A stretch of DNA of 64,000 bases from Actinomycetota bacterium (GTDB lineage Bacteria; Actinomycetota; Thermoleophilia; RBG-16-64-13): assembly GCA_016278725.1 (NCBI GenBank), contig JADQBG010000008.1, positions 1,680-65,679 of the forward strand, read 5' to 3'. Numbering within the stretch: position 1 is the first letter of the stretch; each line of letters opens with the position of its first letter. The position numbers and the translations under genes were made by a program. The notes below the pieces were generated by a model. It saw nothing but the letters and a program-made list of their open reading frames with translations. It was not told the DNA's origin and ran no database searches. Shown here one piece after another: positions 1 through 64,000 of the stretch.

Positions 1-157
1 TGGCGAGCATGATGATCACCACGCTGCTCATCTCCGGGCGTTCAGCCAGAGTGGCCGCGCCCGCCGAGCCAATGCGCGACTGGGCCCAGCCGGTGCCGAT
101 TGCGGAAAGGCCGACGGCCAGGGCGGCGCTCAGTGCGATTACGGCTTCTTCCATCAT
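1..157 (-). CDS. ntpK: A/V-type ATP synthase subunit K (c-ring proteolipid), partial, runs off left edge
   Basis: Not in the ORF track. My translation is M(M)EEAVIALSAALAVGLSAIGTGWAQSRIGSAGAATLAERPEMSSVVIIMLA, with RBS GAGGGAGG upstream. It lies directly downstream of subunit I. Confidence 0.9.
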   Translation of the reverse strand, partial: MMEEAVIALSAALAVGLSAIGTGWAQSRIGSAGAATLAERPEMSSVVIIMLA

Positions 158-165
158 TCCTCCCT

Positions 166-2088
166 CTAGGTTGCGGAACGGGCGGAGTTGGGTCTCCAGT
201 GGCCAAAGGGCCGGTAGGGAGTGCCTCCGGGACGGTAGAACTTGCCGAAGAACTCCACGTAGTGCAGGCGGAGGGAGTGAATGGTGGGGCTGAAGAGACC
301 CAGCACCAGGTTGACGGCGTGCAGCAGGAGCGCGGCGAGCAGACCCAGGATGCCCGCGGTGCCCCCGATCTGATTGGCCACCAAGGCCAGCATGACCGAA
401 GCGGTGCCCAGCGCCATGAGCCGGGTGTAGGAGAGGATGTTGCCCACCGTGGAGATGAGTTCGACCACGGCCACCACGCCGCCGTAGACGGGGAGGAGCA
501 CCAGCGCGAGCAGGACGATCACCGCCGCGGTGGCGACAAAAGCGGTGCCGAGGCCCGCCAGGAAGGCGACGCCCCCCAGCGAGGCGACCACCACGATCAC
601 GATCGTCAGGGCGCTGGCCAGGGCGTGGCGGCGGCTGCTGCGGCGCTGGCTGATCACCCCGAGGAGCAATCCGAGCAGCACGTGCAGGTAGCCCAGGCCC
701 ACGGCGACCGCAAGCAGCACGAGCGGCTCTTCCTCTCGGTTGAAGACCAGGGGCCGCAGACCCAGGCGGTGCCCGGCATCGCCGAAGGCCTCGCCGAAGG
801 CAAAACCAAAGAGCATGGCGGAGATGCCCGCCGCCGTCGCGATGTAGCCCACGGTGCGGCCAAAGCCGGAGCCGAAGCGGCGCATCAGCAAGAGCCCAGC
901 CGCGGCCGCCAAGAGCCCGTAGCCCACGTCTCCCAGGATCAAGCCGAAGAAGAGCGGAAAGAACACCGCGACCAGGGGAGTGGGGTCGACGCTGCCGTAG
1001 TGGGGCAGCGGGAGCATGCCCACCACGGCCTCGAAAGGACGCGCCCAGCGCGGGTTATGCAGGCTGACCGGCGCCTCCTCGGGGGGCCATAGCTCCGGGG
1101 GTACCTGCTCGAGGGCGACGCAGTCCCCGCAGCGCCGGGCGATCTCTTCCCGCAGGCGTTCCACCTCGCCCGCGGGCACCCAGCCCTCGAGGATGAAGGT
1201 GCGAGAGGTCTCGGCGAGGAGCGGGGCGGCTTCGAGTTCGGCGGCCAGGTCGTGCAGCACCGCCCTTCCCAGAATCAGATCCGCCCCCACGGCCTGGGCC
1301 AACTCCTGAAACTCGCTGTCTATGAGGGCGATGGTGAGCGGGATTTCGCGCAGCCGCCGGGCCATCTCCGGCGCGGCCCCGGCAAAGGAGTCGGCGGCGT
1401 AGCCCGAGGGCACCGGGATCTGCTCGATGCCCGCTTGATCCAGCAGCCGCTCGACCTTATCGGCGTCGTTGCGGCCCACCAGGAGCAAAAGCGCGGTGCT
1501 TCCCCCGGCCAGGGGCAGGTCGCGCAGCACCACCCGCTCGCCCAGGAACTCGCGGATCCGCTCTTCCAGTTCAGCCACGGGGGCATCCTCGGAGAGCATC
1601 ACCTGATAGGCCGCCAGGCGCCGGGAGCGCTCCGGGGCGGCCAACAGATCGGCAAAGCCTTCGAGCAGGGGGAGATATTTCAGCAGCGCGGCCCGCTCTT
1701 CCGCCAGCGAGAGCCGGCGCTCCGCCAAAGCCTCGACCCGGGGCCGCAGGCGGCGGCCGAGTCTCGCCCAGTGAAGGAAGCCGCTCAGGGTGATGCAGGT
1801 TTCCTCGACGTTGGGGGCGGACGCAGGCAGCGAAGCCCGTTTCTCGAGCACCGCGAGGGTGGCCTCCACCTCGCCGAGCACGGTGCGGATGTTCTCCAAG
1901 CGGGCCTCTCCTCCCAGGACTTCGGAGAGTGCGGAAGGCTCGGCCCGATGGCTGCGGTAGGGCCCCGCTTCCGGGCGAAGCTGAGGCTCGGCCAGCTGCA
2001 CGAGCTCCAGATCCTGCAGGGTGTCCAGGGTCACGGGTAGCGCCGTCCGTCTGCCCGTCAGCCGCACTCGTGCCATCCGGCGGATCAT
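166..2088 (-). CDS. ntpI: A/V-type ATP synthase subunit I (a)
   Basis: 640 aa. Soluble N-half and hydrophobic C-half; motifs FFGLILGDVGYG, LSYTRLMALG (essential Arg), LRLHYVEFFGKFY. Confidence 0.97.
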   Translation of the reverse strand: MIRRMARVRLTGRRTALPVTLDTLQDLELVQLAEPQLRPEAGPYRSHRAEPSALSEVLGGEARLENIRTVLGEVEATLAVLEKRASLPASAPNVEETCITLSGFLHWARLGRRLRPRVEALAERRLSLAEERAALLKYLPLLEGFADLLAAPERSRRLAAYQVMLSEDAPVAELEERIREFLGERVVLRDLPLAGGSTALLLLVGRNDADKVERLLDQAGIEQIPVPSGYAADSFAGAAPEMARRLREIPLTIALIDSEFQELAQAVGADLILGRAVLHDLAAELEAAPLLAETSRTFILEGWVPAGEVERLREEIARRCGDCVALEQVPPELWPPEEAPVSLHNPRWARPFEAVVGMLPLPHYGSVDPTPLVAVFFPLFFGLILGDVGYGLLAAAAGLLLMRRFGSGFGRTVGYIATAAGISAMLFGFAFGEAFGDAGHRLGLRPLVFNREEEPLVLLAVAVGLGYLHVLLGLLLGVISQRRSSRRHALASALTIVIVVVASLGGVAFLAGLGTAFVATAAVIVLLALVLLPVYGGVVAVVELISTVGNILSYTRLMALGTASVMLALVANQIGGTAGILGLLAALLLHAVNLVLGLFSPTIHSLRLHYVEFFGKFYRPGGTPYRPFGHWRPNSARSAT

Positions 2089-2513
2089 CCGTCGGCCCTC
2101 GTCTCGCGGCCGTCATCCCTGGTCTCGCGGCCGGCCGCCTGCGCCTCGCGACCGTCCGTTCCCAGGAGCAGAGGCAGCACGCGCTCGACCAGGGCGGCCA
2201 GTTCGTGGGGCTCGCGCCGGCGATAGCGCCCCATCTCCTTTAGGTGGGAGTCGCGGGTTTCCTCGCGGTGCCGGGAGAACTCGGCGTTCACCGTGCGCTT
2301 TATGTGGTCGAGCTCGTCCTCGAGCGCGTTCTCGAAATGGGAATCTGCCGCGTGGAGGCATTCTTGGGCTGAACGGAGGTAGGCGGCCGCCTCTTCCCGA
2401 GCTGCAGCCACCATCACGTCGAGGGCGGCTTCCTGGCTAAGGAGCTCTTCGAGTCCCTCGGCGGTGGGCTCCCCGGGAGTGTGCCGCTTGGGCGCCACGG
2501 TGGGTCCCTCCAC
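2085..2513 (-). CDS. A/V-type ATP synthase peripheral stalk subunit H/G-like
   Basis: Charged, Ala/Glu-rich helical 142 aa ORF overlapping the subunit I start; first gene of the H-I-K order. Confidence 0.7.
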   Translation of the reverse strand: MEGPTVAPKRHTPGEPTAEGLEELLSQEAALDVMVAAAREEAAAYLRSAQECLHAADSHFENALEDELDHIKRTVNAEFSRHREETRDSHLKEMGRYRRREPHELAALVERVLPLLLGTDGREAQAAGRETRDDGRETRADG

Positions 2514-2623
2514 CCGATTGTGCTTCTGTTCACTACTTACCCCAGGCGAGGGTGAGCTCTAACCCCGGAGTGGGTGGGGGCCGCACTTGCGTCTCAGGCG
2601 GGGGCGCCGGCCGTGGTCCCGTC

Positions 2624-2752
2624 CTAGAGATGGTTATCGCGCGAAGCTTCCTCGGCCGGGACCTCGTCGATCTCCTCGTTCGTCAGGCCCGCGCCCGGGA
2701 GTATGCCGACGAGGTCGTCCAGGGTGTACACACCCTCCTGCTCTTGGGCCAT
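2624..2752 (-). CDS. 42-aa small ORF similar to the C-terminal half of the antitoxin at 3674-3943
   Basis: Not in the ORF track. MAQEQEGVYTLDDLVGILPGAGLTNEEIDEVPAEEASRDNHL; 12/28 ungapped identities to the antitoxin tail. AGGAGG lies upstream but only 2 nt from the ATG. Confidence 0.55.
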   Translation of the reverse strand: MAQEQEGVYTLDDLVGILPGAGLTNEEIDEVPAEEASRDNHL

Positions 2753-2782
2753 CGCCTCCTACCTTCGGTCTCACCCGGGAGC

Positions 2783-3142
2783 TTAGCTGCCGGCGGCTCC
2801 CGGCCGGGCGTACGTGAAGGTGAGGTCTTCGAGCACCTCGATCATCACCCGCTCGCCCCGAGCCCAGGAAAAAGCGTCGCCTTCCCCCAGCACCATGCCC
2901 GCGCTGTCCAGATCGATCTCCGCCGGGTCGTAGTCCTGGGGGAGCGGAGTGAGACGCACCCGTCCCGCGATGATGAACCCCAACTCGCTATGGCGCAGGG
3001 GGACGGGCAGGACTTCGGTGCCCGCGCTCACCCGGGCGAGCACCAACTCCCAGCCCTCCTCGGCGACCAGCACGGTTTCGTCCATGGACCCCGCGAGCCG
3101 GTCGCGCGCCTGGGGTCGTTCGGTTGCTCTAGTCACGCGCAT
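2783..3142 (-). CDS. Cupin-like beta-barrel protein
   Basis: Beta-rich pattern (ELGFIIAGRVRLT...LGEGDAFSWARGERVMIEVLED). Start uncertain (3142 or later). Confidence 0.55.
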   Translation of the reverse strand: MRVTRATERPQARDRLAGSMDETVLVAEEGWELVLARVSAGTEVLPVPLRHSELGFIIAGRVRLTPLPQDYDPAEIDLDSAGMVLGEGDAFSWARGERVMIEVLEDLTFTYARPGAAGS

Positions 3143-3269
3143 GTTCGGGCCGCCACCCTTCCTTCGCTTACCGCCGCTACCGGAAGCTCTGCCCAAATCG
3201 GGGCGGGTTCGCGCATCTTGGGCTCCCACTCGCGGTCTTCGTCATCGCCGTGGCCGGGTACCCGGCTCG

Positions 3270-3677
3270 CTATGATGGCTCGGGCAGAACTGTGAAGCCC
3301 TCCTGGCGGAAGTGACGGTCGTTGGAGATGACCACGTCCACTTTCATCTCCTCGATGATGACGAAGCTCAGACAGTCGGTCAGCGAGTAGGTTTTATCCG
3401 GCCGCTCGACGAAGCGCTGCCAGGCACGAGCGAGCTGACGGTCGTTGGGGTGAACGAGAAGGACGTGGGGATTCGTCCGGATCCGCTCCCCGATCCGGGC
3501 GGCGAGTTGATGACCCTTTCGGGAGACGATGAGGGCGATGAGCTCAGCGAAGACGAAGCTGGTCGTAAGCAGAGCGTCCGAGTGGCGGGAGATCGCCTCC
3601 GCCGTCCTTTCATGCGTCGCTGAGCGGGCGTCAGCGAGAGCGAACCAAGCTTCGGTATCGATGAAGGCAGGGGTCAC
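3270..3677 (-). CDS. vapC: VapC-family PIN-domain toxin
   Basis: FIDTEAW, VFAEL, SLTDCLSF, SNDRHF acidic PIN motifs; 4-nt overlap with the antitoxin. Confidence 0.93.
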   Translation of the reverse strand: MTPAFIDTEAWFALADARSATHERTAEAISRHSDALLTTSFVFAELIALIVSRKGHQLAARIGERIRTNPHVLLVHPNDRQLARAWQRFVERPDKTYSLTDCLSFVIIEEMKVDVVISNDRHFRQEGFTVLPEPS

Positions 3678-3943
3678 TCGTCGTCCTGCGCCGGAGTCCT
3701 GGTTAGCCCGAGGGCTTCGTCCGCCAGGATTTGGTCGACCTCCTCCTGGGTGACGCCCCCGTCCTCGAAAAGCCCCGCCAGGTCCATGATGTCGTAGTTG
3801 CGCGTCGCCTCGGCCTCCATGCGTTCCTCGATCAGAGAGCGCAGGTAGGACGACAGGCTGATTCCCCGCTCGGCCGCCTGCCTCTTGGCGAACCGGTAAT
3901 GTTCCTCGTGCAAAGAGATCTGGGTGCGTGTCATGCGTGCCAT
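3674..3943 (-). CDS. vapB: Ribbon-helix-helix (CopG-like) antitoxin
   Basis: RTQISL beta-strand then AKRQAAERGISLSSYLRSLI; immediately upstream of the PIN toxin. Confidence 0.88.
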   Translation of the reverse strand: MARMTRTQISLHEEHYRFAKRQAAERGISLSSYLRSLIEERMEAEATRNYDIMDLAGLFEDGGVTQEEVDQILADEALGLTRTPAQDDE

Positions 3944-3998
3944 CTTGCCTGTCGCTCCTCGAGTCAGCCGTAGGTCTTTGGCCGGATATTGGCAGGTT

Positions 3999-4031
3999 GA
4001 TATAGGCGAGCTATATCTTACATCTTACATC
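3999..4031. promoter_or_regulatory. Probable autoregulatory operator of the vapBC pair
   Basis: Perfect IR GATATAG-N5-CTATATC (3999-4017) overlapping tandem ATCTTAC repeats (4015-4028), about 55-90 nt upstream of the antitoxin. Confidence 0.5.
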
Positions 4032-4061
4032 AGTTACGGAGCAGCAATCGCGACGAGTCCG

Positions 4062-4418
4062 CTAGCCGATCCAGCGGCCCCGGTAGGCCATGCGCTCCTC
4101 CGCGGCCGACCAGGCGGTGAGGTAGGTCTGGGTGAACAGCCCGAAGATCCACTCGACGACTTGCTGCTTCAGGTCTTCAGCGGTGGCGGCCAGGTGTTCC
4201 TCGACGAAGGCTTTGGCCGCCCGATCGCCGATGACGTGCACGGCGGCAAGCTCTTCGACCGTCCAGCCGAACTGCCGTTGGAGCTCCTGGGCGAACTCTT
4301 TGTCGGCCTGCTCGAGCTTCCACTCCGGCCAGTCCTCTTCGCCGTCGATGCGACCGCTCTTTATCAGCTGATCGACCTCGCGCCAGTGCCGCTGCAACCT
4401 CTCCACTTGTGTTTTCAT
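4062..4418 (-). CDS. Hypothetical acidic helical protein (118 aa)
   Basis: Strong RBS GAAGGAGGT before the ATG; coding-like composition; no family recognised. Confidence 0.7.
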   Translation of the reverse strand: MKTQVERLQRHWREVDQLIKSGRIDGEEDWPEWKLEQADKEFAQELQRQFGWTVEELAAVHVIGDRAAKAFVEEHLAATAEDLKQQVVEWIFGLFTQTYLTAWSAAEERMAYRGRWIG

Positions 4419-4757
4419 GCCGTTACCTCCTTCTAGGTGATTGTCATTGTACCATCTCAGCGGCTAGTCGTAAACGTTAGAAAATAGACTAACTAATAAT
4501 GCGTTATCGGTTGCAGGCAAACCAGTTTTTAGTGCAGGCCAGTTGCGAAATCGGTTGCAAATTGAAAAGAGCTTTTCCCGAAGCACCGGCTGATCTGGGG
4601 CAGCACCCCACGCGCTCTCGGGCATACGGAGTAGACCACGCGCCGCTCGCCCATCTTTGGCTCTTCCTTGGCCGAGCTTTGAGGTCGTTCTTCAGAATAA
4701 AGTTTAGGAGCGTCGGCGTTTGCCGCCGGCCGAGCAAAGCGGAAAGGGGAGGGCACC

Positions 4758-5063
4758 GTGTACGCCCGCATGCTGACCGTAATCGTGAAGGGGATCACCG
4801 AGGAGAAATGGGACAAGGCCATCAAGAACTATCAGGAGATCGTGCCGCCGAGCGTCCGGCAAATGGAGGGGTTCGAGAAGGCCGCGATGCTGGTGGACCG
4901 CGAGGGCGAGCGGGTGCTGTCGCTCACCTTCTGGCGGGACAAGGAGTCCTGCGACGCCGGCGTCGAGCAATCAGGGCGCCTGGCGCAAGAAGTGATGCAG
5001 AAGAGCGAGGTTCAGGGCGACGTGAAGATGGACTCCTTCGACGTACCGGTGTTTTCGGAGTAG
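4758..5063 (+). CDS. Antibiotic biosynthesis monooxygenase (ABM)-like dimeric alpha/beta barrel protein
   Basis: MYARM...RQMEGFEKAAMLVDREGERVLSLTFWRDKES pattern; RBS GGGGAGG. Confidence 0.75.
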   Translation: MYARMLTVIVKGITEEKWDKAIKNYQEIVPPSVRQMEGFEKAAMLVDREGERVLSLTFWRDKESCDAGVEQSGRLAQEVMQKSEVQGDVKMDSFDVPVFSE

Positions 5064-5525
5064 GGGCAGCCGCAGCCTGGACCGGGCAGTCCGGCTGCGA
5101 GTCCATGCCGGGTCCGGCGAGACGGCCCTGACGAGTCCCCCCCGGCCCAACCGATGGAGAGGGCGCCCCGTGCGCCCTCTCCGCTTCTCCTTACAGCGGG
5201 GGAGGCTCCGTGATACATCTAGGTGGAGCTCCGAACCGTTCCACTTCAGGAATTCGCTCGGACCCTCGTCGTAGAAGCCACTGTGGATTGTTTTCGCTGG
5301 ATGGGTGCGGTGGCGGGGCGTGTCAGGAGGGGCGGTGCTGTCGCTCGCTTTCTACGTACGCGGGCACGAGGCCGCTACTTTCTATTCGCTATTGACTGAC
5401 CTCTACTTGGTCAATAGGGTTGACAAGCCCAAGCGAGCTGTCGATATGCAATGCGACTTCGGCAGAGTGAAGGCTTGTTATTGGAGGTGGTTTTGGCTCG
5501 CGCACGTGGACTGACTTCCGGTTGA

Positions 5526-7520
5526 ATGCCCGTGGATGACTCCGAGGCAACTGTGACTGGTTCTCCCAACTGGGGCTGGAGTGGCTCCGTCTCGGCATTT
5601 CTCGGCAGTGAAGAATCAGGGTTCATCGAGGCTCTCACCGCCCATCACCACCGCTGCATGGGCATGCCGCCCGACGCAGGCCAGGTAACTGCCTGGAGAA
5701 ACGAGTACAGGGTGCTGCGGGCGTGCTTTTCTCGTATCGTCGCTCCCACACACTCACCGCTCCATAGCCATGGTCTGGACCCCGTCGCATGGCATTTAAT
5801 CTTCGAGTACGAGCTGCCCCGGGAGCGTGGCCGTCGGCCCGATGTGGTTGTGTTGACGGGCGCCCAGGTGGCTGTGCTGGAATTCAAAGACGCGGAGTTG
5901 GCTCTTTCGGCTTATGTGGACCAAGCTGCGGCATACGCGAGAGATCTAGCCGAGTACCACGCAGCCTCGCACGACAGGTTGATCGATCCAGTCTTGGTTC
6001 TGACTCGGAGTGATCTGCGAGAGCCGGCGCACCGCGATAGCGACGGCTTGCTCAGCGGCTCGGAGGTGGAACTCGTAACCGGCCTTCCCTCCAAAAGGAG
6101 TAGCGATCCTCGTCCCGAGGCGAGTCGGCCTTCGCCATATCAGGTAACGATTACTGGCCCTTCCTCCCTCTCGGAGGTGCTGCTTAGCCTCGCCGTTCGT
6201 GCTCCTGCGGAGCCCATCGACGCTGATAAGTGGCTTGCCGCTGACTACGACCCTCTGCCCTCGCTGGTTAACGCTGCTCGGCTGATCTTTGCGCATGAGG
6301 AGTTGCCCCATATCCGCCGCGCGCACTCGGCCGGCATACCGGAAACGGTCGACCAGCTGATCCGGGCGGCGGAAGAAGCGCGTGACCGCCGTGAGCACCA
6401 CCTGGCGCTCGTGACCGGCGTGCCAGGTTCGGGTAAGACATTGGTCGGACTCCAGTTCGTCTACCAGAATCACTTCAATGATCGGGGCAGCGGCCGCACG
6501 GCTGTGTTTCTCTCGGGGAACGGCCCCCTAGTCGATGTCCTCCAATATGCCCTGAAGAGCACGATCTTCGTGCAGGACGTGCACGGCTTCCTGAAGCAGT
6601 ACGGAGGCGATGGCAGGCGGGTACCGGAGGAACACATTTGGGTCTACGACGAGGCGCAGCGAGCTTGGGATGCCTCGCGAGTGCGGGAGAAGCGAGGTCA
6701 CGGATACTCTGAGCCAGAAGATTTCCTACGGATTGGGGCTCGCAAGCCTTGGGCCCTCATGGTGGGCTTGATAGGGGAAGGCCAGGAAATCCATTTGGGG
6801 GAGGAAGCTGGACTTAGGCAATGGAATGACGCGATTGCTCGCATGGACGAGCCCTGGGTGGTCCACTGCCCAGATAAGCTGGCCGACCTGTTCCCTGCTG
6901 CTACACGGGTCGAGCTTAACGATTATCTGGATCTGACGATCTCTCTACGCAGCCACGTGGCGGAAGACGTCCAGCGGTGGGTGGAACTGCTGCTGGCTGG
7001 TCAGCTCGAGAGCGCCGGCTCGCTCATGGAGGACTTGGAGCGGCAAGGGTTCGATATCTACCGAACGAACGACCTCGAGACGGCCAAGGCCTACGTACGC
7101 GAGCGCTACGCGGGGCAGCATGACAAGCGTTATGGGCTTCTGGCCTCGTCAAAGGCAAAGCTCGAGGACTATGGGGTCGACTCAGGCTGGCACGCGACGC
7201 GACGCTTGAGGGTCGGTCCCTGGTTCTATGACCATCCGGACGAGCCACGTTCGTGCTGCCAACTCGAGGAAGTTGCGACCGAGTTTCAGTGCCAGGGACT
7301 CGAACTGGACTTCCCCATTGTATGTTGGGGCCGAGATTTATGGTGGGATGGAGAACAGTGGGCGAGCCCCCCCGCACGGCGATCGAAGGCGAAGGACCCC
7401 CACCAGCTGCGTCTCAATAGCTACCGTGTCCTGCTGACTCGTGGGCGAGATGGTGTGGTCCTATGGGCTCCGCACGAGGCCGCCGCTTCGAACCCTGTTT
7501 TTCACGGCCTCTCCAGTTGA
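5526..7520 (+). CDS. DUF2075 (Schlafen group 3-like) helicase with N-terminal PD-(D/E)xK-like nuclease domain
   Basis: RRPDVVVL...LEFKD nuclease-like motif; Walker A GVPGSGKT; Walker B VYDEAQR; TEFQCQGLELD; NSYRVLLTRGRDG. Confidence 0.85.
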   Translation: MPVDDSEATVTGSPNWGWSGSVSAFLGSEESGFIEALTAHHHRCMGMPPDAGQVTAWRNEYRVLRACFSRIVAPTHSPLHSHGLDPVAWHLIFEYELPRERGRRPDVVVLTGAQVAVLEFKDAELALSAYVDQAAAYARDLAEYHAASHDRLIDPVLVLTRSDLREPAHRDSDGLLSGSEVELVTGLPSKRSSDPRPEASRPSPYQVTITGPSSLSEVLLSLAVRAPAEPIDADKWLAADYDPLPSLVNAARLIFAHEELPHIRRAHSAGIPETVDQLIRAAEEARDRREHHLALVTGVPGSGKTLVGLQFVYQNHFNDRGSGRTAVFLSGNGPLVDVLQYALKSTIFVQDVHGFLKQYGGDGRRVPEEHIWVYDEAQRAWDASRVREKRGHGYSEPEDFLRIGARKPWALMVGLIGEGQEIHLGEEAGLRQWNDAIARMDEPWVVHCPDKLADLFPAATRVELNDYLDLTISLRSHVAEDVQRWVELLLAGQLESAGSLMEDLERQGFDIYRTNDLETAKAYVRERYAGQHDKRYGLLASSKAKLEDYGVDSGWHATRRLRVGPWFYDHPDEPRSCCQLEEVATEFQCQGLELDFPIVCWGRDLWWDGEQWASPPARRSKAKDPHQLRLNSYRVLLTRGRDGVVLWAPHEAAASNPVFHGLSS

Positions 7521-7789
7521 TTGAGATTCAAGGCGGACGAAAGCCCTGTTTCTCTCCGCCACCGACCTAGCCAATCAACCGTCTTGCCGCCATCTGACTA
7601 CGCTGGGGGCGCTCGACGACTGAGGACTTGGAAGGCGAGTTGCCGAATTTGTCTGGAGTAGGGGCCGTTGCCCTTGTTCCAGGAGTCACCGCGGACGGAC
7701 TGGGGCTCGTCCTCCAGCAGCTACTCCCTTAACGCCCGCTACCTTGGCTGCTGACGGGGTAGGATATTTACGAGGCGACAAGGACGGAG

Positions 7790-8026
7790 ATGGCGATGAA
7801 GTATGACCGGGTAAGGGTCGATCCAGAGAAGATGGCGGGTGTCCCAATCATCCGCGGTCTCCGTATCCCGGTGGCAACGGTGGTGGATATGGTGGCCGAC
7901 GGCATGAGTCACGATGAAATTCTTGCTGCCTATCCTGACTTAGAGGCCGAGGACATTCAGCAGGCCCTGCACTATGCGGCCGAGGCGGTACGCGAACGGG
8001 AGCTGCCCATCCGAGTCGTCTCTTAG
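7790..8026 (+). CDS. DUF433 antitoxin
   Basis: [22 protein letters not shown]...[18 protein letters not shown] is the DUF433 signature. Confidence 0.92.
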
Positions 8027-8042
8027 GCCCCAGAATACGCCG

Positions 8043-8422
8043 GTGCGCTTTCTTATAGACAACGCGCTCTCGCCCGTGTTGGCGGAGGCGCTCAGGGAGC
8101 AAGGACACGATGCCACTCACGTGCGCGACTACTCACTGGAGGCAGCCTCTGACGATGAGGTTCTGACCAAGGCGGCAGCCGAAGACCGCGCTCTCGTGAC
8201 AGCGGATACCGACTTTGGAGCTCTGCTCGCCCACAGAGGTGGCACGAGGCCGTCCGTTATCCTCTTCCGAAGGGGCTCGGAGCGGCGTCCGGAGCGTCAA
8301 GCCGAACTGTTGCTGGCGACCTAGTCGTCCTTGAGAGGGATCTGGAGGCGGGGAGCTTGATAGTCCTAGAGGAAGCACGAATCCGAATCAGAAGCCTGCC
8401 ACTACCTGGGGGTTCCGAGTAA
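8043..8422 (+). pseudogene. DUF5615 PIN-like toxin with a 1-nt deletion near 8318 (frameshift or sequencing error)
   Basis: [11 protein letters not shown]...DDEVL...LVTADTDFG stops at TAG 8322-8324. The family-like tail (N)[27 protein letters not shown] continues in another frame to TAA 8420-8422. Confidence 0.8.
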
Positions 8423-8480
8423 TGCGCTACTTCGACCAAGCCCCGGAGCAACTGTTCGTTGAGTTTAGGGAAAAGGGCGC

Positions 8481-8524
8481 TTAGTTCCCAAATTGGGTAT
8501 AATCGTTCTCGTAATGGGAACTAA
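8481..8524 (+). promoter_or_regulatory. Promoter/operator of the HTH-MNT/HEPN pair
   Basis: Perfect 10-bp IR TTAGTTCCCA (8481-8490) / TGGGAACTAA (8515-8524) flanking TATAAT (8498-8503); the right arm overlaps ATG 8514. Confidence 0.65.
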
Positions 8525-9119
8525 AGGACATGCAAACTCGAGTCTCGCCGACGCTCTGTTTACCCCCGTCCAGCAGAGGGTGCTCGCGCTGCTGTTCGCC
8601 CAGCCGGAGAGGAGCTTTCAGAGTGCGGAGCTCATCCGCCTGGTGGGGAGTGGAACGGGGGGCACCCACCGGGTGCTGTCGCGCCTGACCGAGGCCGGAC
8701 TCGTCAGCGCGCGGCGGGTCGGCAACCAGAAGCACTACCAGGCCAATCCGGAGTCGCCCATATTTCAGGAGCTTCGCGGCCTTGTGATCAAGACAATGGC
8801 GGTCGTGGAGCCTATCCGGCGAGTGCTCGCTCCCCTCTCGGACCAGATCTCGGCCGCCTTTGTATACGGATCGATCGCCAAGGGCGAGGAGAGCGTTCAT
8901 AGCGACATAGACCTTCTGGTGCTCACCGACACCCTGGCCTACCCTGACCTGATCGAGCTGCTGCAGGAGGCGGAGGACCTGCTGGGGCGGCCCGTCAACC
9001 CCACGCTGATGGGTGTGGCAGAGTGGCAGGCCAAGCGGCGAGAGCCGGACTCCTTTGCCCGACGAATAGCCGAGGGGCCAAAGCTCATGATCATGGGATC
9101 AGAAGATGAACTCGAGTGA
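8514..9119 (+). CDS. Winged-HTH + minimal nucleotidyltransferase (MNT) antitoxin
   Basis: SLADALF...RVLALLF HTH region; YGSIAKGEESVHSDIDLLV = GS-X10-DXD. Confidence 0.88.
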   Translation: MGTKGHANSSLADALFTPVQQRVLALLFAQPERSFQSAELIRLVGSGTGGTHRVLSRLTEAGLVSARRVGNQKHYQANPESPIFQELRGLVIKTMAVVEPIRRVLAPLSDQISAAFVYGSIAKGEESVHSDIDLLVLTDTLAYPDLIELLQEAEDLLGRPVNPTLMGVAEWQAKRREPDSFARRIAEGPKLMIMGSEDELE

Positions 9120-9546
9120 GCTGGAGAATCTCGCGCGGGCGGGTCGCTTGAAGCGGGAGCCCTTTCTGGAGTCGGAGTTTCGGGGACTGCTGGAATCGGG
9201 TTCCATCAGGTTGCAGGATGCGCAAAACAGCGAACTTGCGCTGGAGAGCCGCTTCGACCTAGCCTACAACGCCTCCCACTCTATCGCCCTGGCCGCCCTT
9301 CGCTACCGCGGCTTTCGCGCGGACAGCCGCTACATCGTGTTTCAGGTCTTGCCACACACCCTTGGTCTACCGCCGGAGGTGTGGCGGGTCTTTGCGCTGG
9401 CACACGAGCGACGCAACCGGAGCGAGTACGAGGGGCTGTTGAACCTGGACGAGCGCTTGGTTGCCGATGTCATCGAGGCGGCGAAGCAAGTGCAGGAGGA
9501 GTTGCGGGCTCTCCTACTGCCGAAAGAAAGCTCCGAGGGGGACTGA
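9106..9546 (+). CDS. HEPN-like partner of the MNT
   Basis: Helical, overlaps the MNT gene; RFDLAYNASH and HERRNRSEYEG (Rx4-6H replaced by RNxxEY). Confidence 0.75.
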   Translation: MNSSELENLARAGRLKREPFLESEFRGLLESGSIRLQDAQNSELALESRFDLAYNASHSIALAALRYRGFRADSRYIVFQVLPHTLGLPPEVWRVFALAHERRNRSEYEGLLNLDERLVADVIEAAKQVQEELRALLLPKESSEGD

Positions 9547-9651
9547 CGGGGGCCGTTGCCGCTGTAAGCCCACGCTACAGTCATCAAAGGTTACTCACCG
9601 TTTTGACGTGCGCTTCCCCTTCTTCGATCACCTCGTAGCGGAAGCCCTCCC

Positions 9652-9733
9652 CGGCGATGCGGTTTTGATTAGCGCAGACCACTGGCGGGCGGTGCAGGAA
9701 ACGCTGAGAGCCAGGCGCGGTTGGTCTGATGCG
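9652..9733 (+). repeat. Degenerate, internally deleted copy of the yefM locus at 13012-13241
   Basis: 9652-9706 matches 13012-13066 at 48/55 nt; 9707-9733 is identical to 13215-13241 (27 nt). Confidence 0.85.
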
Positions 9734-9820
9734 TATTCCACGCAAACCGATCACCCATAACGCCCGCATGCCGATCACCGATTCCGCTCATGCCGATCAC
9801 CCTCGGAGCGAAGCGACGCT
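9730..9820. mobile_element. Orphan IS21-family terminal end (no istA/istB)
   Basis: Begins TGCGTATTCC; three CCGATCACC direct repeats at 9747, 9771, 9793 (24/22-nt spacing), then CGGAGCGAAGCGACG. This matches the multi-repeat end architecture of IS21-family elements. Confidence 0.7.
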
Positions 9821-9868
9821 CAGATAGCCGCGGCGATCTGGCCTGGCCCGCTGGATACAGGAGGGGGC

Positions 9869-10216
9869 ATGGAGAACGGGCGTTGGAGAACCCTCCATGC
9901 CGCACTTGCGGCGTTGCCGGCGGGAAGCTGGACAACATACAGCGATGCGGCCGTACTGATGGGATCGGCACCAATGGCGGTAGCAACCCACCTCGCGAAC
10001 ACTGCCGGCGTGACGAATGCGCACCGTGTCCTGCGGTCGGATGGTACGCCAAGCCCAGAGTTTCACTGGGTTGATCGCGAAGACGATCGGGATATCTATG
10101 AGGTCCTGAAGCAGGAAGGCGTTCAGTTTGACGAATCAGGAGTTGCGGACTCCGATCAGAGGCAGAGTGTGGAGGACTTGGCTCAGTTGGCCGATGAGTA
10201 TCTGGGGAGCGAATGA
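9869..10216 (+). CDS. MGMT/ATL-like DNA-binding domain, probably the C-terminal remnant of a GmrSD-like (DUF262/DUF1524) fusion
   Basis: LPAGSWTTYSDAA...NAHRVL (no PCHR cysteine); the frame upstream reads AAAIWPGP, resembling the linker at the end of DUF1524. Confidence 0.6.
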   Translation: MENGRWRTLHAALAALPAGSWTTYSDAAVLMGSAPMAVATHLANTAGVTNAHRVLRSDGTPSPEFHWVDREDDRDIYEVLKQEGVQFDESGVADSDQRQSVEDLAQLADEYLGSE

Positions 10217-10611
10217 CACCTCGCTAGGGGCTGTGCGGCGAACAGTGATCACTGTGCCCGACGCTAGGTATTCGAGCGTGTATGGGCTATCGCTCGGTTG
10301 CCCGCTCTCGGGCTCTTGCTTTTCACTATTTGATCTCCAGCGTCGTGTTGCTTTTTGAGACCGTGCCCTCTGGTGGCTCCTCCCTATCGCGGAGGGCCTG
10401 TCCTTCTCGTTGCTGGGCTACTAGCCGCTGTGCGTGGTAGACTGAGCTTACCGGGTAACTCCTGGAGCAGCAGCTTCCTAAAATGTAGATGTATAGTAAT
10501 AAATACCTACAAAAACGGAAATAGTCAGATTAATCATGCAAACGGAAATGTAGATCCCGACATAGACATAGATATAAACACAGATACGCAATTTACACCA
10601 GATAAAGCAAA

Positions 10612-11223
10612 ATGAGTGGGAATAGAAAAAGTCACAAAGAAAGAGTATTGGAGCTTGCGCGAAATAGGGGAATACTCCGCCCTTTAGACCTCGACGATAT
10701 TGGAGTTCCCCGCCGTTACCTCTCTGCCCTTCGCGATGAGGGTCTTCTTGAGCAGCCAGCGCGCGGACTCTATATCCCAGTCGACGCTGATGTCTCCGAA
10801 AACATCAGCCTGGCACAGGTCAGCAAGCTGATTCCTCAGGGTGTCGTCTGCCTCCTTTCTGCTCTCGCCTTCCACGGCCTGACCACACAATTGCCGTTCC
10901 GCGTGTGGATCGCCGTCTCGCCTAACCAGCGGAAGCCAGCTGCCGGGTATTTGCCCGTTCGTGTGGTTCACCTTTCCGGTCCTGCCCTGGAAGAGGGGGT
11001 CGAGCGCCATACTATAGATGGAGTTTCTGTCCCGATCTTCGGTCCCGCCAAGACGGTTGCAGACTGTTTCAAGCATCGGAACAAAGTAGGGAAGGATGTC
11101 GCGCTCGAGGCCTTAAATGACTGTTGGACCCAGGGAATGTGCAACATGGACGACCTCGTCCACTTCGCCGAAGTGGACAGAGTGAAGAACGTGATGATGC
11201 CGTATTTTGAGACTCTGAGGTGA
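10612..11223 (+). CDS. abiEi: Type IV TA antitoxin AbiEi
   Basis: N-terminal wHTH (LEQPARGLY), VVCLLSALAFHGLTTQLP, PAKTVADCFKHRNKVG. Confidence 0.93.
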   Translation: MSGNRKSHKERVLELARNRGILRPLDLDDIGVPRRYLSALRDEGLLEQPARGLYIPVDADVSENISLAQVSKLIPQGVVCLLSALAFHGLTTQLPFRVWIAVSPNQRKPAAGYLPVRVVHLSGPALEEGVERHTIDGVSVPIFGPAKTVADCFKHRNKVGKDVALEALNDCWTQGMCNMDDLVHFAEVDRVKNVMMPYFETLR

Positions 11224-12137
11224 TCCCGCCCGTGGACCTTCCGGCGTCGGTTAGGGGGAAGTTGACCCAACTCGCGAGGCAAGAGGGATCGGTCGTCGAG
11301 GAAGTCTTCACGCGATACGCGCGCGAACGATTTCTCTACCGGCTCGCAGCTTCGCCTTATGCGGATCGCTTCATACTTAAGGGCGCAGTTCTCTTCTACG
11401 TGTGGAGCGATCGGCCTCACCGCGCGACTAGAGACATAGACTTTGCGGGCTATGGAGAGTTCGGCCTCGAAATGGCTCAGAGTCTGTTCCGGGATATTTG
11501 CACGGTGACGGTGGAGCCGGACGGCCTTCGATTTGACCCCGACAGCGTACGAGTCGAAGAGATTCGCGAGGACGTAGACTACCGCGGTGTCCGTGCTAGG
11601 TTTCTCGCCTTCTTGGGTAAGGCGCGGCTGAGCTTGCAGGTCGATGTGGGTGTAGGAGATGCAGTAACACCGGCCCCGGTTCAGATCTGCTATCCAACCC
11701 TGATTCCGGACTTTGGGCCCCCCGAACTTCGCGCCTACCCCCGCGAAACTGTGGTGGCGGAGAAGCTGCATGCAATTGTGAAACTCGGGCTCCCCAACAG
11801 CAGGATGAAGGACTACTACGATCTCCACGTCTTGGCGCAAGAGTTCAGTTTCTCTGGCGTCGCACTTGCTGATGCTGTCAGGGCCACTTTCGCACGTAGA
11901 AAGACGCCCCTGCCGGCCGATTTACCCCTGGGTCTGAGCGCGACGTTCGCAAGTAACCGGGAAAAGCAGCGCCAGTGGGCGGCATTTCTGGAGCGGGGCG
12001 GGTTGGCGCCGGACGTGGAACTGTCGTTGTCCGATGTCGTATCAGCGATACGATTGTTTTTGAGTCCACTGTTATCGTCTATCGCCGACGGTCACCCCTG
12101 GGATCTTAACTGGTCTCCTCGCGGACCATGGTCATAG
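11220..12137 (+). CDS. abiEii: Type IV TA toxin AbiEii (nucleotidyltransferase)
   Basis: FILKGAVL, HRATRDIDF, ETVVAEKLHA, SRMKDYYDL; 4-nt overlap with abiEi. Confidence 0.94.
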   Translation: MIPPVDLPASVRGKLTQLARQEGSVVEEVFTRYARERFLYRLAASPYADRFILKGAVLFYVWSDRPHRATRDIDFAGYGEFGLEMAQSLFRDICTVTVEPDGLRFDPDSVRVEEIREDVDYRGVRARFLAFLGKARLSLQVDVGVGDAVTPAPVQICYPTLIPDFGPPELRAYPRETVVAEKLHAIVKLGLPNSRMKDYYDLHVLAQEFSFSGVALADAVRATFARRKTPLPADLPLGLSATFASNREKQRQWAAFLERGGLAPDVELSLSDVVSAIRLFLSPLLSSIADGHPWDLNWSPRGPWS

Positions 12138-12885
12138 CGTCGTTCTTCTCCCACCCCTCCAAGGAGCACGGCTTCCTCGTGGCGAAGACCTTCTTCGAGC
12201 CGGAGTCGGTCTTCCGCATCGCCAAGGTGGGGGTGCTCAAGCACCAGGTGGCGGTGGATCGACCGTTGGGTGGAGACCTGCCGGCGGAAGGGGAGCCGGA
12301 TGCGGGGCGCGCCGACCCCGAGAAGCGCCTGATTGCGCCCAGTGTGCCCGTGGCTCCAGGTTCGGACGTGGAACGGGCGGGTGACGAACTGCTCGCCGAA
12401 CTCCTGGGCGAGGGCGAACTCGAGCTGGGCGCAGTGCTCCACCACCCCCACGTGCCCGTGCGCCTGCGCACCCGTGAACTCCTCACCAAGCACACCGCCG
12501 TGCTCGGCATGACCGGGGCGGGCAAGTCGAACGCGGTCAAGGTGCTGCTGCGCAACCTGCTCCGGTTGGAAGAGTTCCAGGATCTGCGCGTGGCGGTGAT
12601 CGACACGCATGGGGAGTACGCGGCGGCTGCGGAGGCGCTGGCCGGCGAGCGGGGCTGGACCGATCTGGCCGTCGAGGTGGGCCGCAGCCTCATGGAGGAG
12701 GGCGAGTTCAAGGAGGAGGCGCTGAAGAAGGTGCTGCGGCTGGGGCGCAAGGACAGCGCGCTCTTTGCGCAGCTACAGGAGCTCGCCGACACGCTGAGCG
12801 ACGACGACGATCTCCCCGAGTTCTGCCGGGCTTTGCGCGACGCTGCCCAGGACGAGGGGGACGAGGAATCGGCTGAGGCGCCATT
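12128..12885 (+). pseudogene. Internal fragment of a HerA/DUF87-like ATPase, in frame with the downstream yefM
   Basis: KHTAVLGMTGAGKSNAVKVL (Walker A) and VAVIDTHGEY; no Walker B or C-terminal half; the right boundary is approximate. Confidence 0.75.
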
Positions 12886-12922
12886 GCATATAAGGACGGG
12901 GGAGCGTCTTCACACGAATACC

Positions 12923-13156
12923 ATGAGCACGACAGAGGCGAGCAACAAGCTCGCTCAGCTCGTGGACCAAGTCCAGGAATCCCACGAACCGGTGCGGATC
13001 ACCTCCGAGCACGGCGATGCGGTTCTGATCAGCGCAAACCAATGGCGGGCGGTACAAGAAACACTGCATCTGCTCTCGATACGCGGAATGCGCGAGTCGA
13101 TAGCTGAGGGCATCGCTATGCCCCCGGACGGACTGGAGGACAAGCTCGACTGGTGA
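12923..13156 (+). CDS. yefM: Phd/YefM antitoxin, orphan (no YoeB downstream)
   Basis: TEASNKLAQLVDQVQESHEPVRIT...AVLISANQWRAVQETLHLLSIRGMRESI...LDW. Confidence 0.85.
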   Translation: MSTTEASNKLAQLVDQVQESHEPVRITSEHGDAVLISANQWRAVQETLHLLSIRGMRESIAEGIAMPPDGLEDKLDW

Positions 13157-13298
13157 GAAGGCGCCTGGAGCCGCCGGTTAGCGGACCGCCACCACCTCCG
13201 CTGCGAATTGGAGCAGAGCCAGGCGCGGTTGGTCTGATGCGCAGGAAGGTGTAGGATACGACTAATTGATGGGTTAATCGATCGATGGCGGTACCGAC

Positions 13299-13598
13299 CT
13301 GAAGAAACTGACTGTCAGCGCAACCGAAGCAAGAGTCCACTTTGGCGATCTTCTCCAGCGCGTCGCCGAAGGAGCCGTCGTTCTGGTAGAGCGGGGCGGC
13401 GAGCCCCGAGCCGTTGTCCTGTCGGTCGAGGAGTACGAGCGGATGCAGGTCTCCGCCGGAAGCGTTGTCTGGCGGGAAAGGGTCGAGCGGGCGCGGTCGG
13501 CAGTCAAGCAAGATCTCGGGGGGCGGCCGCCGCAGCCTCCGGCCGAGGTGATCAGGGAAGGCCGGGAAGAGCGTGATCGTGACCTGGACCTGCCTTGA
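13299..13598 (+). CDS. vapB: Phd/YefM-family antitoxin with no ATG/GTG start (possible CTG start)
   Basis: Not in the ORF track. LKKLTVSATEARVHFGDLLQRV...PRAVVLSVEEYERM...EVIREGREERDRDLDLP; in-frame TAA at 13275; overlaps the vapC start. Confidence 0.8.
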   Translation: MKKLTVSATEARVHFGDLLQRVAEGAVVLVERGGEPRAVVLSVEEYERMQVSAGSVVWRERVERARSAVKQDLGGRPPQPPAEVIREGREERDRDLDLP

Positions 13599-13995
13599 CG
13601 CGAGCTTCGTCCTGCGGCTCTTCTTCGGCCCCGGAGACGACGAAGCGTGGGAGGAATTCAACACCGCGTTAGGGAAGGGTGGACGCATGGTCGCTCCTTC
13701 CCTCTTGCCCTACGAGGTCTGCAACGCGATCCACCGTTACCACCGTTCCCAGCAGCTGAGCCGGGTCTCGGCGGGCCTCGTCCCTTCGGCTGTGGAGGAA
13801 CTGCCCCTGCTGCTCGAGGAGGACCGCATGCTGCGGGCACGGGCTCTGGAGATCGCGGCCCAGCTTGAGATGCCCGCCGCCTACGATGCCCACTACCTGG
13901 CCGTCGCCGAGAGGTATGACGCCGAACTCTGGACTGCCGATCGCGCGCTGGCGCGGCTCGGACGAGCGGGCGTTGCGCGGGTCCGCCTCTTCTAG
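13573..13995 (+). CDS. vapC: VapC-family PIN toxin
   Basis: CLDASFVL, LLPYEVCNAI, AYDAHYLAVAE, LWTADRAL. Confidence 0.92.
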   Translation: MIVTWTCLDASFVLRLFFGPGDDEAWEEFNTALGKGGRMVAPSLLPYEVCNAIHRYHRSQQLSRVSAGLVPSAVEELPLLLEEDRMLRARALEIAAQLEMPAAYDAHYLAVAERYDAELWTADRALARLGRAGVARVRLF

Positions 13996-14045
13996 GCCGT
14001 CGGTAGGATCATCCTAGCCACGAGGCTCCGCCCATTCCGCTCTCC

Positions 14046-14453
14046 TCACGGCAGCAGCTCCTCCGGCCGCCGCACCACCAAGAGCCCGTCGATGTCATCG
14101 AAGTGGGCATCGTGGGTGACCAGTGCGCTTGCGTGCTGCAGGGCGCTCGCCGCCAGCCACAGGTCGTTGGTCGGGATGGGGCGCTCCTTGGCGCGGAGCT
14201 GTCTATAGATGACGGCGTAGAAAGAGGCGGTCTCGGCGGTAACGGCAACGATCGAGACCCGCGGTGAGTCGAGGAAGGCGGAGAGCTCTTCGCGGTTTGC
14301 CGGCTCGCGGCTGCCCAGGGCAAAACCTGCCAGCAATTCACCCAGGACGATGGTGCTTAGCGAGACCTGCTCGGCGAGCTGAATGATTTCGAGGGTGGCC
14401 GGATCGCCGCCCTTGAAGGCGACGTAGGCGTTAGTATCCAGCAGGACGCGCAT
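14046..14453 (-). CDS. vapC: VapC-family PIN toxin
   Basis: LLDTNAY, VLGELLAG, IPTNDLWLAASA, LVTHDAHF. Confidence 0.94.
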   Translation of the reverse strand: MRVLLDTNAYVAFKGGDPATLEIIQLAEQVSLSTIVLGELLAGFALGSREPANREELSAFLDSPRVSIVAVTAETASFYAVIYRQLRAKERPIPTNDLWLAASALQHASALVTHDAHFDDIDGLLVVRRPEELLP

Positions 14454-14461
14454 CTGAGTCG

Positions 14462-14734
14462 TCAGGAGCCCGAGGTGCGCCAGAGCGCCTCGTCGATCTG
14501 CTCGAACTCGGCCGTGTTGCGCTCGAATTCCGCGACCTCTGCATCCGCCCAGGAACCGGCCAGGTGGTCGAGGTCATGCCTTTTCGGTCGGCGGTCCCGC
14601 CCAGGGGAGAGACCGAGCTCTTGTCGTAGGAGGTCGAGCACCAGACGGTTCACGCTCAGTCCCCGCCGACGGGCCTCGTCTTTGAGGGCCGCATCCAACT
14701 GGTCGTCAACGCCTCGAACAGAAATTGCCGCCAT
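14462..14734 (-). CDS. FitA/Arc-like RHH antitoxin
   Basis: MAAISVRGVDDQLDAALKDEARRRGLSVNRLV...HDLDHLAGSW; upstream of vapC. Confidence 0.88.
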   Translation of the reverse strand: MAAISVRGVDDQLDAALKDEARRRGLSVNRLVLDLLRQELGLSPGRDRRPKRHDLDHLAGSWADAEVAEFERNTAEFEQIDEALWRTSGS

Positions 14735-14736
14735 GA

Positions 14737-14776
14737 TAGCATCCCTTGCTAGCGCTTAATCTATTAGATGATAGCA
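14737..14776. promoter_or_regulatory. Operator of the FitA-like/vapC pair
   Basis: IR TAGCA-N5-TGCTA (14737-14751) next to the start codon; ATGATAGCA repeated at 14733-14741 and 14768-14776. Confidence 0.5.
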
Positions 14777-15009
14777 GACGCCCGCAGTTCGCGGATCACT
14801 TCGTGGGCCGGCGTCTTCGCCTGAGGGAGCTGCTCGCGCAGGGCCTTTCGGCTGGGGAAATCGCTTCGCGCGGCTGAATGGGCAGTCGTCTGGGTTAGCC
14901 GAGCCACCGGAACTCCGCGACGGGTGATGACGATTTCCTCACCGGCCTCGACCGCGTCGAGCAGACCGGCCAGCTCCGCCCGGGCTTCCCGCACGCTCAA
15001 TTCCCGCAT
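14764..15009 (-). CDS. Phd/YefM antitoxin, orphan
   Basis: MRELSVREARAELAGLLDAVEAGEEIVITRRGVPVARL; RBS GAGGAGGGGAG; no cognate toxin follows. Confidence 0.85.
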   Translation of the reverse strand: MRELSVREARAELAGLLDAVEAGEEIVITRRGVPVARLTQTTAHSAARSDFPSRKALREQLPQAKTPAHEVIRELRASAII

Positions 15010-15069
15010 CTCCCCTCCTCTTGGTACACATAGGGCATATGCAGGATCGCAGGTGCTCCGGATGTGGAC

Positions 15070-15564
15070 CTACTGCGAGGAGGACGCCTCGGCTCGCTGT
15101 TCGACAGCAATCGAGCCGCCGACCGCAGCGGCAGAAGCCAGCGTCGCCCAAAGTAGTCCTTTGCGCTCCGAGATCAGCCGACCATCGAGGGACATGAGGC
15201 CCGGCCCGGAGTAGGCCAACTCGAAAAGGGAGGCGAGCAGCACCACGTTGTACTCGTAGCCTCCCTCGGTCGCCCACAGTCCGTGCTGGGCGTGAACCGT
15301 CCGCCCCCCGGTGAGCACGACCGCGCCCAAGGAGGCCGCCGCCAGTGGGGTCGCCAACCCGAGGGTGAGGAGGGCGCCTCCGCCGACCTCGGCAGCGCCT
15401 GCCGCCATCGCCGCCTGCCTGCCCGGACGCAGGCCCAGTGAGTCGAAGAACTCACCGGTTCCCTGCAGACCGTGTCCGCCGAAAAGCCCGGCCAGCTTCT
15501 GCAGACCGTGACCAATCATCAGAACGCCGACGACCAAACGCAATACCAAGCGGCCGAATCCCAT
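15070..15564 (-). CDS. DoxX-family membrane protein
   Basis: LRLVVGVLMIGHGLQKL...FGGHGL, GGYEYNVVL; start re-set to ATG 15564 after RBS GGAAGGAG. Confidence 0.9.
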   Translation of the reverse strand: MGFGRLVLRLVVGVLMIGHGLQKLAGLFGGHGLQGTGEFFDSLGLRPGRQAAMAAGAAEVGGGALLTLGLATPLAAASLGAVVLTGGRTVHAQHGLWATEGGYEYNVVLLASLFELAYSGPGLMSLDGRLISERKGLLWATLASAAAVGGSIAVEQRAEASSSQ

Positions 15565-15604
15565 GGAAACTCCTTCCATCGCATACAAGTACTGAACACT
15601 TCCC

Positions 15605-15654
15605 CACAGGAAGCGCTGGGGACACTCCCTCACAGGAAGCGCCGGCGACACTCC
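15605..15654. repeat. Two 24-nt direct repeats (period 26) in the divergent promoter region
   Basis: CACAGGAAGCGCTGGGGACACTCC / CACAGGAAGCGCCGGCGACACTCC, 22/24 identical. Confidence 0.8.
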
Positions 15655-15837
15655 TCGCTCCGCCTGGGCCTGCCCGCTGGTTGGCCGACCACTTCCGGAA
15701 CTGGACTATCTGGCGTAGTTCCGCTTGACTGCTCGCCGCCGACTGCCGACACTGGGTGTAGCGCTTTCCTTCGCCACCGGCGCGGCGGTCTCTGTCTGGT
15801 GGCGGCTACGTGGCAACATTCATCAGGGGGAGGTCCG

Positions 15838-17163
15838 ATGGAAAAGCCCAGTCTGGACCGGGAAGAGCACGCCAGGGTCGTCTACCTTTCGGGGCCGCTC
15901 AGCGGCTGTAATCGGGAGCAGCGGCACAACTGGCGGAACGCGGTTCAGAACCTGAGCCCGCATTTCGAGTACATCGATCCCACCGGGTGGGGCGAAAGCT
16001 ACGACTTCTCCCGCCAACTGAAGGCTTTGGACGACGCCGACATTGTCGTGGCCAACATGTGGAAGGTGTCGGTGGGCACGACCATGGACATCTGGAACGC
16101 CCGTTACCGGGGCAAGCCCATCGTGCTGGTCGATCCCAACCACCTGCGCAATCCGATTCTAGAGGATCTGGTGCGTCCGGTGGAGCCCACGACTTCGCTG
16201 GAAGAGGCCTGCCGGCGTTTGGACGAGTTGGCCAATCGCCCCAATCCCATGCGCGTGCTGAAGAAGGACGGCCGGTTGGTGAACTTCGAGTTCGCCAAGC
16301 TCAGGCGCTCTCTGGAGTTCGTGTGCGCTGAGGCCCACGTCAACGACATCAATCTACCCCAGCAGCTGGCCGCGCTGGCGGTGGACCGTCTGCGCGACTG
16401 GCCGGTGGAAGGCGTGGTGTCCACCGATCAGATCCGCGAGGCCACCATTGCTTCGCTGGACCAGGTGGGGCGCAACCGCATCAACCAGAAGGACGTTCGC
16501 GTGCGGGTCGACGCTATCCGCGACGCGGTCAATCGCCGGGAGGAGCGCAAGGAATCGGCGCAGTTGCTGGCCGATGCTCAGAGCGAGAAGGAGGGATTGG
16601 TTGCCCTGATCGATCGTCAGGCCGAAGAGCTCAAACATCTGCGGGCGGAGAAGGCGCTGCGCGATGAGCAGCCCGAGCGGGACGAAGCCCCCGACTATCA
16701 GCCCAAGACCGTGGTCGAGGCGCTCGAGCGTGCGGCGGAGCAGTTCGACGATTCGCTGCAGGTTCACCCCAAGGCCTGGCGGTCTGCGCGGAAGGCCAAC
16801 ACCCATCAGCCGCTGCGCGTACTCCTGGCGCTCGAGATCCTGGGGAAGCGGGCCCGGGAGCGCATGGGCGAGTTGCAGGCCGGCGGGGGCGGCGGTCAGG
16901 CGAAGAGCCAGGCCGACTTCTTCGAGGGGGAGCGGCTCAAGGTGGGCGGCTGGCTGCACTACGCGAACGGTGAGGGCGACGCCACGGTCGGGGAGTACGG
17001 CCACGAGCGGGAGGTGACCGTGGGGGGCGAGAAGTACCTGGCCGACAAGCACCTGAGCGTGGGCGACCAGAACTTTCGCATCCACTTTGCCGAAATGAAC
17101 GACGGGCGCATCGTCGTCGCCCACTGCGGCCGGCACCTGAGCACCCACACCTTCGGAACTTGA
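15838..17163 (+). CDS. 441-aa multidomain protein: NDT-like + ATP-cone + coiled coil + putative RelE-like C-terminal domain
   Basis: VYLSGP...IDP...DADIVVA...SVGTTMDIWNARYRGKPIVLV (NDT fold); MRVLKKDGRLVNFEFAKLRRSL...VVSTDQIREA (ATP cone); RIHF...IVVAHCGRHL end. Start re-set to ATG 15838 after GGGGGAGGT. Confidence 0.75.
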   Translation: MEKPSLDREEHARVVYLSGPLSGCNREQRHNWRNAVQNLSPHFEYIDPTGWGESYDFSRQLKALDDADIVVANMWKVSVGTTMDIWNARYRGKPIVLVDPNHLRNPILEDLVRPVEPTTSLEEACRRLDELANRPNPMRVLKKDGRLVNFEFAKLRRSLEFVCAEAHVNDINLPQQLAALAVDRLRDWPVEGVVSTDQIREATIASLDQVGRNRINQKDVRVRVDAIRDAVNRREERKESAQLLADAQSEKEGLVALIDRQAEELKHLRAEKALRDEQPERDEAPDYQPKTVVEALERAAEQFDDSLQVHPKAWRSARKANTHQPLRVLLALEILGKRARERMGELQAGGGGGQAKSQADFFEGERLKVGGWLHYANGEGDATVGEYGHEREVTVGGEKYLADKHLSVGDQNFRIHFAEMNDGRIVVAHCGRHLSTHTFGT

Positions 17164-17178
17164 GGTTGGAGCCTGCGC

Positions 17179-17685
17179 TTGGCACCTGAGCCCACGATCG
17201 AACCCGGCTGGTTCCACCACGCTTCGGGCATCCACGGGGTCTCGCACGCGAGGCGGGTGCTGACCCACGCCCGCGCCATCGCAGAGCAGGTGGAGCTGAC
17301 GCCCTTCGAGCGGGAGGCGGTGCTCCAGGCGGCGGCCTGGCACGACATCGGCCGCACCCACGACGGCCGCGACCGGACGCACGGACGGAAGAGCGTGACC
17401 AAGGTCATGGACCTGGAGCTGCACCAGGGGCGCGAGCGCGAACTGCTGGACCTGGCCTTCTTCGCCATGGAGTATCACGCTATGTGGGACCAGGTGGGGG
17501 AGCGCCGCGGGTTGCTCCGCGCGGACTCCGAGGTGGCGCTGCGCGTCCTCTGGGTGCTCAAGGACGCCGACGGGCTCGACCGGGTGCGCCTCGGCCCCCG
17601 GGGTCTGGATCCGGGGCAGCTGCGCTTCGAGTGCTCGCGGGGGATGGTGGAGCGGGCCTGGGAGCTCTACCGGGAACTGCCCTAA
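17179..17685 (+). CDS. HD-domain phosphohydrolase
   Basis: HGVSHARRV, WHDIGR, HG..S, EYH, KDADGLDRVR; TTG start 15 nt after the previous stop. Confidence 0.88.
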   Translation: MAPEPTIEPGWFHHASGIHGVSHARRVLTHARAIAEQVELTPFEREAVLQAAAWHDIGRTHDGRDRTHGRKSVTKVMDLELHQGRERELLDLAFFAMEYHAMWDQVGERRGLLRADSEVALRVLWVLKDADGLDRVRLGPRGLDPGQLRFECSRGMVERAWELYRELP

Positions 17686-17759
17686 CCGTTTACTATGACG
17701 CGTTGCGTTATGGGCGGCTCGCCGCTAGAGTTGGGCTGGCGGCAACGCAGCGATAGAGG

Positions 17760-18059
17760 ATGGAGCCGATGCGGGGGAGATCCCCAACACCTCATCCGGG
17801 CCAGGTGCTCCTCGAGGAGTACCTGCGGCCGCGGGGTCTTAGCCAGAACCGTCTGGCCCGCAGCCTGGGCGTGCCTCCGCGCCGGGTCAACGAGATCGTC
17901 CTGGGCAAGCGGCGAATCACCGCCGACACGGCGCTCCGCCTGGCGAGTTACTTCGAAAACAGCCCCGTTTACTGGCTCGGGTTGCAGGACTGCTTCGACC
18001 TCGAACAGGCGAGGCTCAGTTCCGACGAACTCGGCGGACGGGAGAGCGCGCCGGCCTGA
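17760..18059 (+). CDS. higA: HigA-family antitoxin (XRE HTH), no higB upstream
   Basis: HPGQVLLEEYLRPRGLSQNRLARSLGVPPRRVNEIVLGKRRITADTALRLASYF. Confidence 0.93.
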   Translation: MEPMRGRSPTPHPGQVLLEEYLRPRGLSQNRLARSLGVPPRRVNEIVLGKRRITADTALRLASYFENSPVYWLGLQDCFDLEQARLSSDELGGRESAPA

Positions 18060-18095
18060 ACAGCCGAAGCCGGCCGGACAAGCCTGGCCCCCCAA

Positions 18096-18356
18096 TTGCA
18101 GAACCAACGAAGCGAGCTGCTGGCGATCGCCGAGCGCTACGGCGCCCGAGACGTGCGGGTGTTTGGCTCGGTGGCCCGAGGAGAGGACACGGCCGAGTCG
18201 GACGTCGACCTGCTGGTCCGCTTTGAGAAGGGGGCGACCTTGCTCGATCAGGCGGGCTTGAGTGCGGAGCTCGAACAGCTGTTGGACGTGGTGAGTGAGT
18301 CGGGCCTCAAGCCGCGCATCCGGGAACGCGTCCTGGCGGAGGCCCGTCCGCTTTGA
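18096..18356 (+). CDS. mntA: MntA-type minimal nucleotidyltransferase antitoxin
   Basis: YGARDVRVFGSVARGEDTAESDVDLLV (GS-X10-DXD); TTG start, N-terminus slightly short. Confidence 0.9.
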   Translation: MQNQRSELLAIAERYGARDVRVFGSVARGEDTAESDVDLLVRFEKGATLLDQAGLSAELEQLLDVVSESGLKPRIRERVLAEARPL

Positions 18357-18682
18357 GGGGTGACGACGAGCGCCTGCGCGACATTCTCGAGGCGATCGAG
18401 GCCATCGAGCGCCACCTGAGCCTGGGGGAGGAGAGATTTCGAGGGGACGAACTCCTCCAGGTTTGGGCCTTGCATCATTTGCAGCTTATCGGCGAGGCGG
18501 CCGCCGGCCTCTCGGAGGCCGCGCAAAGCGAGCTGTCGGAGGTCCCCTGGGCGGCGGTCGTCGGCATGCGCAAGATCCTTGTCCACGAGTACTTCGGAAT
18601 GGACCTCGACCGGGTATGGGCGACCGTGGAGCGGGACCTGCCGGAGCTCAAACAGGTGCTGAGCCGGCACCTGGAGGACTGA
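18353..18682 (+). CDS. hepT: HepT-type (DUF86) HEPN RNase toxin
   Basis: LQLIGEAA, VPW..VVGMRKILVHEYFGMD (RX4HXY). Confidence 0.92.
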   Translation: MRGDDERLRDILEAIEAIERHLSLGEERFRGDELLQVWALHHLQLIGEAAAGLSEAAQSELSEVPWAAVVGMRKILVHEYFGMDLDRVWATVERDLPELKQVLSRHLED

Positions 18683-19119
18683 TGGGTTCGCCCGGTCGTT
18701 TCCAAATGCAAGGCGGCGCAGCGGGGGGCGATCCGACCAGCTGTACTTTCTGCGCGATGCGGGACTCCCCCGACCTGCTCGCCGAGAACTCCCTGGCCTT
18801 CGCCCTGCCGGACGCCTTCCCGGTCTCGCCCGGCCACGCCCTGATCTTGCCCCGCCGCCACGTGGCCGACTACTTCGATCTCACCGCGGAGGAGAAGGCG
18901 GCCCTCTGGGAGCTGGTCGACCGGGTGCGGGAGCAAATGCTGGGAGGCGGAGGACCCGCCGGCTTCAACATCGGCGTCAACGTGGGCGCGGCCGCCGGGC
19001 AGACGGTTTTCCATGTGCACGTGCACCTGATTCCGCGCTACGCTGGGGATCGGGACGACCCGCGGGGCGGGGTACGCTGGGTGCTTCCCGATCGTGCCCG
19101 CTACTGGGAGGGAGACTAG
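18682..19119 (+). CDS. HIT-family nucleotide hydrolase
   Basis: CTFC, FPVSPGHALILPRRH, GQTVFHVHVHLIPRY (HxHxH); the ATG overlaps the hepT stop (TGATG). Confidence 0.93.
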   Translation: MGSPGRFQMQGGAAGGDPTSCTFCAMRDSPDLLAENSLAFALPDAFPVSPGHALILPRRHVADYFDLTAEEKAALWELVDRVREQMLGGGGPAGFNIGVNVGAAAGQTVFHVHVHLIPRYAGDRDDPRGGVRWVLPDRARYWEGD

Positions 19120-20289
19120 TTGGCGCAAGACTCGGGAGAGGACCGGCTGCAGCCAGGGGATCCTGGCCACCCTCGCGCCCGCGCCGGCCAAGGGCGGGGC
19201 GACGACGCCATCGCGTTCGGCGAGAAGCTGCTCACCCTGCTGGATGCCGGCTCCTTCACCGCCACCTACAAATACGGGGTCATCCTGGCGCTGCTCGACC
19301 ACTGTCTGGAATATGCCGACCGCAGCGGCGCTCCGCCCTCTTCTTTGACCACCCGCCAGCTTGCCCAGAAGACCATCGAACTCTACTGGCCGCAGACACT
19401 GCCTTTCGGCCTCGCTGAGGAAGGAGCGCTTCTGCGGCAGAGCAGCTCGGGTCAGGCCCAGATCGTTTCGCGCATCGTGCACTTCCGTGACGCCGCGGCC
19501 CCCGATCCCCTGGCCACGCTTCACCGCACTCGTCTGGCTTCGCCCAAGGCCTTCGTCAGGCTGGTCGACTTCGTCGAATGGAAGCTGATCGAGATGCCGC
19601 TCCCCCGCCTGCAGCAGCTGGGCCGCTTCTATGAGCCCTTCATCTATCAGATCGGCTGGGACGCGAACATCACGCGGAGCCGGGCGGGCGGCCCCGACTT
19701 CGACAATCGCCTGCTGCTCCTGCCCGGGGCGGGAGAGCACCTGGTGCGCCTGGCCGGCCTGATCCGGCCTTTGGTCCAGCGGGAGTGGGCGGCGATGGTG
19801 GCCCGGATGAACCGGGGCCTGGTGGAGGACTCCCAACTCGAGGATTTCCTCTTTGGAGCGCGCCGCGCGGGCGCCGGCCGGCTGGCCTTCCCCTTGCGCG
19901 AACTGCAGGACAACCGCTGCTTTTACTGCGGCGAGGTGTTGAAGGTCACGGCGGCGGTGGATCACTTCCTGCCCTGGGCCCGTTATGCCGATGACGGCAT
20001 CGAGAACCTGGTGGCGGCGCACGCGGGCTGCAACGGTTCCAAGCGGGACTTCCTCGCGGCCGAGGAGCACGTCGGCCGCTGGGCGGGCCGCTTCGCCCCT
20101 GAATCTGCGGAGAGCCGACAGCTTGCCGAGATCGCGGAACTCGCCCGCTGGCAACGCGACCCGGAGCGCACCCTTTCCGTGGCTCGCGCGGTGTACCTCA
20201 ATCTCTCGCCCGGGGTCAAGCTCTGGGCGGGAATCGACCTTTTCGAGGACGCCGACCCGCGCGGACTCGCGCGCGCGCTGGCGGGCTAG
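19120..20289 (+). CDS. HNH endonuclease with large N-terminal domain
   Basis: N-terminal TATYKYGVILAL; C-terminal CFYC...VDHFLPW...NLVAAHAGCNGSK; TTG directly after the HIT stop. Confidence 0.88.
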   Translation: MAQDSGEDRLQPGDPGHPRARAGQGRGDDAIAFGEKLLTLLDAGSFTATYKYGVILALLDHCLEYADRSGAPPSSLTTRQLAQKTIELYWPQTLPFGLAEEGALLRQSSSGQAQIVSRIVHFRDAAAPDPLATLHRTRLASPKAFVRLVDFVEWKLIEMPLPRLQQLGRFYEPFIYQIGWDANITRSRAGGPDFDNRLLLLPGAGEHLVRLAGLIRPLVQREWAAMVARMNRGLVEDSQLEDFLFGARRAGAGRLAFPLRELQDNRCFYCGEVLKVTAAVDHFLPWARYADDGIENLVAAHAGCNGSKRDFLAAEEHVGRWAGRFAPESAESRQLAEIAELARWQRDPERTLSVARAVYLNLSPGVKLWAGIDLFEDADPRGLARALAG

Positions 20290-20385
20290 GCCAGAGAACA
20301 GGAGCCCTGATGAGTCTCTTTGCACATCGGTGTTTGCAGCCCTGCCGGTAGCGCCCAGGCGGTATGATCAATGTACTACCTAAGT

Positions 20386-20395
20386 TGTACGTACA
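20386..20395. promoter_or_regulatory. Palindromic operator upstream of the RHH antitoxin
   Basis: Perfect palindrome TGTACGTACA with a second TGTAC at 20372, just before RBS GAGGT. Confidence 0.5.
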
Positions 20396-20407
20396 GAGGT
20401 GCGCTGC

Positions 20408-20677
20408 ATGGCTAGACTTGATGCCAGAATGGAAATCCGGCTGGACAGCGAAACTTTGGACCGGCTCGAGGTGACCGCGAAGCAGCGGGGTATCAGTGTG
20501 GCCGCGCTGGCCCGGGAAGCCATCAGCCGGTTGTTGGAGGAGGGGGGAATCCGGCGGGAGATGACCGATCTGGAAGAGGCGCTTGGCCTGGAAACGCCCG
20601 TTCCAATGGACCCTCAGGAACTCGCGCGTGAGCTCGAGAAAAGATACGAGCTCCGCTCGGGAGCGAGCCCATATTAG
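20408..20677 (+). CDS. vapB: CopG/RHH antitoxin
   Basis: RMEIRLDSETLDRLEVTAKQRGISVAALAREAI. Confidence 0.85.
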   Translation: MARLDARMEIRLDSETLDRLEVTAKQRGISVAALAREAISRLLEEGGIRREMTDLEEALGLETPVPMDPQELARELEKRYELRSGASPY

Positions 20678-20698
20678 CGGCAGGATAAAGAGCGGTCG

Positions 20699-21121
20699 GT
20701 GTACGTCGATTCCGTAGTCTTTATGTATGCCTTCGGGGCGGAGAGTCCGTGGCGAGAGGCGTCGGCCTCGTTCTTGCGGGCCGCGGCGGCACGCGAACTG
20801 GCAGCCGTGACCAGCGTCGAGACTCTTCAGGAGATCATTCACCGCTACCGAAGCATCCGCCGCTTTGACGAGCTTGAAGCCGCGTACCGAGGCGTGGTGG
20901 TCTCAGTACGTTCGATCTTTCCGGTCACTAAATCGGACGTGGATGAGGCGCTCGAACTCAGTCAGATACTGTTGGATGTGCGAGTGTCCGCCCGAGACCT
21001 GCTTCATGCTGCGGTTGCGCGACGGCATGGAATCTCCACCGTGGTCACTTACGATCAAGACTTCGAGACGATCCCAGGGATTCGCGCCGTTACACCTGCT
21101 TCGGTTCTCGGCTTGCGGTAG
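20699..21121 (+). CDS. vapC: VapC-family PIN toxin
   Basis: YVDSVVFMY, ETLQEI, SARDLLHAAVA, VVTYDQDF. Confidence 0.93.
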   Translation: MYVDSVVFMYAFGAESPWREASASFLRAAAARELAAVTSVETLQEIIHRYRSIRRFDELEAAYRGVVVSVRSIFPVTKSDVDEALELSQILLDVRVSARDLLHAAVARRHGISTVVTYDQDFETIPGIRAVTPASVLGLR

Positions 21122-21129
21122 TTTGGTCT

Positions 21130-21876
21130 CTAGGCCTCCACCTCTAACTCCCCCATCCGCTGGGGCTTGGGCTCGAACTCGACCACCAGGGCTTGTCCAT
21201 GGAAGCCGCTGACTTCGACATGCCCGCGAAAAGCGCCCCGCCGGAGTAGTTGGACTGCCTGCTCGGCGCTTTCGACCTCCCGATAGAACTGGTTGTAGCT
21301 GGTTCCCAGCGTCCAGCCCTGATGGGAATCCGAGCCGGCGATCAGCATTGGCGGGTCGGGCAGGAGGTCGTGGCGGATGGAGTCGAGCGCTTGCACGTGG
21401 TCGCGAACGCGCTCGGGCTTTGCCATGAAGGAGAGCCGCGCGGCGTTCACCTCGAGAAAGTCGAGGGGCAGTTCGACGAGCCAACCGGGTAGAGGGAGCT
21501 CCACCTCGAGCGGGTGCGCCCAGATCAAGAGGATGCGGGGATCGTGCAGGTAGGCGCGCAGTTCGTCGTTGTCGGGGTCGGCCGTGCGGCCCAAGCGCCA
21601 GAGTAGCTCGTGCAGGCCGGCAAAGGCCTCGGGCTCGGCGGTCAGCAGCAACAGATCGACCCAGGCGGCCCCCAGAGTGACCTCGAGGGCGAACAGCCCA
21701 CGGGGGTGCAGCCGGGGATCCTGGCCGTGACGCTCATAGAACTCGAGCGACTGGTGATCGGCCACCAGGGGAAAGTAGTTGGGGTTGGCTCCCGCCCACT
21801 GCAGGAACTCCTCGTCGGTGAGACGCGAGCAGGACGAGGCCGTGGCGTGCACGTGTGGATCCAGGCGGGTGGGCAT
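21130..21876 (-). CDS. PHP-family metal-dependent phosphoesterase
   Basis: DPHVHA, ADH, LEV, WAHP, LEVN, AGSDSH metal ligands; 1-nt overlap with the XRE gene. Confidence 0.8.
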   Translation of the reverse strand: MPTRLDPHVHATASSCSRLTDEEFLQWAGANPNYFPLVADHQSLEFYERHGQDPRLHPRGLFALEVTLGAAWVDLLLLTAEPEAFAGLHELLWRLGRTADPDNDELRAYLHDPRILLIWAHPLEVELPLPGWLVELPLDFLEVNAARLSFMAKPERVRDHVQALDSIRHDLLPDPPMLIAGSDSHQGWTLGTSYNQFYREVESAEQAVQLLRRGAFRGHVEVSGFHGQALVVEFEPKPQRMGELEVEA

Positions 21877-22535
21877 CAGCGGGCCAACCTTCGGGCCAGA
21901 TCGAGCAGGCGGCGAACGTCCTCGACGGGCATCCGCCGCAGCAGCACGGCGAGCTCGGCCAGGAGCGAGTCGAACGAGTCGCTCTCATCACTCATTGCCT
22001 CCGCTGACCCCGAGGGCTCGAAGTCCGCCTCTTGGCGCTGCCGCGCGAAACCGGGAGAGCGCTTCACCCAATCGGGAACCTGATCTGACGAACTCTCGAA
22101 CGGCGCGCTCATCCTGGATTCGTCGGGCAGTCGCCCGGCCGCCCGGTCCTCCAGACGCATGCGCTCCCAGTAGTGCCTCAGCGAGGGGGAGATGTCATCG
22201 GCGTACTTCAGCCACTCCGGCGCGAAATCTTCGTCAAAAAAGCCGCCGGCGCCGGAGCGCTCGGCCTCGATGCGTTGCGCAGCACCGCGTAGCAACTGAC
22301 TGGGCGAGACCTCGAGGGACTCGGCGATCTCCCGCAGCTTGGTGGAGGAGGGGGGCTTGCGGCCCTTCTCTATGTCGGAGAGGTAGGAGTAGGAGATGCC
22401 GCTGCGCTCCGCCAGTTCGGTGCGCTTGAGCCCGCGCTCGGTGCGCATCACTTCGATCGTCCGACCCAGCGCCTCGCTGACCGTCTGCTCGGCGGCCTGT
22501 CTGCGGTGGCTCCGCGATTCGGGCTCCTCTGTCAT
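21876..22535 (-). CDS. XRE-family HTH regulator with long C-terminal extension
   Basis: LKRTELAERSGISYSYLSDIEKGRKPPSSTKLREIAESLEV. Confidence 0.9.
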   Translation of the reverse strand: MTEEPESRSHRRQAAEQTVSEALGRTIEVMRTERGLKRTELAERSGISYSYLSDIEKGRKPPSSTKLREIAESLEVSPSQLLRGAAQRIEAERSGAGGFFDEDFAPEWLKYADDISPSLRHYWERMRLEDRAAGRLPDESRMSAPFESSSDQVPDWVKRSPGFARQRQEADFEPSGSAEAMSDESDSFDSLLAELAVLLRRMPVEDVRRLLDLARRLAR

Positions 22536-22594
22536 CTTCCGACCTCCCGGGGGTGCACGGCTCTAGAGGGAAATTACGTATCATGGCGGTAAGG

Positions 22595-22613
22595 TTATCA
22601 CTTATTGTGGTAA
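22595..22613. promoter_or_regulatory. Candidate XRE operator in the divergent promoter
   Basis: Imperfect IR TTATCAC-N5-GTGGTAA in an AT-rich spacer. Confidence 0.4.
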
Positions 22614-22725
22614 AGTAAACGCTGCAAGCGGTAGCGGCGGTTCTGTCCGCTCCTACTTCTATCATTTAAATCGGTGAGCGCGAGTCCGCGAGACCAGGCG
22701 CGAGCCACTACCAAAGGGGGTCGTC

Positions 22726-24003
22726 ATGAGCGGAAAAAAGGAAACCATCGAGGCCCGGGCGCGGTTGAGCCATCCCGTGATCCTGGCCGGACAGCCGGAG
22801 CAGGTCTATCTGCGCATCGACGTCGCGGGAGCGGAGCAGGAGCAGAGCCGGCCTCCCTTCGACATCTCCGTGGTCTTGGACCGCAGCGGTTCGATGTACG
22901 GGGAGAAGATCGTCCATGCCCGGGCGGCGGTCGGCCGGGTGATCGACGGCCTGGTGGGAGAGGACCATCTGGCGCTGACCGTCTACGACCACGTGGCCGA
23001 GACCGTGTTCTCCCGGCGGAAGGTGGACGACGCCCTGGTGATGAGGACGAAGACCGAACAGGTCGGGCCGCGCGGCTCGACCGACATCTCTGCCGGCCTG
23101 ACCGCGGGCCTGCAGCAGTTGGGAGCCGAGGGAGAGGCTCTGCGACGGGTGTTTCTGCTCTCGGACGGTCTGGCGAATCGGGGAATCCGGGACGCCGAAG
23201 GGCTGGGCGATCTGGCCCAGCAGGGCCTGGCCGCGGGCCGCCTGGTCAGCACCTTCGGCGTGGGCCGGGATTTCAACGAGGAACTGCTGCGCCGGATCGC
23301 CGATGCCGGCGGGGGCAACTATTACTACATCGGCTCTCCCGAGGACATCCCCGTGGCGCTCGAGCAGGAACTGGGCGAGCTTTCGTCGGTCGTGGGCCAG
23401 AATCTAACCGTGGATTTCCGGGCGCAGGATGCGCAGGTGGTGGCGGTGCTCGGCTTCGACGGCAATCAGCTGCCGGCGGCGGCCGGGGACGTGCAGGCGG
23501 GCGCCACTCGCTCGGTGATCCTGGCGCTCGCGGTGCCGGCTTCGGAAGCGGGCGAGGCCGTGCTCGGCGAGGTGCGCTGCAGTTGGACGCCCCTGGGCCG
23601 GGCGCTCGAGCGCGTCGAGCGGAAGATCACGGTGAGCGCGGTGGTCAGTGACGACCCCGTTCGGGTGCGGGAAGCCCAGGACGAGGAGGTTCTGCGGGCG
23701 GCGCATCTGCAGTTGGCGGCGGTGGAGAACCGCGAGGCCACGCGGTCGGCTGCCCAGGGAGACGCGGCCGGCTTCCACCGCTCGATGGTGAGCGCGAGTG
23801 CCCACCTGGATCTTCTGGGAAACGATGAAGACGCCGCCGAGCAGCGCGAGTTGCTGGACGAACTTCGGGCTCGCGGCTTCGAGGGCACCATGAGCGATCG
23901 GGAGATGCAGCTGCGGACGGACGAAAGCCAGTATTGGATGCGGAAAAGCCGGCCGAGTCGCTGGTCCAAGGGCGACGGGCCGCGTGAGAAGAAGGGAGAG
24001 TAA
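22726..24003 (+). CDS. von Willebrand factor A (vWA) domain protein, YfbK-like
   Basis: VVLDRSGSMYG (MIDAS DxSxS), GSTD, LLSDGLAN, FGVG.DFNE..L..IA..GGG.YY. Confidence 0.9.
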   Translation: MSGKKETIEARARLSHPVILAGQPEQVYLRIDVAGAEQEQSRPPFDISVVLDRSGSMYGEKIVHARAAVGRVIDGLVGEDHLALTVYDHVAETVFSRRKVDDALVMRTKTEQVGPRGSTDISAGLTAGLQQLGAEGEALRRVFLLSDGLANRGIRDAEGLGDLAQQGLAAGRLVSTFGVGRDFNEELLRRIADAGGGNYYYIGSPEDIPVALEQELGELSSVVGQNLTVDFRAQDAQVVAVLGFDGNQLPAAAGDVQAGATRSVILALAVPASEAGEAVLGEVRCSWTPLGRALERVERKITVSAVVSDDPVRVREAQDEEVLRAAHLQLAAVENREATRSAAQGDAAGFHRSMVSASAHLDLLGNDEDAAEQRELLDELRARGFEGTMSDREMQLRTDESQYWMRKSRPSRWSKGDGPREKKGE

Positions 24004-24149
24004 TGAACGCTGTGCGCAGTCTGCTGTACTTCATCGCCCGCCTCATGGGCGATGTCAGCGCGGTGCGCCGGGGGACGGTGGGCAAACGCCTTGGTCGCCG
24101 CGTCACGGGGCGGGCTGCGGGGAAGCTGCTGCGCAGCCTCTGGCGATAG
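24003..24149 (+). CDS. 48-aa basic small protein
   Basis: Not in the ORF track. MNAVRSLLYFIARLMGDVSAVRRGTVGKRLGRRVTGRAAGKLLRSLWR; TAATG overlap with vWA and RBS GGGAG. Confidence 0.75.
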   Translation: MNAVRSLLYFIARLMGDVSAVRRGTVGKRLGRRVTGRAAGKLLRSLWR

Positions 24150-24189
24150 GTTCTCGGGGGAAAGTACGTCGGTTGGGTAAGGTAAGAGC

Positions 24190-24870
24190 ATGACGTCCCA
24201 ACCGCACCCCCGCTCTGAGGCTAACCCCGCTCCGGGCCGTCCGCCCCTGCGGCTGTTCCTGATCCGGCACGGCGAAACCGAGTGGTCGCTCTCCGGCCAA
24301 CATACCGGCCGCACGGACATCGGCCTGACCGCAAACGGTGAGCGGGCGGCGCGGGAACTCGGGCGGCGGCTCCGGGGGATTTCGTTCACGCGCGTCGTGA
24401 CCAGTCCGCTGCTCCGCGCCCGGCGTACCTGCGAGTTGGCCCTGCCGGCCGCGGGTTTCGAAGTGGAACCCGACCTGGCGGAGTGGGACTACGGTGGCTA
24501 CGAGGGCCGAACATCGGCCGAAATTCTCGAGGAGCGCCCGGGCTGGAATCTCTTTCGCGACGGCGCTCCTGACGGGGAAGCGCCCGGCCAGGTGGGCGCC
24601 CGCGCCGACCGGCTTCTCGTCGGGCTCCGGGCGCTGCAGGGTAATGTTGCGCTGTTCTCCCACGGCCACTTCAGCCGCGTCCTCGCCGCCCGCTGGATCG
24701 GGCTCCCGGTGGCCCGGGCCCAGCACTTTCTGCTGGCCACGGCCTCTCTCAGCATTCTCGCCTATGAACACGAGCGCACTGACCGCCCGGTCATTGCCCT
24801 CTGGAACTCCCAGGCGGGCGAACCTCCGGTCTTGGCGACTCGAGGTCTGCGCGGAGGAGCGAGGCCCTGA
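24190..24870 (+). CDS. Histidine phosphatase (PGM family)
   Basis: LIRHGETEWS, TSPLLRARRT, EWDYG.YEG, FSHGH. Confidence 0.95.
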   Translation: MTSQPHPRSEANPAPGRPPLRLFLIRHGETEWSLSGQHTGRTDIGLTANGERAARELGRRLRGISFTRVVTSPLLRARRTCELALPAAGFEVEPDLAEWDYGGYEGRTSAEILEERPGWNLFRDGAPDGEAPGQVGARADRLLVGLRALQGNVALFSHGHFSRVLAARWIGLPVARAQHFLLATASLSILAYEHERTDRPVIALWNSQAGEPPVLATRGLRGGARP

Positions 24871-26144
24871 GCCCCTCGAAAACAAAGCTCGGGTTCAACG
24901 GCACCTGGTCCATGGCCGTGGGCGGCATGGTCGGTGGCGGGATCTTCTCCACGCTCGGAGTGGTGGTCGGCATCGCCGGCCCCTGGGCTTGGCTCAGTTT
25001 CTTGGCCGCCGGGCTGGTCGCGCTTGCCGCGGGCTACAGCTACGTGAAGCTGGCCGCCCACTACGGCGAGGGCGGCGGAGCCTTCACTTTTCTGCGAGAG
25101 ATCGACGCCGAGGGATTCGCCGGTAGCCTCTCGTGGGTGCTGATCGTGGGCTACGTGCTCACCAACGCGGTCTACGCGTTCACCTTCGGGAGCTACCTGG
25201 GCCACGTGGTGGGGTTGGGGCCGTGGTTCCCGCGCGCCGCGGCCGTCGGGATCATGGTTCTGTTCATCGGGCTCAATCTGCGCGGGGTGGGCGAGGCCGG
25301 CGGGGTGGAGGTGGTTCTCGTCTGGTTCAAACTGGCGGTGCTGGTGGGGCTGGCTGCCTGGGGCCTCGCGCAGTGGGACCCGCCGATGCTTTCGCGAGGG
25401 GTGGCGGGGTCCGGGGTCGGCTCCGCGCTTTTCGGCGCGGCCTCGGTGTTCATGGCCTACGAGGGCTTCCAATTGCTGACCTACGATTACGATGACATCG
25501 ACCGGCCGGAGCGCACCCTGCCCCGCGCGCTGCTGTCGGCCATTGTCGTCGTGATCTTCGTCTACCTCATGGTGTCCGTGGGCACGGCCATGCTCATCGG
25601 GGCCGACCAGGTGGTGGAGCACCGGGAGGTGGCGCTGGCCATCGCCGGGCGTCAGGCATTGGGTGTCGCCGGTCTGGTTGTCGTCACCATAGCCGCGGCA
25701 TTCTCCACGGGATCGGCGATCAACGCCACGCTCTTCGCCACCGCCCGCCTGGCCTACCGAGTGGCCGACGACGGCGAGTTGCCCGCGAGCCTCGAGCACA
25801 AGAACGGCGCCGGCGTGCCGGACCGCGCGGTGATCGGCCTGGGGGTGATGGCCGCACTGCTGGCCGCGGTGGGAACGCTGACCACGCTGGTCGAGGCCGC
25901 CAGCCTGGCATTCCTCATCACATTCGGGGTTGTCGGTGGGCTGGCTTTTCGTCAACGAACGGGCTCGCGCTGGGTGACCGGCCTCGGCGCGCTCGGTGCG
26001 GCGGCGGCCTCGGTGGCCCTGATCCTCCGCCTGGCGGAAACCGAACCGATCGCTCTGGCGTTTCTCGGGCTGCTGGTGCTGACCGCGGTCTTTGGGCGTC
26101 CGGTGCTGCTGCGTTATGTGAGGACGGAGTCCGACGGCGGCTGA
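24867..26144 (+). CDS. APC-family amino acid permease, probable CTG start
   Basis: The frame upstream of ATG 24912 reads LSPSKTKLGFNGTWSM; GGMVGGGIFS TM1 motif; GGAGGAG 7 nt before CTG 24867. Confidence 0.9.
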   Translation: MSPSKTKLGFNGTWSMAVGGMVGGGIFSTLGVVVGIAGPWAWLSFLAAGLVALAAGYSYVKLAAHYGEGGGAFTFLREIDAEGFAGSLSWVLIVGYVLTNAVYAFTFGSYLGHVVGLGPWFPRAAAVGIMVLFIGLNLRGVGEAGGVEVVLVWFKLAVLVGLAAWGLAQWDPPMLSRGVAGSGVGSALFGAASVFMAYEGFQLLTYDYDDIDRPERTLPRALLSAIVVVIFVYLMVSVGTAMLIGADQVVEHREVALAIAGRQALGVAGLVVVTIAAAFSTGSAINATLFATARLAYRVADDGELPASLEHKNGAGVPDRAVIGLGVMAALLAAVGTLTTLVEAASLAFLITFGVVGGLAFRQRTGSRWVTGLGALGAAAASVALILRLAETEPIALAFLGLLVLTAVFGRPVLLRYVRTESDGG

Positions 26145-26262
26145 GCCCCTTCGCCTTGACGAGCCACTGGGCCTACCGGGAATGAATCGCCAGATCCCGG
26201 CCGGAACCTCCGCCCTGGTGTATATTCACAGACCGTATACGCATTAATGGACTAGGAGACAA

Positions 26263-27855
26263 TTGACCCCCAACCCCGAGGCCGAACTCATCAGAGCAGA
26301 GGCCAAGCGCCGCCGCACCTTCGCCATCGTTTCTCACCCGGACGCCGGGAAGACCACCCTCACCGAGAAGCTTCTGCTGTACGGTGGTGCCATCGAGGCC
26401 GCCGGAGCGGTCAAGGCCGGCCGAGGAGGCCGGGCGGCGAAGTCCGATTGGATGGAGATGGAGCAGCAGCGCGGCATTTCCATCAGCTCCACCGTGCTCC
26501 GCTTCCCCCACCGCGGACACGTGCTCAACCTCTTGGACACTCCCGGTCACCGCGACTTCTCCGAGGACACCTATCGGGTGCTGACGGCGGTGGACGCCGC
26601 GGTCATGGTGCTCGACTCGGCCAAAGGGGTGGAGGAGCGCACCCTGCGCCTTTTCGAGGTCTGCCGCAGTCGAGGGACGCCCCTCATTACCTTCATCAAC
26701 AAGTGCGACCGGCCTTCCGGTTCGCCCCTGGGGCTGCTCGACGAGATCGAGGAGAAACTCTCGGTGGTGCCGACGCCGATGACCTGGCCGGTGGGCTTGG
26801 GGCCCGACTTCCAGGGCGTGCTCGACCGGCGCGACGGCAGCTTCCGCAGGTTCCAGCGCACTTCCCGCGGGGCGACCGAGGCTCCCGAGGAGCGGCTGGA
26901 CCTTTCCCGGTTGCGGAGCGCGGGGCCCGAAGGCCGAAGCGCAGGCGAGGAACTCGCCCTGCTCGACGGTGTCGGCGCGGATTTCGATCTCGAGGCCTTC
27001 CTCACCGGAGTGGTGACCCCGGTGTTCTTCGGCTCGGCCCTCTGGAACTTTGGCGTGGGGGCTCTGCTCGACGCCCTGGTCGATCTGGCGCCGGCGCCGC
27101 TGCCGCGTCCCGACCAGGAGGGGGAAGACCGTCCTTTGAGTGCTTCGTTTTCCGGTCAGGTCTTCAAGGTCCAGGCCAATCTCGATCCCCGGCATCACGA
27201 CCGGCTCGCTTTCGTGCGGGTCAATTCGGGACGCTTCGAGAGGGGCATGCAGGTGAAGGTCGCACGCACGGGCAGGCCCTTCTCGACCAACTACGCCCAC
27301 GGTCTCTTCGGCCGCGGACGGGAGACCATGGACGAGGCCTTCCCCGGAGACGTGGTCGGGCTGGTCAACGCCCGCGACCTCCGGCTGGGAGATAGTCTCT
27401 ACACGGAGGAGCCGGTCAGCTTTCCACCGATCCCCGCCTTTGCGCCGGAGCACTTCCGCCGGGCGCGGGCGCTCGATCCGGGGCGGCACAAGCAGTTCCG
27501 CCGGGGTCTGGCGACGCTCGAGGAGGAAGGCGTGGTGCAGATTCTCAGCTACCCCGAGAGCGCGGACCACGTGCCCGTGCTGGGCGCGGTGGGACCCATG
27601 CAATACGAGGTGGCTCAGCACCGCATGGAGAATGAGTTCGGGGCTCCGGTGGAGCTCACCGCGCTTCCCTACACCCTGGCCCGGCTGACGGACGCCCGGA
27701 CCGCGGCCACCCTGCGCAACCATCGCCGTATCGAAGTGCTCACCCGAAGCGACGGCGCCTTGCTCGCCCTCTTCCCCGACGACTTCTGGTTGAGGCAGAT
27801 GGAGAAGGATCGCCCGGAGGCCACCCTGGAACCCCTGTTCGTGGGCCAATGTTAA
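26263..27855 (+). CDS. prfC: Peptide chain release factor 3
   Basis: RRTFAIVSHPDAGKTTLTEKLL, EQQRGISISS, DTPGHRDFSEDTYR, NKCD, GAVGPMQYEV. Confidence 0.97.
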   Translation: MTPNPEAELIRAEAKRRRTFAIVSHPDAGKTTLTEKLLLYGGAIEAAGAVKAGRGGRAAKSDWMEMEQQRGISISSTVLRFPHRGHVLNLLDTPGHRDFSEDTYRVLTAVDAAVMVLDSAKGVEERTLRLFEVCRSRGTPLITFINKCDRPSGSPLGLLDEIEEKLSVVPTPMTWPVGLGPDFQGVLDRRDGSFRRFQRTSRGATEAPEERLDLSRLRSAGPEGRSAGEELALLDGVGADFDLEAFLTGVVTPVFFGSALWNFGVGALLDALVDLAPAPLPRPDQEGEDRPLSASFSGQVFKVQANLDPRHHDRLAFVRVNSGRFERGMQVKVARTGRPFSTNYAHGLFGRGRETMDEAFPGDVVGLVNARDLRLGDSLYTEEPVSFPPIPAFAPEHFRRARALDPGRHKQFRRGLATLEEEGVVQILSYPESADHVPVLGAVGPMQYEVAQHRMENEFGAPVELTALPYTLARLTDARTAATLRNHRRIEVLTRSDGALLALFPDDFWLRQMEKDRPEATLEPLFVGQC

Positions 27856-27868
27856 GGAGAGAAGCCGT

Positions 27869-28609
27869 ATGAAAGGGCTGAGCTGGACGGTCAAACTGGG
27901 CATCGGCCTGCTGCTGACCTCGGTGGTGCTGTTCGCGATTCACCTGGCGATCTTCCAGGACCTTCACCACATCGCCATCTACACTTTGCACGACATCGCC
28001 TTCCTCCCGGTCGAAGTGCTGATCGTCACCATGATCATCCACTCGCTGCTCGAACGCCGCGCCCGCCAGGAGATGATGAACAAGCTGAACATGGTGATCG
28101 GTGCGTTCTTCAGCGAAGTGGGGTCGGAGCTGCTCCGCCGGATTTCGGAGCTGGACGAAGAGGTCGAGGTGCGCGAGTACTTCCTCGTCAACGGCCACTG
28201 GGATGCGGCGCGCTATCAGGCGGCCAAGCGGGCGGCCACGGACTATGACTTCGGGATTAAGGCGAGCCGGGAAGACCTGGCCGCGCTCAGCGCCTTTCTC
28301 GACCAGAAGCGCGGTTTTCTCCTGGGAATGCTGCAGAACCCCAATCTCCTGGAGCACGAGAGCTTCACCGAGGCCATGTGGGGGGTGTTCCACCTGAACG
28401 ACGAGCTCAGCCGTCGTCAGGACTTCGCCGACCTGCCCGCGAGCGACATCCGCCATCTGTCAGGCGACGTGGAGCGCGCCTACCGAGTGCTGGCTCTCGA
28501 ATGGCTCGACTACGTGCGGCACCTGCAGAAGGACTACCCCTACCTGTTCTCGCTGGCGGTGCGCACCAACCCGCTGAACTCCGCCAGTGGGGTGGCCGTA
28601 ACGGCCTGA
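27869..28609 (+). CDS. Conserved hypothetical membrane protein (2 N-terminal TM helices + soluble domain)
   Basis: Hydrophobic N-terminus, DIAFLPVEVLIVT, LLEHESFTEAMW; RBS AAGGAG. Confidence 0.75.
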   Translation: MKGLSWTVKLGIGLLLTSVVLFAIHLAIFQDLHHIAIYTLHDIAFLPVEVLIVTMIIHSLLERRARQEMMNKLNMVIGAFFSEVGSELLRRISELDEEVEVREYFLVNGHWDAARYQAAKRAATDYDFGIKASREDLAALSAFLDQKRGFLLGMLQNPNLLEHESFTEAMWGVFHLNDELSRRQDFADLPASDIRHLSGDVERAYRVLALEWLDYVRHLQKDYPYLFSLAVRTNPLNSASGVAVTA

Positions 28610-28659
28610 CGGGGCCGGATTAACTACGACCCCGCGTCCGGGCGATGCGGCCGCAGCCG

Positions 28660-29424
28660 CTACTGCGCTACGTAGCCGCCGTCAATCAAATACGCCGCTC
28701 CGGTGACGAAGCTCGCACGGTCGGAAGCCAGCCAGAGGATCAACTCCGCCACTTCCTCGGGCTTTCCCAGACGTCCGGCCGGGTGCTTGCCCACCAGGAA
28801 CTCGTGCATCTCGCTTCCTGGTGTGATTCCTGCCGATTCGATCAGCGGGGTCTCAATAAACCCAGGATTGACCGAGTTGATGCGAATCCCCTGCCCGGAG
28901 TACTCCAGGGCGGCGCTCTTGGTCAGCCCGACCACGCCGTGCTTTGCCGAGACGTAGGCCGAAGCCTGGGGAAACCCTACCAGGCCGAGGATCGAGGAGT
29001 TGTTGACGATGGCCCCGCTTCCCGCCTTCGACATCTGGGCGAGTTCATACTTCATGCACAGCCAGACACCGATCAGGTTGACGTCGATCACCTGACGCCA
29101 GGCGGCTTCCTCGTAGTCGGCGATTGTGGCTGAAGGGCCGCCGATACCCGCGTTGTTGACCGCGATGTCAAGCCGGCCGAACGTTTCGATGGTCTGGTTC
29201 ACCATTTGCTCGACCTGCGAAGCGGAGGTCACGTCCACCGCGGTGGCGTGGCAAATGCCGCCTTCCTTCTCGACCAACTCGACGGTTTCCCGGCCGCCCT
29301 CGGTGCTCAGATCGGCTGCCATCACCTCGGCTCCGCCTTCCGCCAGAGCTTGGGCCGTCGCCCGTCCTATCCCTGAGCCTGCTCCGGTGACCAGAGCCAC
29401 CTTGCCCTCGAATTCCCGCGCCAT
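28660..29424 (-). CDS. SDR-family oxidoreductase
   Basis: VTGAGSGIG, NNAGI, Y..AK (YVSAKHG), PG.IETP; start re-set to ATG 29424. Confidence 0.95.
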   Translation of the reverse strand: MAREFEGKVALVTGAGSGIGRATAQALAEGGAEVMAADLSTEGGRETVELVEKEGGICHATAVDVTSASQVEQMVNQTIETFGRLDIAVNNAGIGGPSATIADYEEAAWRQVIDVNLIGVWLCMKYELAQMSKAGSGAIVNNSSILGLVGFPQASAYVSAKHGVVGLTKSAALEYSGQGIRINSVNPGFIETPLIESAGITPGSEMHEFLVGKHPAGRLGKPEEVAELILWLASDRASFVTGAAYLIDGGYVAQ

Positions 29425-29699
29425 CTCGGACCCCCCCTCGATGTGTTTGCGCTGCGGCCGGTCGCCGCTCACCCTGGCTCCGGTTGCGATACTCAGCTCC
29501 GGTCAACCCGAACGGGGGTGGACGGTGACGTACGAACTCAACTCCTCTTCATCGTACAGGCGCTTGACCACCGACGAAACCCTCGAGGGGAAGATGCATC
29601 CGTCTCAGCCGTTCTGTCCGGAGTGCCTGATAGTTTGGTCTTGCCGATAGACTCGTCAGCGTTCCCGCATGGGGGATGCGTCAGCAGGAGGGCCTCAGC

Positions 29700-31187
29700 A
29701 TGGCCGCAAGGGTTCCCAATCTCTCGAAGTCGCGCTACCAGAAAGGGCTGCAGTGCCACCGGCAGCTCTGGTTGGAGTGCCACCGCAGGCACCTGGCGGA
29801 TCCCATCTCCGACACCACTCGGGCTTTGTTCGATATGGGGCATCGGGTGGGGGAACTCGCCCGCGAGCGCTACCGGGACGGAGTGTTGGTCGAGGCGGAC
29901 TACCGGCAGGGCGCTCTTGCTCTGGCGACCACCCGGGAGCTGATTCGCGGGGGTGCCGCTGCGCTCTTCGAGGCGGCTTTTGACGGCGACGGCGTCTTCG
30001 TGCGGGCCGATGTCCTCCTCAAGGCACCGCGGGGTTGCTGGGACCTGATCGAAGTCAAGCAGTCGACCAAGGCCAAGGACGAGCACGTCACCGATGCAGC
30101 CGCCCAGGTTTATTCGATCGAGCGGTCGGGACTCTCGGTGCGTTCGGCCGCCATCATGCACGTCGACACCGAGTACGTCTGGGAGGGGGGAGACTACGAT
30201 CCGCACCGCCTGTTCGCGCTCGAAGACGTCACCGATCAGGTGCGCTCGCATCTGGAGATCCTGCCCGCGCGCCTGGCCGAGATGCGTCGCATGTTGAGCG
30301 GGGAATGCCCGGAGAAGAGGTTCGGCAAGCACTGCCGGAAACCTTATGACTGTGCCTTTCTGGGGCACTGCCAGGCCTCACTGCCCGACTTTGCGATCAT
30401 CGATCTTCCCTGGGTGACCGATGAGCAATTGGCCGCGCTGCAGGCCGACGGCATCTATTCGGTGACCGAGGTCCCTCCGGTCTATCCGGCACTGCAGGCC
30501 CGCCAGCAGACCGTCTGCCGCGTGGCGGCGGAGCGCCGGGTATGGTTTGCCGACGGCCTCGCGCCGGCGCTGGCTGCCGCCGAGCGCCCCCTGTTCTTCC
30601 TGGATTTCGAGACGGTGACGTCACCGCTGCCCCTTTTTCCGGGGACCCGCCCCTATCAGGTGATACCGGTGCAGTGGTCACTGCACCGGTTGGACGGGGA
30701 CGGCAGCCTGCGGCACTGGGAACACCTGCACGAGGACCGCGCCGATCCGCGTCCCGGACTAGTTGAGGCCCTCCTCGACCGCGTGGGAGAGCGGGGCAGC
30801 GTGGTGGTCTACTCCTCCTACGAGAAGACCCGGCTCAGGCAGTTGGCTGAGGAGTTACCCGCATACGCCGACCAGATCGCCGCGCTCGAGGCGCGGCTCT
30901 TCGACCTCGAGCCGGTCGTCAAGGAGCACGTGCAGCACCACGAGTTCCGGGGGCGCACCTCGCTCAAACGGGTGCTGCCCGCCCTGGTCCCGGACCTCGG
31001 CTACGACGGCCTCAGCATCGCCGACGGACAGACGGCGATGGTGCAGTACGAGGCGGCGGTGCGCAGTGGACAGAACGGCCCGGCGAGGGCGCAGCTCTTT
31101 GCCGACCTGCGCGAGTACTGCGCTCGGGATACGCTCGGGCTATGCCGGGTGTATCAGCACCTGGCGGAGCGCGCCGGGCTCATTTAG
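29700..31187 (+). CDS. DUF2779 protein (PD-(D/E)xK nuclease-like + RNase H/DEDD-like domain)
   Basis: LSKSRY..GLQC; RADVL...IEVKQST; C-P..C..PY.C Cys cluster; FLDFET; YCARDT. Confidence 0.85.
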   Translation: MAARVPNLSKSRYQKGLQCHRQLWLECHRRHLADPISDTTRALFDMGHRVGELARERYRDGVLVEADYRQGALALATTRELIRGGAAALFEAAFDGDGVFVRADVLLKAPRGCWDLIEVKQSTKAKDEHVTDAAAQVYSIERSGLSVRSAAIMHVDTEYVWEGGDYDPHRLFALEDVTDQVRSHLEILPARLAEMRRMLSGECPEKRFGKHCRKPYDCAFLGHCQASLPDFAIIDLPWVTDEQLAALQADGIYSVTEVPPVYPALQARQQTVCRVAAERRVWFADGLAPALAAAERPLFFLDFETVTSPLPLFPGTRPYQVIPVQWSLHRLDGDGSLRHWEHLHEDRADPRPGLVEALLDRVGERGSVVVYSSYEKTRLRQLAEELPAYADQIAALEARLFDLEPVVKEHVQHHEFRGRTSLKRVLPALVPDLGYDGLSIADGQTAMVQYEAAVRSGQNGPARAQLFADLREYCARDTLGLCRVYQHLAERAGLI

Positions 31188-31445
31188 CCTCTCTCTCACG
31201 GTCTGCCCAACCGGGTGGTGCTGAACGGGGTCTACCTGGGCATGGCCATCCAGGCGGTGGTGCCGCCGGGGCGCCCGGTCTCTCTGATGGACATCATGAT
31301 TCCTTAAGCCGAGGTCAGCTTGCGCGAACCACCACACTACGACGCGGGGGACGAGCTGAATCAGCCCTTTACCGACCCAGAGGAAATGGTTGAGCCGTAC
31401 CTCGCCCCGCTTGATCTGGGACCGACGCGGCCGCATAAGCCCTCC

Positions 31446-32651
31446 ATGGTCGACGAGATGAGCCGGTCGCGCTGGCTGGTGCTCGTGTTGGTCCTCGGGG
31501 GGCTCAGCGCCTTTGGGCCGCTTTCCGTCGACATGTACCTGCCGGCCCTTCCCAGCATCGCCGACGAATTGGGGGGTGGCGCCTCCGGGGTGCAACTCAC
31601 CCTTACCGCGGTGCTGGCCGGATTGGCCCTGGGCCAGTTGATAGCGGGACCCCTGAGCGATCAGTTGGGCCGACGAATGCCGCTGATGGTGGGCGTGTCC
31701 GGCTATGCCGCGGCCTCTCTGGCCTGCGCATTCGCGCCCTCGGTGGGGGTGCTGGTCGCGCTGCGTTTTCTCCAAGGCTTGGGCGGCGCGGCCGGCATCG
31801 TCATCGCCCGCGCGGTGGTGCGTGATCTCTACGAGGGGGTGGCGGCGGCGCGATTCTTCTCGCGGCTCATGCTCGTGACCGGCCTGGCCCCCATCTTCGC
31901 CCCGATCTTCGGCGCTCAGGTACTGCGCTTCACCGACTGGCGAGGGGTTTTCTGGGTGTTGGCCGGGATCGGCGTGGTGTTGGTGATCGGCGTGGCCGTC
32001 GGGGTTCCGGAGACCTGGCCGGTTTCCCGCCGCAGCGGTGCGGGCGTGGGCACCACCCTTCGGCGCATGTTCGGGCTGACCCGGGACCGCGTGCTCATGG
32101 GCTACGCTCTGGCCTCAGGCCTGGCCTTCGCGGCGATGTTCGCCTATATCTCGGGCTCGCCCTTCGTCATCCAGGAGATCTACGGGGCTTCCCCCCAGTT
32201 CTTCAGCATCGTCTTCGGGGTGAATGCCTTCGGCCTCGCCGCCGCGGGCCAGTTGAACGCCCAACTGGTGGCGCGGATCTCGCCCCAGCGGTTGCTGCAC
32301 CTCGGCCTGGGGATCACCTTTGTCTCGGGACTCGCACTGCTCGTGGTGGTGGCGTTTGAGGTCCCGGGCCTGGCCGCGCTACTGCCGCCGCTCTTCTTTC
32401 TGGTCACCAGCATGGGGTTGATCTTCCCCAACGCCACCGCCCTGGCCCTCGCCGAGCATCCCGAGGCGGCGGGCAGCGCGTCGGCCCTCCTCGGCGTGCT
32501 GCAGTTCATCGTGGGCGCGGCGGTTGCTCCGCTGGTGGGCATCGCGGGCGAGGGTACCGCGCTCCCGATGGCCGTGCTCATTGCCATCCTGGGAATGGGA
32601 GCCCTGCTCGCCCACTTCTTCCTCAGCCGTCCGGCGGAGGAGCGGGTCTAA
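31446..32651 (+). CDS. Bcr/CflA-family MFS efflux transporter
   Basis: PLSVDMYLPALP, GPLSDQLGRR, RAVVRDLY; start uncertain (31320-31458). Confidence 0.93.
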   Translation: MVDEMSRSRWLVLVLVLGGLSAFGPLSVDMYLPALPSIADELGGGASGVQLTLTAVLAGLALGQLIAGPLSDQLGRRMPLMVGVSGYAAASLACAFAPSVGVLVALRFLQGLGGAAGIVIARAVVRDLYEGVAAARFFSRLMLVTGLAPIFAPIFGAQVLRFTDWRGVFWVLAGIGVVLVIGVAVGVPETWPVSRRSGAGVGTTLRRMFGLTRDRVLMGYALASGLAFAAMFAYISGSPFVIQEIYGASPQFFSIVFGVNAFGLAAAGQLNAQLVARISPQRLLHLGLGITFVSGLALLVVVAFEVPGLAALLPPLFFLVTSMGLIFPNATALALAEHPEAAGSASALLGVLQFIVGAAVAPLVGIAGEGTALPMAVLIAILGMGALLAHFFLSRPAEERV

Positions 32652-32744
32652 GCGGGGCGGGGGCCGCGGGAACCGGTCGGTTCGGGATGAGGTCTGGCCC
32701 CATATAGGCTGCGCTCGCGCCCGCCCGCGCAACCGCCCTCTCGG

Positions 32745-34487
32745 CTACTGCGTCGCCTGAAGCGCCTGAAACACCACCTTGGCGGCGTGACCGCGGGTGG
32801 CGGTGCCGTAGGGATCGAAGATGGTGGCCGAGCGCCCGTCCACCAGCCCGTTGAACTCCGCCTTGGCCACCACCGCCCGGTCCTCCGGGGCCAGATCGGT
32901 GAAGCCGGGGTCGTATCCGGAGGGAGGCTCGGCCAGGGAAGCGCCCGCCGCCCGGACCACCACCCGCACCAACTGCACCCGCAGCAGGGGATCCGACGGG
33001 CCGAAGAGGCCGTTACCGTATCCCAGCACCAGCCCCGCGCCGGCAGCCTCTTCCACGTAATCGAAAGGATAAGCGTCGCCGTCGTAAGCGACGTCCGTGA
33101 AAGTGGGATCGCCCAGGTTGTCCACGGGGTCGCTGTGAAGCCCGAAGGCAAGCACCGCCATCTTTGTCAGCTGCGCGCGCAGCACGGGGTCGTTCAAACC
33201 GAAACTTCCGTCTCCGTAGCCCTGGACCACGCCCCGCTCGGCAAGGGCCTGCACCGCGGGGTAGAAGGGGTGCTCCGGCGGCACGTCGCTGAACGCGGAG
33301 AATCCGGCGAAACTCACCCGCAGGATGCGGTCGTCCTCGGTGGCCGGCGAAGCCCGGCCGTCGCGATTGCTGGTTCCCAGGTAGAGCGAGCCGTCCGGCC
33401 CCACGGCTATCGAGCGTAAGCGGCCGAACCGCCCGTCAAAGAGCACCTGCTCTTGGGCCACCGAACCGAACGACGCGTCTGCCGGGACCAGCCGCCGGAG
33501 ATCCTGCTGTTTGAGGGTGACGAAGAGCAACGAGCCGTTCCAGCCGGGAATCGCGCCGGCCTCGTAGAAGGCGGCACCCGCCGGCGCGATCGTCGGGGTC
33601 CACGCACGCACCGGGTCACGGAAGGCGGGATCGTTCGAGAATCCTCGTACCTGGGGCCAGCCGAAGTTGGCGCCGGAAGCCAGGTGGTTGACCTCGTCGT
33701 CGGTATCGGGACCGTGCTCGGTGATGAACGGATTGGAGTCTCCAGTGCGCCAGGCGAGCCCCTGCGGGTTTCGGTGTCCGTAGCTGTAGATCAGGGATCC
33801 GGGGAAAGGATTACCCGGCGCGGGGTTACCCGCTCGATCCAAGCGGAGGACCTTGCCGGCGAGGGAAGCCGTATCCTGTGCAAGTTGCGCCTGTCCCGCG
33901 TCGCCGGTGGTCACCCAAAGGTTGCCGTCGGGCCCGAAGCCCACCCGGCTGCCGTCGTGGATCGAGGCGGCGGGAATGTTGTCCACCAGCACCAGCTCAG
34001 CGCCCAAGCTGTCGCCGCTGATGGTGAAGCGGCTGATGCGGTTGACCAAGCCGCCACCCGTGGAGCGCGTGTAGCTCACGTAGATGTAGGGCTGGGCCGG
34101 ATAGCCGGGGTCCAGATCGAAACCGAGCAGGCCGCTTTCGCCTTGCTCCGTCACCGGGAGAGTGCCCAGCCGCGTCTGTGCCCCGGTCTCCACGTTCACC
34201 CGCACGAGGCCGCCGTCGCGCTCACTCACGAGCAAATCGCCGCTCGGCAGGAAGCGCATCTCCCAAGGAACGTGTAGGCCGGTGGTGACCACCTCCACCC
34301 GCAGATCGCCTTCGCCGGCGGTTTGGGCGAGCGCCGGCCCCACCGAAATCAGCATCGCCAAGAGCGGCACCGCAATCAGCGCCGCGAGCAAAGCCGACAT
34401 CGGTGCCGGCAGGTGCGCGGCGAAGTCGGGAGAGATGCGGGGAGCGAATCGCCGGGAGAAGCGCGTGATAAGAATCCGGGTCCGCAT
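32745..34487 (-). CDS. PQQ-dependent (GSDH/YliI-like) aldose dehydrogenase with signal peptide and C-terminal SLH domains
   Basis: HDGSRVGFGPDG, YGHRNPQGLAW, N.GWP, FGRLR; FSDVPPEHPFY...VVQGYGDGSF SLH repeats; RBS GAAGGAG before ATG 34487. Confidence 0.9.
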   Translation of the reverse strand: MRTRILITRFSRRFAPRISPDFAAHLPAPMSALLAALIAVPLLAMLISVGPALAQTAGEGDLRVEVVTTGLHVPWEMRFLPSGDLLVSERDGGLVRVNVETGAQTRLGTLPVTEQGESGLLGFDLDPGYPAQPYIYVSYTRSTGGGLVNRISRFTISGDSLGAELVLVDNIPAASIHDGSRVGFGPDGNLWVTTGDAGQAQLAQDTASLAGKVLRLDRAGNPAPGNPFPGSLIYSYGHRNPQGLAWRTGDSNPFITEHGPDTDDEVNHLASGANFGWPQVRGFSNDPAFRDPVRAWTPTIAPAGAAFYEAGAIPGWNGSLLFVTLKQQDLRRLVPADASFGSVAQEQVLFDGRFGRLRSIAVGPDGSLYLGTSNRDGRASPATEDDRILRVSFAGFSAFSDVPPEHPFYPAVQALAERGVVQGYGDGSFGLNDPVLRAQLTKMAVLAFGLHSDPVDNLGDPTFTDVAYDGDAYPFDYVEEAAGAGLVLGYGNGLFGPSDPLLRVQLVRVVVRAAGASLAEPPSGYDPGFTDLAPEDRAVVAKAEFNGLVDGRSATIFDPYGTATRGHAAKVVFQALQATQ

Positions 34488-34672
34488 GATGTCTCCTTCA
34501 CGTGCGCATACTCGTTTCACTCTTCCCATAAGCCGGAGGCATGTCTACCTGAGTGATGGTCCAGCGACGGGGACGACGACCGGAGGGCCCGGGACCCGGG
34601 GCTGCGACCCCGGGCCTGGACCGGAATGGGGTTTACGGGACCCCGGGTGGTTTCCTCATCTTCCTTTGCTTT

Positions 34673-35062
34673 TCACAGACCGAGATCGAAAGCGGCCTCC
34701 CCGATCGCGATGACGTTCCCGTCTGGGTCCTTGAACCAGGCCGCGCGCATCTGGGGATCTTCAGCGACGCCGTTCTCGGTCTTCAGTCCGGGCAGGTCGT
34801 AGTCCTCGAACTTGACCCCCTTGTCGCGCAAGTCCTTCATCACCTTATCCAAGTCCTTCACCAAGAAGGAAAGCACGGTCGCGTCACCCGACTTGGCCTG
34901 TGTCTGATAGACGAGGAAGGCGCTGTTCCCGGACTGAACGAGCAGACTTTCCGGGACCGAGGGACCCTCGAACTCGGAGAGTCCCAGGGTATCCAGGTAG
35001 AAGGAACGCGCTCGGCTGATGTCCGAAGTGGGAGCCACGCCCAGTACCATCTGAGCATCCAT
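34673..35062 (-). CDS. VOC/glyoxalase-family protein
   Basis: ARSFYLDTLGL, FLVKDLD, AWFKDPDGNVI. Confidence 0.92.
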   Translation of the reverse strand: MDAQMVLGVAPTSDISRARSFYLDTLGLSEFEGPSVPESLLVQSGNSAFLVYQTQAKSGDATVLSFLVKDLDKVMKDLRDKGVKFEDYDLPGLKTENGVAEDPQMRAAWFKDPDGNVIAIGEAAFDLGL

Positions 35063-35387
35063 CGTATGTGACCTCCGCCGGCATGAGAACCGGCCTCTAG
35101 TTAGAGGAAGGCGGTACCCACTCGGTGGTCTGCTCGCCGGCCAGAGGCGGAGGGATCGGGCCACGATGGGCGCCGTCACAAATACCTGCTTCCTAATATT
35201 GTAACAATTGAAACTTGTTACCGGACCGGCCCGGTCCATCCCCTTACGGGCTCCCGCGGCAACAGTCGTAATCGGCTTGTAAGCAATCTGAAAGCCCCGC
35301 CCAATACCTTCCGGGCAGGATCTCCTTGTTAGTTGTTAGAGCCTTTCCCTCTTGATGGAGGGGCGGTTCGAAGAAAGGAGATCTGTC

Positions 35388-35723
35388 ATGACGATCGCGA
35401 AATCTCCACTGGTATGGCCGGCAATTCTGGCCGCGGCCATGCTCGCGCTGCTCGCCTTCTCGGTGGCGCCGGCCACCGCCGCCGCGCCGGATGTCGTAGA
35501 CGGAAGCAACGGAACGGCCTTCCTATGTGTCGATGCGGGCCTTGGCGTTCTGAACAACCACGGCGGCAAGGTTCTGCCTTCGGGGGGAGTTACCTTCCTG
35601 CCCGGGCACAACCAATCCGGCGCGCACGCTAATCCCAACAGCTACAATCCCGATAGCCCGATGGTGTCCGAGGGCCCGGGAAACGGTAACAGTGACTGGT
35701 CGCCAATCTGGCCTCCCGCCTAA
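35388..35723 (+). CDS. Small secreted protein (111 aa)
   Basis: Signal peptide ending APATA-AA; RBS AAAGGAG; Gly/Asn/Pro-rich mature part. Confidence 0.7.
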   Translation: MTIAKSPLVWPAILAAAMLALLAFSVAPATAAAPDVVDGSNGTAFLCVDAGLGVLNNHGGKVLPSGGVTFLPGHNQSGAHANPNSYNPDSPMVSEGPGNGNSDWSPIWPPA

Positions 35724-35747
35724 GTCCGGATAGCGAATCCGTCTGCG

Positions 35748-35774
35748 AGGGGGCGCTCCCGGCGCCCCCTTGTT
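35748..35774 (+). terminator. Intrinsic terminator-like hairpin; the 3' arm is duplicated downstream as degenerate repeats
   Basis: AGGGGGCGC-TCCCG-GCGCCCCCT then TGTT; GGCGCCCCCT(T/C)GTTCTGCC recurs up to about 35800. Confidence 0.55.
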
Positions 35775-35902
35775 CTGCCGGCGCCCCCTCGTTCTGCCCC
35801 CGCGGTTCCCCCTCGTTCGGCTCCGGCGTCCCCTATTTCCGTCCCGACGCTCCCTCCGCCGTCCCGCGTTTACCCTGTAGTTGCCGGTGGGACCTAGCCC
35901 CC

Positions 35903-36159
35903 ATGACGCAGGTGGGCTTTCACGCAAGCCACGAACAGATCAGTCCCCGCGAACTGCTGCGCGCCGTGCAGTCGGCGGAGCAGGCTGGGTTCCGGGCCGC
36001 CATGTGCTCGGACCACTTCGCGCCGTGGAGCGAGCGGCAGGGTGAATCCGGCTTCGCCTGGAGCTGGCTGGGGGCGGCGCTCCAGGCTACCAATCTGACT
36101 CTTGGCGTGGTGAACGCGCCGGGACAGCGTTACCATCCGGCGATCATCGCCCAGGCGCC
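35903..36159 (+). pseudogene. 5' fragment of an LLM-class F420-dependent oxidoreductase
   Basis: GFHASHEQ, AMCSDHFAPWSERQGESGFAWSWLGAAL, RYHPAIIAQA, then homology stops. Confidence 0.85.
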
Positions 36160-36651
36160 GGCCGTTACTCCGTGCGCACGCCGATGCAGTGGACCTCAGA
36201 GGAAAACGGCGGGTTCTCGACCGCGAAACCCAAGGACCTGGTGCGGCCCCTCCCCGAAGGGGACTTCGGGCCGAAAGCGGTGAACGTGGCCGACCAGCGC
36301 CGAGATCCCGATTCGCTGCTCAACTGGATGGAACGGATCATCCGCCGACGCCAGGAGTGCCCGGAGTGGGGTTGGGGGAAGATGAGCTTCCTCGACGCGC
36401 CCACGCCCGCAGTGCTGGGCCACCGAAGCGACTGGGCGGGGCGGACCCTGGTCGCCTTCCACAACCTTTCCGGCAAGGCGCAGAAGTTCGAAATCCAACT
36501 ACCTCCCGAGGACGACTTCGTGGGGGCCACCGACCTGCTGGGCACCGACGGGTACACCGAGGTGAAGGGGCATAGCCTGCCGGTCAAGTTGGGCGGCTAC
36601 GGCTACCAGTGGTTCCGCCTGCAAAAGCGGGGGCAGCGGATTCTGCCCTAG
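36160..36651 (+). pseudogene. 3' fragment of a GH13 (TreS/alpha-amylase-like) glycosidase
   Basis: GRYSVRTPMQW, NVADQRRDPDSLLNW, YGYQWFRL; catalytic barrel absent. Confidence 0.85.
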
Positions 36652-36689
36652 CCGGTTACGCTCTAGCGGGTCCCCCCGGGCGGCGGGGC

Positions 36690-38384
36690 CTAGCTGCGGT
36701 CCAGTTCGATTATCAGACCTGCGTCCGGCCCGATCCGCAGTAGCCGGGTGTCTACGACCTCGTCATCCAGGGCGAGGTCGGTGGCCGCTCGCACCGTACC
36801 GGTCCCGGTCCACAGGGTAGTGGGCAGGCCGAGGGGCATGGAGCGATGCCCTCGGCCGGTCACGTGCACCTCGTGCCCGCGAAACTCCACCTCCTCGGAG
36901 GTGAAGTTGAGCAGGACCAGAAACCGGCGATGCTCCAGGCTGCGCAGGTACATAAGCAGACCTTCGGTGCCCTCGAGAAGCAGGATGTCCCCCGTCTGGA
37001 GCACGGGCTCTTCGCGGCGCAGTCGTATCAACCTGCGGTAGAGATTGAGGACGGAATCCGGGTCCTCGCGCTGCCTCGAGACCGCCAGCTCTTCCGCCCG
37101 GGGATCGAGGGGCAGCCACGGCTTGCCTGCGCTGAAGCCGGCCGCGGCAGTTACTCCGTTCGCACCGGGAGGCTCCCAGGGCATCGGGGTGCGCACCGGA
37201 TCGCGTCCGTCCACGTCCACGACGCGGTCTGCGGGAATGGGCGAATTCGGCAGCCCGAGCTCGCCGCCCTGATAGATGAAGGGGGTCCCGCGCAGGGTCA
37301 TCAGAAGAAGGGCCGCCACCCGGGCGCGCCGCCGTCCGATCCCCTCGGGGTCTCCGCCGCCGTAGCGGGTGGGGATGCGGTCGTGATCGTGGTTCTCGAG
37401 AAACCAGGCCGCCCAGGCCCCCGGGGTCGATAGGCTTTGGAACTCGCGGATCGCTTGGTGGAACGCACCCGCCTCCCAGGGCTGGTGCAGGAAGGCAAAG
37501 TTGTGCGCCAGATGCAGTTGCCTCGTCGAGTTGACGTACTCGACCAGTCGGCGCTGGTTGAGCAGGTAGACCTCGCCCACCCCCGCCCGCTCGCCATCGT
37601 ACTCCTCGAGTACCTGGCGGATCCGCCGCAGCCTCTCGTGTACGCTCGGCCAGTCCTCGTCGTGGCGCATGGCCGTCGACTTGATGAAGGCCTCGTCCCG
37701 GTCGCGCGGGTTGTCCCGCAGGAAGGGATCCTTGCCGATCTTGTGGACCACGTCCATGCGAAAGCCATCCACGCCCCGATCGAGCCAGAAGCGGAGCACG
37801 TCGTGCATGGCCGCCTCCACCTCGGGATTGTCCCAGTTGAGGTCGGGTTGAGCGGCGAGGAAGGAGTGCAGGTAGTACTGGCCGGTGGTTTCGTCCAGGG
37901 TCCAGGCGGCTCCTTCTCGAGTGAAGGCGGAGCGCCAGTTGTTGGGGGGGCCGCCCTCGCGGCTGGGATCGGCCCACACGTACCAATGACGTTTGGGGTT
38001 GTCCTTGGAGCTGCGCGATTCCTCGAACCAGGGATGCCGGTTCGAGCTGTGGTTGGGCACCCAATCGATGATCACTTTGATCCCGCGCTCGTGCGCCCCG
38101 GCCAGCAGTTCGTCAAAGTCGTCCAGGGTGCCGAAGAGCGGATCGACGTCCCGGTAATCGGCCACGTCGTAGCCAAAGTCGGCCATGGGAGAGCGGTAGA
38201 AGGGGCAGAGCCAGATGGCGTCCACGCCCAGAGAGTCCGGGGTGCCGTCGTTCAGGTAGTCGAGCCGGCGGATGATGCCCCGCAGGTCACCCACCCCGTC
38301 GCCGTCAGAATCCTGAAAGCTCCGCGGGTAGATCTGGTAGACGGTGGCCCGTTGCCACCAGTGGAGGCTGTGGTTAGAGGTCAC
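36690..38384 (-). CDS. GH13 alpha-glucosidase/oligo-1,6-glucosidase
   Basis: YQIYPRSFQDSDGDGVGDL, DFGYDV, DWVPNHSS, GFRMDVV, GEV, ENHD, GRDPVRTPM. Confidence 0.95.
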   Translation of the reverse strand: MTSNHSLHWWQRATVYQIYPRSFQDSDGDGVGDLRGIIRRLDYLNDGTPDSLGVDAIWLCPFYRSPMADFGYDVADYRDVDPLFGTLDDFDELLAGAHERGIKVIIDWVPNHSSNRHPWFEESRSSKDNPKRHWYVWADPSREGGPPNNWRSAFTREGAAWTLDETTGQYYLHSFLAAQPDLNWDNPEVEAAMHDVLRFWLDRGVDGFRMDVVHKIGKDPFLRDNPRDRDEAFIKSTAMRHDEDWPSVHERLRRIRQVLEEYDGERAGVGEVYLLNQRRLVEYVNSTRQLHLAHNFAFLHQPWEAGAFHQAIREFQSLSTPGAWAAWFLENHDHDRIPTRYGGGDPEGIGRRRARVAALLLMTLRGTPFIYQGGELGLPNSPIPADRVVDVDGRDPVRTPMPWEPPGANGVTAAAGFSAGKPWLPLDPRAEELAVSRQREDPDSVLNLYRRLIRLRREEPVLQTGDILLLEGTEGLLMYLRSLEHRRFLVLLNFTSEEVEFRGHEVHVTGRGHRSMPLGLPTTLWTGTGTVRAATDLALDDEVVDTRLLRIGPDAGLIIELDRS

Positions 38385-38443
38385 GTCCAGGGCTTACCCG
38401 GCCGCAGTTGGCGCTATTCCCCGGGGGCCGTCCTCCCGGCCGG

Positions 38444-39433
38444 CTATTCAGCCGTCGTGACGAGGGCGTCCACGTCCAGGGGAATTCCCTTTTCCGGGGC
38501 GAGCTCGAGGGCAATGGCCCCATCCGGGCATTGGCCTTGGCAGACGCCGCAGCCCATGCAGATTTCACGGTCGACCCGCGCTGAGCTTCCCTGCATTTCG
38601 ATCGCCCCGAAGGGGCAGGCATCGCTGCAGGTCCCGCAGCCGCTGCAAATCCCGTCGGCCACGCGGGCGACGTAGCCCGAGGAAAGCACCATCGGCGTCC
38701 CGAAGCGGCGCATCGCATTGAGACCCCCGCAGCAGCACGTGCAGCAGTTGCAGATGGCGTAGAAGCAGTCCAAATTCACGTGCTTGAACCAGGCGGTGTG
38801 CACGTGGCCGCGGGCGTGGGTTTCCTCGAGGAGCTGGACCGCCTCCTCGGTGCGGAGTGCGCGGCTGCTCGGGTCGTGCTCCAGCATGAAACCGGCAAAG
38901 GGCTGGCCCACCACCAGGCAGACCTGCGTGGGTTCGCAGTGCTTGGCTTTGCTGGTGCGGCAGGGGCAGTCGATCACGACCACGTCCGGCGGACCCTCGA
39001 GCACCAGACGCCGCGCGGTGGGAAAGGGAATCACCTGCTCGAGGTCGAGGTCCAGACTCACGTCCGCCTCGATCAGCCGCCGGGCCTGCTCGGGAGGCAG
39101 CACCTTGGCGTGGTAGCGGTCGGCGATGCGCCCGCGGCCCCGCTTGCCCACGAAGGCAAAGACCAGATAGCGCAGGCCCCAGATGTATTCGCGCGGCCAG
39201 CGCACGTAGAGGTAGGAGTGAAGGGCCGTGCCTCTGAGCAGACGCCCGCTCCCGCCCTGGGACAGGAGCGCGCGGGTTGAGGCGCGCAGAACCGGGCCGC
39301 GCTCGGCCCGGAGCCAAGCGGCCCCCAGAGCGAGGGCCGTGCCCAGGATCAACCCTCCGATGGTCCCGCTGCGCCGCCGGCCCCGGGGTTTGACTCCGGC
39401 TCTAGCTGCCGGTTTGCTTCTTGGCGTGGGCAT
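38444..39433 (-). CDS. Cys-rich 4Fe-4S-binding protein with N-terminal membrane anchor
   Basis: DCPCR, CEPTQVC, ICNCCTCCCG, CSGCGTCSDACP, CMGCGVCQGQCP; start uncertain. Confidence 0.82.
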   Translation of the reverse strand: MPTPRSKPAARAGVKPRGRRRSGTIGGLILGTALALGAAWLRAERGPVLRASTRALLSQGGSGRLLRGTALHSYLYVRWPREYIWGLRYLVFAFVGKRGRGRIADRYHAKVLPPEQARRLIEADVSLDLDLEQVIPFPTARRLVLEGPPDVVVIDCPCRTSKAKHCEPTQVCLVVGQPFAGFMLEHDPSSRALRTEEAVQLLEETHARGHVHTAWFKHVNLDCFYAICNCCTCCCGGLNAMRRFGTPMVLSSGYVARVADGICSGCGTCSDACPFGAIEMQGSSARVDREICMGCGVCQGQCPDGAIALELAPEKGIPLDVDALVTTAE

Positions 39434-40703
39434 CCACCTCCCCGGAACCCAGTTCGTCCTCGACCATCTCCTCCTCGAGTATATGGGCCTTGGGCCGAAG
39501 AGTGATCCAGACCAGGGGCGCAGAGAGGGCCAGGAACGCGGCGAAGGCCAGGAAGGGCAGGCGAAAGCGCGCGCTCGAGGCGGAATCGGGAGCCAGTTGG
39601 ACCAAGCCGCCGCCCAGAGGCGGTCCGATGAGGAAGCCCACGGCGAAAGCCATGTTCCACAGGGCGAAGGCGCCCCCACGGGCGAAATGAGGGCTCTCGG
39701 CCGCGATGATCAGCAGCGAGGCGCCCACGAGCACTCCCGTCGCCACTCCGAGAACCGCGAAAATGGCGATCCACCAGCCGAAGTCCGCCGTCAGCACGAG
39801 GGCCGCCAGCCCGGCGGCCAGTACCAACACCGCCGCCGCCTCCAGCATCCCCCGGCGCGCTCGATCCAAGAGAGGGGTCATCGCCGGCTGCCCGGCGGTC
39901 ACGAACACGGCGTAGAAGAGAAAGAGCAGACCGATGGCCGCTTTTGACTCACCGTGGGAGTCCGCATAAAGGGGAAAGAGAATCTCCATCATGCTGATGC
40001 CGGCGTAGAGGAGGAACACCAGAGCGGCGGCGGCCAGGATCACCCGGTTGCGCAGGAGTTGCCGGTACATTCCCGCCAAGAACTCCGGTTCGGCCGCCGT
40101 CCCGGTGAGCGCCCAAAGCGCTGCCAGCCCCACGGCGAGCGCGATCGCGGTCGAGATCAGGAAGGGGAGCCACACGGGTGACAGACTGCCGAGCAGGGGA
40201 CCGATGACCAGCCCGAGGCCCAAGGCGATGGTGATGGCACTCATCAGCAGACCGCCCCGGCCGCTGCGTTCGACCATCCGCGCGGCCAGAGGCGGCGCGC
40301 CAATCCAGGCCCCGGCCGAACCGGCGCCGTGGAATCCCTGGGCCAGGGCGTAGGTCCACAGGCTGCCGCCAAAAGCGAAGAGCAGACCGGCCGTTCCGGC
40401 AAAGACCATGGCCAGGGCTATGATCAGGTCGCTCCGCCCGGTCCGGTCGACGGCGAGGCCGAAGGGGACCACCGCAGCCAAAAAGACGATCGAAAAGCCC
40501 GAAGTGGCCAGGCCGAGACTGAACTCGTCGGCGTCGAAGCGCTCGGCGAAGACCGGGATGTTGGGGATCACCGCCCCCGAGATCACCACGTCCGCGAAGA
40601 TGGCAAGTGCGCAGACCAGAAGGACCACCAGATGGGAACGCCTGCGGCGCCCGGGAAGGTTCCTCCGGCGTGACTCCTGCCCTCGATCAGTCGTTTCCAC
40701 CAA
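39402..40703 (-). CDS. MFS transporter
   Basis: About 12 hydrophobic segments; G.AVDRTGR and PLLDRARRG loop motifs. Confidence 0.9.
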   Translation of the reverse strand: MVETTDRGQESRRRNLPGRRRRSHLVVLLVCALAIFADVVISGAVIPNIPVFAERFDADEFSLGLATSGFSIVFLAAVVPFGLAVDRTGRSDLIIALAMVFAGTAGLLFAFGGSLWTYALAQGFHGAGSAGAWIGAPPLAARMVERSGRGGLLMSAITIALGLGLVIGPLLGSLSPVWLPFLISTAIALAVGLAALWALTGTAAEPEFLAGMYRQLLRNRVILAAAALVFLLYAGISMMEILFPLYADSHGESKAAIGLLFLFYAVFVTAGQPAMTPLLDRARRGMLEAAAVLVLAAGLAALVLTADFGWWIAIFAVLGVATGVLVGASLLIIAAESPHFARGGAFALWNMAFAVGFLIGPPLGGGLVQLAPDSASSARFRLPFLAFAAFLALSAPLVWITLRPKAHILEEEMVEDELGSGEVDAHAKKQTGS

Positions 40704-40725
40704 TCACCTCCGCGGGCAGCATCTC

Positions 40726-40917
40726 ATGCCGAACGCTTTGGTCCAGCACGGCGATGCCGATGGGGTCATCCCGATCGAGCACGGGGAGGACCTGGCCCGC
40801 CGTCTCCCGCATGCGCAACTCTCTGTTTGTGAAGGGGAGGGTCACTTCCTGCTCGGCGCCCGCATGCCGGAAATTGTCCGTGAGCTGGGCTGGCTTCCGG
40901 AGGGTGCGGTCCTTTAG
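40726..40917 (+). pseudogene. C-terminal fragment of an alpha/beta hydrolase
   Basis: VQHGDADGVIPIEHGEDLARRLPHAQL..CEGEGH; no nucleophile-elbow region upstream. Confidence 0.7.
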
Positions 40918-40992
40918 AGCCGCCGCCTGAGCCGCCTGCCCAGCCCCACCCGCCGCAGAAGCAGGGAGGGCTGCTGCGGGCCTGCCTCGATT

Positions 40993-41841
40993 CTACCGCG
41001 CCCGGTAGAGCAGCCGTACCACCTGCGAGCGCAGAATGACTTCGTCGTCCCGGGCGCTGTCCCAGGAAAGCCCGGGGAAGGCCGCCTTGACTTCGGCGCG
41101 CGTTGCCGGCGAGTAGTTGGTCTCCCAGCTTGGCTGGGTACCCAGGCCGGCCCGCCTCATCACCAGGGCGACGTGGCGGTGCGTCAGGGGATCCCAGGCT
41201 CCGAGGGAGCCCGAGGGGTAACCCAGGAAGTAGCCCTGAGCCTTGACGTAGATGGCGGCGCTCCAGAGCTCCGGATCGCTCTTGTCGACGTCGCTAAAGG
41301 GCGCTCCTGAGCCGGGGTTCGAAACCGCCGAACCGTCGACGACCGAGCCGAAGTCCGTGGTCCAGTAGACCCCGTAGGGGCTCCCCGGAATATCCCGGCG
41401 GGCGACTCCCACGACGCGGTAGGCCGAGCCCAGCATGTTGGCGTTGTGCCCCGCCGAGGATTTCCAGGAATTGAACACGTCCTCGGCAGTCCGCTGGCCG
41501 GCGGCGATGTTCTCGCTCCAGGAGACGTTGCGCGGGTAGCCCAGACTGGCCATCCGGTCGATGGGATCCGAACCTGCCCCGAAATAGCTCGAGCGCTCGC
41601 TGTAGTGACCGAAGTAGCCATAGTTGGCCATGTCCAGAGAATGCCGGGCGGCCGCTTCCGAGACGATGCCCGAGGTCTGCAGGGTGGGGAGTCCTTGAGA
41701 GCTGCGATATGAGTTGAGCAACTGAACGAAGCGAATTTCTTCGGCGTTGTAGATCCGCGCCTGCGCGACCCCGGCAAGGCCGGCGAAGAGAAGCACGAGG
41801 CTCAGAAGGAAAAGCGAAAAGGAGCGCTTGCCGTTTGTCAT
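40993..41841 (-). CDS. Secreted CAP/SCP-domain protein with SLH-like C-terminus
   Basis: Signal peptide; LNSYR, AARHSLDMA..YFGH, ENIAAG, WKSSAGHNANML, YWTTDFG; PFSDV...KAQGYFLGYP. Confidence 0.9.
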   Translation of the reverse strand: MTNGKRSFSLFLLSLVLLFAGLAGVAQARIYNAEEIRFVQLLNSYRSSQGLPTLQTSGIVSEAAARHSLDMANYGYFGHYSERSSYFGAGSDPIDRMASLGYPRNVSWSENIAAGQRTAEDVFNSWKSSAGHNANMLGSAYRVVGVARRDIPGSPYGVYWTTDFGSVVDGSAVSNPGSGAPFSDVDKSDPELWSAAIYVKAQGYFLGYPSGSLGAWDPLTHRHVALVMRRAGLGTQPSWETNYSPATRAEVKAAFPGLSWDSARDDEVILRSQVVRLLYRAR

Positions 41842-42052
41842 TGGGACCTCCTCCGCCAACCGTGGCGGCGGCTATCTTTGCTCAAACGGGCGCCACGCTA
41901 TCCGAAGCGAAGCAGCAGGACAAGCCCGGTCGGCTGCGGTTATGGCGGACTTTATGCACCCAGAGTGCATTGGGCGTGGGCACAGTTACGTCTGATCCTG
42001 GGCCCCAAAACGGAGGGTGTCGCTTTCGTCAGGGTGCAAGTGAGGGATTCAT

Positions 42053-42076
42053 AGAATGTTCTCATGAGTGCATTCT
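42053..42076. promoter_or_regulatory. 24-nt imperfect palindrome upstream of rubrerythrin
   Basis: AGAATGTTCTCA|TGAGTGCATTCT, 10/12 symmetric. Confidence 0.4.
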
Positions 42077-42238
42077 AAGCGGAATGGCTCTTCTCTGAGC
42101 GGTCACGCCCCTCCCGGGGCCGGCCCCGCATGTTGCTCGCTCGCATCCTTCTTTCTCGGTTTTCATCGACTTCGTCCGCTGGGTTCGAGATACTTGCGTC
42201 TTCCGATTCGAGGCCACCAAAGATGGGAGTACCGAAGC

Positions 42239-42811
42239 ATGAGTCTCAAAGGCAGCCGGACCGAGGCCAACCTGCTCAAGGCGTTCGCCGGGGAATCGCA
42301 GGCCCGCAACCGCTACACCTACTACGCGTCCGCCGCCAAGAAGGAAGGCTACGAGCAGATCTCTGCCCTCTTCCTCGAGACCGCCGAGAACGAGCGCGAG
42401 CACGCCAAGGTCTTCTTCAAGCACCTCGAGGGTGGCGAGGTGGAGATCACCGCGTCCTATCCCGCCGGTCCGCTGGGCAAGACCGCGGACAATCTGCTGC
42501 ACGCGGCCGAGGGCGAAGCAATGGAGTGGGGCACCCTGTATCCCGACTTTGCCCAGGTGGCGGAGGAAGAGGGCTTCCCCGAGGTGGCCGAGTCCTTCCG
42601 CCATATTGCCGACGTCGAATCCCACCACGAGGCGCGCTACCGGGCGCTGCTCGACAATGTGAAGAGCGGGCGCGTGTTCAAGCGCGAGCAACCGGTCAAG
42701 TGGAAGTGCCGTAATTGCGGTTATGTGAGCGAAGGTGCCGAAGCTCCGGAAATGTGCCCGGCCTGTCGCCATCCACGGGCACATTACGAAATCCTGGCCG
42801 AGAATTACTAG
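42239..42811 (+). CDS. rbr: Rubrerythrin
   Basis: [30 protein letters not shown]-terminal CRNCG...CPAC.HP. Confidence 0.97.
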
Positions 42812-42836
42812 ACTCACCAGCGAGGAAAGCCCGCCG

Positions 42837-44669
42837 GTGCACGATCACAACCGGGCCGGCTGGGTGCTGCGGGAGGTCTTCGGCCATCCGCAGTTCCGCC
42901 CCGGCCAACGGGAGATCGTCGATCACCTGATCGCGGGGGGAGACGCCTTCGTTCTGATGCCAACGGGCGGAGGCAAGTCTCTCTGTTACCAGATCCCCGC
43001 TCTGGTGAGACCCGGCACCGGCGTGGTGGTCTCGCCCTTGATCTCGCTCATGAAGAATCAGGTGGACGGGCTCCGGCAGGCCGGGGTTCGCGCCGACGTC
43101 TTCAACTCCTCTCTGGAGCATCACCAGCGGTCGGACGTGCTCCGCCGGCTGGGGCGGGGCGAGATCGACCTGCTTTACGTCTCGCCGGAGCGTCTCATGA
43201 TGGACGGTTTTCTCGAGATGCTCGCGGGACTGCCGCTGTCGCTCTTTGCCATCGACGAGGCGCACTGCGTGTCCCAGTGGGGCCACGACTTTCGGCCGGA
43301 ATACGTCGAACTGGGCAGGCTGAAGGAACGGCTGCCCGAGGTTCCGGTGGCGGCCTTCACCGCGACTGCCGATGAGCAAACCCGGGCCGACGTGATCTCC
43401 CGACTGAATCTGCAGAGCGCCTCGGTTTTCGTTGCCGGCTTCGATCGGCCCAACATCCGCTACCACGTGGTGGACAAGCGGCGCCCGGCGCAGCAGCTCC
43501 GCCGGTTCGTGGAGGCGCGACGGGGGCAGGCGGGCATCGTCTACTGCCTTAGCCGCAGGCGCACCGAGCAGGTGGCGGCCGGCCTGGCACAGGCGGGGAT
43601 TGCGGCGGCCCCCTATCACGCCGGCCTCGATTCGGGGGAGCGAGAGAGGGTGCAGGACGCCTTCGATCGCGACGAGCTCGAGGTGGTGGTGGCCACGGTG
43701 GCGTTCGGTCTGGGAATCGACAAACCCAACGTGCGATACGTGGTGCACTACGACGTGCCCAAGAGCCTGGAGTCCTACTATCAGGAGACGGGGCGGGCAG
43801 GGCGCGACGGACTCCCCGCGGACGTTCTGCTGCTCTATTCGCCGGGAGACCTCATGCTGGTTCGCAGCCTCGTCGAGCAGGGCGAGAACCCCGACCAGGT
43901 GAGGATCGACCTGCACAAGCTGCAGGCCATGGCCGGCTACGCGGAAGGCCTCACCTGCCGCCGCCGGGCCCTGCTGGGATACTTTGGCGAGGCCCGCGAA
44001 TACGACTGCGGCAACTGCGACACCTGCCTGGACCCACCAGAGTGGTACGACGCCACTGAAGACGCGCGAAAGGCGCTCTCCTGCGTCTACCGCCTGGGTC
44101 AGCGGTTCGGCCTGAACCAGGTTATCGACGTACTTCGCGGAGCCGACACCGAACGGGTGCGGGAGCTTCGGCACGACGCGCTCTCCACCTACGGGATCGG
44201 CGCCGGCAAGAGCCGCGACGAATGGCGCGACCTGCTGCGGCAGCTGATTCACCGGGGCTACCTGCGCCAGGACGTGGGCAACTACTCGGTGCTCAAGCTA
44301 ACCCCTCTGGCCAGGCCGGTTTTGGCCGGCGACGTGACCCTCACTCTCGCGAGCCCCCGGAAGGCCCTTCACATCCCCGGCGGCAAAGGCGGCAGCCGGT
44401 CGAAAGGGTCGAAGGGGTCGAAGACGGGTGCGGCCCTCGACGGTCTGGATTCCGAAGATCAATCCCTATTCGGATCGCTGCGCGCTTTGCGGACGCGGCT
44501 CGCTGGGGAACAGGGACTCCCCGCATACATGATCTTCAACGACGCAACGCTTCTCGAGATGATCGAGCGGCGGCCGGCGACGGCCGCCGAACTCCTCGAG
44601 GTAAACGGGGTGGGCCGGAAGAAACTCGAAGCCTACGGGGACGCCTTCCTGGAACTCATCGGCGCTTAG
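42837..44669 (+). CDS. recQ: DNA helicase RecQ
   Basis: MPTGGGKSLCYQ, DEAHCVSQWGHDFRPEY, QETGRAGRDG, RQC zinc motif, HRDC domain. Confidence 0.97.
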   Translation: MHDHNRAGWVLREVFGHPQFRPGQREIVDHLIAGGDAFVLMPTGGGKSLCYQIPALVRPGTGVVVSPLISLMKNQVDGLRQAGVRADVFNSSLEHHQRSDVLRRLGRGEIDLLYVSPERLMMDGFLEMLAGLPLSLFAIDEAHCVSQWGHDFRPEYVELGRLKERLPEVPVAAFTATADEQTRADVISRLNLQSASVFVAGFDRPNIRYHVVDKRRPAQQLRRFVEARRGQAGIVYCLSRRRTEQVAAGLAQAGIAAAPYHAGLDSGERERVQDAFDRDELEVVVATVAFGLGIDKPNVRYVVHYDVPKSLESYYQETGRAGRDGLPADVLLLYSPGDLMLVRSLVEQGENPDQVRIDLHKLQAMAGYAEGLTCRRRALLGYFGEAREYDCGNCDTCLDPPEWYDATEDARKALSCVYRLGQRFGLNQVIDVLRGADTERVRELRHDALSTYGIGAGKSRDEWRDLLRQLIHRGYLRQDVGNYSVLKLTPLARPVLAGDVTLTLASPRKALHIPGGKGGSRSKGSKGSKTGAALDGLDSEDQSLFGSLRALRTRLAGEQGLPAYMIFNDATLLEMIERRPATAAELLEVNGVGRKKLEAYGDAFLELIGA

Positions 44670-44720
44670 CTCGGGCCGCATTGGCGTCTAGCTCGGGCCG
44701 CATCGGCGCCTGGCTCAGGC
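44657..44720. repeat. About three copies of a 22-nt unit between convergent recQ and HD genes
   Basis: CATCGGCGCTTAGCTCGGGCCG / CATTGGCGTCTAGCTCGGGCCG / CATCGGCGCCTGGCTCAGGC. Confidence 0.75.
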
Positions 44721-45299
44721 TTCGAACGCGAGTTCCTGCTCCAGTCTCTCCAGAAAGCTGCTCATGTATCGGCTGCGGCCTTCAGCCACTTCCTGGGCGG
44801 TGCCGGGAAGGGATTCCGGAGTCCCGGCGATTATCTTGCGCATGACGGCGGGGAAGTCGTCGACCTCACCGCTGAAGGAGCCGTCGATGACGCCGCGCAC
44901 CGCCGCGCGGACGATCCCGATCGCCCCCAGATACTCGATGGTGTCGGCGGCCTGAGCCACCTCGGCCTCGACCGAAGCGGGGTCGGGACCGCCGTAGCGG
45001 CTGTGAGCTTCCTGCACGTGGAGAACCGCTTCCCGCCGGGCCTCCGGATAGCCGACCTCTGCCAGGATCTCGGCAGCCTTGGCGCGGCCCGCCACGAAGT
45101 GCCGCGGCCGATCCGTGAGGACGCCCACGTCGTGGAGCAGGGCACCGGGGATCAGGGTGTCGAGGTCGGCCCCTACCTGCGATCCGACACGTTCCGCCCA
45201 TTCGGTCATCCGCCGCACGTGTCCGGGAGTGGCGATGGGCTCCTCGGACAAGAGCTCGTTCACCCGCTCCCAGATCCCTTCCCTGCTCTTCTGGTCCAT
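44715..45299 (-). CDS. HD-domain protein
   Basis: HVRRM, ALLHDVG, H...G, H.., QAADTIEYLGAIG. Confidence 0.88.
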   Translation of the reverse strand: MDQKSREGIWERVNELLSEEPIATPGHVRRMTEWAERVGSQVGADLDTLIPGALLHDVGVLTDRPRHFVAGRAKAAEILAEVGYPEARREAVLHVQEAHSRYGGPDPASVEAEVAQAADTIEYLGAIGIVRAAVRGVIDGSFSGEVDDFPAVMRKIIAGTPESLPGTAQEVAEGRSRYMSSFLERLEQELAFEA

Positions 45300-45424
45300 G
45301 CCCGCTCCTTTCGGTGGTCGAAGCCGCCTAGCTTAGCGCACCGGATAACAATTTGTGCCTGCGGGTATCCGCCTGCGGGAGGCCGAGTTCAGCCAGGTTG
45401 GTGTGGGTGAGGGAGGAGGTGCGC

Positions 45425-46009
45425 TTGACCCCCAAAGCCCGAAGCGAGTGGGAAAAAATGATCTCGGGTGAGCTCTACGATCCCCGAGACCCCCAACTGA
45501 CCGCCCGGCGCAGGCGCGCCCGGGAGTTGCTACGGCACTACAACTCCTCCGCCGAGACGAAGCGCAGCCGCCGTGACCGCATCTTGCGGCAGCTGTTGGG
45601 TTCTGCGGGAGATGACCTTTGGATCGAGCCGCCGTTCTTCTGCGACTACGGCACCAACATTCGAGTGGGCCACGACGTCTTCTTCAACTTCAACTGCGTG
45701 GTGCTTGATGTCGCCGAGGTCACGATGGGGGATCGGGTCTTCGTCGGGCCGGCCGTGCAAATCTACACCGCGGACCATCTGCGAGAGGCGGCCGCCCGCG
45801 GCGCCGACCTGGAGTTCGGACTGCCCGTACGCATCGGCTCGGATGTCTGGATCGGTGGGGGAGCGCTGATCCTCCCGGGAGTCTCCATCGGCTCGCGTTC
45901 CGTTATTGGCGCAGGCAGCGTGGTTACCCGGGATGTGCCGGACGATGCGTTGGTCGCGGGAAATCCAGCCCGGATCATCCGCGAATTGGGCCAAGGGGAA
46001 GACAGCTAG
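45425..46009 (+). CDS. maa: Sugar (maltose-type) O-acetyltransferase
   Basis: EKMISGELY, IEPPFFCDYG, hexapeptide repeats, WIGG...PGV.IG; TTG after GAGGAGGAGG. Confidence 0.92.
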   Translation: MTPKARSEWEKMISGELYDPRDPQLTARRRRARELLRHYNSSAETKRSRRDRILRQLLGSAGDDLWIEPPFFCDYGTNIRVGHDVFFNFNCVVLDVAEVTMGDRVFVGPAVQIYTADHLREAAARGADLEFGLPVRIGSDVWIGGGALILPGVSIGSRSVIGAGSVVTRDVPDDALVAGNPARIIRELGQGEDS

Positions 46010-46139
46010 GCGGACTCAGGCCGGGCGAAGCGCCCGGCCTCTTGCGGTTGCGGCGTGAGGATCTTAGTAGCGAAAGTGACCGGGTCCCCGCTAGACCCGG
46101 CCTCTACTCGAAGGTATCGGCCTGTTTTCGGGATATCCG

Positions 46140-46250
46140 CTAGTGGCGGTAGCGGTGGAGCAGTGCGTCCATCCCCCCGAAGAGCCAGAGCCCGACACCC
46201 AGGGCCACCAAGGCCCCAATGATGATGACTATCCAGAGAAGCGGGTCCAT
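46140..46250 (-). CDS. 36-aa single-TM small protein
   Basis: Not in the ORF track. MDPLLWIVIIIGALVALGVGLWLFGGMDALLHRYRH; AGGAGG 4 nt before the ATG. Confidence 0.65.
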   Translation of the reverse strand: MDPLLWIVIIIGALVALGVGLWLFGGMDALLHRYRH

Positions 46251-46335
46251 GCTGCCTCCTTTTGCCGCGCCCGCTCTTGGCCGGCTGCGACCGCTTCCAT
46301 TTCGGAACATTTAGGTTGTACCCGCTGAGCGGGGA

Positions 46336-46395
46336 CCGCAACCCGATGCGCCGCAACCCGAAGGGCCGGAACCCGATGCGCCGCAACCCGAAGGG
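46336..46395. repeat. Intergenic tandem repeat, 4 x 15 nt (2 x 30 nt)
   Basis: CCGCAACCCGATGCG / CCGCAACCCGAAGGG / CCGGAACCCGATGCG / CCGCAACCCGAAGGG. Confidence 0.9.
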
Positions 46396-46406
46396 GCGCG
46401 ACGACC

Positions 46407-46835
46407 TCAGGCGGTCACCTCGTGCACGACCTCGTCTAGGCGGCCGGCCAGCTTCGGCGCCGGCGTTACCACTATCTTCTGGTCGCCCAACGAGTAGGAG
46501 TAGCGCGGCAGTTCGGCCGACGCTTCGTAGGCCTCCTTGAGCTCGCGCGAGAGCTCCTCCACGCGCCCCCCGCCGATGCCCTTCTCCTTCACCACCTCGG
46601 CGAAGTTGTGCTCCTCGTGGCCTTCGTACCAGACCACGCCAAATTCTTTGGGCGGCTTGCCCACCATCACGTACATCCCGTCGTCGGCCGGTACGGCCTC
46701 CAGGCGGTCCTTCGCCCGCTGGGACAGGTCCTCCAGCTGACTCCGGTAATCCTCCACCTTTGCGGCGATCGGACTCTTGGGATCTAGGTCTGGATACTCC
46801 TCTTTCTTTCCGAAGATCGAGTCCAGCAGACCCAT
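46407..46835 (-). CDS. Hypothetical protein (142 aa)
   Basis: MGLLDSIFGKK start after RBS GAAGGAG; coding-like composition. Confidence 0.75.
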   Translation of the reverse strand: MGLLDSIFGKKEEYPDLDPKSPIAAKVEDYRSQLEDLSQRAKDRLEAVPADDGMYVMVGKPPKEFGVVWYEGHEEHNFAEVVKEKGIGGGRVEELSRELKEAYEASAELPRYSYSLGDQKIVVTPAPKLAGRLDEVVHEVTA

Positions 46836-47034
46836 GTTCGGCTCCTTCCCCCGTTTGTTGCCAGGGTGGCCCGACAAAGCGCGATAGAAGAAACCACGGG
46901 AAAGAAAAACCGCCACCCGAAAAACTTCGGATAGCGGCCCGACTACCCCGATTGTACCTCCGGGCGCTTTGCCGCCCGGACCCCCCTGTACAAATATGTA
47001 GTACTCAACAGTCTCGTGGAAGCGGGCGGCTAGG

Positions 47035-48018
47035 TCAACCCCCTATCGGCGTCGGGGCAGCCGGCGGGCCCGGAGCGTCCGCCTGCGCGCGGACGCGGGC
47101 TTCTCTACGCTTCCACCACCACTCCAATCCGTAGTACGCCGCCAGCGCGTAGGCCACCCCGGCAATGGCGTCGATCACATAGTGGTTTCCGGTGTAGACG
47201 ATGGAGAACCAGACCGCCAAGGGGTAAAGGACGAAAGGCAGGGCCCTGCGCCCATAGAGCTTCAGCAGAAAGAGGAAGACCAGGAACGGGTATGCGGCGT
47301 GCAGCGAGGGCATGGCCGCGACCGGGTTGGGATTGGCGAAATCGTAGATCGAGGGCAGGCTCGGGCCGTTCCCCAAGTGCCCCAGGACGCGTCCGATCAC
47401 GCTGTGCACCTCGGGGATGTACCCGTCTCGGGCCGCCATCCACGGGGGCATCGCCGGATAGAGAAGATAGGTCAGGAAGCCCGCGTAGGAGAGCACCAAA
47501 AGCGTCACCGTAAACCGCTTGAACTGCTCGCGCCGCGTCGACCACAAGTAGTAGGCGAAGCCGAAGGGCAGGATGGTGTGCGACATGTAGAGCAGTGTGG
47601 CCAGGTAGTCGTACCAAAGGGGACCGCCCTCGTCGAGCAGCCAGTCCTGCAAGGCTACCGGCGGCAACTTTCCCAAGAAGAGGAAGCGGTCGGCGTCGAT
47701 CATGAAGTGGATGTTCACCGGCAGACCGTGGGTGTAGGCAATGCCGCGGAGAAACTCATACCCCAAGAGGAGGAGGATCACCGGCGTCCAGTCACGCAGA
47801 TAGGCGATCGGTTTGGCGAAGAGGAGTGCGATCGCGAATCCGACGATCACCAGCTTCTCCGGGGTCATCCACATGCCGTAGCGCACCATCAGGGCAGCCG
47901 CAATCACGAAGTAGAGCGCGGTGAGCAACAGGCCGGGCCGGGCACGGGCGGCGGCGAGGACGCGCGCCGCCCTGCCGGAGGTCTTTCTCGCCGGGACCTC
48001 TGTGGTGTCGATCGCCAA
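47035..48018 (-). CDS. PAP2-superfamily (PAP2_3 / IPC-synthase-like) membrane protein
   Basis: YLLYPAMPPW, NPVAAMPSLHAAY, YTGNHYVIDAIAG; start uncertain. Confidence 0.88.
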   Translation of the reverse strand: MAIDTTEVPARKTSGRAARVLAAARARPGLLLTALYFVIAAALMVRYGMWMTPEKLVIVGFAIALLFAKPIAYLRDWTPVILLLLGYEFLRGIAYTHGLPVNIHFMIDADRFLFLGKLPPVALQDWLLDEGGPLWYDYLATLLYMSHTILPFGFAYYLWSTRREQFKRFTVTLLVLSYAGFLTYLLYPAMPPWMAARDGYIPEVHSVIGRVLGHLGNGPSLPSIYDFANPNPVAAMPSLHAAYPFLVFLFLLKLYGRRALPFVLYPLAVWFSIVYTGNHYVIDAIAGVAYALAAYYGLEWWWKRREARVRAQADAPGPPAAPTPIGG

Positions 48019-48166
48019 TTCTTTCCGTTCCGCCGATTTCGCTAGAATCTCCCATATTAACGCAGGGCCCGCCCTGGTATGCGCCGGCGGCCACGCTGAC
48101 CGGCGCCACGCCAACCGGCGGCCCAAGCCGGGATAGAAGAAAGGCCGAGTAACGCAGGACGACGAC

Positions 48167-49792
48167 CTGACAGACACACCAGACGGACGGTCCGGTCGAC
48201 GGCGCGGCCCATACTCGTGGCTAATCGAGCATGCCTGGCTTCTGCCGCTCCTGGTATTCGTTGCCGTGTACTCCTGGCGGCCCTTCGCGCTCGGCTTCTA
48301 CTCGGATGACTGGCCCAACATAGTCGAGGCGGCGCATCACGGCGGACCGTTCTCTTGGGAGCGTTGGCTTCAGATCAACGAACGCATCCCTCTAGCCCGG
48401 CCCCTGCAGATCCCCCTGATGTTCCTGCTTTCCAGCCTATTCGGTAAGTCCGCGCTGCTTTGGCAACTGTCGTTGTTGGCGGTAGTGGCTGTCACCGCTT
48501 GGACGCTGCGCGTATTTCTCGGCCGCCTGCTCGCCGCGCTCAGAGCGGGCAGCGGGTCGCTGGCGGACTTCGCGGTAGCCCTCTGGCTGGCGGTGCCCTG
48601 GTCGCTGGGCTATTCGGCCTGGCCGGTGGCGTTGCCCAACATGTTGAGCTTCTTGCTCTTTCTGCTTGCCGGACTCGTGTTGCTTCGTTCGAGATCTGTC
48701 CGTTCCGTGGCCGGGGCGTTTGTGCTTTTCGGTGCGAGCATCCTGACCTATGAAGCTTTCTACTTGCAGTTTCTGCCGCTCCTGGTGCTGGTCGCCTTGG
48801 TCGTGTTGGTCGCGCCCGCGCGCGATGTCGATACCGGAGGCCGCCATGGCTCCGGCTTGCGAGGGGCGCCCGGAGAACGGCGGGCTTTCGTGTGGGCCGG
48901 GTTGAGTTTGCTCGCGGTGCAACTGGGCGCCGTGGGCTGGAACCGGCTGGCGGCCGAACTGCAACCCTGGACCGCGAAGCGCTTCAATGACCACTGGGCG
49001 GGGGAAACCCTCGATTCCCTCAGGGGCCTGCCCCACCAACTCGCTCGGGCCCTTCCCCTGGGGCAGGGGGTGGCTATCGCGGCGGCGCTGGTGCTTCTGG
49101 CCCTCGTGGCGGCCGGCTTACTGCGCCGGCGTCGGCCCAGCCGTGGCATCCAACTGAGGATCCTTGCCGTCGTCCTGGTGGGTCTCTGTGGCCTCGTTCT
49201 CGGCGTGGTGGTGCTCTCCGCCGCGGGCTACTCGTTGGTTGCGGTGGGACGGCCGTCGCGCACGTTCATCTCGCCCAACTTCTGGCTGCTTCTGGGGTTG
49301 GTCGCTCTTTTTGCAGTTGTGCGCGGTGAACTGCACCGCCGGGTGCTGGCGGTCGCGGGAGTCGTGCTGGTGGTCGCCTTGAGCTTGGCCAACATCCATT
49401 GGGCCACGGAGTGGGCGCAGATCTGGCAGGTGGAGCGGGAAATGGTGGCGGAGTTCCCGGCGGAGCAACTCCAGGGGGCGGACGAGAAGGCGCTGGTGCT
49501 CGTGCGCAACGGCCTCATGGTCGAGAATGCCCGGGTCTTCCCCGATAGCTGGAGTATCGGCGGGGCCGTCGTCGATAGCCATCCGAGCACGCGCAATCCG
49601 GATGGAAGCTACCGGCGTTTCGTCCCCTATAAGGCCGGATGGCGTAACTACTGGAACGGCAATCGCTTGACCCAGCGGGCCGGCAATCAGGGGGACGATC
49701 GCAAGCTCGTGTTTTCCGGATCTGAGCTCTGGATCTGGGACTTGGACCGCGACACGGTCGAGCGCTGGCAGGCCCGCGGGGAAGTGCCTTAG
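48167..49792 (+). CDS. Polytopic membrane protein, GT-C glycosyltransferase-like; possible CTG start
   Basis: GFYSDDW after TM1, RP motif, LTYE, about 11 TM segments. TM1 extends upstream of the tracked GTG 48266; in-frame TAG at 48134. Confidence 0.65.
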   Translation: MTDTPDGRSGRRRGPYSWLIEHAWLLPLLVFVAVYSWRPFALGFYSDDWPNIVEAAHHGGPFSWERWLQINERIPLARPLQIPLMFLLSSLFGKSALLWQLSLLAVVAVTAWTLRVFLGRLLAALRAGSGSLADFAVALWLAVPWSLGYSAWPVALPNMLSFLLFLLAGLVLLRSRSVRSVAGAFVLFGASILTYEAFYLQFLPLLVLVALVVLVAPARDVDTGGRHGSGLRGAPGERRAFVWAGLSLLAVQLGAVGWNRLAAELQPWTAKRFNDHWAGETLDSLRGLPHQLARALPLGQGVAIAAALVLLALVAAGLLRRRRPSRGIQLRILAVVLVGLCGLVLGVVVLSAAGYSLVAVGRPSRTFISPNFWLLLGLVALFAVVRGELHRRVLAVAGVVLVVALSLANIHWATEWAQIWQVEREMVAEFPAEQLQGADEKALVLVRNGLMVENARVFPDSWSIGGAVVDSHPSTRNPDGSYRRFVPYKAGWRNYWNGNRLTQRAGNQGDDRKLVFSGSELWIWDLDRDTVERWQARGEVP

Positions 49793-51354
49793 CCGGGAAC
49801 TTCGTCAGCAGGTCCCGGCAGGCTCCCGAACCATAGCTGCAAATTGCGCAATAGTTGAGCGGCTTCCCCGCGGGGCATCGGTTCGTAGGGATTCGAGGCT
49901 GCGCCCCGGAGCGGGATGCCCGCGAGCAGCCCGTTGAACTCAGCTTTGGCTGCGTTCAGACCGTGTTCGCTACTACCCAGGGTACGGTCCCAGGCGGCCG
50001 AATAGCCCGCGGGAACGTCCTCCATAGGGGCGGTGGCCAGCATCTCGGCCGCGCGCACCGACATGGTCACAGCCTGGGCGCGAGTGACGGCCAGCCAGGG
50101 CCCAAAGCGCCCGTCCTGGTAACCCCGGATCAGCCCGTCGCGGAACGCCGCCGCCACGAAGTCGTGAGGATACAGATCGTCGGGCGCGTCGGGGCCCAGG
50201 TCCGGAAACGGGGAAACCAAGGCTTCATCCACGCTTCGCCCGAGTGCGCCCACCAGCATTTTGGCCAACTGCGCCCGGTAGAGCGGATTGTCGGGTCGGA
50301 AGGTGTTGTCCGGATAGCCACCGACCGTCCCGTCGGCCGAGAGAGCCTCCAGTGCGGGGCGGTAGGGATGGTCGGGGGCGACGTCGTGAAAGCGCAGAGT
50401 CACGGCCTCCAACTCTCGCACGAACCCGAGGAGGAGAGTGCCCGCCGCTTCGACCCGGCTCGGCTGAAGATGGCTTGGGGTGTCCGCGGCGGTGTGGTAG
50501 ACGGGGTCGTCGCGCCACTGGAGCCAGGCCGCGGGTATCCCGGCAAGCTCGAAGGCCTCGTGGTCGCTCCACCCACTCTTGCCGGGATCCTGCAGATAGG
50601 TCAGCGGGGCCGGCTGGGGTGCCGTCCCCTGCCTTGTGGCAAAAGAGAGGAGCTGGTCCTTGAGCGCCTGAGGCCCTCTGCCCATAGTGCGGACGTGAAA
50701 ACCGGTGCCGTACCCGATCATGTCCACGGAGATCATCGCCCGGGTGAGGCGGCGTTCCTCCGGCGACATGGCCGCGACGTGGTGGCGCGAGCCGTAGTGG
50801 TGGTGATCGGGATTGGAGTCGATGGTCTCTTCGGCGCCGAAGAAGACAAACACCACCGTAACGTCGAGCGGTTCGTCCCTGAGTTGAGCGGCGATCTGGA
50901 GCAGCGCGCCCACGCCGGTCCCGTTGTCGTTTGCGCCGGGCGAGGGGCTCTTACTGTCGTAGTGGGCGCCGAGCACCAATACATCGGGGTTGCGGCCAGG
51001 CAGGGTGGCCGCCACGTTACGCGAGGTGAGCCCGTTGTCCAGGGCAAAACCCTGAAAGCGGGGCCGGTAGCCCAGGGAGGCAAGCCGTGCGGCAAGCCAG
51101 TCACCCGCGCGCCACTCTCCTCCGGCACCTGCCCGGCGCACCCCGATTTCGTTCGAGAGGGTGGAGGTATAGCCGAGGGCCGCGGTGGTGTCAAAAGGGG
51201 CCGTGGCAGCCTGCGCGGAGGGGGCGAAGATTCCCCCGACCAGCGCCAGGGAGATGAGCAGAGCCGCGAAAAAGAGGGCCTTACCACGCAGAGCGGCGGA
51301 CGGCGCACTGCTCGTCGGCCGTGGACGCCTCTGGGCACCCGTGAACGCTGTCAT
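49789..51354 (-). CDS. Secreted M28 peptidase with SLH domains
   Basis: LGAHYDS, GANDNGTG, FGAEE, SVDMIG, SDH, YHT..D; FHDV.PDHPY...GGYPDNTFRPD SLH. Confidence 0.92.
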   Translation of the reverse strand: MTAFTGAQRRPRPTSSAPSAALRGKALFFAALLISLALVGGIFAPSAQAATAPFDTTAALGYTSTLSNEIGVRRAGAGGEWRAGDWLAARLASLGYRPRFQGFALDNGLTSRNVAATLPGRNPDVLVLGAHYDSKSPSPGANDNGTGVGALLQIAAQLRDEPLDVTVVFVFFGAEETIDSNPDHHHYGSRHHVAAMSPEERRLTRAMISVDMIGYGTGFHVRTMGRGPQALKDQLLSFATRQGTAPQPAPLTYLQDPGKSGWSDHEAFELAGIPAAWLQWRDDPVYHTAADTPSHLQPSRVEAAGTLLLGFVRELEAVTLRFHDVAPDHPYRPALEALSADGTVGGYPDNTFRPDNPLYRAQLAKMLVGALGRSVDEALVSPFPDLGPDAPDDLYPHDFVAAAFRDGLIRGYQDGRFGPWLAVTRAQAVTMSVRAAEMLATAPMEDVPAGYSAAWDRTLGSSEHGLNAAKAEFNGLLAGIPLRGAASNPYEPMPRGEAAQLLRNLQLWFGSLPGPADEVPG

Positions 51355-51997
51355 ATCTTCTCCCGCTCGGCGTCACCGGTTCGATGGTTGTCTACTGCCG
51401 TGGGTCCCAAGAAGACCTGCAGCGCCCGTCTCAGCTCTTCGACCAGGGCCTCCGGCGCCCTATTCTCCATGACCTCGAGTATCCGCCCATAGTACCAGCG
51501 GGTGGCCTCGCCTCCTTCGGTGAAGCGGTCGAAGGCGCTGTCTCCCAGCCGGTAATAGTCCCGCGCCAGGGCCCGCGCGTTGTGCAGTTTGTCGCAGGCC
51601 GAGACAAGCAGGATGGATCCGTCGGCCTGTTCCATCCTGGATAGGTAACGTTCCTTCCGTTCGCGCCAGGCAAGCTTCTGCCCCCGCTCGCCGCGGGTTC
51701 CTTCGACCCAGTCGCTCAGCCCTTCGACGATCTCCGCCACTCGGTCGCCGAGCGCCGGCGGATGTCTTCCAGCCTCTCCTGTCCGCCGGCGTCCTCGACG
51801 CTGTCGTGCAGCAGAGCGGCCACAGCTTCAGCATCATCGGCACCGTGCTCCAGCGCGAGCGAGGCGACCCCGAGGACATGAGAGATGTAGGGCGTGTGGG
51901 TCTTCTCCCGGCATTGCCCGCGGTGTGCCTCGTGCGCGTAGCAGAGCGCCTCGCCAAACTGCTCCAGCAGCCTGTCGGTCTTGAGCACGTCAGACAT
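51351..51997 (-). pseudogene. Stand-alone RelA/SpoT-type HD hydrolase (small alarmone hydrolase-like), frameshifted near 51751
   Basis: H.GQ.R..T..PYISH, AALLHDSVED then (R)FGDRVAEIVEGLSD, CDKLHNAR split over two tracked ORFs; one missing base restores RFGDRV. Confidence 0.85.
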
Positions 51998-52000
51998 GGC

Positions 52001-52912
52001 CTAACCTGCGCCGGAGAGGGCCGCGACGCCCAGCACGACCATCCCAGCGCCCAACCATTGTGGAGGCTTCATGCGCTCGCGGAGGAAGGCCCAAGCGAGC
52101 AGCACGGTGATGGCGGAGAAGGTCGAGGCCACCACCACGGCGATGGCCTTCCCCTCTCCATGGCTACCGGCCAGGAGGGCGAGGTAGGCGCCGCTATCCA
52201 GGATTCCCTGAGCGAGGATCAGGGGCCAGAGCGCTACCGGCAGGCGAGGCGCCTCACGTTTGACCAGGAGCAAGAGGCCAAGCAACGTCAGACTGACGAG
52301 TCGGGCGAGCCAGACCGTGGTTAGCTCACCGGTGTTTTCGGCCGCCGTCTGACCGGCCGCCACCGTCACGGCTGAGAGCACAGCGGCGGCTAAGGCGATG
52401 GCGGCGCTGCGGCGGACGTGCGCCCGGTCATAGGTTTCGCCGATGCCCGGGCCACCGGCGGCGGTGAGCTTTTTCTTGGGGACGTCCGCCCCCTCTTCCT
52501 CGGTGGAAGAGAGCGCCAGAGCCGCGGTCCCCGCCATCACCGCCCCCATGGCGGCCCACTGGAGCAGGCTGGGCCGGACGCCGATGGCAAGGCTAAAGGC
52601 CACATTGAAGGCAGGGAAGGTGCTGACGATGGGGGCGACCACGGCGATCGGGCCCCGCACGAGCCCCAGATAGAGCAGGAGCGTGCTCATCATGGTGGTG
52701 GCCCCGGCCAGCCCGATCAGCCAGAGGTCGGAAGCAGCCGGCAGAGCAACGGTTCCCACCGTCAAGACCACGAGAGTGAGCGCCACCACCCCGACCAGGA
52801 ACGTCCCGAGCAGCGCGTTGAGATGTCCCACCGAGCGGCCGGTGAAACGGACGATGAAATCAGTAGCACCCCAGCCTGCCGCCGAAAGGAGTCCCCAAAT
52901 CGCTGGATTCAT
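52001..52912 (-). CDS. EamA/DMT-family transporter
   Basis: 10 TM segments; duplicated EamA pattern; FLRERMKPPQWLG. Confidence 0.9.
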   Translation of the reverse strand: MNPAIWGLLSAAGWGATDFIVRFTGRSVGHLNALLGTFLVGVVALTLVVLTVGTVALPAASDLWLIGLAGATTMMSTLLLYLGLVRGPIAVVAPIVSTFPAFNVAFSLAIGVRPSLLQWAAMGAVMAGTAALALSSTEEEGADVPKKKLTAAGGPGIGETYDRAHVRRSAAIALAAAVLSAVTVAAGQTAAENTGELTTVWLARLVSLTLLGLLLLVKREAPRLPVALWPLILAQGILDSGAYLALLAGSHGEGKAIAVVVASTFSAITVLLAWAFLRERMKPPQWLGAGMVVLGVAALSGAG

Positions 52913-53145
52913 CGCACCTCACGAAGGCTCGTCTTTGCAGGAGCTAATTGCCGCGGCGAAAGCCGAGATAAACTCCTCAGCGGCGAGCATATCCGCGGAC
53001 GGCCGCTAGTCAGAATGGTGTTGACGAGTGAGCCGCGCCGGAATAGCTTTGGTGTACAGAGGCGCGATGCTCCTATTCCCTTGGCTTCCCGGAAGCAGCC
53101 GGGCCGGGTGAGGGAAAAGGAGGACGCGGGGAGGAGGTAACGGGC

Positions 53146-53463
53146 ATGCAGTTGTTCTTGATCCTGCTCGGGGGAATCTTCCTCTTGAGTGGTGTGGCGC
53201 TTGCCGGGTTGAGCTTCCTGCTCCCGGCCGAATGCAAAGACGAGACCGCCGCGGACGGGCAGGTAGAAGGCACTCTGCTTGGCGAGGCCGGATCGGGGCC
53301 GCAGACCCGGCCGCGCGGTTGGAAACACGCCGCGGGTTGGGGCGGGGGCTACGTGTGGGAACCCGGGCAGCAGAGCGGCCGCTCGCGCCCGGGGGCCGCA
53401 GGGGATCCTGCAGATCCGTCGTTTATCGACGAGCCTCTGGCGGAGAGTTTCGAGCTGGACTGA
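53146..53463 (+). CDS. Hypothetical protein with N-terminal TM anchor
   Basis: RBS GGAGGAGGT; hydrophobic first 25 aa; acidic tail. Confidence 0.6.
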   Translation: MQLFLILLGGIFLLSGVALAGLSFLLPAECKDETAADGQVEGTLLGEAGSGPQTRPRGWKHAAGWGGGYVWEPGQQSGRSRPGAAGDPADPSFIDEPLAESFELD

Positions 53464-53472
53464 CCACCCAGG

Positions 53473-55092
53473 TCACCCCGGCCGGCTGCATTCGGCGTTC
53501 GCGCCGTCCATCAGTCCCGCGCCATCGTATGGAGTCGCAGGGCCGCCGGCCAGGCAGGGGGTTGGCTCTGGCATGGTTCCCCCTTCGGGACCGGGCTCCT
53601 CGCCTACCGGCAGCGTTTGTTCCGGGGCGGCCCGGTCTTCGGCTTCGGCCGCCCTCCCTCCGCGGATCAGGGAAAAGGACAGCGCGGCGCTCGTCACGCT
53701 CAGACCGGCCGCGATCCACATCGCCCTCTGGAACCCGTCGGAAAAGCCGGCCGCGCTGAGCTCCTCGGTTCCGGCCACCCCGGCGAGCACCGGGATGAGC
53801 GCAATCCCGATCAAACCGGCGACCCGGGCCACCGCGGTGTTCACCCCCGAAGCCAACCCGGCGCGGCGGTCGTCCAGCGCGGTCAGTGCGGCGGTCGTCA
53901 GCGGAGCGACCGTGGCGGCAAGACCCAGTCCAAACACGAACATGGCGGGAAGTACGACCCCGAAGTACGAGGCCGCCGTGGGCGAAGTCGAATCCGGGGT
54001 GATCCGCGCGACCATCAGGAAGCCCAGAGCCATCACCAGCGGACCGAAGGTCATGGGTAGCCTGGGTCCGATGCGGCTGGCGACCTTCCCGGCGTAGGGA
54101 GAGAGCACCACCAAGAGCACCGTCACGGGCACCAGCGAGAATCCGGCCTCGAGCGCGGAATAGCCGATCTGGCTCTGCAGTTGCAGCACCGACATGAAGA
54201 ACAGGGTGTCGATGGCCGCGTACAGCGCGAGGGTGGCCAAGTTGGCTCCGGTGAATTGCCGTATCCGGAAGACCCCCAAAGGCAGCATGGGATGGGGGCT
54301 GCGTGACTCTACCGCCAGAAATACCGCCATCAGGATCGCTCCGCCTGCCAGGGCACCCAGCACCAGCGGGTGATCCCAACCCAGTTCCCCTCCCTGGACC
54401 GGGGCGAAGGTGAGAAGCGCCAGAGCCATGATGGCCAGCAGGCCGCCGACAAGGTCCAGATGGCCGCTCTCGGCCTCGTCTCGGGTTTCGGGGACGTAGC
54501 GCAGCGCCGCAACGATCGCCCCCGCCGCCAGCGGCAGATTGATCAGGAAGACCCATCGCCAGGAGGCGGCGTCCACCAGCCAGCCTCCCACTAGGGGACC
54601 ACTGGCCACCGCCAACGCCGTCATCGCCGACCAGACTCCGATCGCCTGGCCTTGATCCTGCTGGCGGAAGGTGGCGGTGATGATGGCGAGACTCGAGGGA
54701 ATCATCAGCGCCGCTCCGACTCCCTGGATCGAACGGGCGGCGATCAGAAACCCGATGGAGGGTGCGAGGGCCGCGAGGGCAGAGGCCGCGGCGAAAACCG
54801 CGAGACCGGCGGTGAGCGCCTTGCGTCTACCGAATACGTCTCCAAAGCGCCCGCCCAGGAGGATCAGGGACCCGAGAACCACCAAGTAGCCGTTCAGAAT
54901 CCATTGAAGTCCGGAGAGGCCGGCACCAAGTTCACGTTCGATCGTGGGAAGCGCGAGGGTGACCACCGTGTCGTCCAGGAAAGCCATGCTCGAGGCCAGC
55001 ACGGTGGTGACCAAGACCCAGCGTCCGCAGGTGGTGCCCATGGCCACCCTATCGCCGTAGAGGCGGCAGGCGCGGGCGGCCGCGCCAAACAT
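53473..55092 (-). CDS. DHA2 (EmrB/QacA-like) 14-TM MFS transporter
   Basis: FLDDTVV.LALPTI, GGRFGDVFGRR, WRWVFLINLP; start at 55092 or 55041. Confidence 0.93.
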   Translation of the reverse strand: MFGAAARACRLYGDRVAMGTTCGRWVLVTTVLASSMAFLDDTVVTLALPTIERELGAGLSGLQWILNGYLVVLGSLILLGGRFGDVFGRRKALTAGLAVFAAASALAALAPSIGFLIAARSIQGVGAALMIPSSLAIITATFRQQDQGQAIGVWSAMTALAVASGPLVGGWLVDAASWRWVFLINLPLAAGAIVAALRYVPETRDEAESGHLDLVGGLLAIMALALLTFAPVQGGELGWDHPLVLGALAGGAILMAVFLAVESRSPHPMLPLGVFRIRQFTGANLATLALYAAIDTLFFMSVLQLQSQIGYSALEAGFSLVPVTVLLVVLSPYAGKVASRIGPRLPMTFGPLVMALGFLMVARITPDSTSPTAASYFGVVLPAMFVFGLGLAATVAPLTTAALTALDDRRAGLASGVNTAVARVAGLIGIALIPVLAGVAGTEELSAAGFSDGFQRAMWIAAGLSVTSAALSFSLIRGGRAAEAEDRAAPEQTLPVGEEPGPEGGTMPEPTPCLAGGPATPYDGAGLMDGANAECSRPG

Positions 55093-55281
55093 AGTCTTAC
55101 CTCCAAAAGGTCACTACATATGCTGAACTTTTGACAGAAATACCCGCCGGGGCAACATATTCAACCATTGGACCGGGGTCTCAGACCGAGCCTCGGACGG
55201 TGCGGCTGCGGCGCGTGAATCGAGGGTCGCCCATCCCCGATTGTCAGGGGCGTGAGGTTGTCTCGGCCGATATCGGGGGAG

Positions 55282-55689
55282 ATGCAAAGACTCGTGGGGA
55301 GCTTCGTGGGGAACTTCTTGATCACCTCCGGCGAGGGGACAGAATTGGTGCTGGACATCCAAAGAAGAACGGAGTGCGGGACCCCCTGCCTCCAACTCTC
55401 GGGCGAGGTCGATCGCAGCAATGTCGAGCGATTCAGCGCGGCCCTCGAGGAGGTCTTTAGCGAGGATCGCCACCGAGTGGTGCTGGACTTCACCCATCTG
55501 GTGTTCCTGGATAGCGCGGCCATTTCCGTGATCTTTCGGACGCTCGCCCTATTGTCGCCCGAAGACTGGCTGGCGGTGCTCAACCCCGCTCCCAGCATCC
55601 TTCGCCTACTGCAACTCGTCGGCCTGCCGGAGATCGCCAACTTTCGGGTCTTCGTCAGCCGGCAAGAGATGCACATCGCCCTCGGTTAG
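55282..55689 (+). CDS. STAS-domain anti-sigma factor antagonist
   Basis: LSGEVD, VVLDFTHLVFLDSAAI (phospho-Ser motif), LQLVGL. Confidence 0.88.
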   Translation: MQRLVGSFVGNFLITSGEGTELVLDIQRRTECGTPCLQLSGEVDRSNVERFSAALEEVFSEDRHRVVLDFTHLVFLDSAAISVIFRTLALLSPEDWLAVLNPAPSILRLLQLVGLPEIANFRVFVSRQEMHIALG

Positions 55690-55795
55690 TCTGCGCCGCA
55701 AGCTTCCCTCGACTAGGCTGCAAACGGTTTGACCCAGCCAAAATCGGGTGACAACTGAGAGCAAAGAGGAGTAGCAATGGGTCGAGGAGTGGTGG

Positions 55796-56173
55796 ATGGC
55801 CCTCCCTGAGATCGTACTCTCCCTGCTGAGCGTTGGCTTTGCCCTCATTTTGGTGCTGGCCTTGATGCTTCAATACCGGGCGTTTTCGTTCCGGCGGCAT
55901 CTGGCGAGATGCTATCCCAGGCTCTCACAGTCGGCGTCCGGGAGCCGAGGCGAGGCGCCACGCGAGGGACCTTTCTCCCTTGCGGGCGGTTTCCGGCTGG
56001 TGCTGGCTCCCCCGACGGAGATCGAGCAGACCGGGGAGTACCGCAAATTGAAACGGGAAGAGATATTCCGGCGCCTGCGGTCGGAGGTCTATCTCTTCTA
56101 TCTGGCGCTGGGCGCCTGGCTATGGTTGCTCGCGACCGTCGCGGGCGCGATCGTGCTGGTGCGGATCACCTAG
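55796..56173 (+). CDS. Small membrane protein (2 TM)
   Basis: Hydrophobic N- and C-terminal segments; RBS GAGGAG. Confidence 0.65.
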   Translation: MALPEIVLSLLSVGFALILVLALMLQYRAFSFRRHLARCYPRLSQSASGSRGEAPREGPFSLAGGFRLVLAPPTEIEQTGEYRKLKREEIFRRLRSEVYLFYLALGAWLWLLATVAGAIVLVRIT

Positions 56174-56205
56174 GCGGCTATCCCAGGCGGCGATCGCCCC
56201 GAGGC

Positions 56206-58329
56206 CTACGGCCCCGCCTCGGGTTCCTCGAGTTCCTCGGGTTCCTCGAGTTTCAGGGCGAGAAGCGCCACGTCGTCGTTCAGCGTGCCCTCCGCGAACG
56301 TACGCACGGCCCGGAAGATCACTCCCGGCAGCCTGCGGGTCTCTTCGGTTTGCCGACTCGCCAAGAGATCAGCGAGTCTTTGCTCGCCGAACAGTCCTCC
56401 TCCTGCAGAGCGGGCTTCGATGACTCCGTCGGTGTAGAGCAGCAGCAGTTCTCCCGGCTCCAGAGTGGTCTCACTGGTGGCGTAGAGGGAATCGCCAAAG
56501 CTGCTCAGCGGAGGCGCCGCCGATTTGAGGCGTTCGACCTCCCGGCTCTTGCGGAGCACCAGCGCGGGAGGGTGTCCCGCGGAGGAATAGGCCAGCTTCC
56601 CCGTGCCCACCTCGAGCAGGCCGAAGAAGACGGTGACGAATTTCTGGAACTGCGTGCGGCGCACCAATGCCTGATTGGTCAGGTGCAGCACGGCCTCGGG
56701 GGTGCTTCGCTGGTAGGCGTAGGCTCGGATGGTGTCTTTGACGAGCGAGGCCAGCGCCGCGGCCTCGACGCCGTGGCCACTGACGTCGCCGATCACCAAG
56801 CCCACCCGGCCGTCGGCGACCGAGAACAGGTCGTAGAAGTCACCGCCCACCCGCGCCGCGTGCGTGGCCGAACGGTAGAGGTGGGCGAAGCGCACGCCCT
56901 CGATCTTCTCGGGCACGGTCAGCAGCGACTCCTGCAGCTCTTGGGCGATGCGCAGCTGGGCTTGATAGAGCCGCGCGTTCTCCAATGCAAGCGTGACCGC
57001 GGCGGCGAGCTTTTCGGCGAAGTCGATCTCCGGTTCGGTGATGGGACGGGGCCCCGGAAAGTAGAAGACCACGAGCCCCGTCAGTGACCCCCGCCGGAAG
57101 AAGGGCGCCGCGAGAACGGCGGTCAGGCCGACCTCACGGGCAAAGGAGGAGGCGGCGTACGACACCGCCCGCACGTCGGGAATGGCGATCGCCCGCCGCT
57201 CTGACTCGACGTCGAGGGAAACCGGGGCCGTGGTGCTCTCCAGGAGGCGGGCCACCAAGGACTCGTCCTGGCCCGCGGCGTAGCGGACCAGCCAGCCTTC
57301 GTCCTCGCGCATGGTCACCATGGCGAGTTCGCTCCCCAAGGCCCTTCCGCCTTCGATGACCAGGTTCTGCAGGATCTCGTCAGGATCCAGGGTCCCCAGT
57401 TCGAGGTTGATGCGGCCAAGAGCCTCGTTCAGCCGCTCACGTTGGCGCTCTGCGGTGACATCCACGCCCGTTGCCACGATGTAACGGAGCGATCCGTCCG
57501 GATTGCGCAGAGCCGTGTTTCGCCAGGAAACCCGGACACGGTTGCCGGCCCGGTCCAGCAGGCTGTTCTCGTATTCGCTCTGAAAGTCACCGGATTCGCT
57601 CAGGAGATCCTGGAAGGTTCGGGTCACCCCGCTGCGCTCGTCTTCGGGGATGAACAGCTCAAAGATGGCGCGGCCCTTGACCTCCTCGGCCGTGTAGCCC
57701 GTCTTCTCTTCCGCAGTACGGTTAAAGGCGACGATCCGTCCCTGTCCGTCCAGCACCACGAGCAAAGCCCCAACGCTTTCCAACACGGTCGTACTGAACT
57801 CGTGCTCGGCGCGGAGGGCCTCCTCGGCCTGCCGCAACTCCTCCTCACGGCGGCGCCGGGGCCCGGCGTCGGTGAAGTACACCGAGAGCCCACTGGGAGA
57901 GGGATAGGCTCGGACTTCCGCCCAGAGGTCCAAGGGCGGATAGTACTCCTCGAAGAAGACCGATCTCTGCTCGGTCACGGCCTGTTGGAAGTGCTCCTGG
58001 AAGGGGGAGCCCACGGCTTGCGGGAATTCCTTCCACAGGTTTTTGCCGAGGAGGTCGTCTCGAGTTCGCCGCAGAACCGTCTCGGCATGAGCGTTCAGGT
58101 AGGTGAAGCGCCACTCTCGATCAACGGCGTAGAAGGCGTCGGTGACCCGATCGAGGGCATCGGACGGGGTTTCTAGCCCTTCAAGCGCCGCCTCCAGTCC
58201 TTCAGACCCTTCAGATCCCGTTTTGACGAGATTCTGCGAGTCCGGCTGGGTGCTCAAGATCATCTCCAACTCGTGCGGGGCGTTTCGAGAGGGCGGGAGG
58301 CGCTGCCTGGGGGCCGCCGGCTGCGGCAT
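56206..58329 (-). CDS. PAS-PAS-GAF-SpoIIE/PP2C phosphatase (RsbU-like)
   Basis: Two PAS domains, GAF, VGGDFYD, IGDVSGHG, YSSAGHPP, LYTDGV.E, DDVALL; start re-set to ATG 58329 after GGAGG. Confidence 0.93.
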   Translation of the reverse strand: MPQPAAPRQRLPPSRNAPHELEMILSTQPDSQNLVKTGSEGSEGLEAALEGLETPSDALDRVTDAFYAVDREWRFTYLNAHAETVLRRTRDDLLGKNLWKEFPQAVGSPFQEHFQQAVTEQRSVFFEEYYPPLDLWAEVRAYPSPSGLSVYFTDAGPRRRREEELRQAEEALRAEHEFSTTVLESVGALLVVLDGQGRIVAFNRTAEEKTGYTAEEVKGRAIFELFIPEDERSGVTRTFQDLLSESGDFQSEYENSLLDRAGNRVRVSWRNTALRNPDGSLRYIVATGVDVTAERQRERLNEALGRINLELGTLDPDEILQNLVIEGGRALGSELAMVTMREDEGWLVRYAAGQDESLVARLLESTTAPVSLDVESERRAIAIPDVRAVSYAASSFAREVGLTAVLAAPFFRRGSLTGLVVFYFPGPRPITEPEIDFAEKLAAAVTLALENARLYQAQLRIAQELQESLLTVPEKIEGVRFAHLYRSATHAARVGGDFYDLFSVADGRVGLVIGDVSGHGVEAAALASLVKDTIRAYAYQRSTPEAVLHLTNQALVRRTQFQKFVTVFFGLLEVGTGKLAYSSAGHPPALVLRKSREVERLKSAAPPLSSFGDSLYATSETTLEPGELLLLYTDGVIEARSAGGGLFGEQRLADLLASRQTEETRRLPGVIFRAVRTFAEGTLNDDVALLALKLEEPEELEEPEAGP

Positions 58330-58456
58330 TATAGCCTCCAGGCTCGTGGTCCTGCCATTCAAGGACAACGACCTGGTCTCCTGGCGGGTGGATCTGGGAT
58401 TGCCGATCGGTAGACTGTGCGGTGAAGAATGCCGCATTCCATGGGGAGGTCGCCCA

Positions 58457-59404
58457 GTGTCCGCCGTGATCCAGGTCAACGATCTGCATAAGCAGTTCAA
58501 TCCTCCAGACGGCACCGTGGCCGTCGACGGGGTGAGTTTCACCGTCGCGGGGGGCGAGATCTTCAGCCTTCTCGGGCCCAACGGCGCGGGTAAGACCACG
58601 ACCATCTCCATGCTTTCCTGTCTGCTGCGCCCGACTGGGGGCGAGGCTTGGGTGGCCGGCAGTTCCATCATCGATGAGCCTCGGCAGGTCCGCGATCATC
58701 TGGGGGTCGTTCCGCAGGAAGTTGCCCTCTACTTGGATCTGAACGGCCGGGAGAACCTGCGCTTCTGGGGGCGAATGTACCGCTTGGGCAGCGATGAGCT
58801 CGAGCGGCGGATCGATGAGGTGCTCGACCTGATCGGCCTCGCCGAACGGCAGAAGGACCGGGTGGCGGATTATTCGGGAGGGATGAAGCGCCGCCTGAAT
58901 ATCGGCGTGGCTCTCCTCCACCGGCCGGAGGTCCTCTTCCTGGACGAGCCGACCGTGGGAATCGACCCGCAGAGCCGGCGTTCGATCCTGGACGGCATCA
59001 GAGACCTCAACTCCGCCGGGATGACCGTTCTCTACACCACGCACTACATGGAAGAAGCGCAGGAGATCTCCGACCGTATCGGCATCATGGACCACGGGCG
59101 CATGGTCAACTGCGGCACTCACGCCGAACTGGTCAAACTGGTGGGCGAGGAAACCCGGGTCAACGTGAGTGTCGAGGGGGATCCCGAGAAGGTGGCCAAG
59201 CGTTGGGAAGGCCTAGCCGGGGTGCGGATGCTCTCCCGGGAGGGCTCTGATGTCCGCCTGCTGGTCAAGGATTCCCAGGACGCCATACCCCGCCTCTTTC
59301 AGCAGGCGGAGAGGGCCGGCAGCCGGCTGACCGCGATCACCGTCGAGGAGCCGGACCTGGAGGACGTCTTCCTCCATCTGACCGGGCGGGAACTGAGGGA
59401 CTGA
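58457..59404 (+). CDS. ABC-2-type exporter ATP-binding subunit
   Basis: GPNGAGKTT, YSGGMKRRL, FLDEPTVGID, TTHYMEEA. Confidence 0.95.
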   Translation: MSAVIQVNDLHKQFNPPDGTVAVDGVSFTVAGGEIFSLLGPNGAGKTTTISMLSCLLRPTGGEAWVAGSSIIDEPRQVRDHLGVVPQEVALYLDLNGRENLRFWGRMYRLGSDELERRIDEVLDLIGLAERQKDRVADYSGGMKRRLNIGVALLHRPEVLFLDEPTVGIDPQSRRSILDGIRDLNSAGMTVLYTTHYMEEAQEISDRIGIMDHGRMVNCGTHAELVKLVGEETRVNVSVEGDPEKVAKRWEGLAGVRMLSREGSDVRLLVKDSQDAIPRLFQQAERAGSRLTAITVEEPDLEDVFLHLTGRELRD

Positions 59405-59409
59405 GAGCT

Positions 59410-60693
59410 TTGCGCAATGCCCTGTTCATCTCTTTGAAGGACGTGCGCCGCGCGTACCGCGACCCGGCGGGGCTCGCCATGATGCTGCTGGCGCCATTGG
59501 TGCTGACGCTGCTCCTGGGTGCCGCCTTCGGCGGCGAGGGGGAGCTGAGCCTAACCCCGGTGCCGGTCGTGCTCGTAGACGAGGACGGGGGTGAGTCCGC
59601 CCGCTCGTTGGTAGCTGGGCTGGAGGCGACCGGAGGCGAAGGATTGCTCGAACTCGCTCCCGCGGACACCCGCGAGCAGGCCGAAGCGGCGATCGCCGGG
59701 GGAGACGCGACCGCCGCCATCATCATCCCCGAGGGTTTCAGCGAAGCCTTTTCCGGAGGCTGGAGTCTCGGCGGGGCGAGCGTTCAGGTGGAGCTGCTCC
59801 AGGACCCCGCCTCTTCTTCGGGGCCGCGGCTGGTCGCGGGCGTATTGCAGCAGCTGATCTCCTCCTTCAACGGGGCCTGGGCGGCCGGCGCAGCCGCCGC
59901 CGTGGACGCGGGAGTTCCCGGAACCGACGCCATGCCCGAAGCAGACGGGGGCTTCCCCGCCGAACCCGCGGGAGACCTGGCCGCCGCTCAGGATGCCGCC
60001 GAAGCGGCGGTCCACCGCTTTCGCGAGCTGCAGGCGGGCATCCAGTCGCCTGAGATCGAGTCACGCTCGCCGAGAATCGGGGGCGCGGACGCAACCGAGG
60101 TGTCGGTCACCGGCGCGGTGCTCGCGGGCATGATGGTCTTCTTCATGCTGATCGCCGGAGCCAACGGGGCGCGCAGCATCCTCGAGGAAGACCAGGCCGG
60201 GACCCTGGCCCGGCTCTTCACCACCCCGACGGCCCGGGCGGTGGTTCTGGGCGGGAAGTTCCTTTCTGCCTTCCTCTCCGTACTGCTTCAGGCCGCCATC
60301 TTGGTGATCGCCGGACGATTGCTCTTCGGCATCGATTGGGGCGCGCCGGTCGCCGTCTTGCTGCTGATCCTCATGGGGGCACTGGTGTCCGCGGGGCTGG
60401 GGGTGATGCTCAACTCGTTCGTGCGCACGCCCTCGCAGGCCGGGGCGATAGCGAGCGGCGTGGTGGTGCTCCTGGCGTTGGTCGGGGGCAACTTCACCGG
60501 AACTCTTTCGGCGGGCGGTGCCTTCGATGTGCTGCGTCGCCTGACTCCCAACGGCTGGCTGCTCGAGGCCTGGGATCTGACCATGCGTGGAGCTCCCCTG
60601 GCCGAGCTCATGCTGCCTCTGCTGGCGGTGGCTGGGTTTTCCCTACTGTTCTTCCTGGTGGGGACCTGGTCTTTCCGCAGGAGGTACGCATGA
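59410..60693 (+). CDS. ABC-2-type exporter permease
   Basis: TM1 + large extracellular loop + 5 TM; GTLARLFTTP, LTPNGW. Confidence 0.9.
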   Translation: MRNALFISLKDVRRAYRDPAGLAMMLLAPLVLTLLLGAAFGGEGELSLTPVPVVLVDEDGGESARSLVAGLEATGGEGLLELAPADTREQAEAAIAGGDATAAIIIPEGFSEAFSGGWSLGGASVQVELLQDPASSSGPRLVAGVLQQLISSFNGAWAAGAAAAVDAGVPGTDAMPEADGGFPAEPAGDLAAAQDAAEAAVHRFRELQAGIQSPEIESRSPRIGGADATEVSVTGAVLAGMMVFFMLIAGANGARSILEEDQAGTLARLFTTPTARAVVLGGKFLSAFLSVLLQAAILVIAGRLLFGIDWGAPVAVLLLILMGALVSAGLGVMLNSFVRTPSQAGAIASGVVVLLALVGGNFTGTLSAGGAFDVLRRLTPNGWLLEAWDLTMRGAPLAELMLPLLAVAGFSLLFFLVGTWSFRRRYA

Positions 60694-61826
60694 GCGGGGT
60701 AGCGAGAGTTTGGCCGGTTCTCGGAAAAGAGTTGCTGCAGACCCGCCGCGACCGATTGGCCGCCCTCTTCACCTTCATCCTTCCGATCTTGTTCATGGCC
60801 TTTTTTGGTTATCTGTTCGGGGGGGAGCAATTCACCGAGGTTACCTTGGGGGTGGCGGCCGAGGGGGATACGGCGGCGACCCCCACGGGTGAGCTGTTTC
60901 GGCTGCTCGCCGAGAACGAGGATTTCACGCTGGTGGAGGTGTCTTCCGAAGAGGCCGATGCGGCCGTGAGCGAAGGGGAGCTCGACGCAGCCCTGGTCAT
61001 TGCCGAACCTCTCGATCCGGCCGCGCCGAGCGTGACCCTGATCCGGGATGCTGTATCCGAAGCCGGGTTGGTGGCGGAGGAGACGGTGCGCGCGGCTCTC
61101 GCCGACCTTCAAAGCCGGAGCTTAGCCTTGGAGGCGGCGCCCGCGGGCGCGGACGCCGCCCAGTTCTTCGCGCAGACTCCGGTAGAGCTCGAGCGCACGG
61201 CCCTCGGCAGTGGGGAGGAGATTCCCAGCGGCTTCGAGCAATCCGCGCCGGGAAATATCGTCAACTGGATCCTTTTCAGCCTCCTGACCGTCGCCATCGG
61301 CCTGATCTATGAACGCCAAACCGGCACTCTCGCCCGGCTACGCACCACCGGCGCCGGAGTGATCGACGTGCTCGGGGGCAAGTTCCTCGCCATGGTGCTG
61401 ATCACGCTGATCCAGCAGGCGGTGCTCATCACCGTGGCGCAGGTGGCCTTTGGCGTGGAGTTCACCCGAAGCCCCGCGGCGCTTGCTGCGACCGTCTTGA
61501 CGCTCTCGCTTTTTGCCTCGGCCCTGGGCATGCTGCTCGCCACCCTCTTCAACAGCGAGGGGGCGTTGATTGCCGGCACGGTGATCATCGCCCTGGTCAT
61601 GTCGGCCATGGGGGGCGCCTGGTTCCCTCTGGAGATCACGGGCGACACCTTCTCGGCGGTGGCACACGTGCTGCCGACCGCCTGGATAATCGATGCCTTC
61701 CAGGCGAACATACTGCGGGGAGAGGGCCTCGCCGGGATTTATCCGTCCCTCCTGGTGGCGCTCGGCTGGAGCGCGCTCCTAGCGGCCCTCGCCTTCGTCC
61801 GCCTGCGCCGTTCCTTCCGCGGGTAA
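60690..61826 (+). CDS. ABC-2-type exporter permease
   Basis: ATGA overlap; ERQTGTLARL, GGAWFPLE, LPTAW. Confidence 0.9.
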   Translation: MSGVARVWPVLGKELLQTRRDRLAALFTFILPILFMAFFGYLFGGEQFTEVTLGVAAEGDTAATPTGELFRLLAENEDFTLVEVSSEEADAAVSEGELDAALVIAEPLDPAAPSVTLIRDAVSEAGLVAEETVRAALADLQSRSLALEAAPAGADAAQFFAQTPVELERTALGSGEEIPSGFEQSAPGNIVNWILFSLLTVAIGLIYERQTGTLARLRTTGAGVIDVLGGKFLAMVLITLIQQAVLITVAQVAFGVEFTRSPAALAATVLTLSLFASALGMLLATLFNSEGALIAGTVIIALVMSAMGGAWFPLEITGDTFSAVAHVLPTAWIIDAFQANILRGEGLAGIYPSLLVALGWSALLAALAFVRLRRSFRG

Positions 61827-62357
61827 CGGACGACTCTCCTCCGCGAGCCAGGCGAGCACCTCTTCCCGCAAGAACAAGGGGTTCCCTTCGCGGTCCGCCA
61901 CCGAAGGGGGAAAGGAGGCGAACTCCCGGCGCCAAGCCTCCACCTGAGGTCGAGGTATCTGGGCCAGTTCGGCCACCTCGTCCAGATCCACGAACCGTTC
62001 CTGTAGTTCAGCCCAGGCGTCTTTCCAACGAGCCGCCACCGGCCCCAGCAGAGGGCCCAGGTTTTCGGCGAAGCTGGCCAGGCCGGCAAGGCCTTTTGCG
62101 GTGGCCCGGCCGGCCAACCGGCCCAGTTCCGCGGAGTCGGGCACGCGGGCCAGGTAGTAGGAGATGGGGGCATCGGCGTCAGGCGGCTTCACGGCAAGGA
62201 CGAGGCTGTAATGGCGGGGTTCGCTAACCGGGGTCCAGCGCCAGCCCTGCCGTTCTGCCCTGCTGATCCAGAGGTCGGCGTCCTCGGGCTCGCCGCTGAC
62301 GAGGAGTTCGCCCCGAGATTCCCAGGCATCCGGATCGAGCCGGCGGATCTCGCTCAC
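61779..62357 (-). CDS. Hypothetical protein with C-terminal AlpA/MerR-like HTH
   Basis: [30 protein letters not shown]...[11 protein letters not shown]. Confidence 0.6.
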
Positions 62358-62376
62358 AGGCGGATCTCGCTCACAG
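62343..62376. repeat. Perfect 17-bp tandem duplication at the EamA/HTH gene junction
   Basis: GCGGATCTCGCTCACAG x2. Confidence 0.95.
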
Positions 62377-63354
62377 TCGGGTCTGCGTGAGCGGGGGCGC
62401 GCCCTCCGGGGGAACGAGCACGTCGGCCTCGGCCGCCACCGGAACCGGCTGTCGCCCCGCCCGGCCTTCCGCGGCGGGCGCTCGACGGAGGCCCCGCGTG
62501 TTCACCAGAGCGACTCCGGCCAAGGCCACGGCCCCACCCAGCAAGGAAAGCGCGCTGGGGACCTCCCTCAGCCAGAACCAACCGATGAAGATCGCAAGGA
62601 CCGGGGAGACATAGAGAAAGCTGGTCACGAGCGAGGCGGGGGCGCGCGAGAGTGCATAGGTCCAGGTGACGTAGCCCAAGGCCGCGGGAAAGATTCCGAG
62701 GTAGACCCCGGCGAACCCGGCTTCCAGACCGGCGTGCGGCAACTGGCTGAGCAGGCCCGGCATGAAGACCAACATGGGTAGCGTGCCCGCCCAGATCGAG
62801 TAGGTGGCGAAGGCGAGGGAGCCGTATCTGCGGGCGTAGGGCTTCTGAAAGACGAAGTACAGGCTGGTGCTGAAGGCCGCGAGCAGGATCAGCAGCGCGC
62901 GGGGGTCGACGCTCAAGCCCTCGGCTTCTCCCACCGCTACGCCCGCAACCCCGGCAAAGCTGACGGCGATCCCCACCCAACCCCAGGGTCGGAGACGTTC
63001 GGAAAGAAAGATGGTCGCAAGCAGCGCGGTGAACACCGGTCCGGAGGCGATCAGCAGGCTGGCAGCGCCGGCGCTCACCGTGACCTCGCCGAAGTTGAGG
63101 CAGAGGTGGTAGACCGTTATTCCCAGGAAGCCCAGCGCGAGGATCCCGGGCAGGTCCCGGCGTTCGGGCAGCGGCAGGCCGGCCACGAGCGCGTAGACCG
63201 CGAGCGCGGCCGAGGCCGTGAGGAAGCGCAGCAGGGCGAGTTCCCCCGGCCCGAATCCTCTGAGGCCGGCGCGGATGGCGGCAAAGGCCGACGCCCAGAA
63301 AAACAAAGTGACGCCGAGCGCAATGAAGGTGCGGGGGCCGCCGTGAGCTGTCAG
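62371..63354 (-). CDS. EamA/DMT-family transporter, probable CTG start
   Basis: [37 protein letters not shown]; GGAGGT 6 nt before a CTG overlapping the ttcA stop. Confidence 0.9.
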
Positions 63355-64000
63355 GATCGCACCTCCGATTGGGGGCTCTCCACTCTGCCGGCCATGGCGC
63401 TTTCCTCCTCGCGACGCTTCTTCGGGTGGAGCACGGTTCGCACCAAGTTGGTGGTGACGTCGCGAACCCCGCCGCGGCGCACGAGGGCGATTATCTCGGC
63501 CGCAGTCTCGCGCCTGGAGTCGTCGGCCCAGCGGCAATGGCAGTCGTGCAGGGGGAGACCGCCGATCCGAGCCACGCGGGCGATGGCCTTCTCGTCGCTG
63601 AGGTAGAGGGGGCGGATCACGGTCAGCCGGCCCCCGAATAGGGGCTGGCGCGGGAGCATGCTCTCGTGGCGCCCCTGCCAGAAAAGGTTGAGGAGCAGGG
63701 TCTGGGCGGCGTCGTCCTTGTGATGGCCAAGAGCGAGCAGACGGCAGTCCTCTTCCTGCGCCAATTCGAGCAGCCGCTTGCGCCGCCGCCAAGAGCACAG
63801 GAAGCAGGGTGACTTCCCGGATTCGCTCACCTCGGTCTCGGTGGGAACGGTGTGGTCCTCGACCACGCGTAGGGGCACGCCCAGTTCCTCGCAATGCGCG
63901 CCCAGCCGGGCGGCGTATTCGCATCCCGGTGCGCAACCACCGTCCACCAGGTGGCCCGCCACCAGCCCGTAGTCGTCCGGGCGCCAGCGCTTGCGCAGGG
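63351..64000 (-). CDS. ttcA: TtcA-family tRNA thiolation PP-loop protein, 5' end off the right edge
   Basis: SPCFLCSWRRRK, ALGHHKDD, IRPL, C.C.W; the frame is open to the window edge. Confidence 0.85.
   Translation of the reverse strand, partial: LRKRWRPDDYGLVAGHLVDGGCAPGCEYAARLGAHCEELGVPLRVVEDHTVPTETEVSESGKSPCFLCSWRRRKRLLELAQEEDCRLLALGHHKDDAAQTLLLNLFWQGRHESMLPRQPLFGGRLTVIRPLYLSDEKAIARVARIGGLPLHDCHCRWADDSRRETAAEIIALVRRGGVRDVTTNLVRTVLHPKKRREEESAMAGRVESPQSEVRS

What the first reader, a model, noticed from the sequence alone, without database searches (positions are those of the whole stretch)
15838..17685. NDT-like + ATP-cone + coiled coil + RelE-like protein paired with an HD hydrolase: candidate nucleotide-sensing defence system
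Seen: a 441-aa ORF with four segments. Residues ~13-130 carry an NDT-like motif set (YLSGP, IDP, DADIVVA, SVGTTMD, GKPIV). Residues ~138-212 carry an ATP-cone pattern (VLKKDGR.V.F...KL..SL...VSTDQIRE). Residues ~215-285 are a charged coiled coil. Residues ~290-441 end in RIHF...IVVAHCGRHL. An HD phosphohydrolase starts 15 nt downstream, and the pair sits inside a TA/defence island. Known: ATP cones bind ATP/dATP and switch oligomer state in ribonucleotide reductases and NrdR, and NDT-fold proteins act as abortive-infection effectors (e.g. the retron Ec86 effector). Inference: the cone could read phage-induced changes in (d)NTP pools and activate an N-glycosidase and/or an mRNase-like toxin, with the HD enzyme making or removing a nucleotide signal. 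The usual NDT nucleophile Glu appears as Asp (GTTMD), so the NDT domain may have altered chemistry or only bind ligand. I do not recognise this architecture from named systems. The RelE-like call is the weakest part.
Basis: partly seen in the sequence, partly recalled or inferred. Interest (0 to 1): 0.88.

Follow-up and report, generated by a model that had tools for sequence, protein, structure and literature searches.

The report
Nucleotide-sensing protein with RelE-like toxin tail
This gene encodes one protein whose front half looks like a double nucleotide sensor (a probably catalytically dead NDT-like pocket plus an ATP-cone) and whose back half is the RNase-type module of the tested anti-phage protein HEC-07, so it is probably a self-contained, nucleotide-gated toxin or defence protein; the neighbouring HD gene is only an occasional companion.

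Summary
The NDT/DNPH1 fold is supported by Foldseek. The ATP-cone passes Pfam's cut-off. A 60-residue helix fits a coiled coil. The C-terminal domain matches the PADLOC models NsnC (Menshen) and HEC-07, whose matching domains are published as RelE/BECR RNases.

An exhaustive HMM search shows an undescribed family. The N-terminal NDT-like + ATP-cone module is conserved. The C-termini are interchangeable: the RelE-like type seen here, two unknown types, and singletons. Members come from uncultured genomes (MAGs) of at least eight phylum-level groups. The NDT nucleophile position is Gly in 58 of 68 members, so this domain is probably a ligand binder.

No neighbour gene is conserved. The HD gene is adjacent in two divergent lineages. 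It is missing from the genome, or lies on another contig, in 8 of 10 related carriers.

My best reading (about 0.55) is a single-chain, autoinhibited RNase toxin gated by nucleotide binding, probably anti-phage. This is a new variant of the HEC-07 kind. None of it has been tested experimentally.

The parts
15826..15833 (+). Shine-Dalgarno-like GGGGGAGG, 4 nt before the ATG
   Evidence: Read directly from the sequence.
15838..17163 (+). 441-aa ORF (P0001): NDT-like + ATP-cone + coiled coil + RelE/BECR-like domain. This is the whole unit.
   Evidence: Translation. Full-length homologues. AlphaFold model with pLDDT 80.
15868..16242 (+). NDT/DNPH1-fold domain (residues 11-135). It lacks the canonical Glu nucleophile (D84 here, Gly in most relatives). 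Family-invariant residues are L17, G19, P20, C24, W32, R33, P48, S78 and G80.
   Evidence: Foldseek against PDB: NDT/DNPH1 hits with probability 1.0 and TMt 0.6-0.74. Pfam PF15891/PF14359/PF05014 below cut-off. Column counts.
16249..16458 (+). ATP-cone (residues 138-207). V140, K142, G145, F150, K154, L155 and T196/I199 are conserved across the family.
   Evidence: PF03477 at 31 bits against a cut-off of 25.8. Relatives score up to 39.7 bits. Column counts.
16486..16668 (+). Long charged helix (residues 217-277), probably a coiled-coil oligomerisation element.
   Evidence: A single helix in the AlphaFold model. It is the least conserved segment, at 21% mean identity. Relatives give weak coiled-coil family matches.
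16693..17160 (+). C-terminal helical + beta-sheet domain (residues 286-441). It is related to the effector modules of NsnC and HEC-07 and is a putative RelE/BECR-type RNase. Invariant residues are H405, G409, G431 and H433. Near-invariant residues are Y375, E379, E390, R391, R414 and R432.
   Evidence: PADLOC NsnC E 1e-11 and HEC-07 E 8e-9. Domain model with pLDDT 90 and pTM 0.86. Conservation. Foldseek is not significant, but its top rows are entries of HigBA and ParDE toxin-antitoxin complexes.
17179..17685 (+). 168-aa HD-domain phosphohydrolase. It is probably co-transcribed (15-nt gap) and is a facultative neighbour, not a core part.
   Evidence: PF01966 at 30.8 bits. Its distribution is independent of the target.

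Best explanation
The 441-aa gene encodes a stand-alone, single-polypeptide toxin or abortive-infection module.

- Effector: the C-terminal domain (residues 286-441) is a RelE/BECR-type RNase of the kind found in HEC-07 and in the Menshen effector NsnC. Its probable catalytic residues are H405, R414/R432 and H433.
- Sensor or regulator: the N-terminal half has two nucleotide-binding domains. The first is an NDT/DNPH1-fold pocket that has lost the catalytic glutamate and so probably only binds a (deoxy)nucleotide-like ligand. The second is an ATP-cone, which in ribonucleotide reductases and NrdR binds ATP/dATP and changes oligomeric state.
- Coupling: a 60-residue coiled coil links the two halves and probably makes the protein a dimer or higher oligomer.
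- Proposed mechanism: in the resting cell the RNase is held inactive by the nucleotide-bound N-terminal assembly. A change in the bound ligand, such as the ATP/dATP ratio or dNMPs or modified nucleotides that appear during phage infection, rearranges the oligomer. This releases the RNase, which then cleaves RNA and stops translation.
- No antitoxin is needed. The HD gene is an optional accessory that might degrade the ligand.

Shown here: the domain identities, the homology of the tail to HEC-07/NsnC, loss of the NDT nucleophile across the family, the modular family architecture, and the absence of a conserved partner gene. Inferred: ligand identity, autoinhibition, RNase activity and its target, and the anti-phage role.
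For: Domain evidence:
- The ATP-cone is above Pfam's cut-off and its K142/F150/K154 signature is conserved in 59-68 of 68 members.
- The NDT/DNPH1 fold is supported by Foldseek.
- Position 84 is Gly in 58 of 68 members, while L17, G19, P20, C24, W32, R33, P48, S78 and G80 are invariant.

Effector evidence:
- The tail matches four NsnC models and HEC-07, each at its C-terminal end.
- HEC-07 protected E. coli against phages as a single gene, and its C-terminus is described as RelE-like with a conserved His (bioRxiv 10.1101/2024.01.29.577857).
- H405 and H433 are invariant, and R414 and R432 nearly so, in 29 diverse tails.

Family evidence:
- The exhaustive search gave 95 clusters at E<1e-30. The NDT + cone module is joined to at least three unrelated tail types, and the same tail sits behind other N-termini. 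This is the domain-swapping pattern typical of conflict systems.
- The N-terminal domain is the best conserved part: 45% mean identity, against 31% for the tail.

Context evidence:
- No upstream or downstream gene is conserved across about 70 loci.
- The gene is present in 10 of 41 related genomes and in 9 of 30 genera.
- The window, L001, L002 and L004 lie in TA/RM/defence-type islands.
- Among 141 neighbours of family members there are PADLOC hits to PDC-S01, SoFic, PDC-S04, PDC-S24, DpdF, RmuC and HEC-07.
- No nucleotide-metabolism operon was seen among the 25 families listed.
Against: - There is no experimental evidence for this protein or any family member.
- Direct structural support for the RelE fold is weak. 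Foldseek of a confident domain model (pLDDT 90) gave no hit below E 0.17 in PDB and none in BFVD.
- Pfam RelE/ParE families do not match.
- Which NsnC tail family the matched PADLOC models represent was not verified.
- Many neighbours of family members are ordinary transporters and enzymes, and no control set was used to measure defence enrichment.
- The very strong conservation of the NDT-like pocket, including an invariant Cys, would also fit an enzyme.
- The target itself has V148 where most members have the cone's Glu.
- All members come from MAGs, so expression is unknown.
Confidence: 0.55

Rival explanations
1. This is a housekeeping or stress regulator, not immunity. An RNase gated by the nucleotide pool slows translation or promotes dormancy when ATP/dATP or salvage nucleotides change. 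It would be a third use of the ATP-cone, after RNR and NrdR, with no phage involved.
For: - The domain set fits pool sensing.
- Many neighbours are ordinary metabolic or transport genes.
- The most widespread tail type (B, 40 of 73 loci) has no defence-library match.
- Earlier notes of this scan describe ATP-cone-nuclease fusions that behave as core genes in Patescibacteria (unchecked here).
Against: - The gene is patchy: 10 of 41 relatives, and none outside one family.
- The tails are swapped.
- The copies in L004 and in L018/G024 read as frameshifted.
- The window's copy and several others lie in TA/RM islands.
- The tail is shared with a tested defence protein.
Confidence: 0.2
2. The roles are reversed. 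The highly conserved NDT-like domain is the effector, for example an N-glycosidase acting on NAD+ or nucleotides with non-canonical chemistry such as Cys24, as in the NDT effector of retron Ec86. The variable C-terminal domains would then be sensors or adaptors.
For: - The N-terminal domain is the most conserved part (45% identity).
- It has invariant Cys24, Trp32, Arg33, Ser78 and Gly80.
- Variable C-terminal sensors occur in other single-protein defences (my own knowledge).
- The target and a few relatives keep an acidic residue at position 84: D in 3 and E in 3 of 68.
Against: - The canonical nucleophile is Gly in 58 of 68 members.
- No retron-effector model in PADLOC matches.
- The type A tail carries invariant His and near-invariant Arg residues. 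It is homologous to domains that two papers assign as effectors.
Confidence: 0.12
3. This is an obligate two-gene system. The HD phosphohydrolase would make or remove the nucleotide signal, or act as an antitoxin, and would be needed for function.
For: - The gap is 15 nt in the window. The HD gene also follows the target directly in L004, and the gap is 12 nt in L078.
- The L078 target is only 37% identical and its HD 59% identical.
- The HD motifs are intact.
Against: - Five of 10 related carriers have no HD homologue in the genome, and 3 have it on another contig.
- None of the other type A loci (L001, L005, L007-L017, L019-L021, L024) has one in the stretch held, up to 8 kb each side.
- In the same-genus genome the HD gene is displaced by 2.3 kb and fused to a VWA remnant, while the target stays intact.
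- HD homologues form a much larger family and occur without the target.
Confidence: 0.08

Closest known systems
HEC-07 (Hma-embedded candidate 07; PADLOC PDLC04161; bioRxiv 10.1101/2024.01.29.577857)
   Same: Both are single-gene modules. The coiled-coil region plus the C-terminal RelE-like domain are homologous: target residues 221-437 match model positions 339-551 of 553 at E 8e-9. A conserved C-terminal His is present (H543 in HEC-07, H433 here). HEC-07 reduced plaquing of coliphages in E. coli.
   Different: The N-terminal two-thirds differ. HEC-07 has AdoMetDC-like and thioredoxin-like domains. The target has an NDT-like domain and an ATP-cone. The target itself is untested.
NsnC, the effector of the three-gene Menshen system (PB-BECR1 domain; PMC12065111)
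   Same: The C-terminal domain matches four PADLOC NsnC models at their C-terminal ends (best E 1e-11). The conserved His/Arg/His pattern fits the published H-R-H triad.
   Different: The target has no inactive-PIN N-terminal domain. No NsnA (ParB-DUF262) or NsnB (ABC ATPase/DUF3696) gene is nearby. The only DUF262 fragment in the genome is on another contig. In Menshen the effector is thought to be regulated by a separate ATPase; here regulation would be built into the protein.
ATP-cone regulators: class I/III ribonucleotide reductases and NrdR
   Same: The Pfam ATP-cone is above the cut-off, the Lys/Phe/Lys signature is conserved, and the model shows the beta-hairpin plus helices of the cone.
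   Different: The output domain is neither a reductase nor a zinc-ribbon DNA binder but a putative RNase. The gene is not in nrd operons. Nucleotide binding and oligomer switching are untested.
DNPH1/Rcl and nucleoside 2-deoxyribosyltransferases, and NDT-like effectors such as that of retron Ec86
   Same: The Rossmann-like fold is shared (Foldseek TMt 0.6-0.74). The Asp and Ser-x-Gly motifs are conserved at the positions aligned with Rcl/DNPH1 (D68, S78, G80).
   Different: The catalytic Glu is Asp here and Gly in 85% of the family. The Pfam NDT scores are below the cut-offs. No PADLOC retron-effector match was found, and the annotated neighbours include no reverse transcriptase.
Type II RelE/ParE toxin-antitoxin modules and fused multidomain BECR toxins (PMC11980606)
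   Same: The putative BECR-type RNase tail sits among many TA pairs. Multidomain BECR toxins are a recognised class.
   Different: There is no conserved adjacent antitoxin gene. No Pfam RelE/ParE family matches. An NDT + ATP-cone fusion is not mentioned in that survey (0 occurrences of 'cone' or 'deoxyribosyltransferase').

Membership tests
ATP-cone (PF03477) | Profile match above Pfam's gathering score | tested here: met
   31.0 bits against 25.8 for residues 138-207. Family members score up to 39.7 bits.
ATP-cone (PF03477) | Conserved nucleotide-contacting signature (V-x-K-[KR]-x-G ... F ... K-[IL]) and the beta-hairpin plus helices fold | tested here: met
   K142 in 59 of 68, F150 in 68 of 68, K154 in 62 of 68. 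Model elements are E139-141, E147-149, H152-165, H173-185 and H196-211. The mapping onto RNR contact residues is from my own knowledge.
ATP-cone (PF03477) | Binds ATP/dATP and changes oligomeric state | not testable with these tools
   This needs ITC or DSF, and SEC-MALS with and without nucleotides.
NDT / DNPH1 superfamily (PF05014, PF15891, PF14359) | Rossmann-like NDT fold | tested here: met
   Foldseek against PDB: at least 24 NDT, DNPH1 and Rcl chains among the top hits, with probability 1.0 and TMt 0.55-0.74.
NDT / DNPH1 superfamily (PF05014, PF15891, PF14359) | Profile match above the gathering score | tested here: not met
   PF15891 19.7 against 30, PF14359 15 against 22, PF05014 13 against 28.8. 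A few relatives pass PF14359, for example P0058 at 29.6.
NDT / DNPH1 superfamily (PF05014, PF15891, PF14359) | Catalytic Glu nucleophile (E93 of Rcl, E98 of Lactobacillus NDT) | tested here: not met
   D84 aligns with it. That column reads G58, D3, E3, S3, Q1 across 68 members.
RelE/ParE (BECR) RNase fold | Structural match to solved RelE/YoeB/YafQ/HigB/ParE toxins | tested here: inconclusive
   With the domain model (pLDDT 90), the top Foldseek rows are entries of the S. pneumoniae toxin-antitoxin module, ParDE and HigBA2 complexes, but the best E is 0.17 and TMt is at most 0.41. The model has a helix followed by a five-stranded sheet.
RelE/ParE (BECR) RNase fold | Match to a Pfam RelE/ParE-clan family | tested here: not met
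   No such family at E<=1. The profile search of PDB sequences found none. hhalign against YafQ and YoeB was not significant.
HEC-07 / NsnC-type C-terminal effector module | Profile match to the C-terminal module, with the conserved His/Arg residues | tested here: met
   PDLC03912 E 1e-11 (target 261-438 against 154-314 of 316). PDLC04161 E 8e-9 (target 221-437 against 339-551 of 553). H405 and H433 are invariant; R414 is present in 25 of 29 and R432 in 24 of 29.
HEC-07 system (whole protein) | AdoMetDC-like and thioredoxin-like N-terminal domains | tested here: not met
   The match covers only model positions 339-551. The target's N-terminus is NDT-like plus ATP-cone.
Menshen (NsnABC) | Adjacent NsnA (ParB-DUF262) and NsnB (ABC ATPase + DUF3696) genes | tested here: not met
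   Neighbours at 11220-26144 were annotated and none is DUF262 or an ABC ATPase. The one DUF262 fragment is on contig C3. The DUF3696 search was uninformative because its control failed.
Type II toxin-antitoxin pair | Conserved adjacent antitoxin gene | tested here: not met
   No upstream or downstream ORF is shared beyond close relatives across about 70 loci.
   The HD gene is adjacent in the window, L004 and L078 only. It is displaced in the same-genus genome. Eight of 10 related carriers have no HD homologue or have it on another contig.
Retron Ec86-type NDT effector | Specific similarity to the retron effector, with an adjacent reverse transcriptase and ncRNA | tested here: not met
   PADLOC returns only NsnC and HEC-07 for the target. 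The annotated neighbours include no RT. An ncRNA was not searched for.

The most novel reading that the evidence does not exclude
The NDT-like + ATP-cone + coiled-coil module defines an undescribed family of single-chain immune or toxin proteins, with at least 68 clusters at 50% identity from at least eight phylum-level groups. In these proteins an ATP-cone, so far known only as the allosteric switch of ribonucleotide reductases and NrdR, and a catalytically dead DNPH1-like pocket would together read infection-induced changes in nucleotide pools (ATP/dATP, dNMPs or modified dNMPs). They would then release interchangeable toxin domains. This would be a new sensing principle for abortive infection and a third functional class of ATP-cone proteins.
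Probability: 0.35. Interest if true: 0.8.

Novelty: new variant of a known kind. Interest (0 to 1): 0.62.

Why it matters
If the reading is right, this protein shows how a bacterial toxin can be kept silent and then fired by a small-molecule read-out of the nucleotide pool, with no antitoxin and no separate sensor protein. It would also extend the ATP-cone, a textbook allosteric module, into immunity or growth control. The family offers a natural set of swapped effector domains on one sensor scaffold, two of them of unknown fold, which is useful for finding new toxin domains. It could also serve as a compact ligand-gated RNase switch. Finally, it gives a testable hypothesis for how HEC-07-type single-gene defences are regulated: different N-terminal ligand-binding modules on the same RNase tail.

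Tried and rejected
- The word-indexed homologue search found only 6 close clusters, and the C-terminal region alone found nothing new. The exhaustive HMM search was needed to see the family.
- A sequence search of PDB found only marginal NDT hits with the whole protein and nothing relevant with the tail profile. The 'enhancer of rudimentary' hit at E 0.017 covers helices only and I judge it chance.
- Foldseek of the tail model against PDB and BFVD gave nothing significant.
The YoeB alignment did place the last two strands and the C-terminal His in the expected register.
- Pfam and PADLOC found nothing for the type B and type C tails. hhalign shows they are unrelated to the RelE-like tail and to each other.
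- I rejected the idea of a conserved antitoxin or partner after all-against-all comparison of flanking ORFs.
- I rejected HD as a core partner.
- I rejected the longer GTG start at 15472.
- The promoter and terminator scan gave nothing above chance.
- The own-genome search for DUF3696 was uninformative because its control failed.
- Literature searches that required ATP-cone together with deoxyribosyltransferase or defence-system terms returned no paper. Two broader OR-type searches listed no paper containing 'ATP-cone'.
- Defence enrichment among neighbours was only tallied, with no matched control.
Full report
**1. The observation**

Window 15838-17163 (+) is an open 441-codon frame. Its ATG lies 4 nt downstream of GGGGGAGG. 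The mechanical ORF list extends the frame to a GTG at 15472. That extension overlaps the divergent DoxX gene (15070-15651), and all homologues start near M1, so I take 15838 as the start. The downstream gene at 17179-17685 has a TTG start after a 15-nt gap and is an HD-domain protein: PF01966 at 30.8 bits against a cut-off of 22.

The neighbourhood is a TA-rich island. It holds AbiEii; a HerA fragment fused to Phd; PIN; PIN with a FitA-like RHH; a second Phd; DoxX; the target; HD; a HigA-like HTH; MNT-HepT; HIT; HNH; RHH-PIN; a PHP_C-domain protein; XRE; and VWA.

**2. Domains**

- ATP-cone. PF03477 matches residues 138-207 at 31 bits, above the cut-off of 25.8.
- NDT-like domain. The Pfam scores are below the cut-offs (PF15891 19.7 against 30). 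However, the AlphaFold model (7-sequence alignment, pLDDT 80) hits NDT, DNPH1 and Rcl structures in PDB, with Foldseek probability 1.0 and target-normalised TM 0.55-0.74. phmmer aligns S78-x-G80 and D84 with the Ser-x-Gly motif and the position of the catalytic Glu in Rcl.
- Coiled coil. Residues 217-277 form one uninterrupted helix.
- C-terminal domain. It has no Pfam match. It does match four PADLOC NsnC models (best E 1e-11, target residues 261-438 on model positions 154-314 of 316). It also matches HEC-07 (E 8e-9, residues 221-437 on positions 339-551 of 553).

A separate model of the tail, built from 29 diverse sequences, is confident (pLDDT 90, pTM 0.86). It shows a helical sub-domain followed by a helix and a five-stranded sheet. 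Foldseek of this model found nothing significant. The leading PDB rows are entries of an S. pneumoniae toxin-antitoxin module and of ParDE and HigBA2 complexes, but E is at least 0.17. BFVD gave nothing. In 29 tails, H405, G409, G431 and H433 are invariant, and Y375, E379, E390, R391, R414 and R432 are nearly so. So the RelE-like call rests on profile homology to two published effector modules plus a plausible catalytic pattern. It does not rest on a direct structural match.

**3. The family**

The word-indexed search saw only six clusters, all Thermoleophilia-type MAGs. The exhaustive profile search of 1.84 billion representatives found 2184 proteins at E<1e-3 and 95 at E<1e-30. I parsed the best 150 with per-domain HMMs and clustered the regions after the cone. 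This gave:
- 31 entries with the full architecture (type A; five are the query alignment's own rows);
- 25 clusters with NDT-like + cone and a different tail of about 160 aa (type B);
- 11 clusters with a third tail (type C);
- 14 singletons.

The tails of types B and C have no Pfam or PADLOC match, and hhalign shows them unrelated to the RelE-like tail. Conversely, the RelE-like tail occurs behind unrelated N-termini of 500-635 aa, as in HEC-07, and also alone.

Across 68 members the invariant residues are L17, G19, P20, C24, W32, R33, P48, S78, G80 and F150. The nucleophile column (D84) reads Gly in 58, Asp in 3, Glu in 3, Ser in 3 and Gln in 1. The cone keeps K142 (59 of 68), F150 (68 of 68) and K154 (62 of 68). 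Among type A proteins, mean pairwise identity is 45% for the NDT-like domain, 30% for the cone, 21% for the coiled coil and 31% for the tail.

A scan of one genome per species found 71 loci, all in MAGs. They come from Thermoleophilia/Gaiellales, Acidobacteriota, Gemmatimonadota, Nitrospirota, Planctomycetota, Armatimonadota, Gamma-, Alpha- and Deltaproteobacteria (several isolated from sponges) and Eisenbacteria. Type A is mostly actinobacterial, and type B is the most widespread.

**4. Context and the HD gene**

I compared all ORFs within 4 kb of the gene across about 70 loci, all against all. No gene family was shared beyond lineage-level synteny. Co-directional ORFs immediately upstream or downstream are not conserved either. 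There is therefore no conserved antitoxin or partner.

HD homologues in the fetched loci occur only in four places. One is the window, where HD is adjacent. L004 has a 92%-identical target with HD adjacent. L002/L003/L006 are the same-genus genome: there HD lies 2.3 kb downstream behind a histidine phosphatase and a permease, and is fused to a VWA remnant. L078 has a 37%-identical type A protein followed after 12 nt by an HD protein 59% identical to the window's.

Among 41 related genomes, the target is in 10. Of those 10 carriers, 5 have no HD homologue at E<=1e-8, 3 have it on another contig, one has the displaced fusion, and only the window's genome has it adjacent. HD homologues form a much larger family (155 clusters even by word search). 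They occur without the target, once next to ARPP-1 and Metallophos genes and once in a metabolic operon. The recurrence in L078 is worth noting. Even so, HD is at most a facultative accessory.

The neighbours of 141 family members are heterogeneous, with 103 Pfam families. The commonest are AAA_14/DUF4143 (4 members each), Fic (3) and ADP-ribosylglycohydrolase (2). No nrd or other nucleotide-metabolism gene appears among the 25 families listed. Some neighbours hit PADLOC models, including PDC-S01, SoFic, PDC-S04, PDC-S24, DpdF, RmuC, HEC-07 and PsyrT. I had no matched control, so I cannot claim enrichment.

**5. Mechanism**

The best-supported reading has five parts.
- The tail is the effector. 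It is homologous to assigned effectors, its His and Arg residues are conserved, and it is exchangeable.
- The NDT-like + cone half is the conserved sensor or regulator. It has two nucleotide-binding folds, the nucleophile is lost, and it is the most conserved part.
- The coiled coil gives oligomerisation.
- Regulation is intramolecular, because no partner gene is conserved.
- By analogy with RNR and NrdR, nucleotide binding to the cone would change the assembly and expose or activate the RNase. This step rests on my own knowledge of those systems.

The identity of the ligand and the trigger is inference. Candidates are the ATP/dATP ratio, dNMPs from host DNA breakdown, and modified dNMPs, since DNPH1 acts on 5-hydroxymethyl-dUMP. 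I hold three rivals at lower odds: a non-immune pool-responsive regulator, reversed roles with the NDT-like domain as the enzyme, and an obligate HD partnership.

**6. Comparison and novelty**

The closest known thing is HEC-07. It has the same tail and the same single-gene logic, but a different N-terminal module. NsnC shares the tail but works in a three-gene system that is absent here. The survey of multidomain RelE/ParE toxins does not mention a cone or NDT fusion. Literature searches that required ATP-cone together with deoxyribosyltransferase or defence-system terms returned no paper; two broader searches listed no paper containing 'ATP-cone'.

That agrees with my reading but is not independent evidence. 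I class this as a new variant of a known kind. The interest lies in the ATP-cone and dead-NDT sensor module and in the family-wide tail swapping. It does not lie in the HD pairing.

**7. Limits**

- Nothing here is experimental.
- The full-length model rests on 7 sequences.
- I did not verify which NsnC tail family the matched PADLOC models represent.
- Gene calling in the loci was a simple longest-ORF procedure.

Noticed in passing
window 16075-16115: A 97%-identical copy from another assembly (P0003) lacks residues 80-91 (GTTMDIWNARYR). This is a 36-nt in-frame deletion between GGGCA direct repeats, and it removes the core of the NDT-like pocket, including D84. It could be a population variant or an assembly artefact.
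   Followed up: partly
L002:11698-12645 (same-genus genome): The HD homologue (73% identical over residues 5-139) is fused in frame to a remnant of the VWA protein. It lies 2.3 kb downstream of the intact target, behind His_Phos_1 and an amino-acid permease. The island between HD and VWA seen in the window is missing there.
   Followed up: partly
L078:2621-4498 and L077:4001-7245: In L078, a type A family member only 37% identical to the target is followed after 12 nt by an HD gene 59% identical to the window's. L077 has the same HD / ARPP-1 / Metallophos neighbourhood but lacks the target. HD may belong to an ARPP-1/Metallophos context instead.
   Followed up: partly
window 18463-20289; L013:9389-10834 region; L074: The HIT-HNH gene pair of the window recurs next to family members in two Terriglobia MAGs (L013 and L074), on the opposite strand. 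This may be a mobile two-gene unit that shares islands with the family.
   Followed up: no
L032:3812-6679: A family member with a different tail is immediately followed by a 566-aa protein that carries the same RelE-like tail at residues 430-563 (HEC-07-like). So the two architectures sit side by side.
   Followed up: no
L004:8001-9325; L018:1663-3040 (and G024:C8:1747-3037): Two copies of the type A gene, in L004 and in L018/G024, are split by a frameshift before the tail. They are either pseudogenes or long-read assembly errors.
   Followed up: no
window 12128-13156: One open frame runs from a HerA/DUF87 fragment (PF01935, residues 98-168) into a complete Phd/YefM antitoxin (residues 265-331). 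It overlaps the end of abiEii.
   Followed up: no
P0052, P0074 and other type B proteins; P0039, P0046 and other type C proteins (not in the window): Two conserved C-terminal domains on the same NDT-like + ATP-cone scaffold have no Pfam or PADLOC match. Type B has the motifs ksH.tiWG, diPs.aR and kG..Q.Fqi. Type C has LCis..g..sf..af.R.Gl and Y..VLYA..gLrH. They are candidate new toxin or effector domains.
   Followed up: partly
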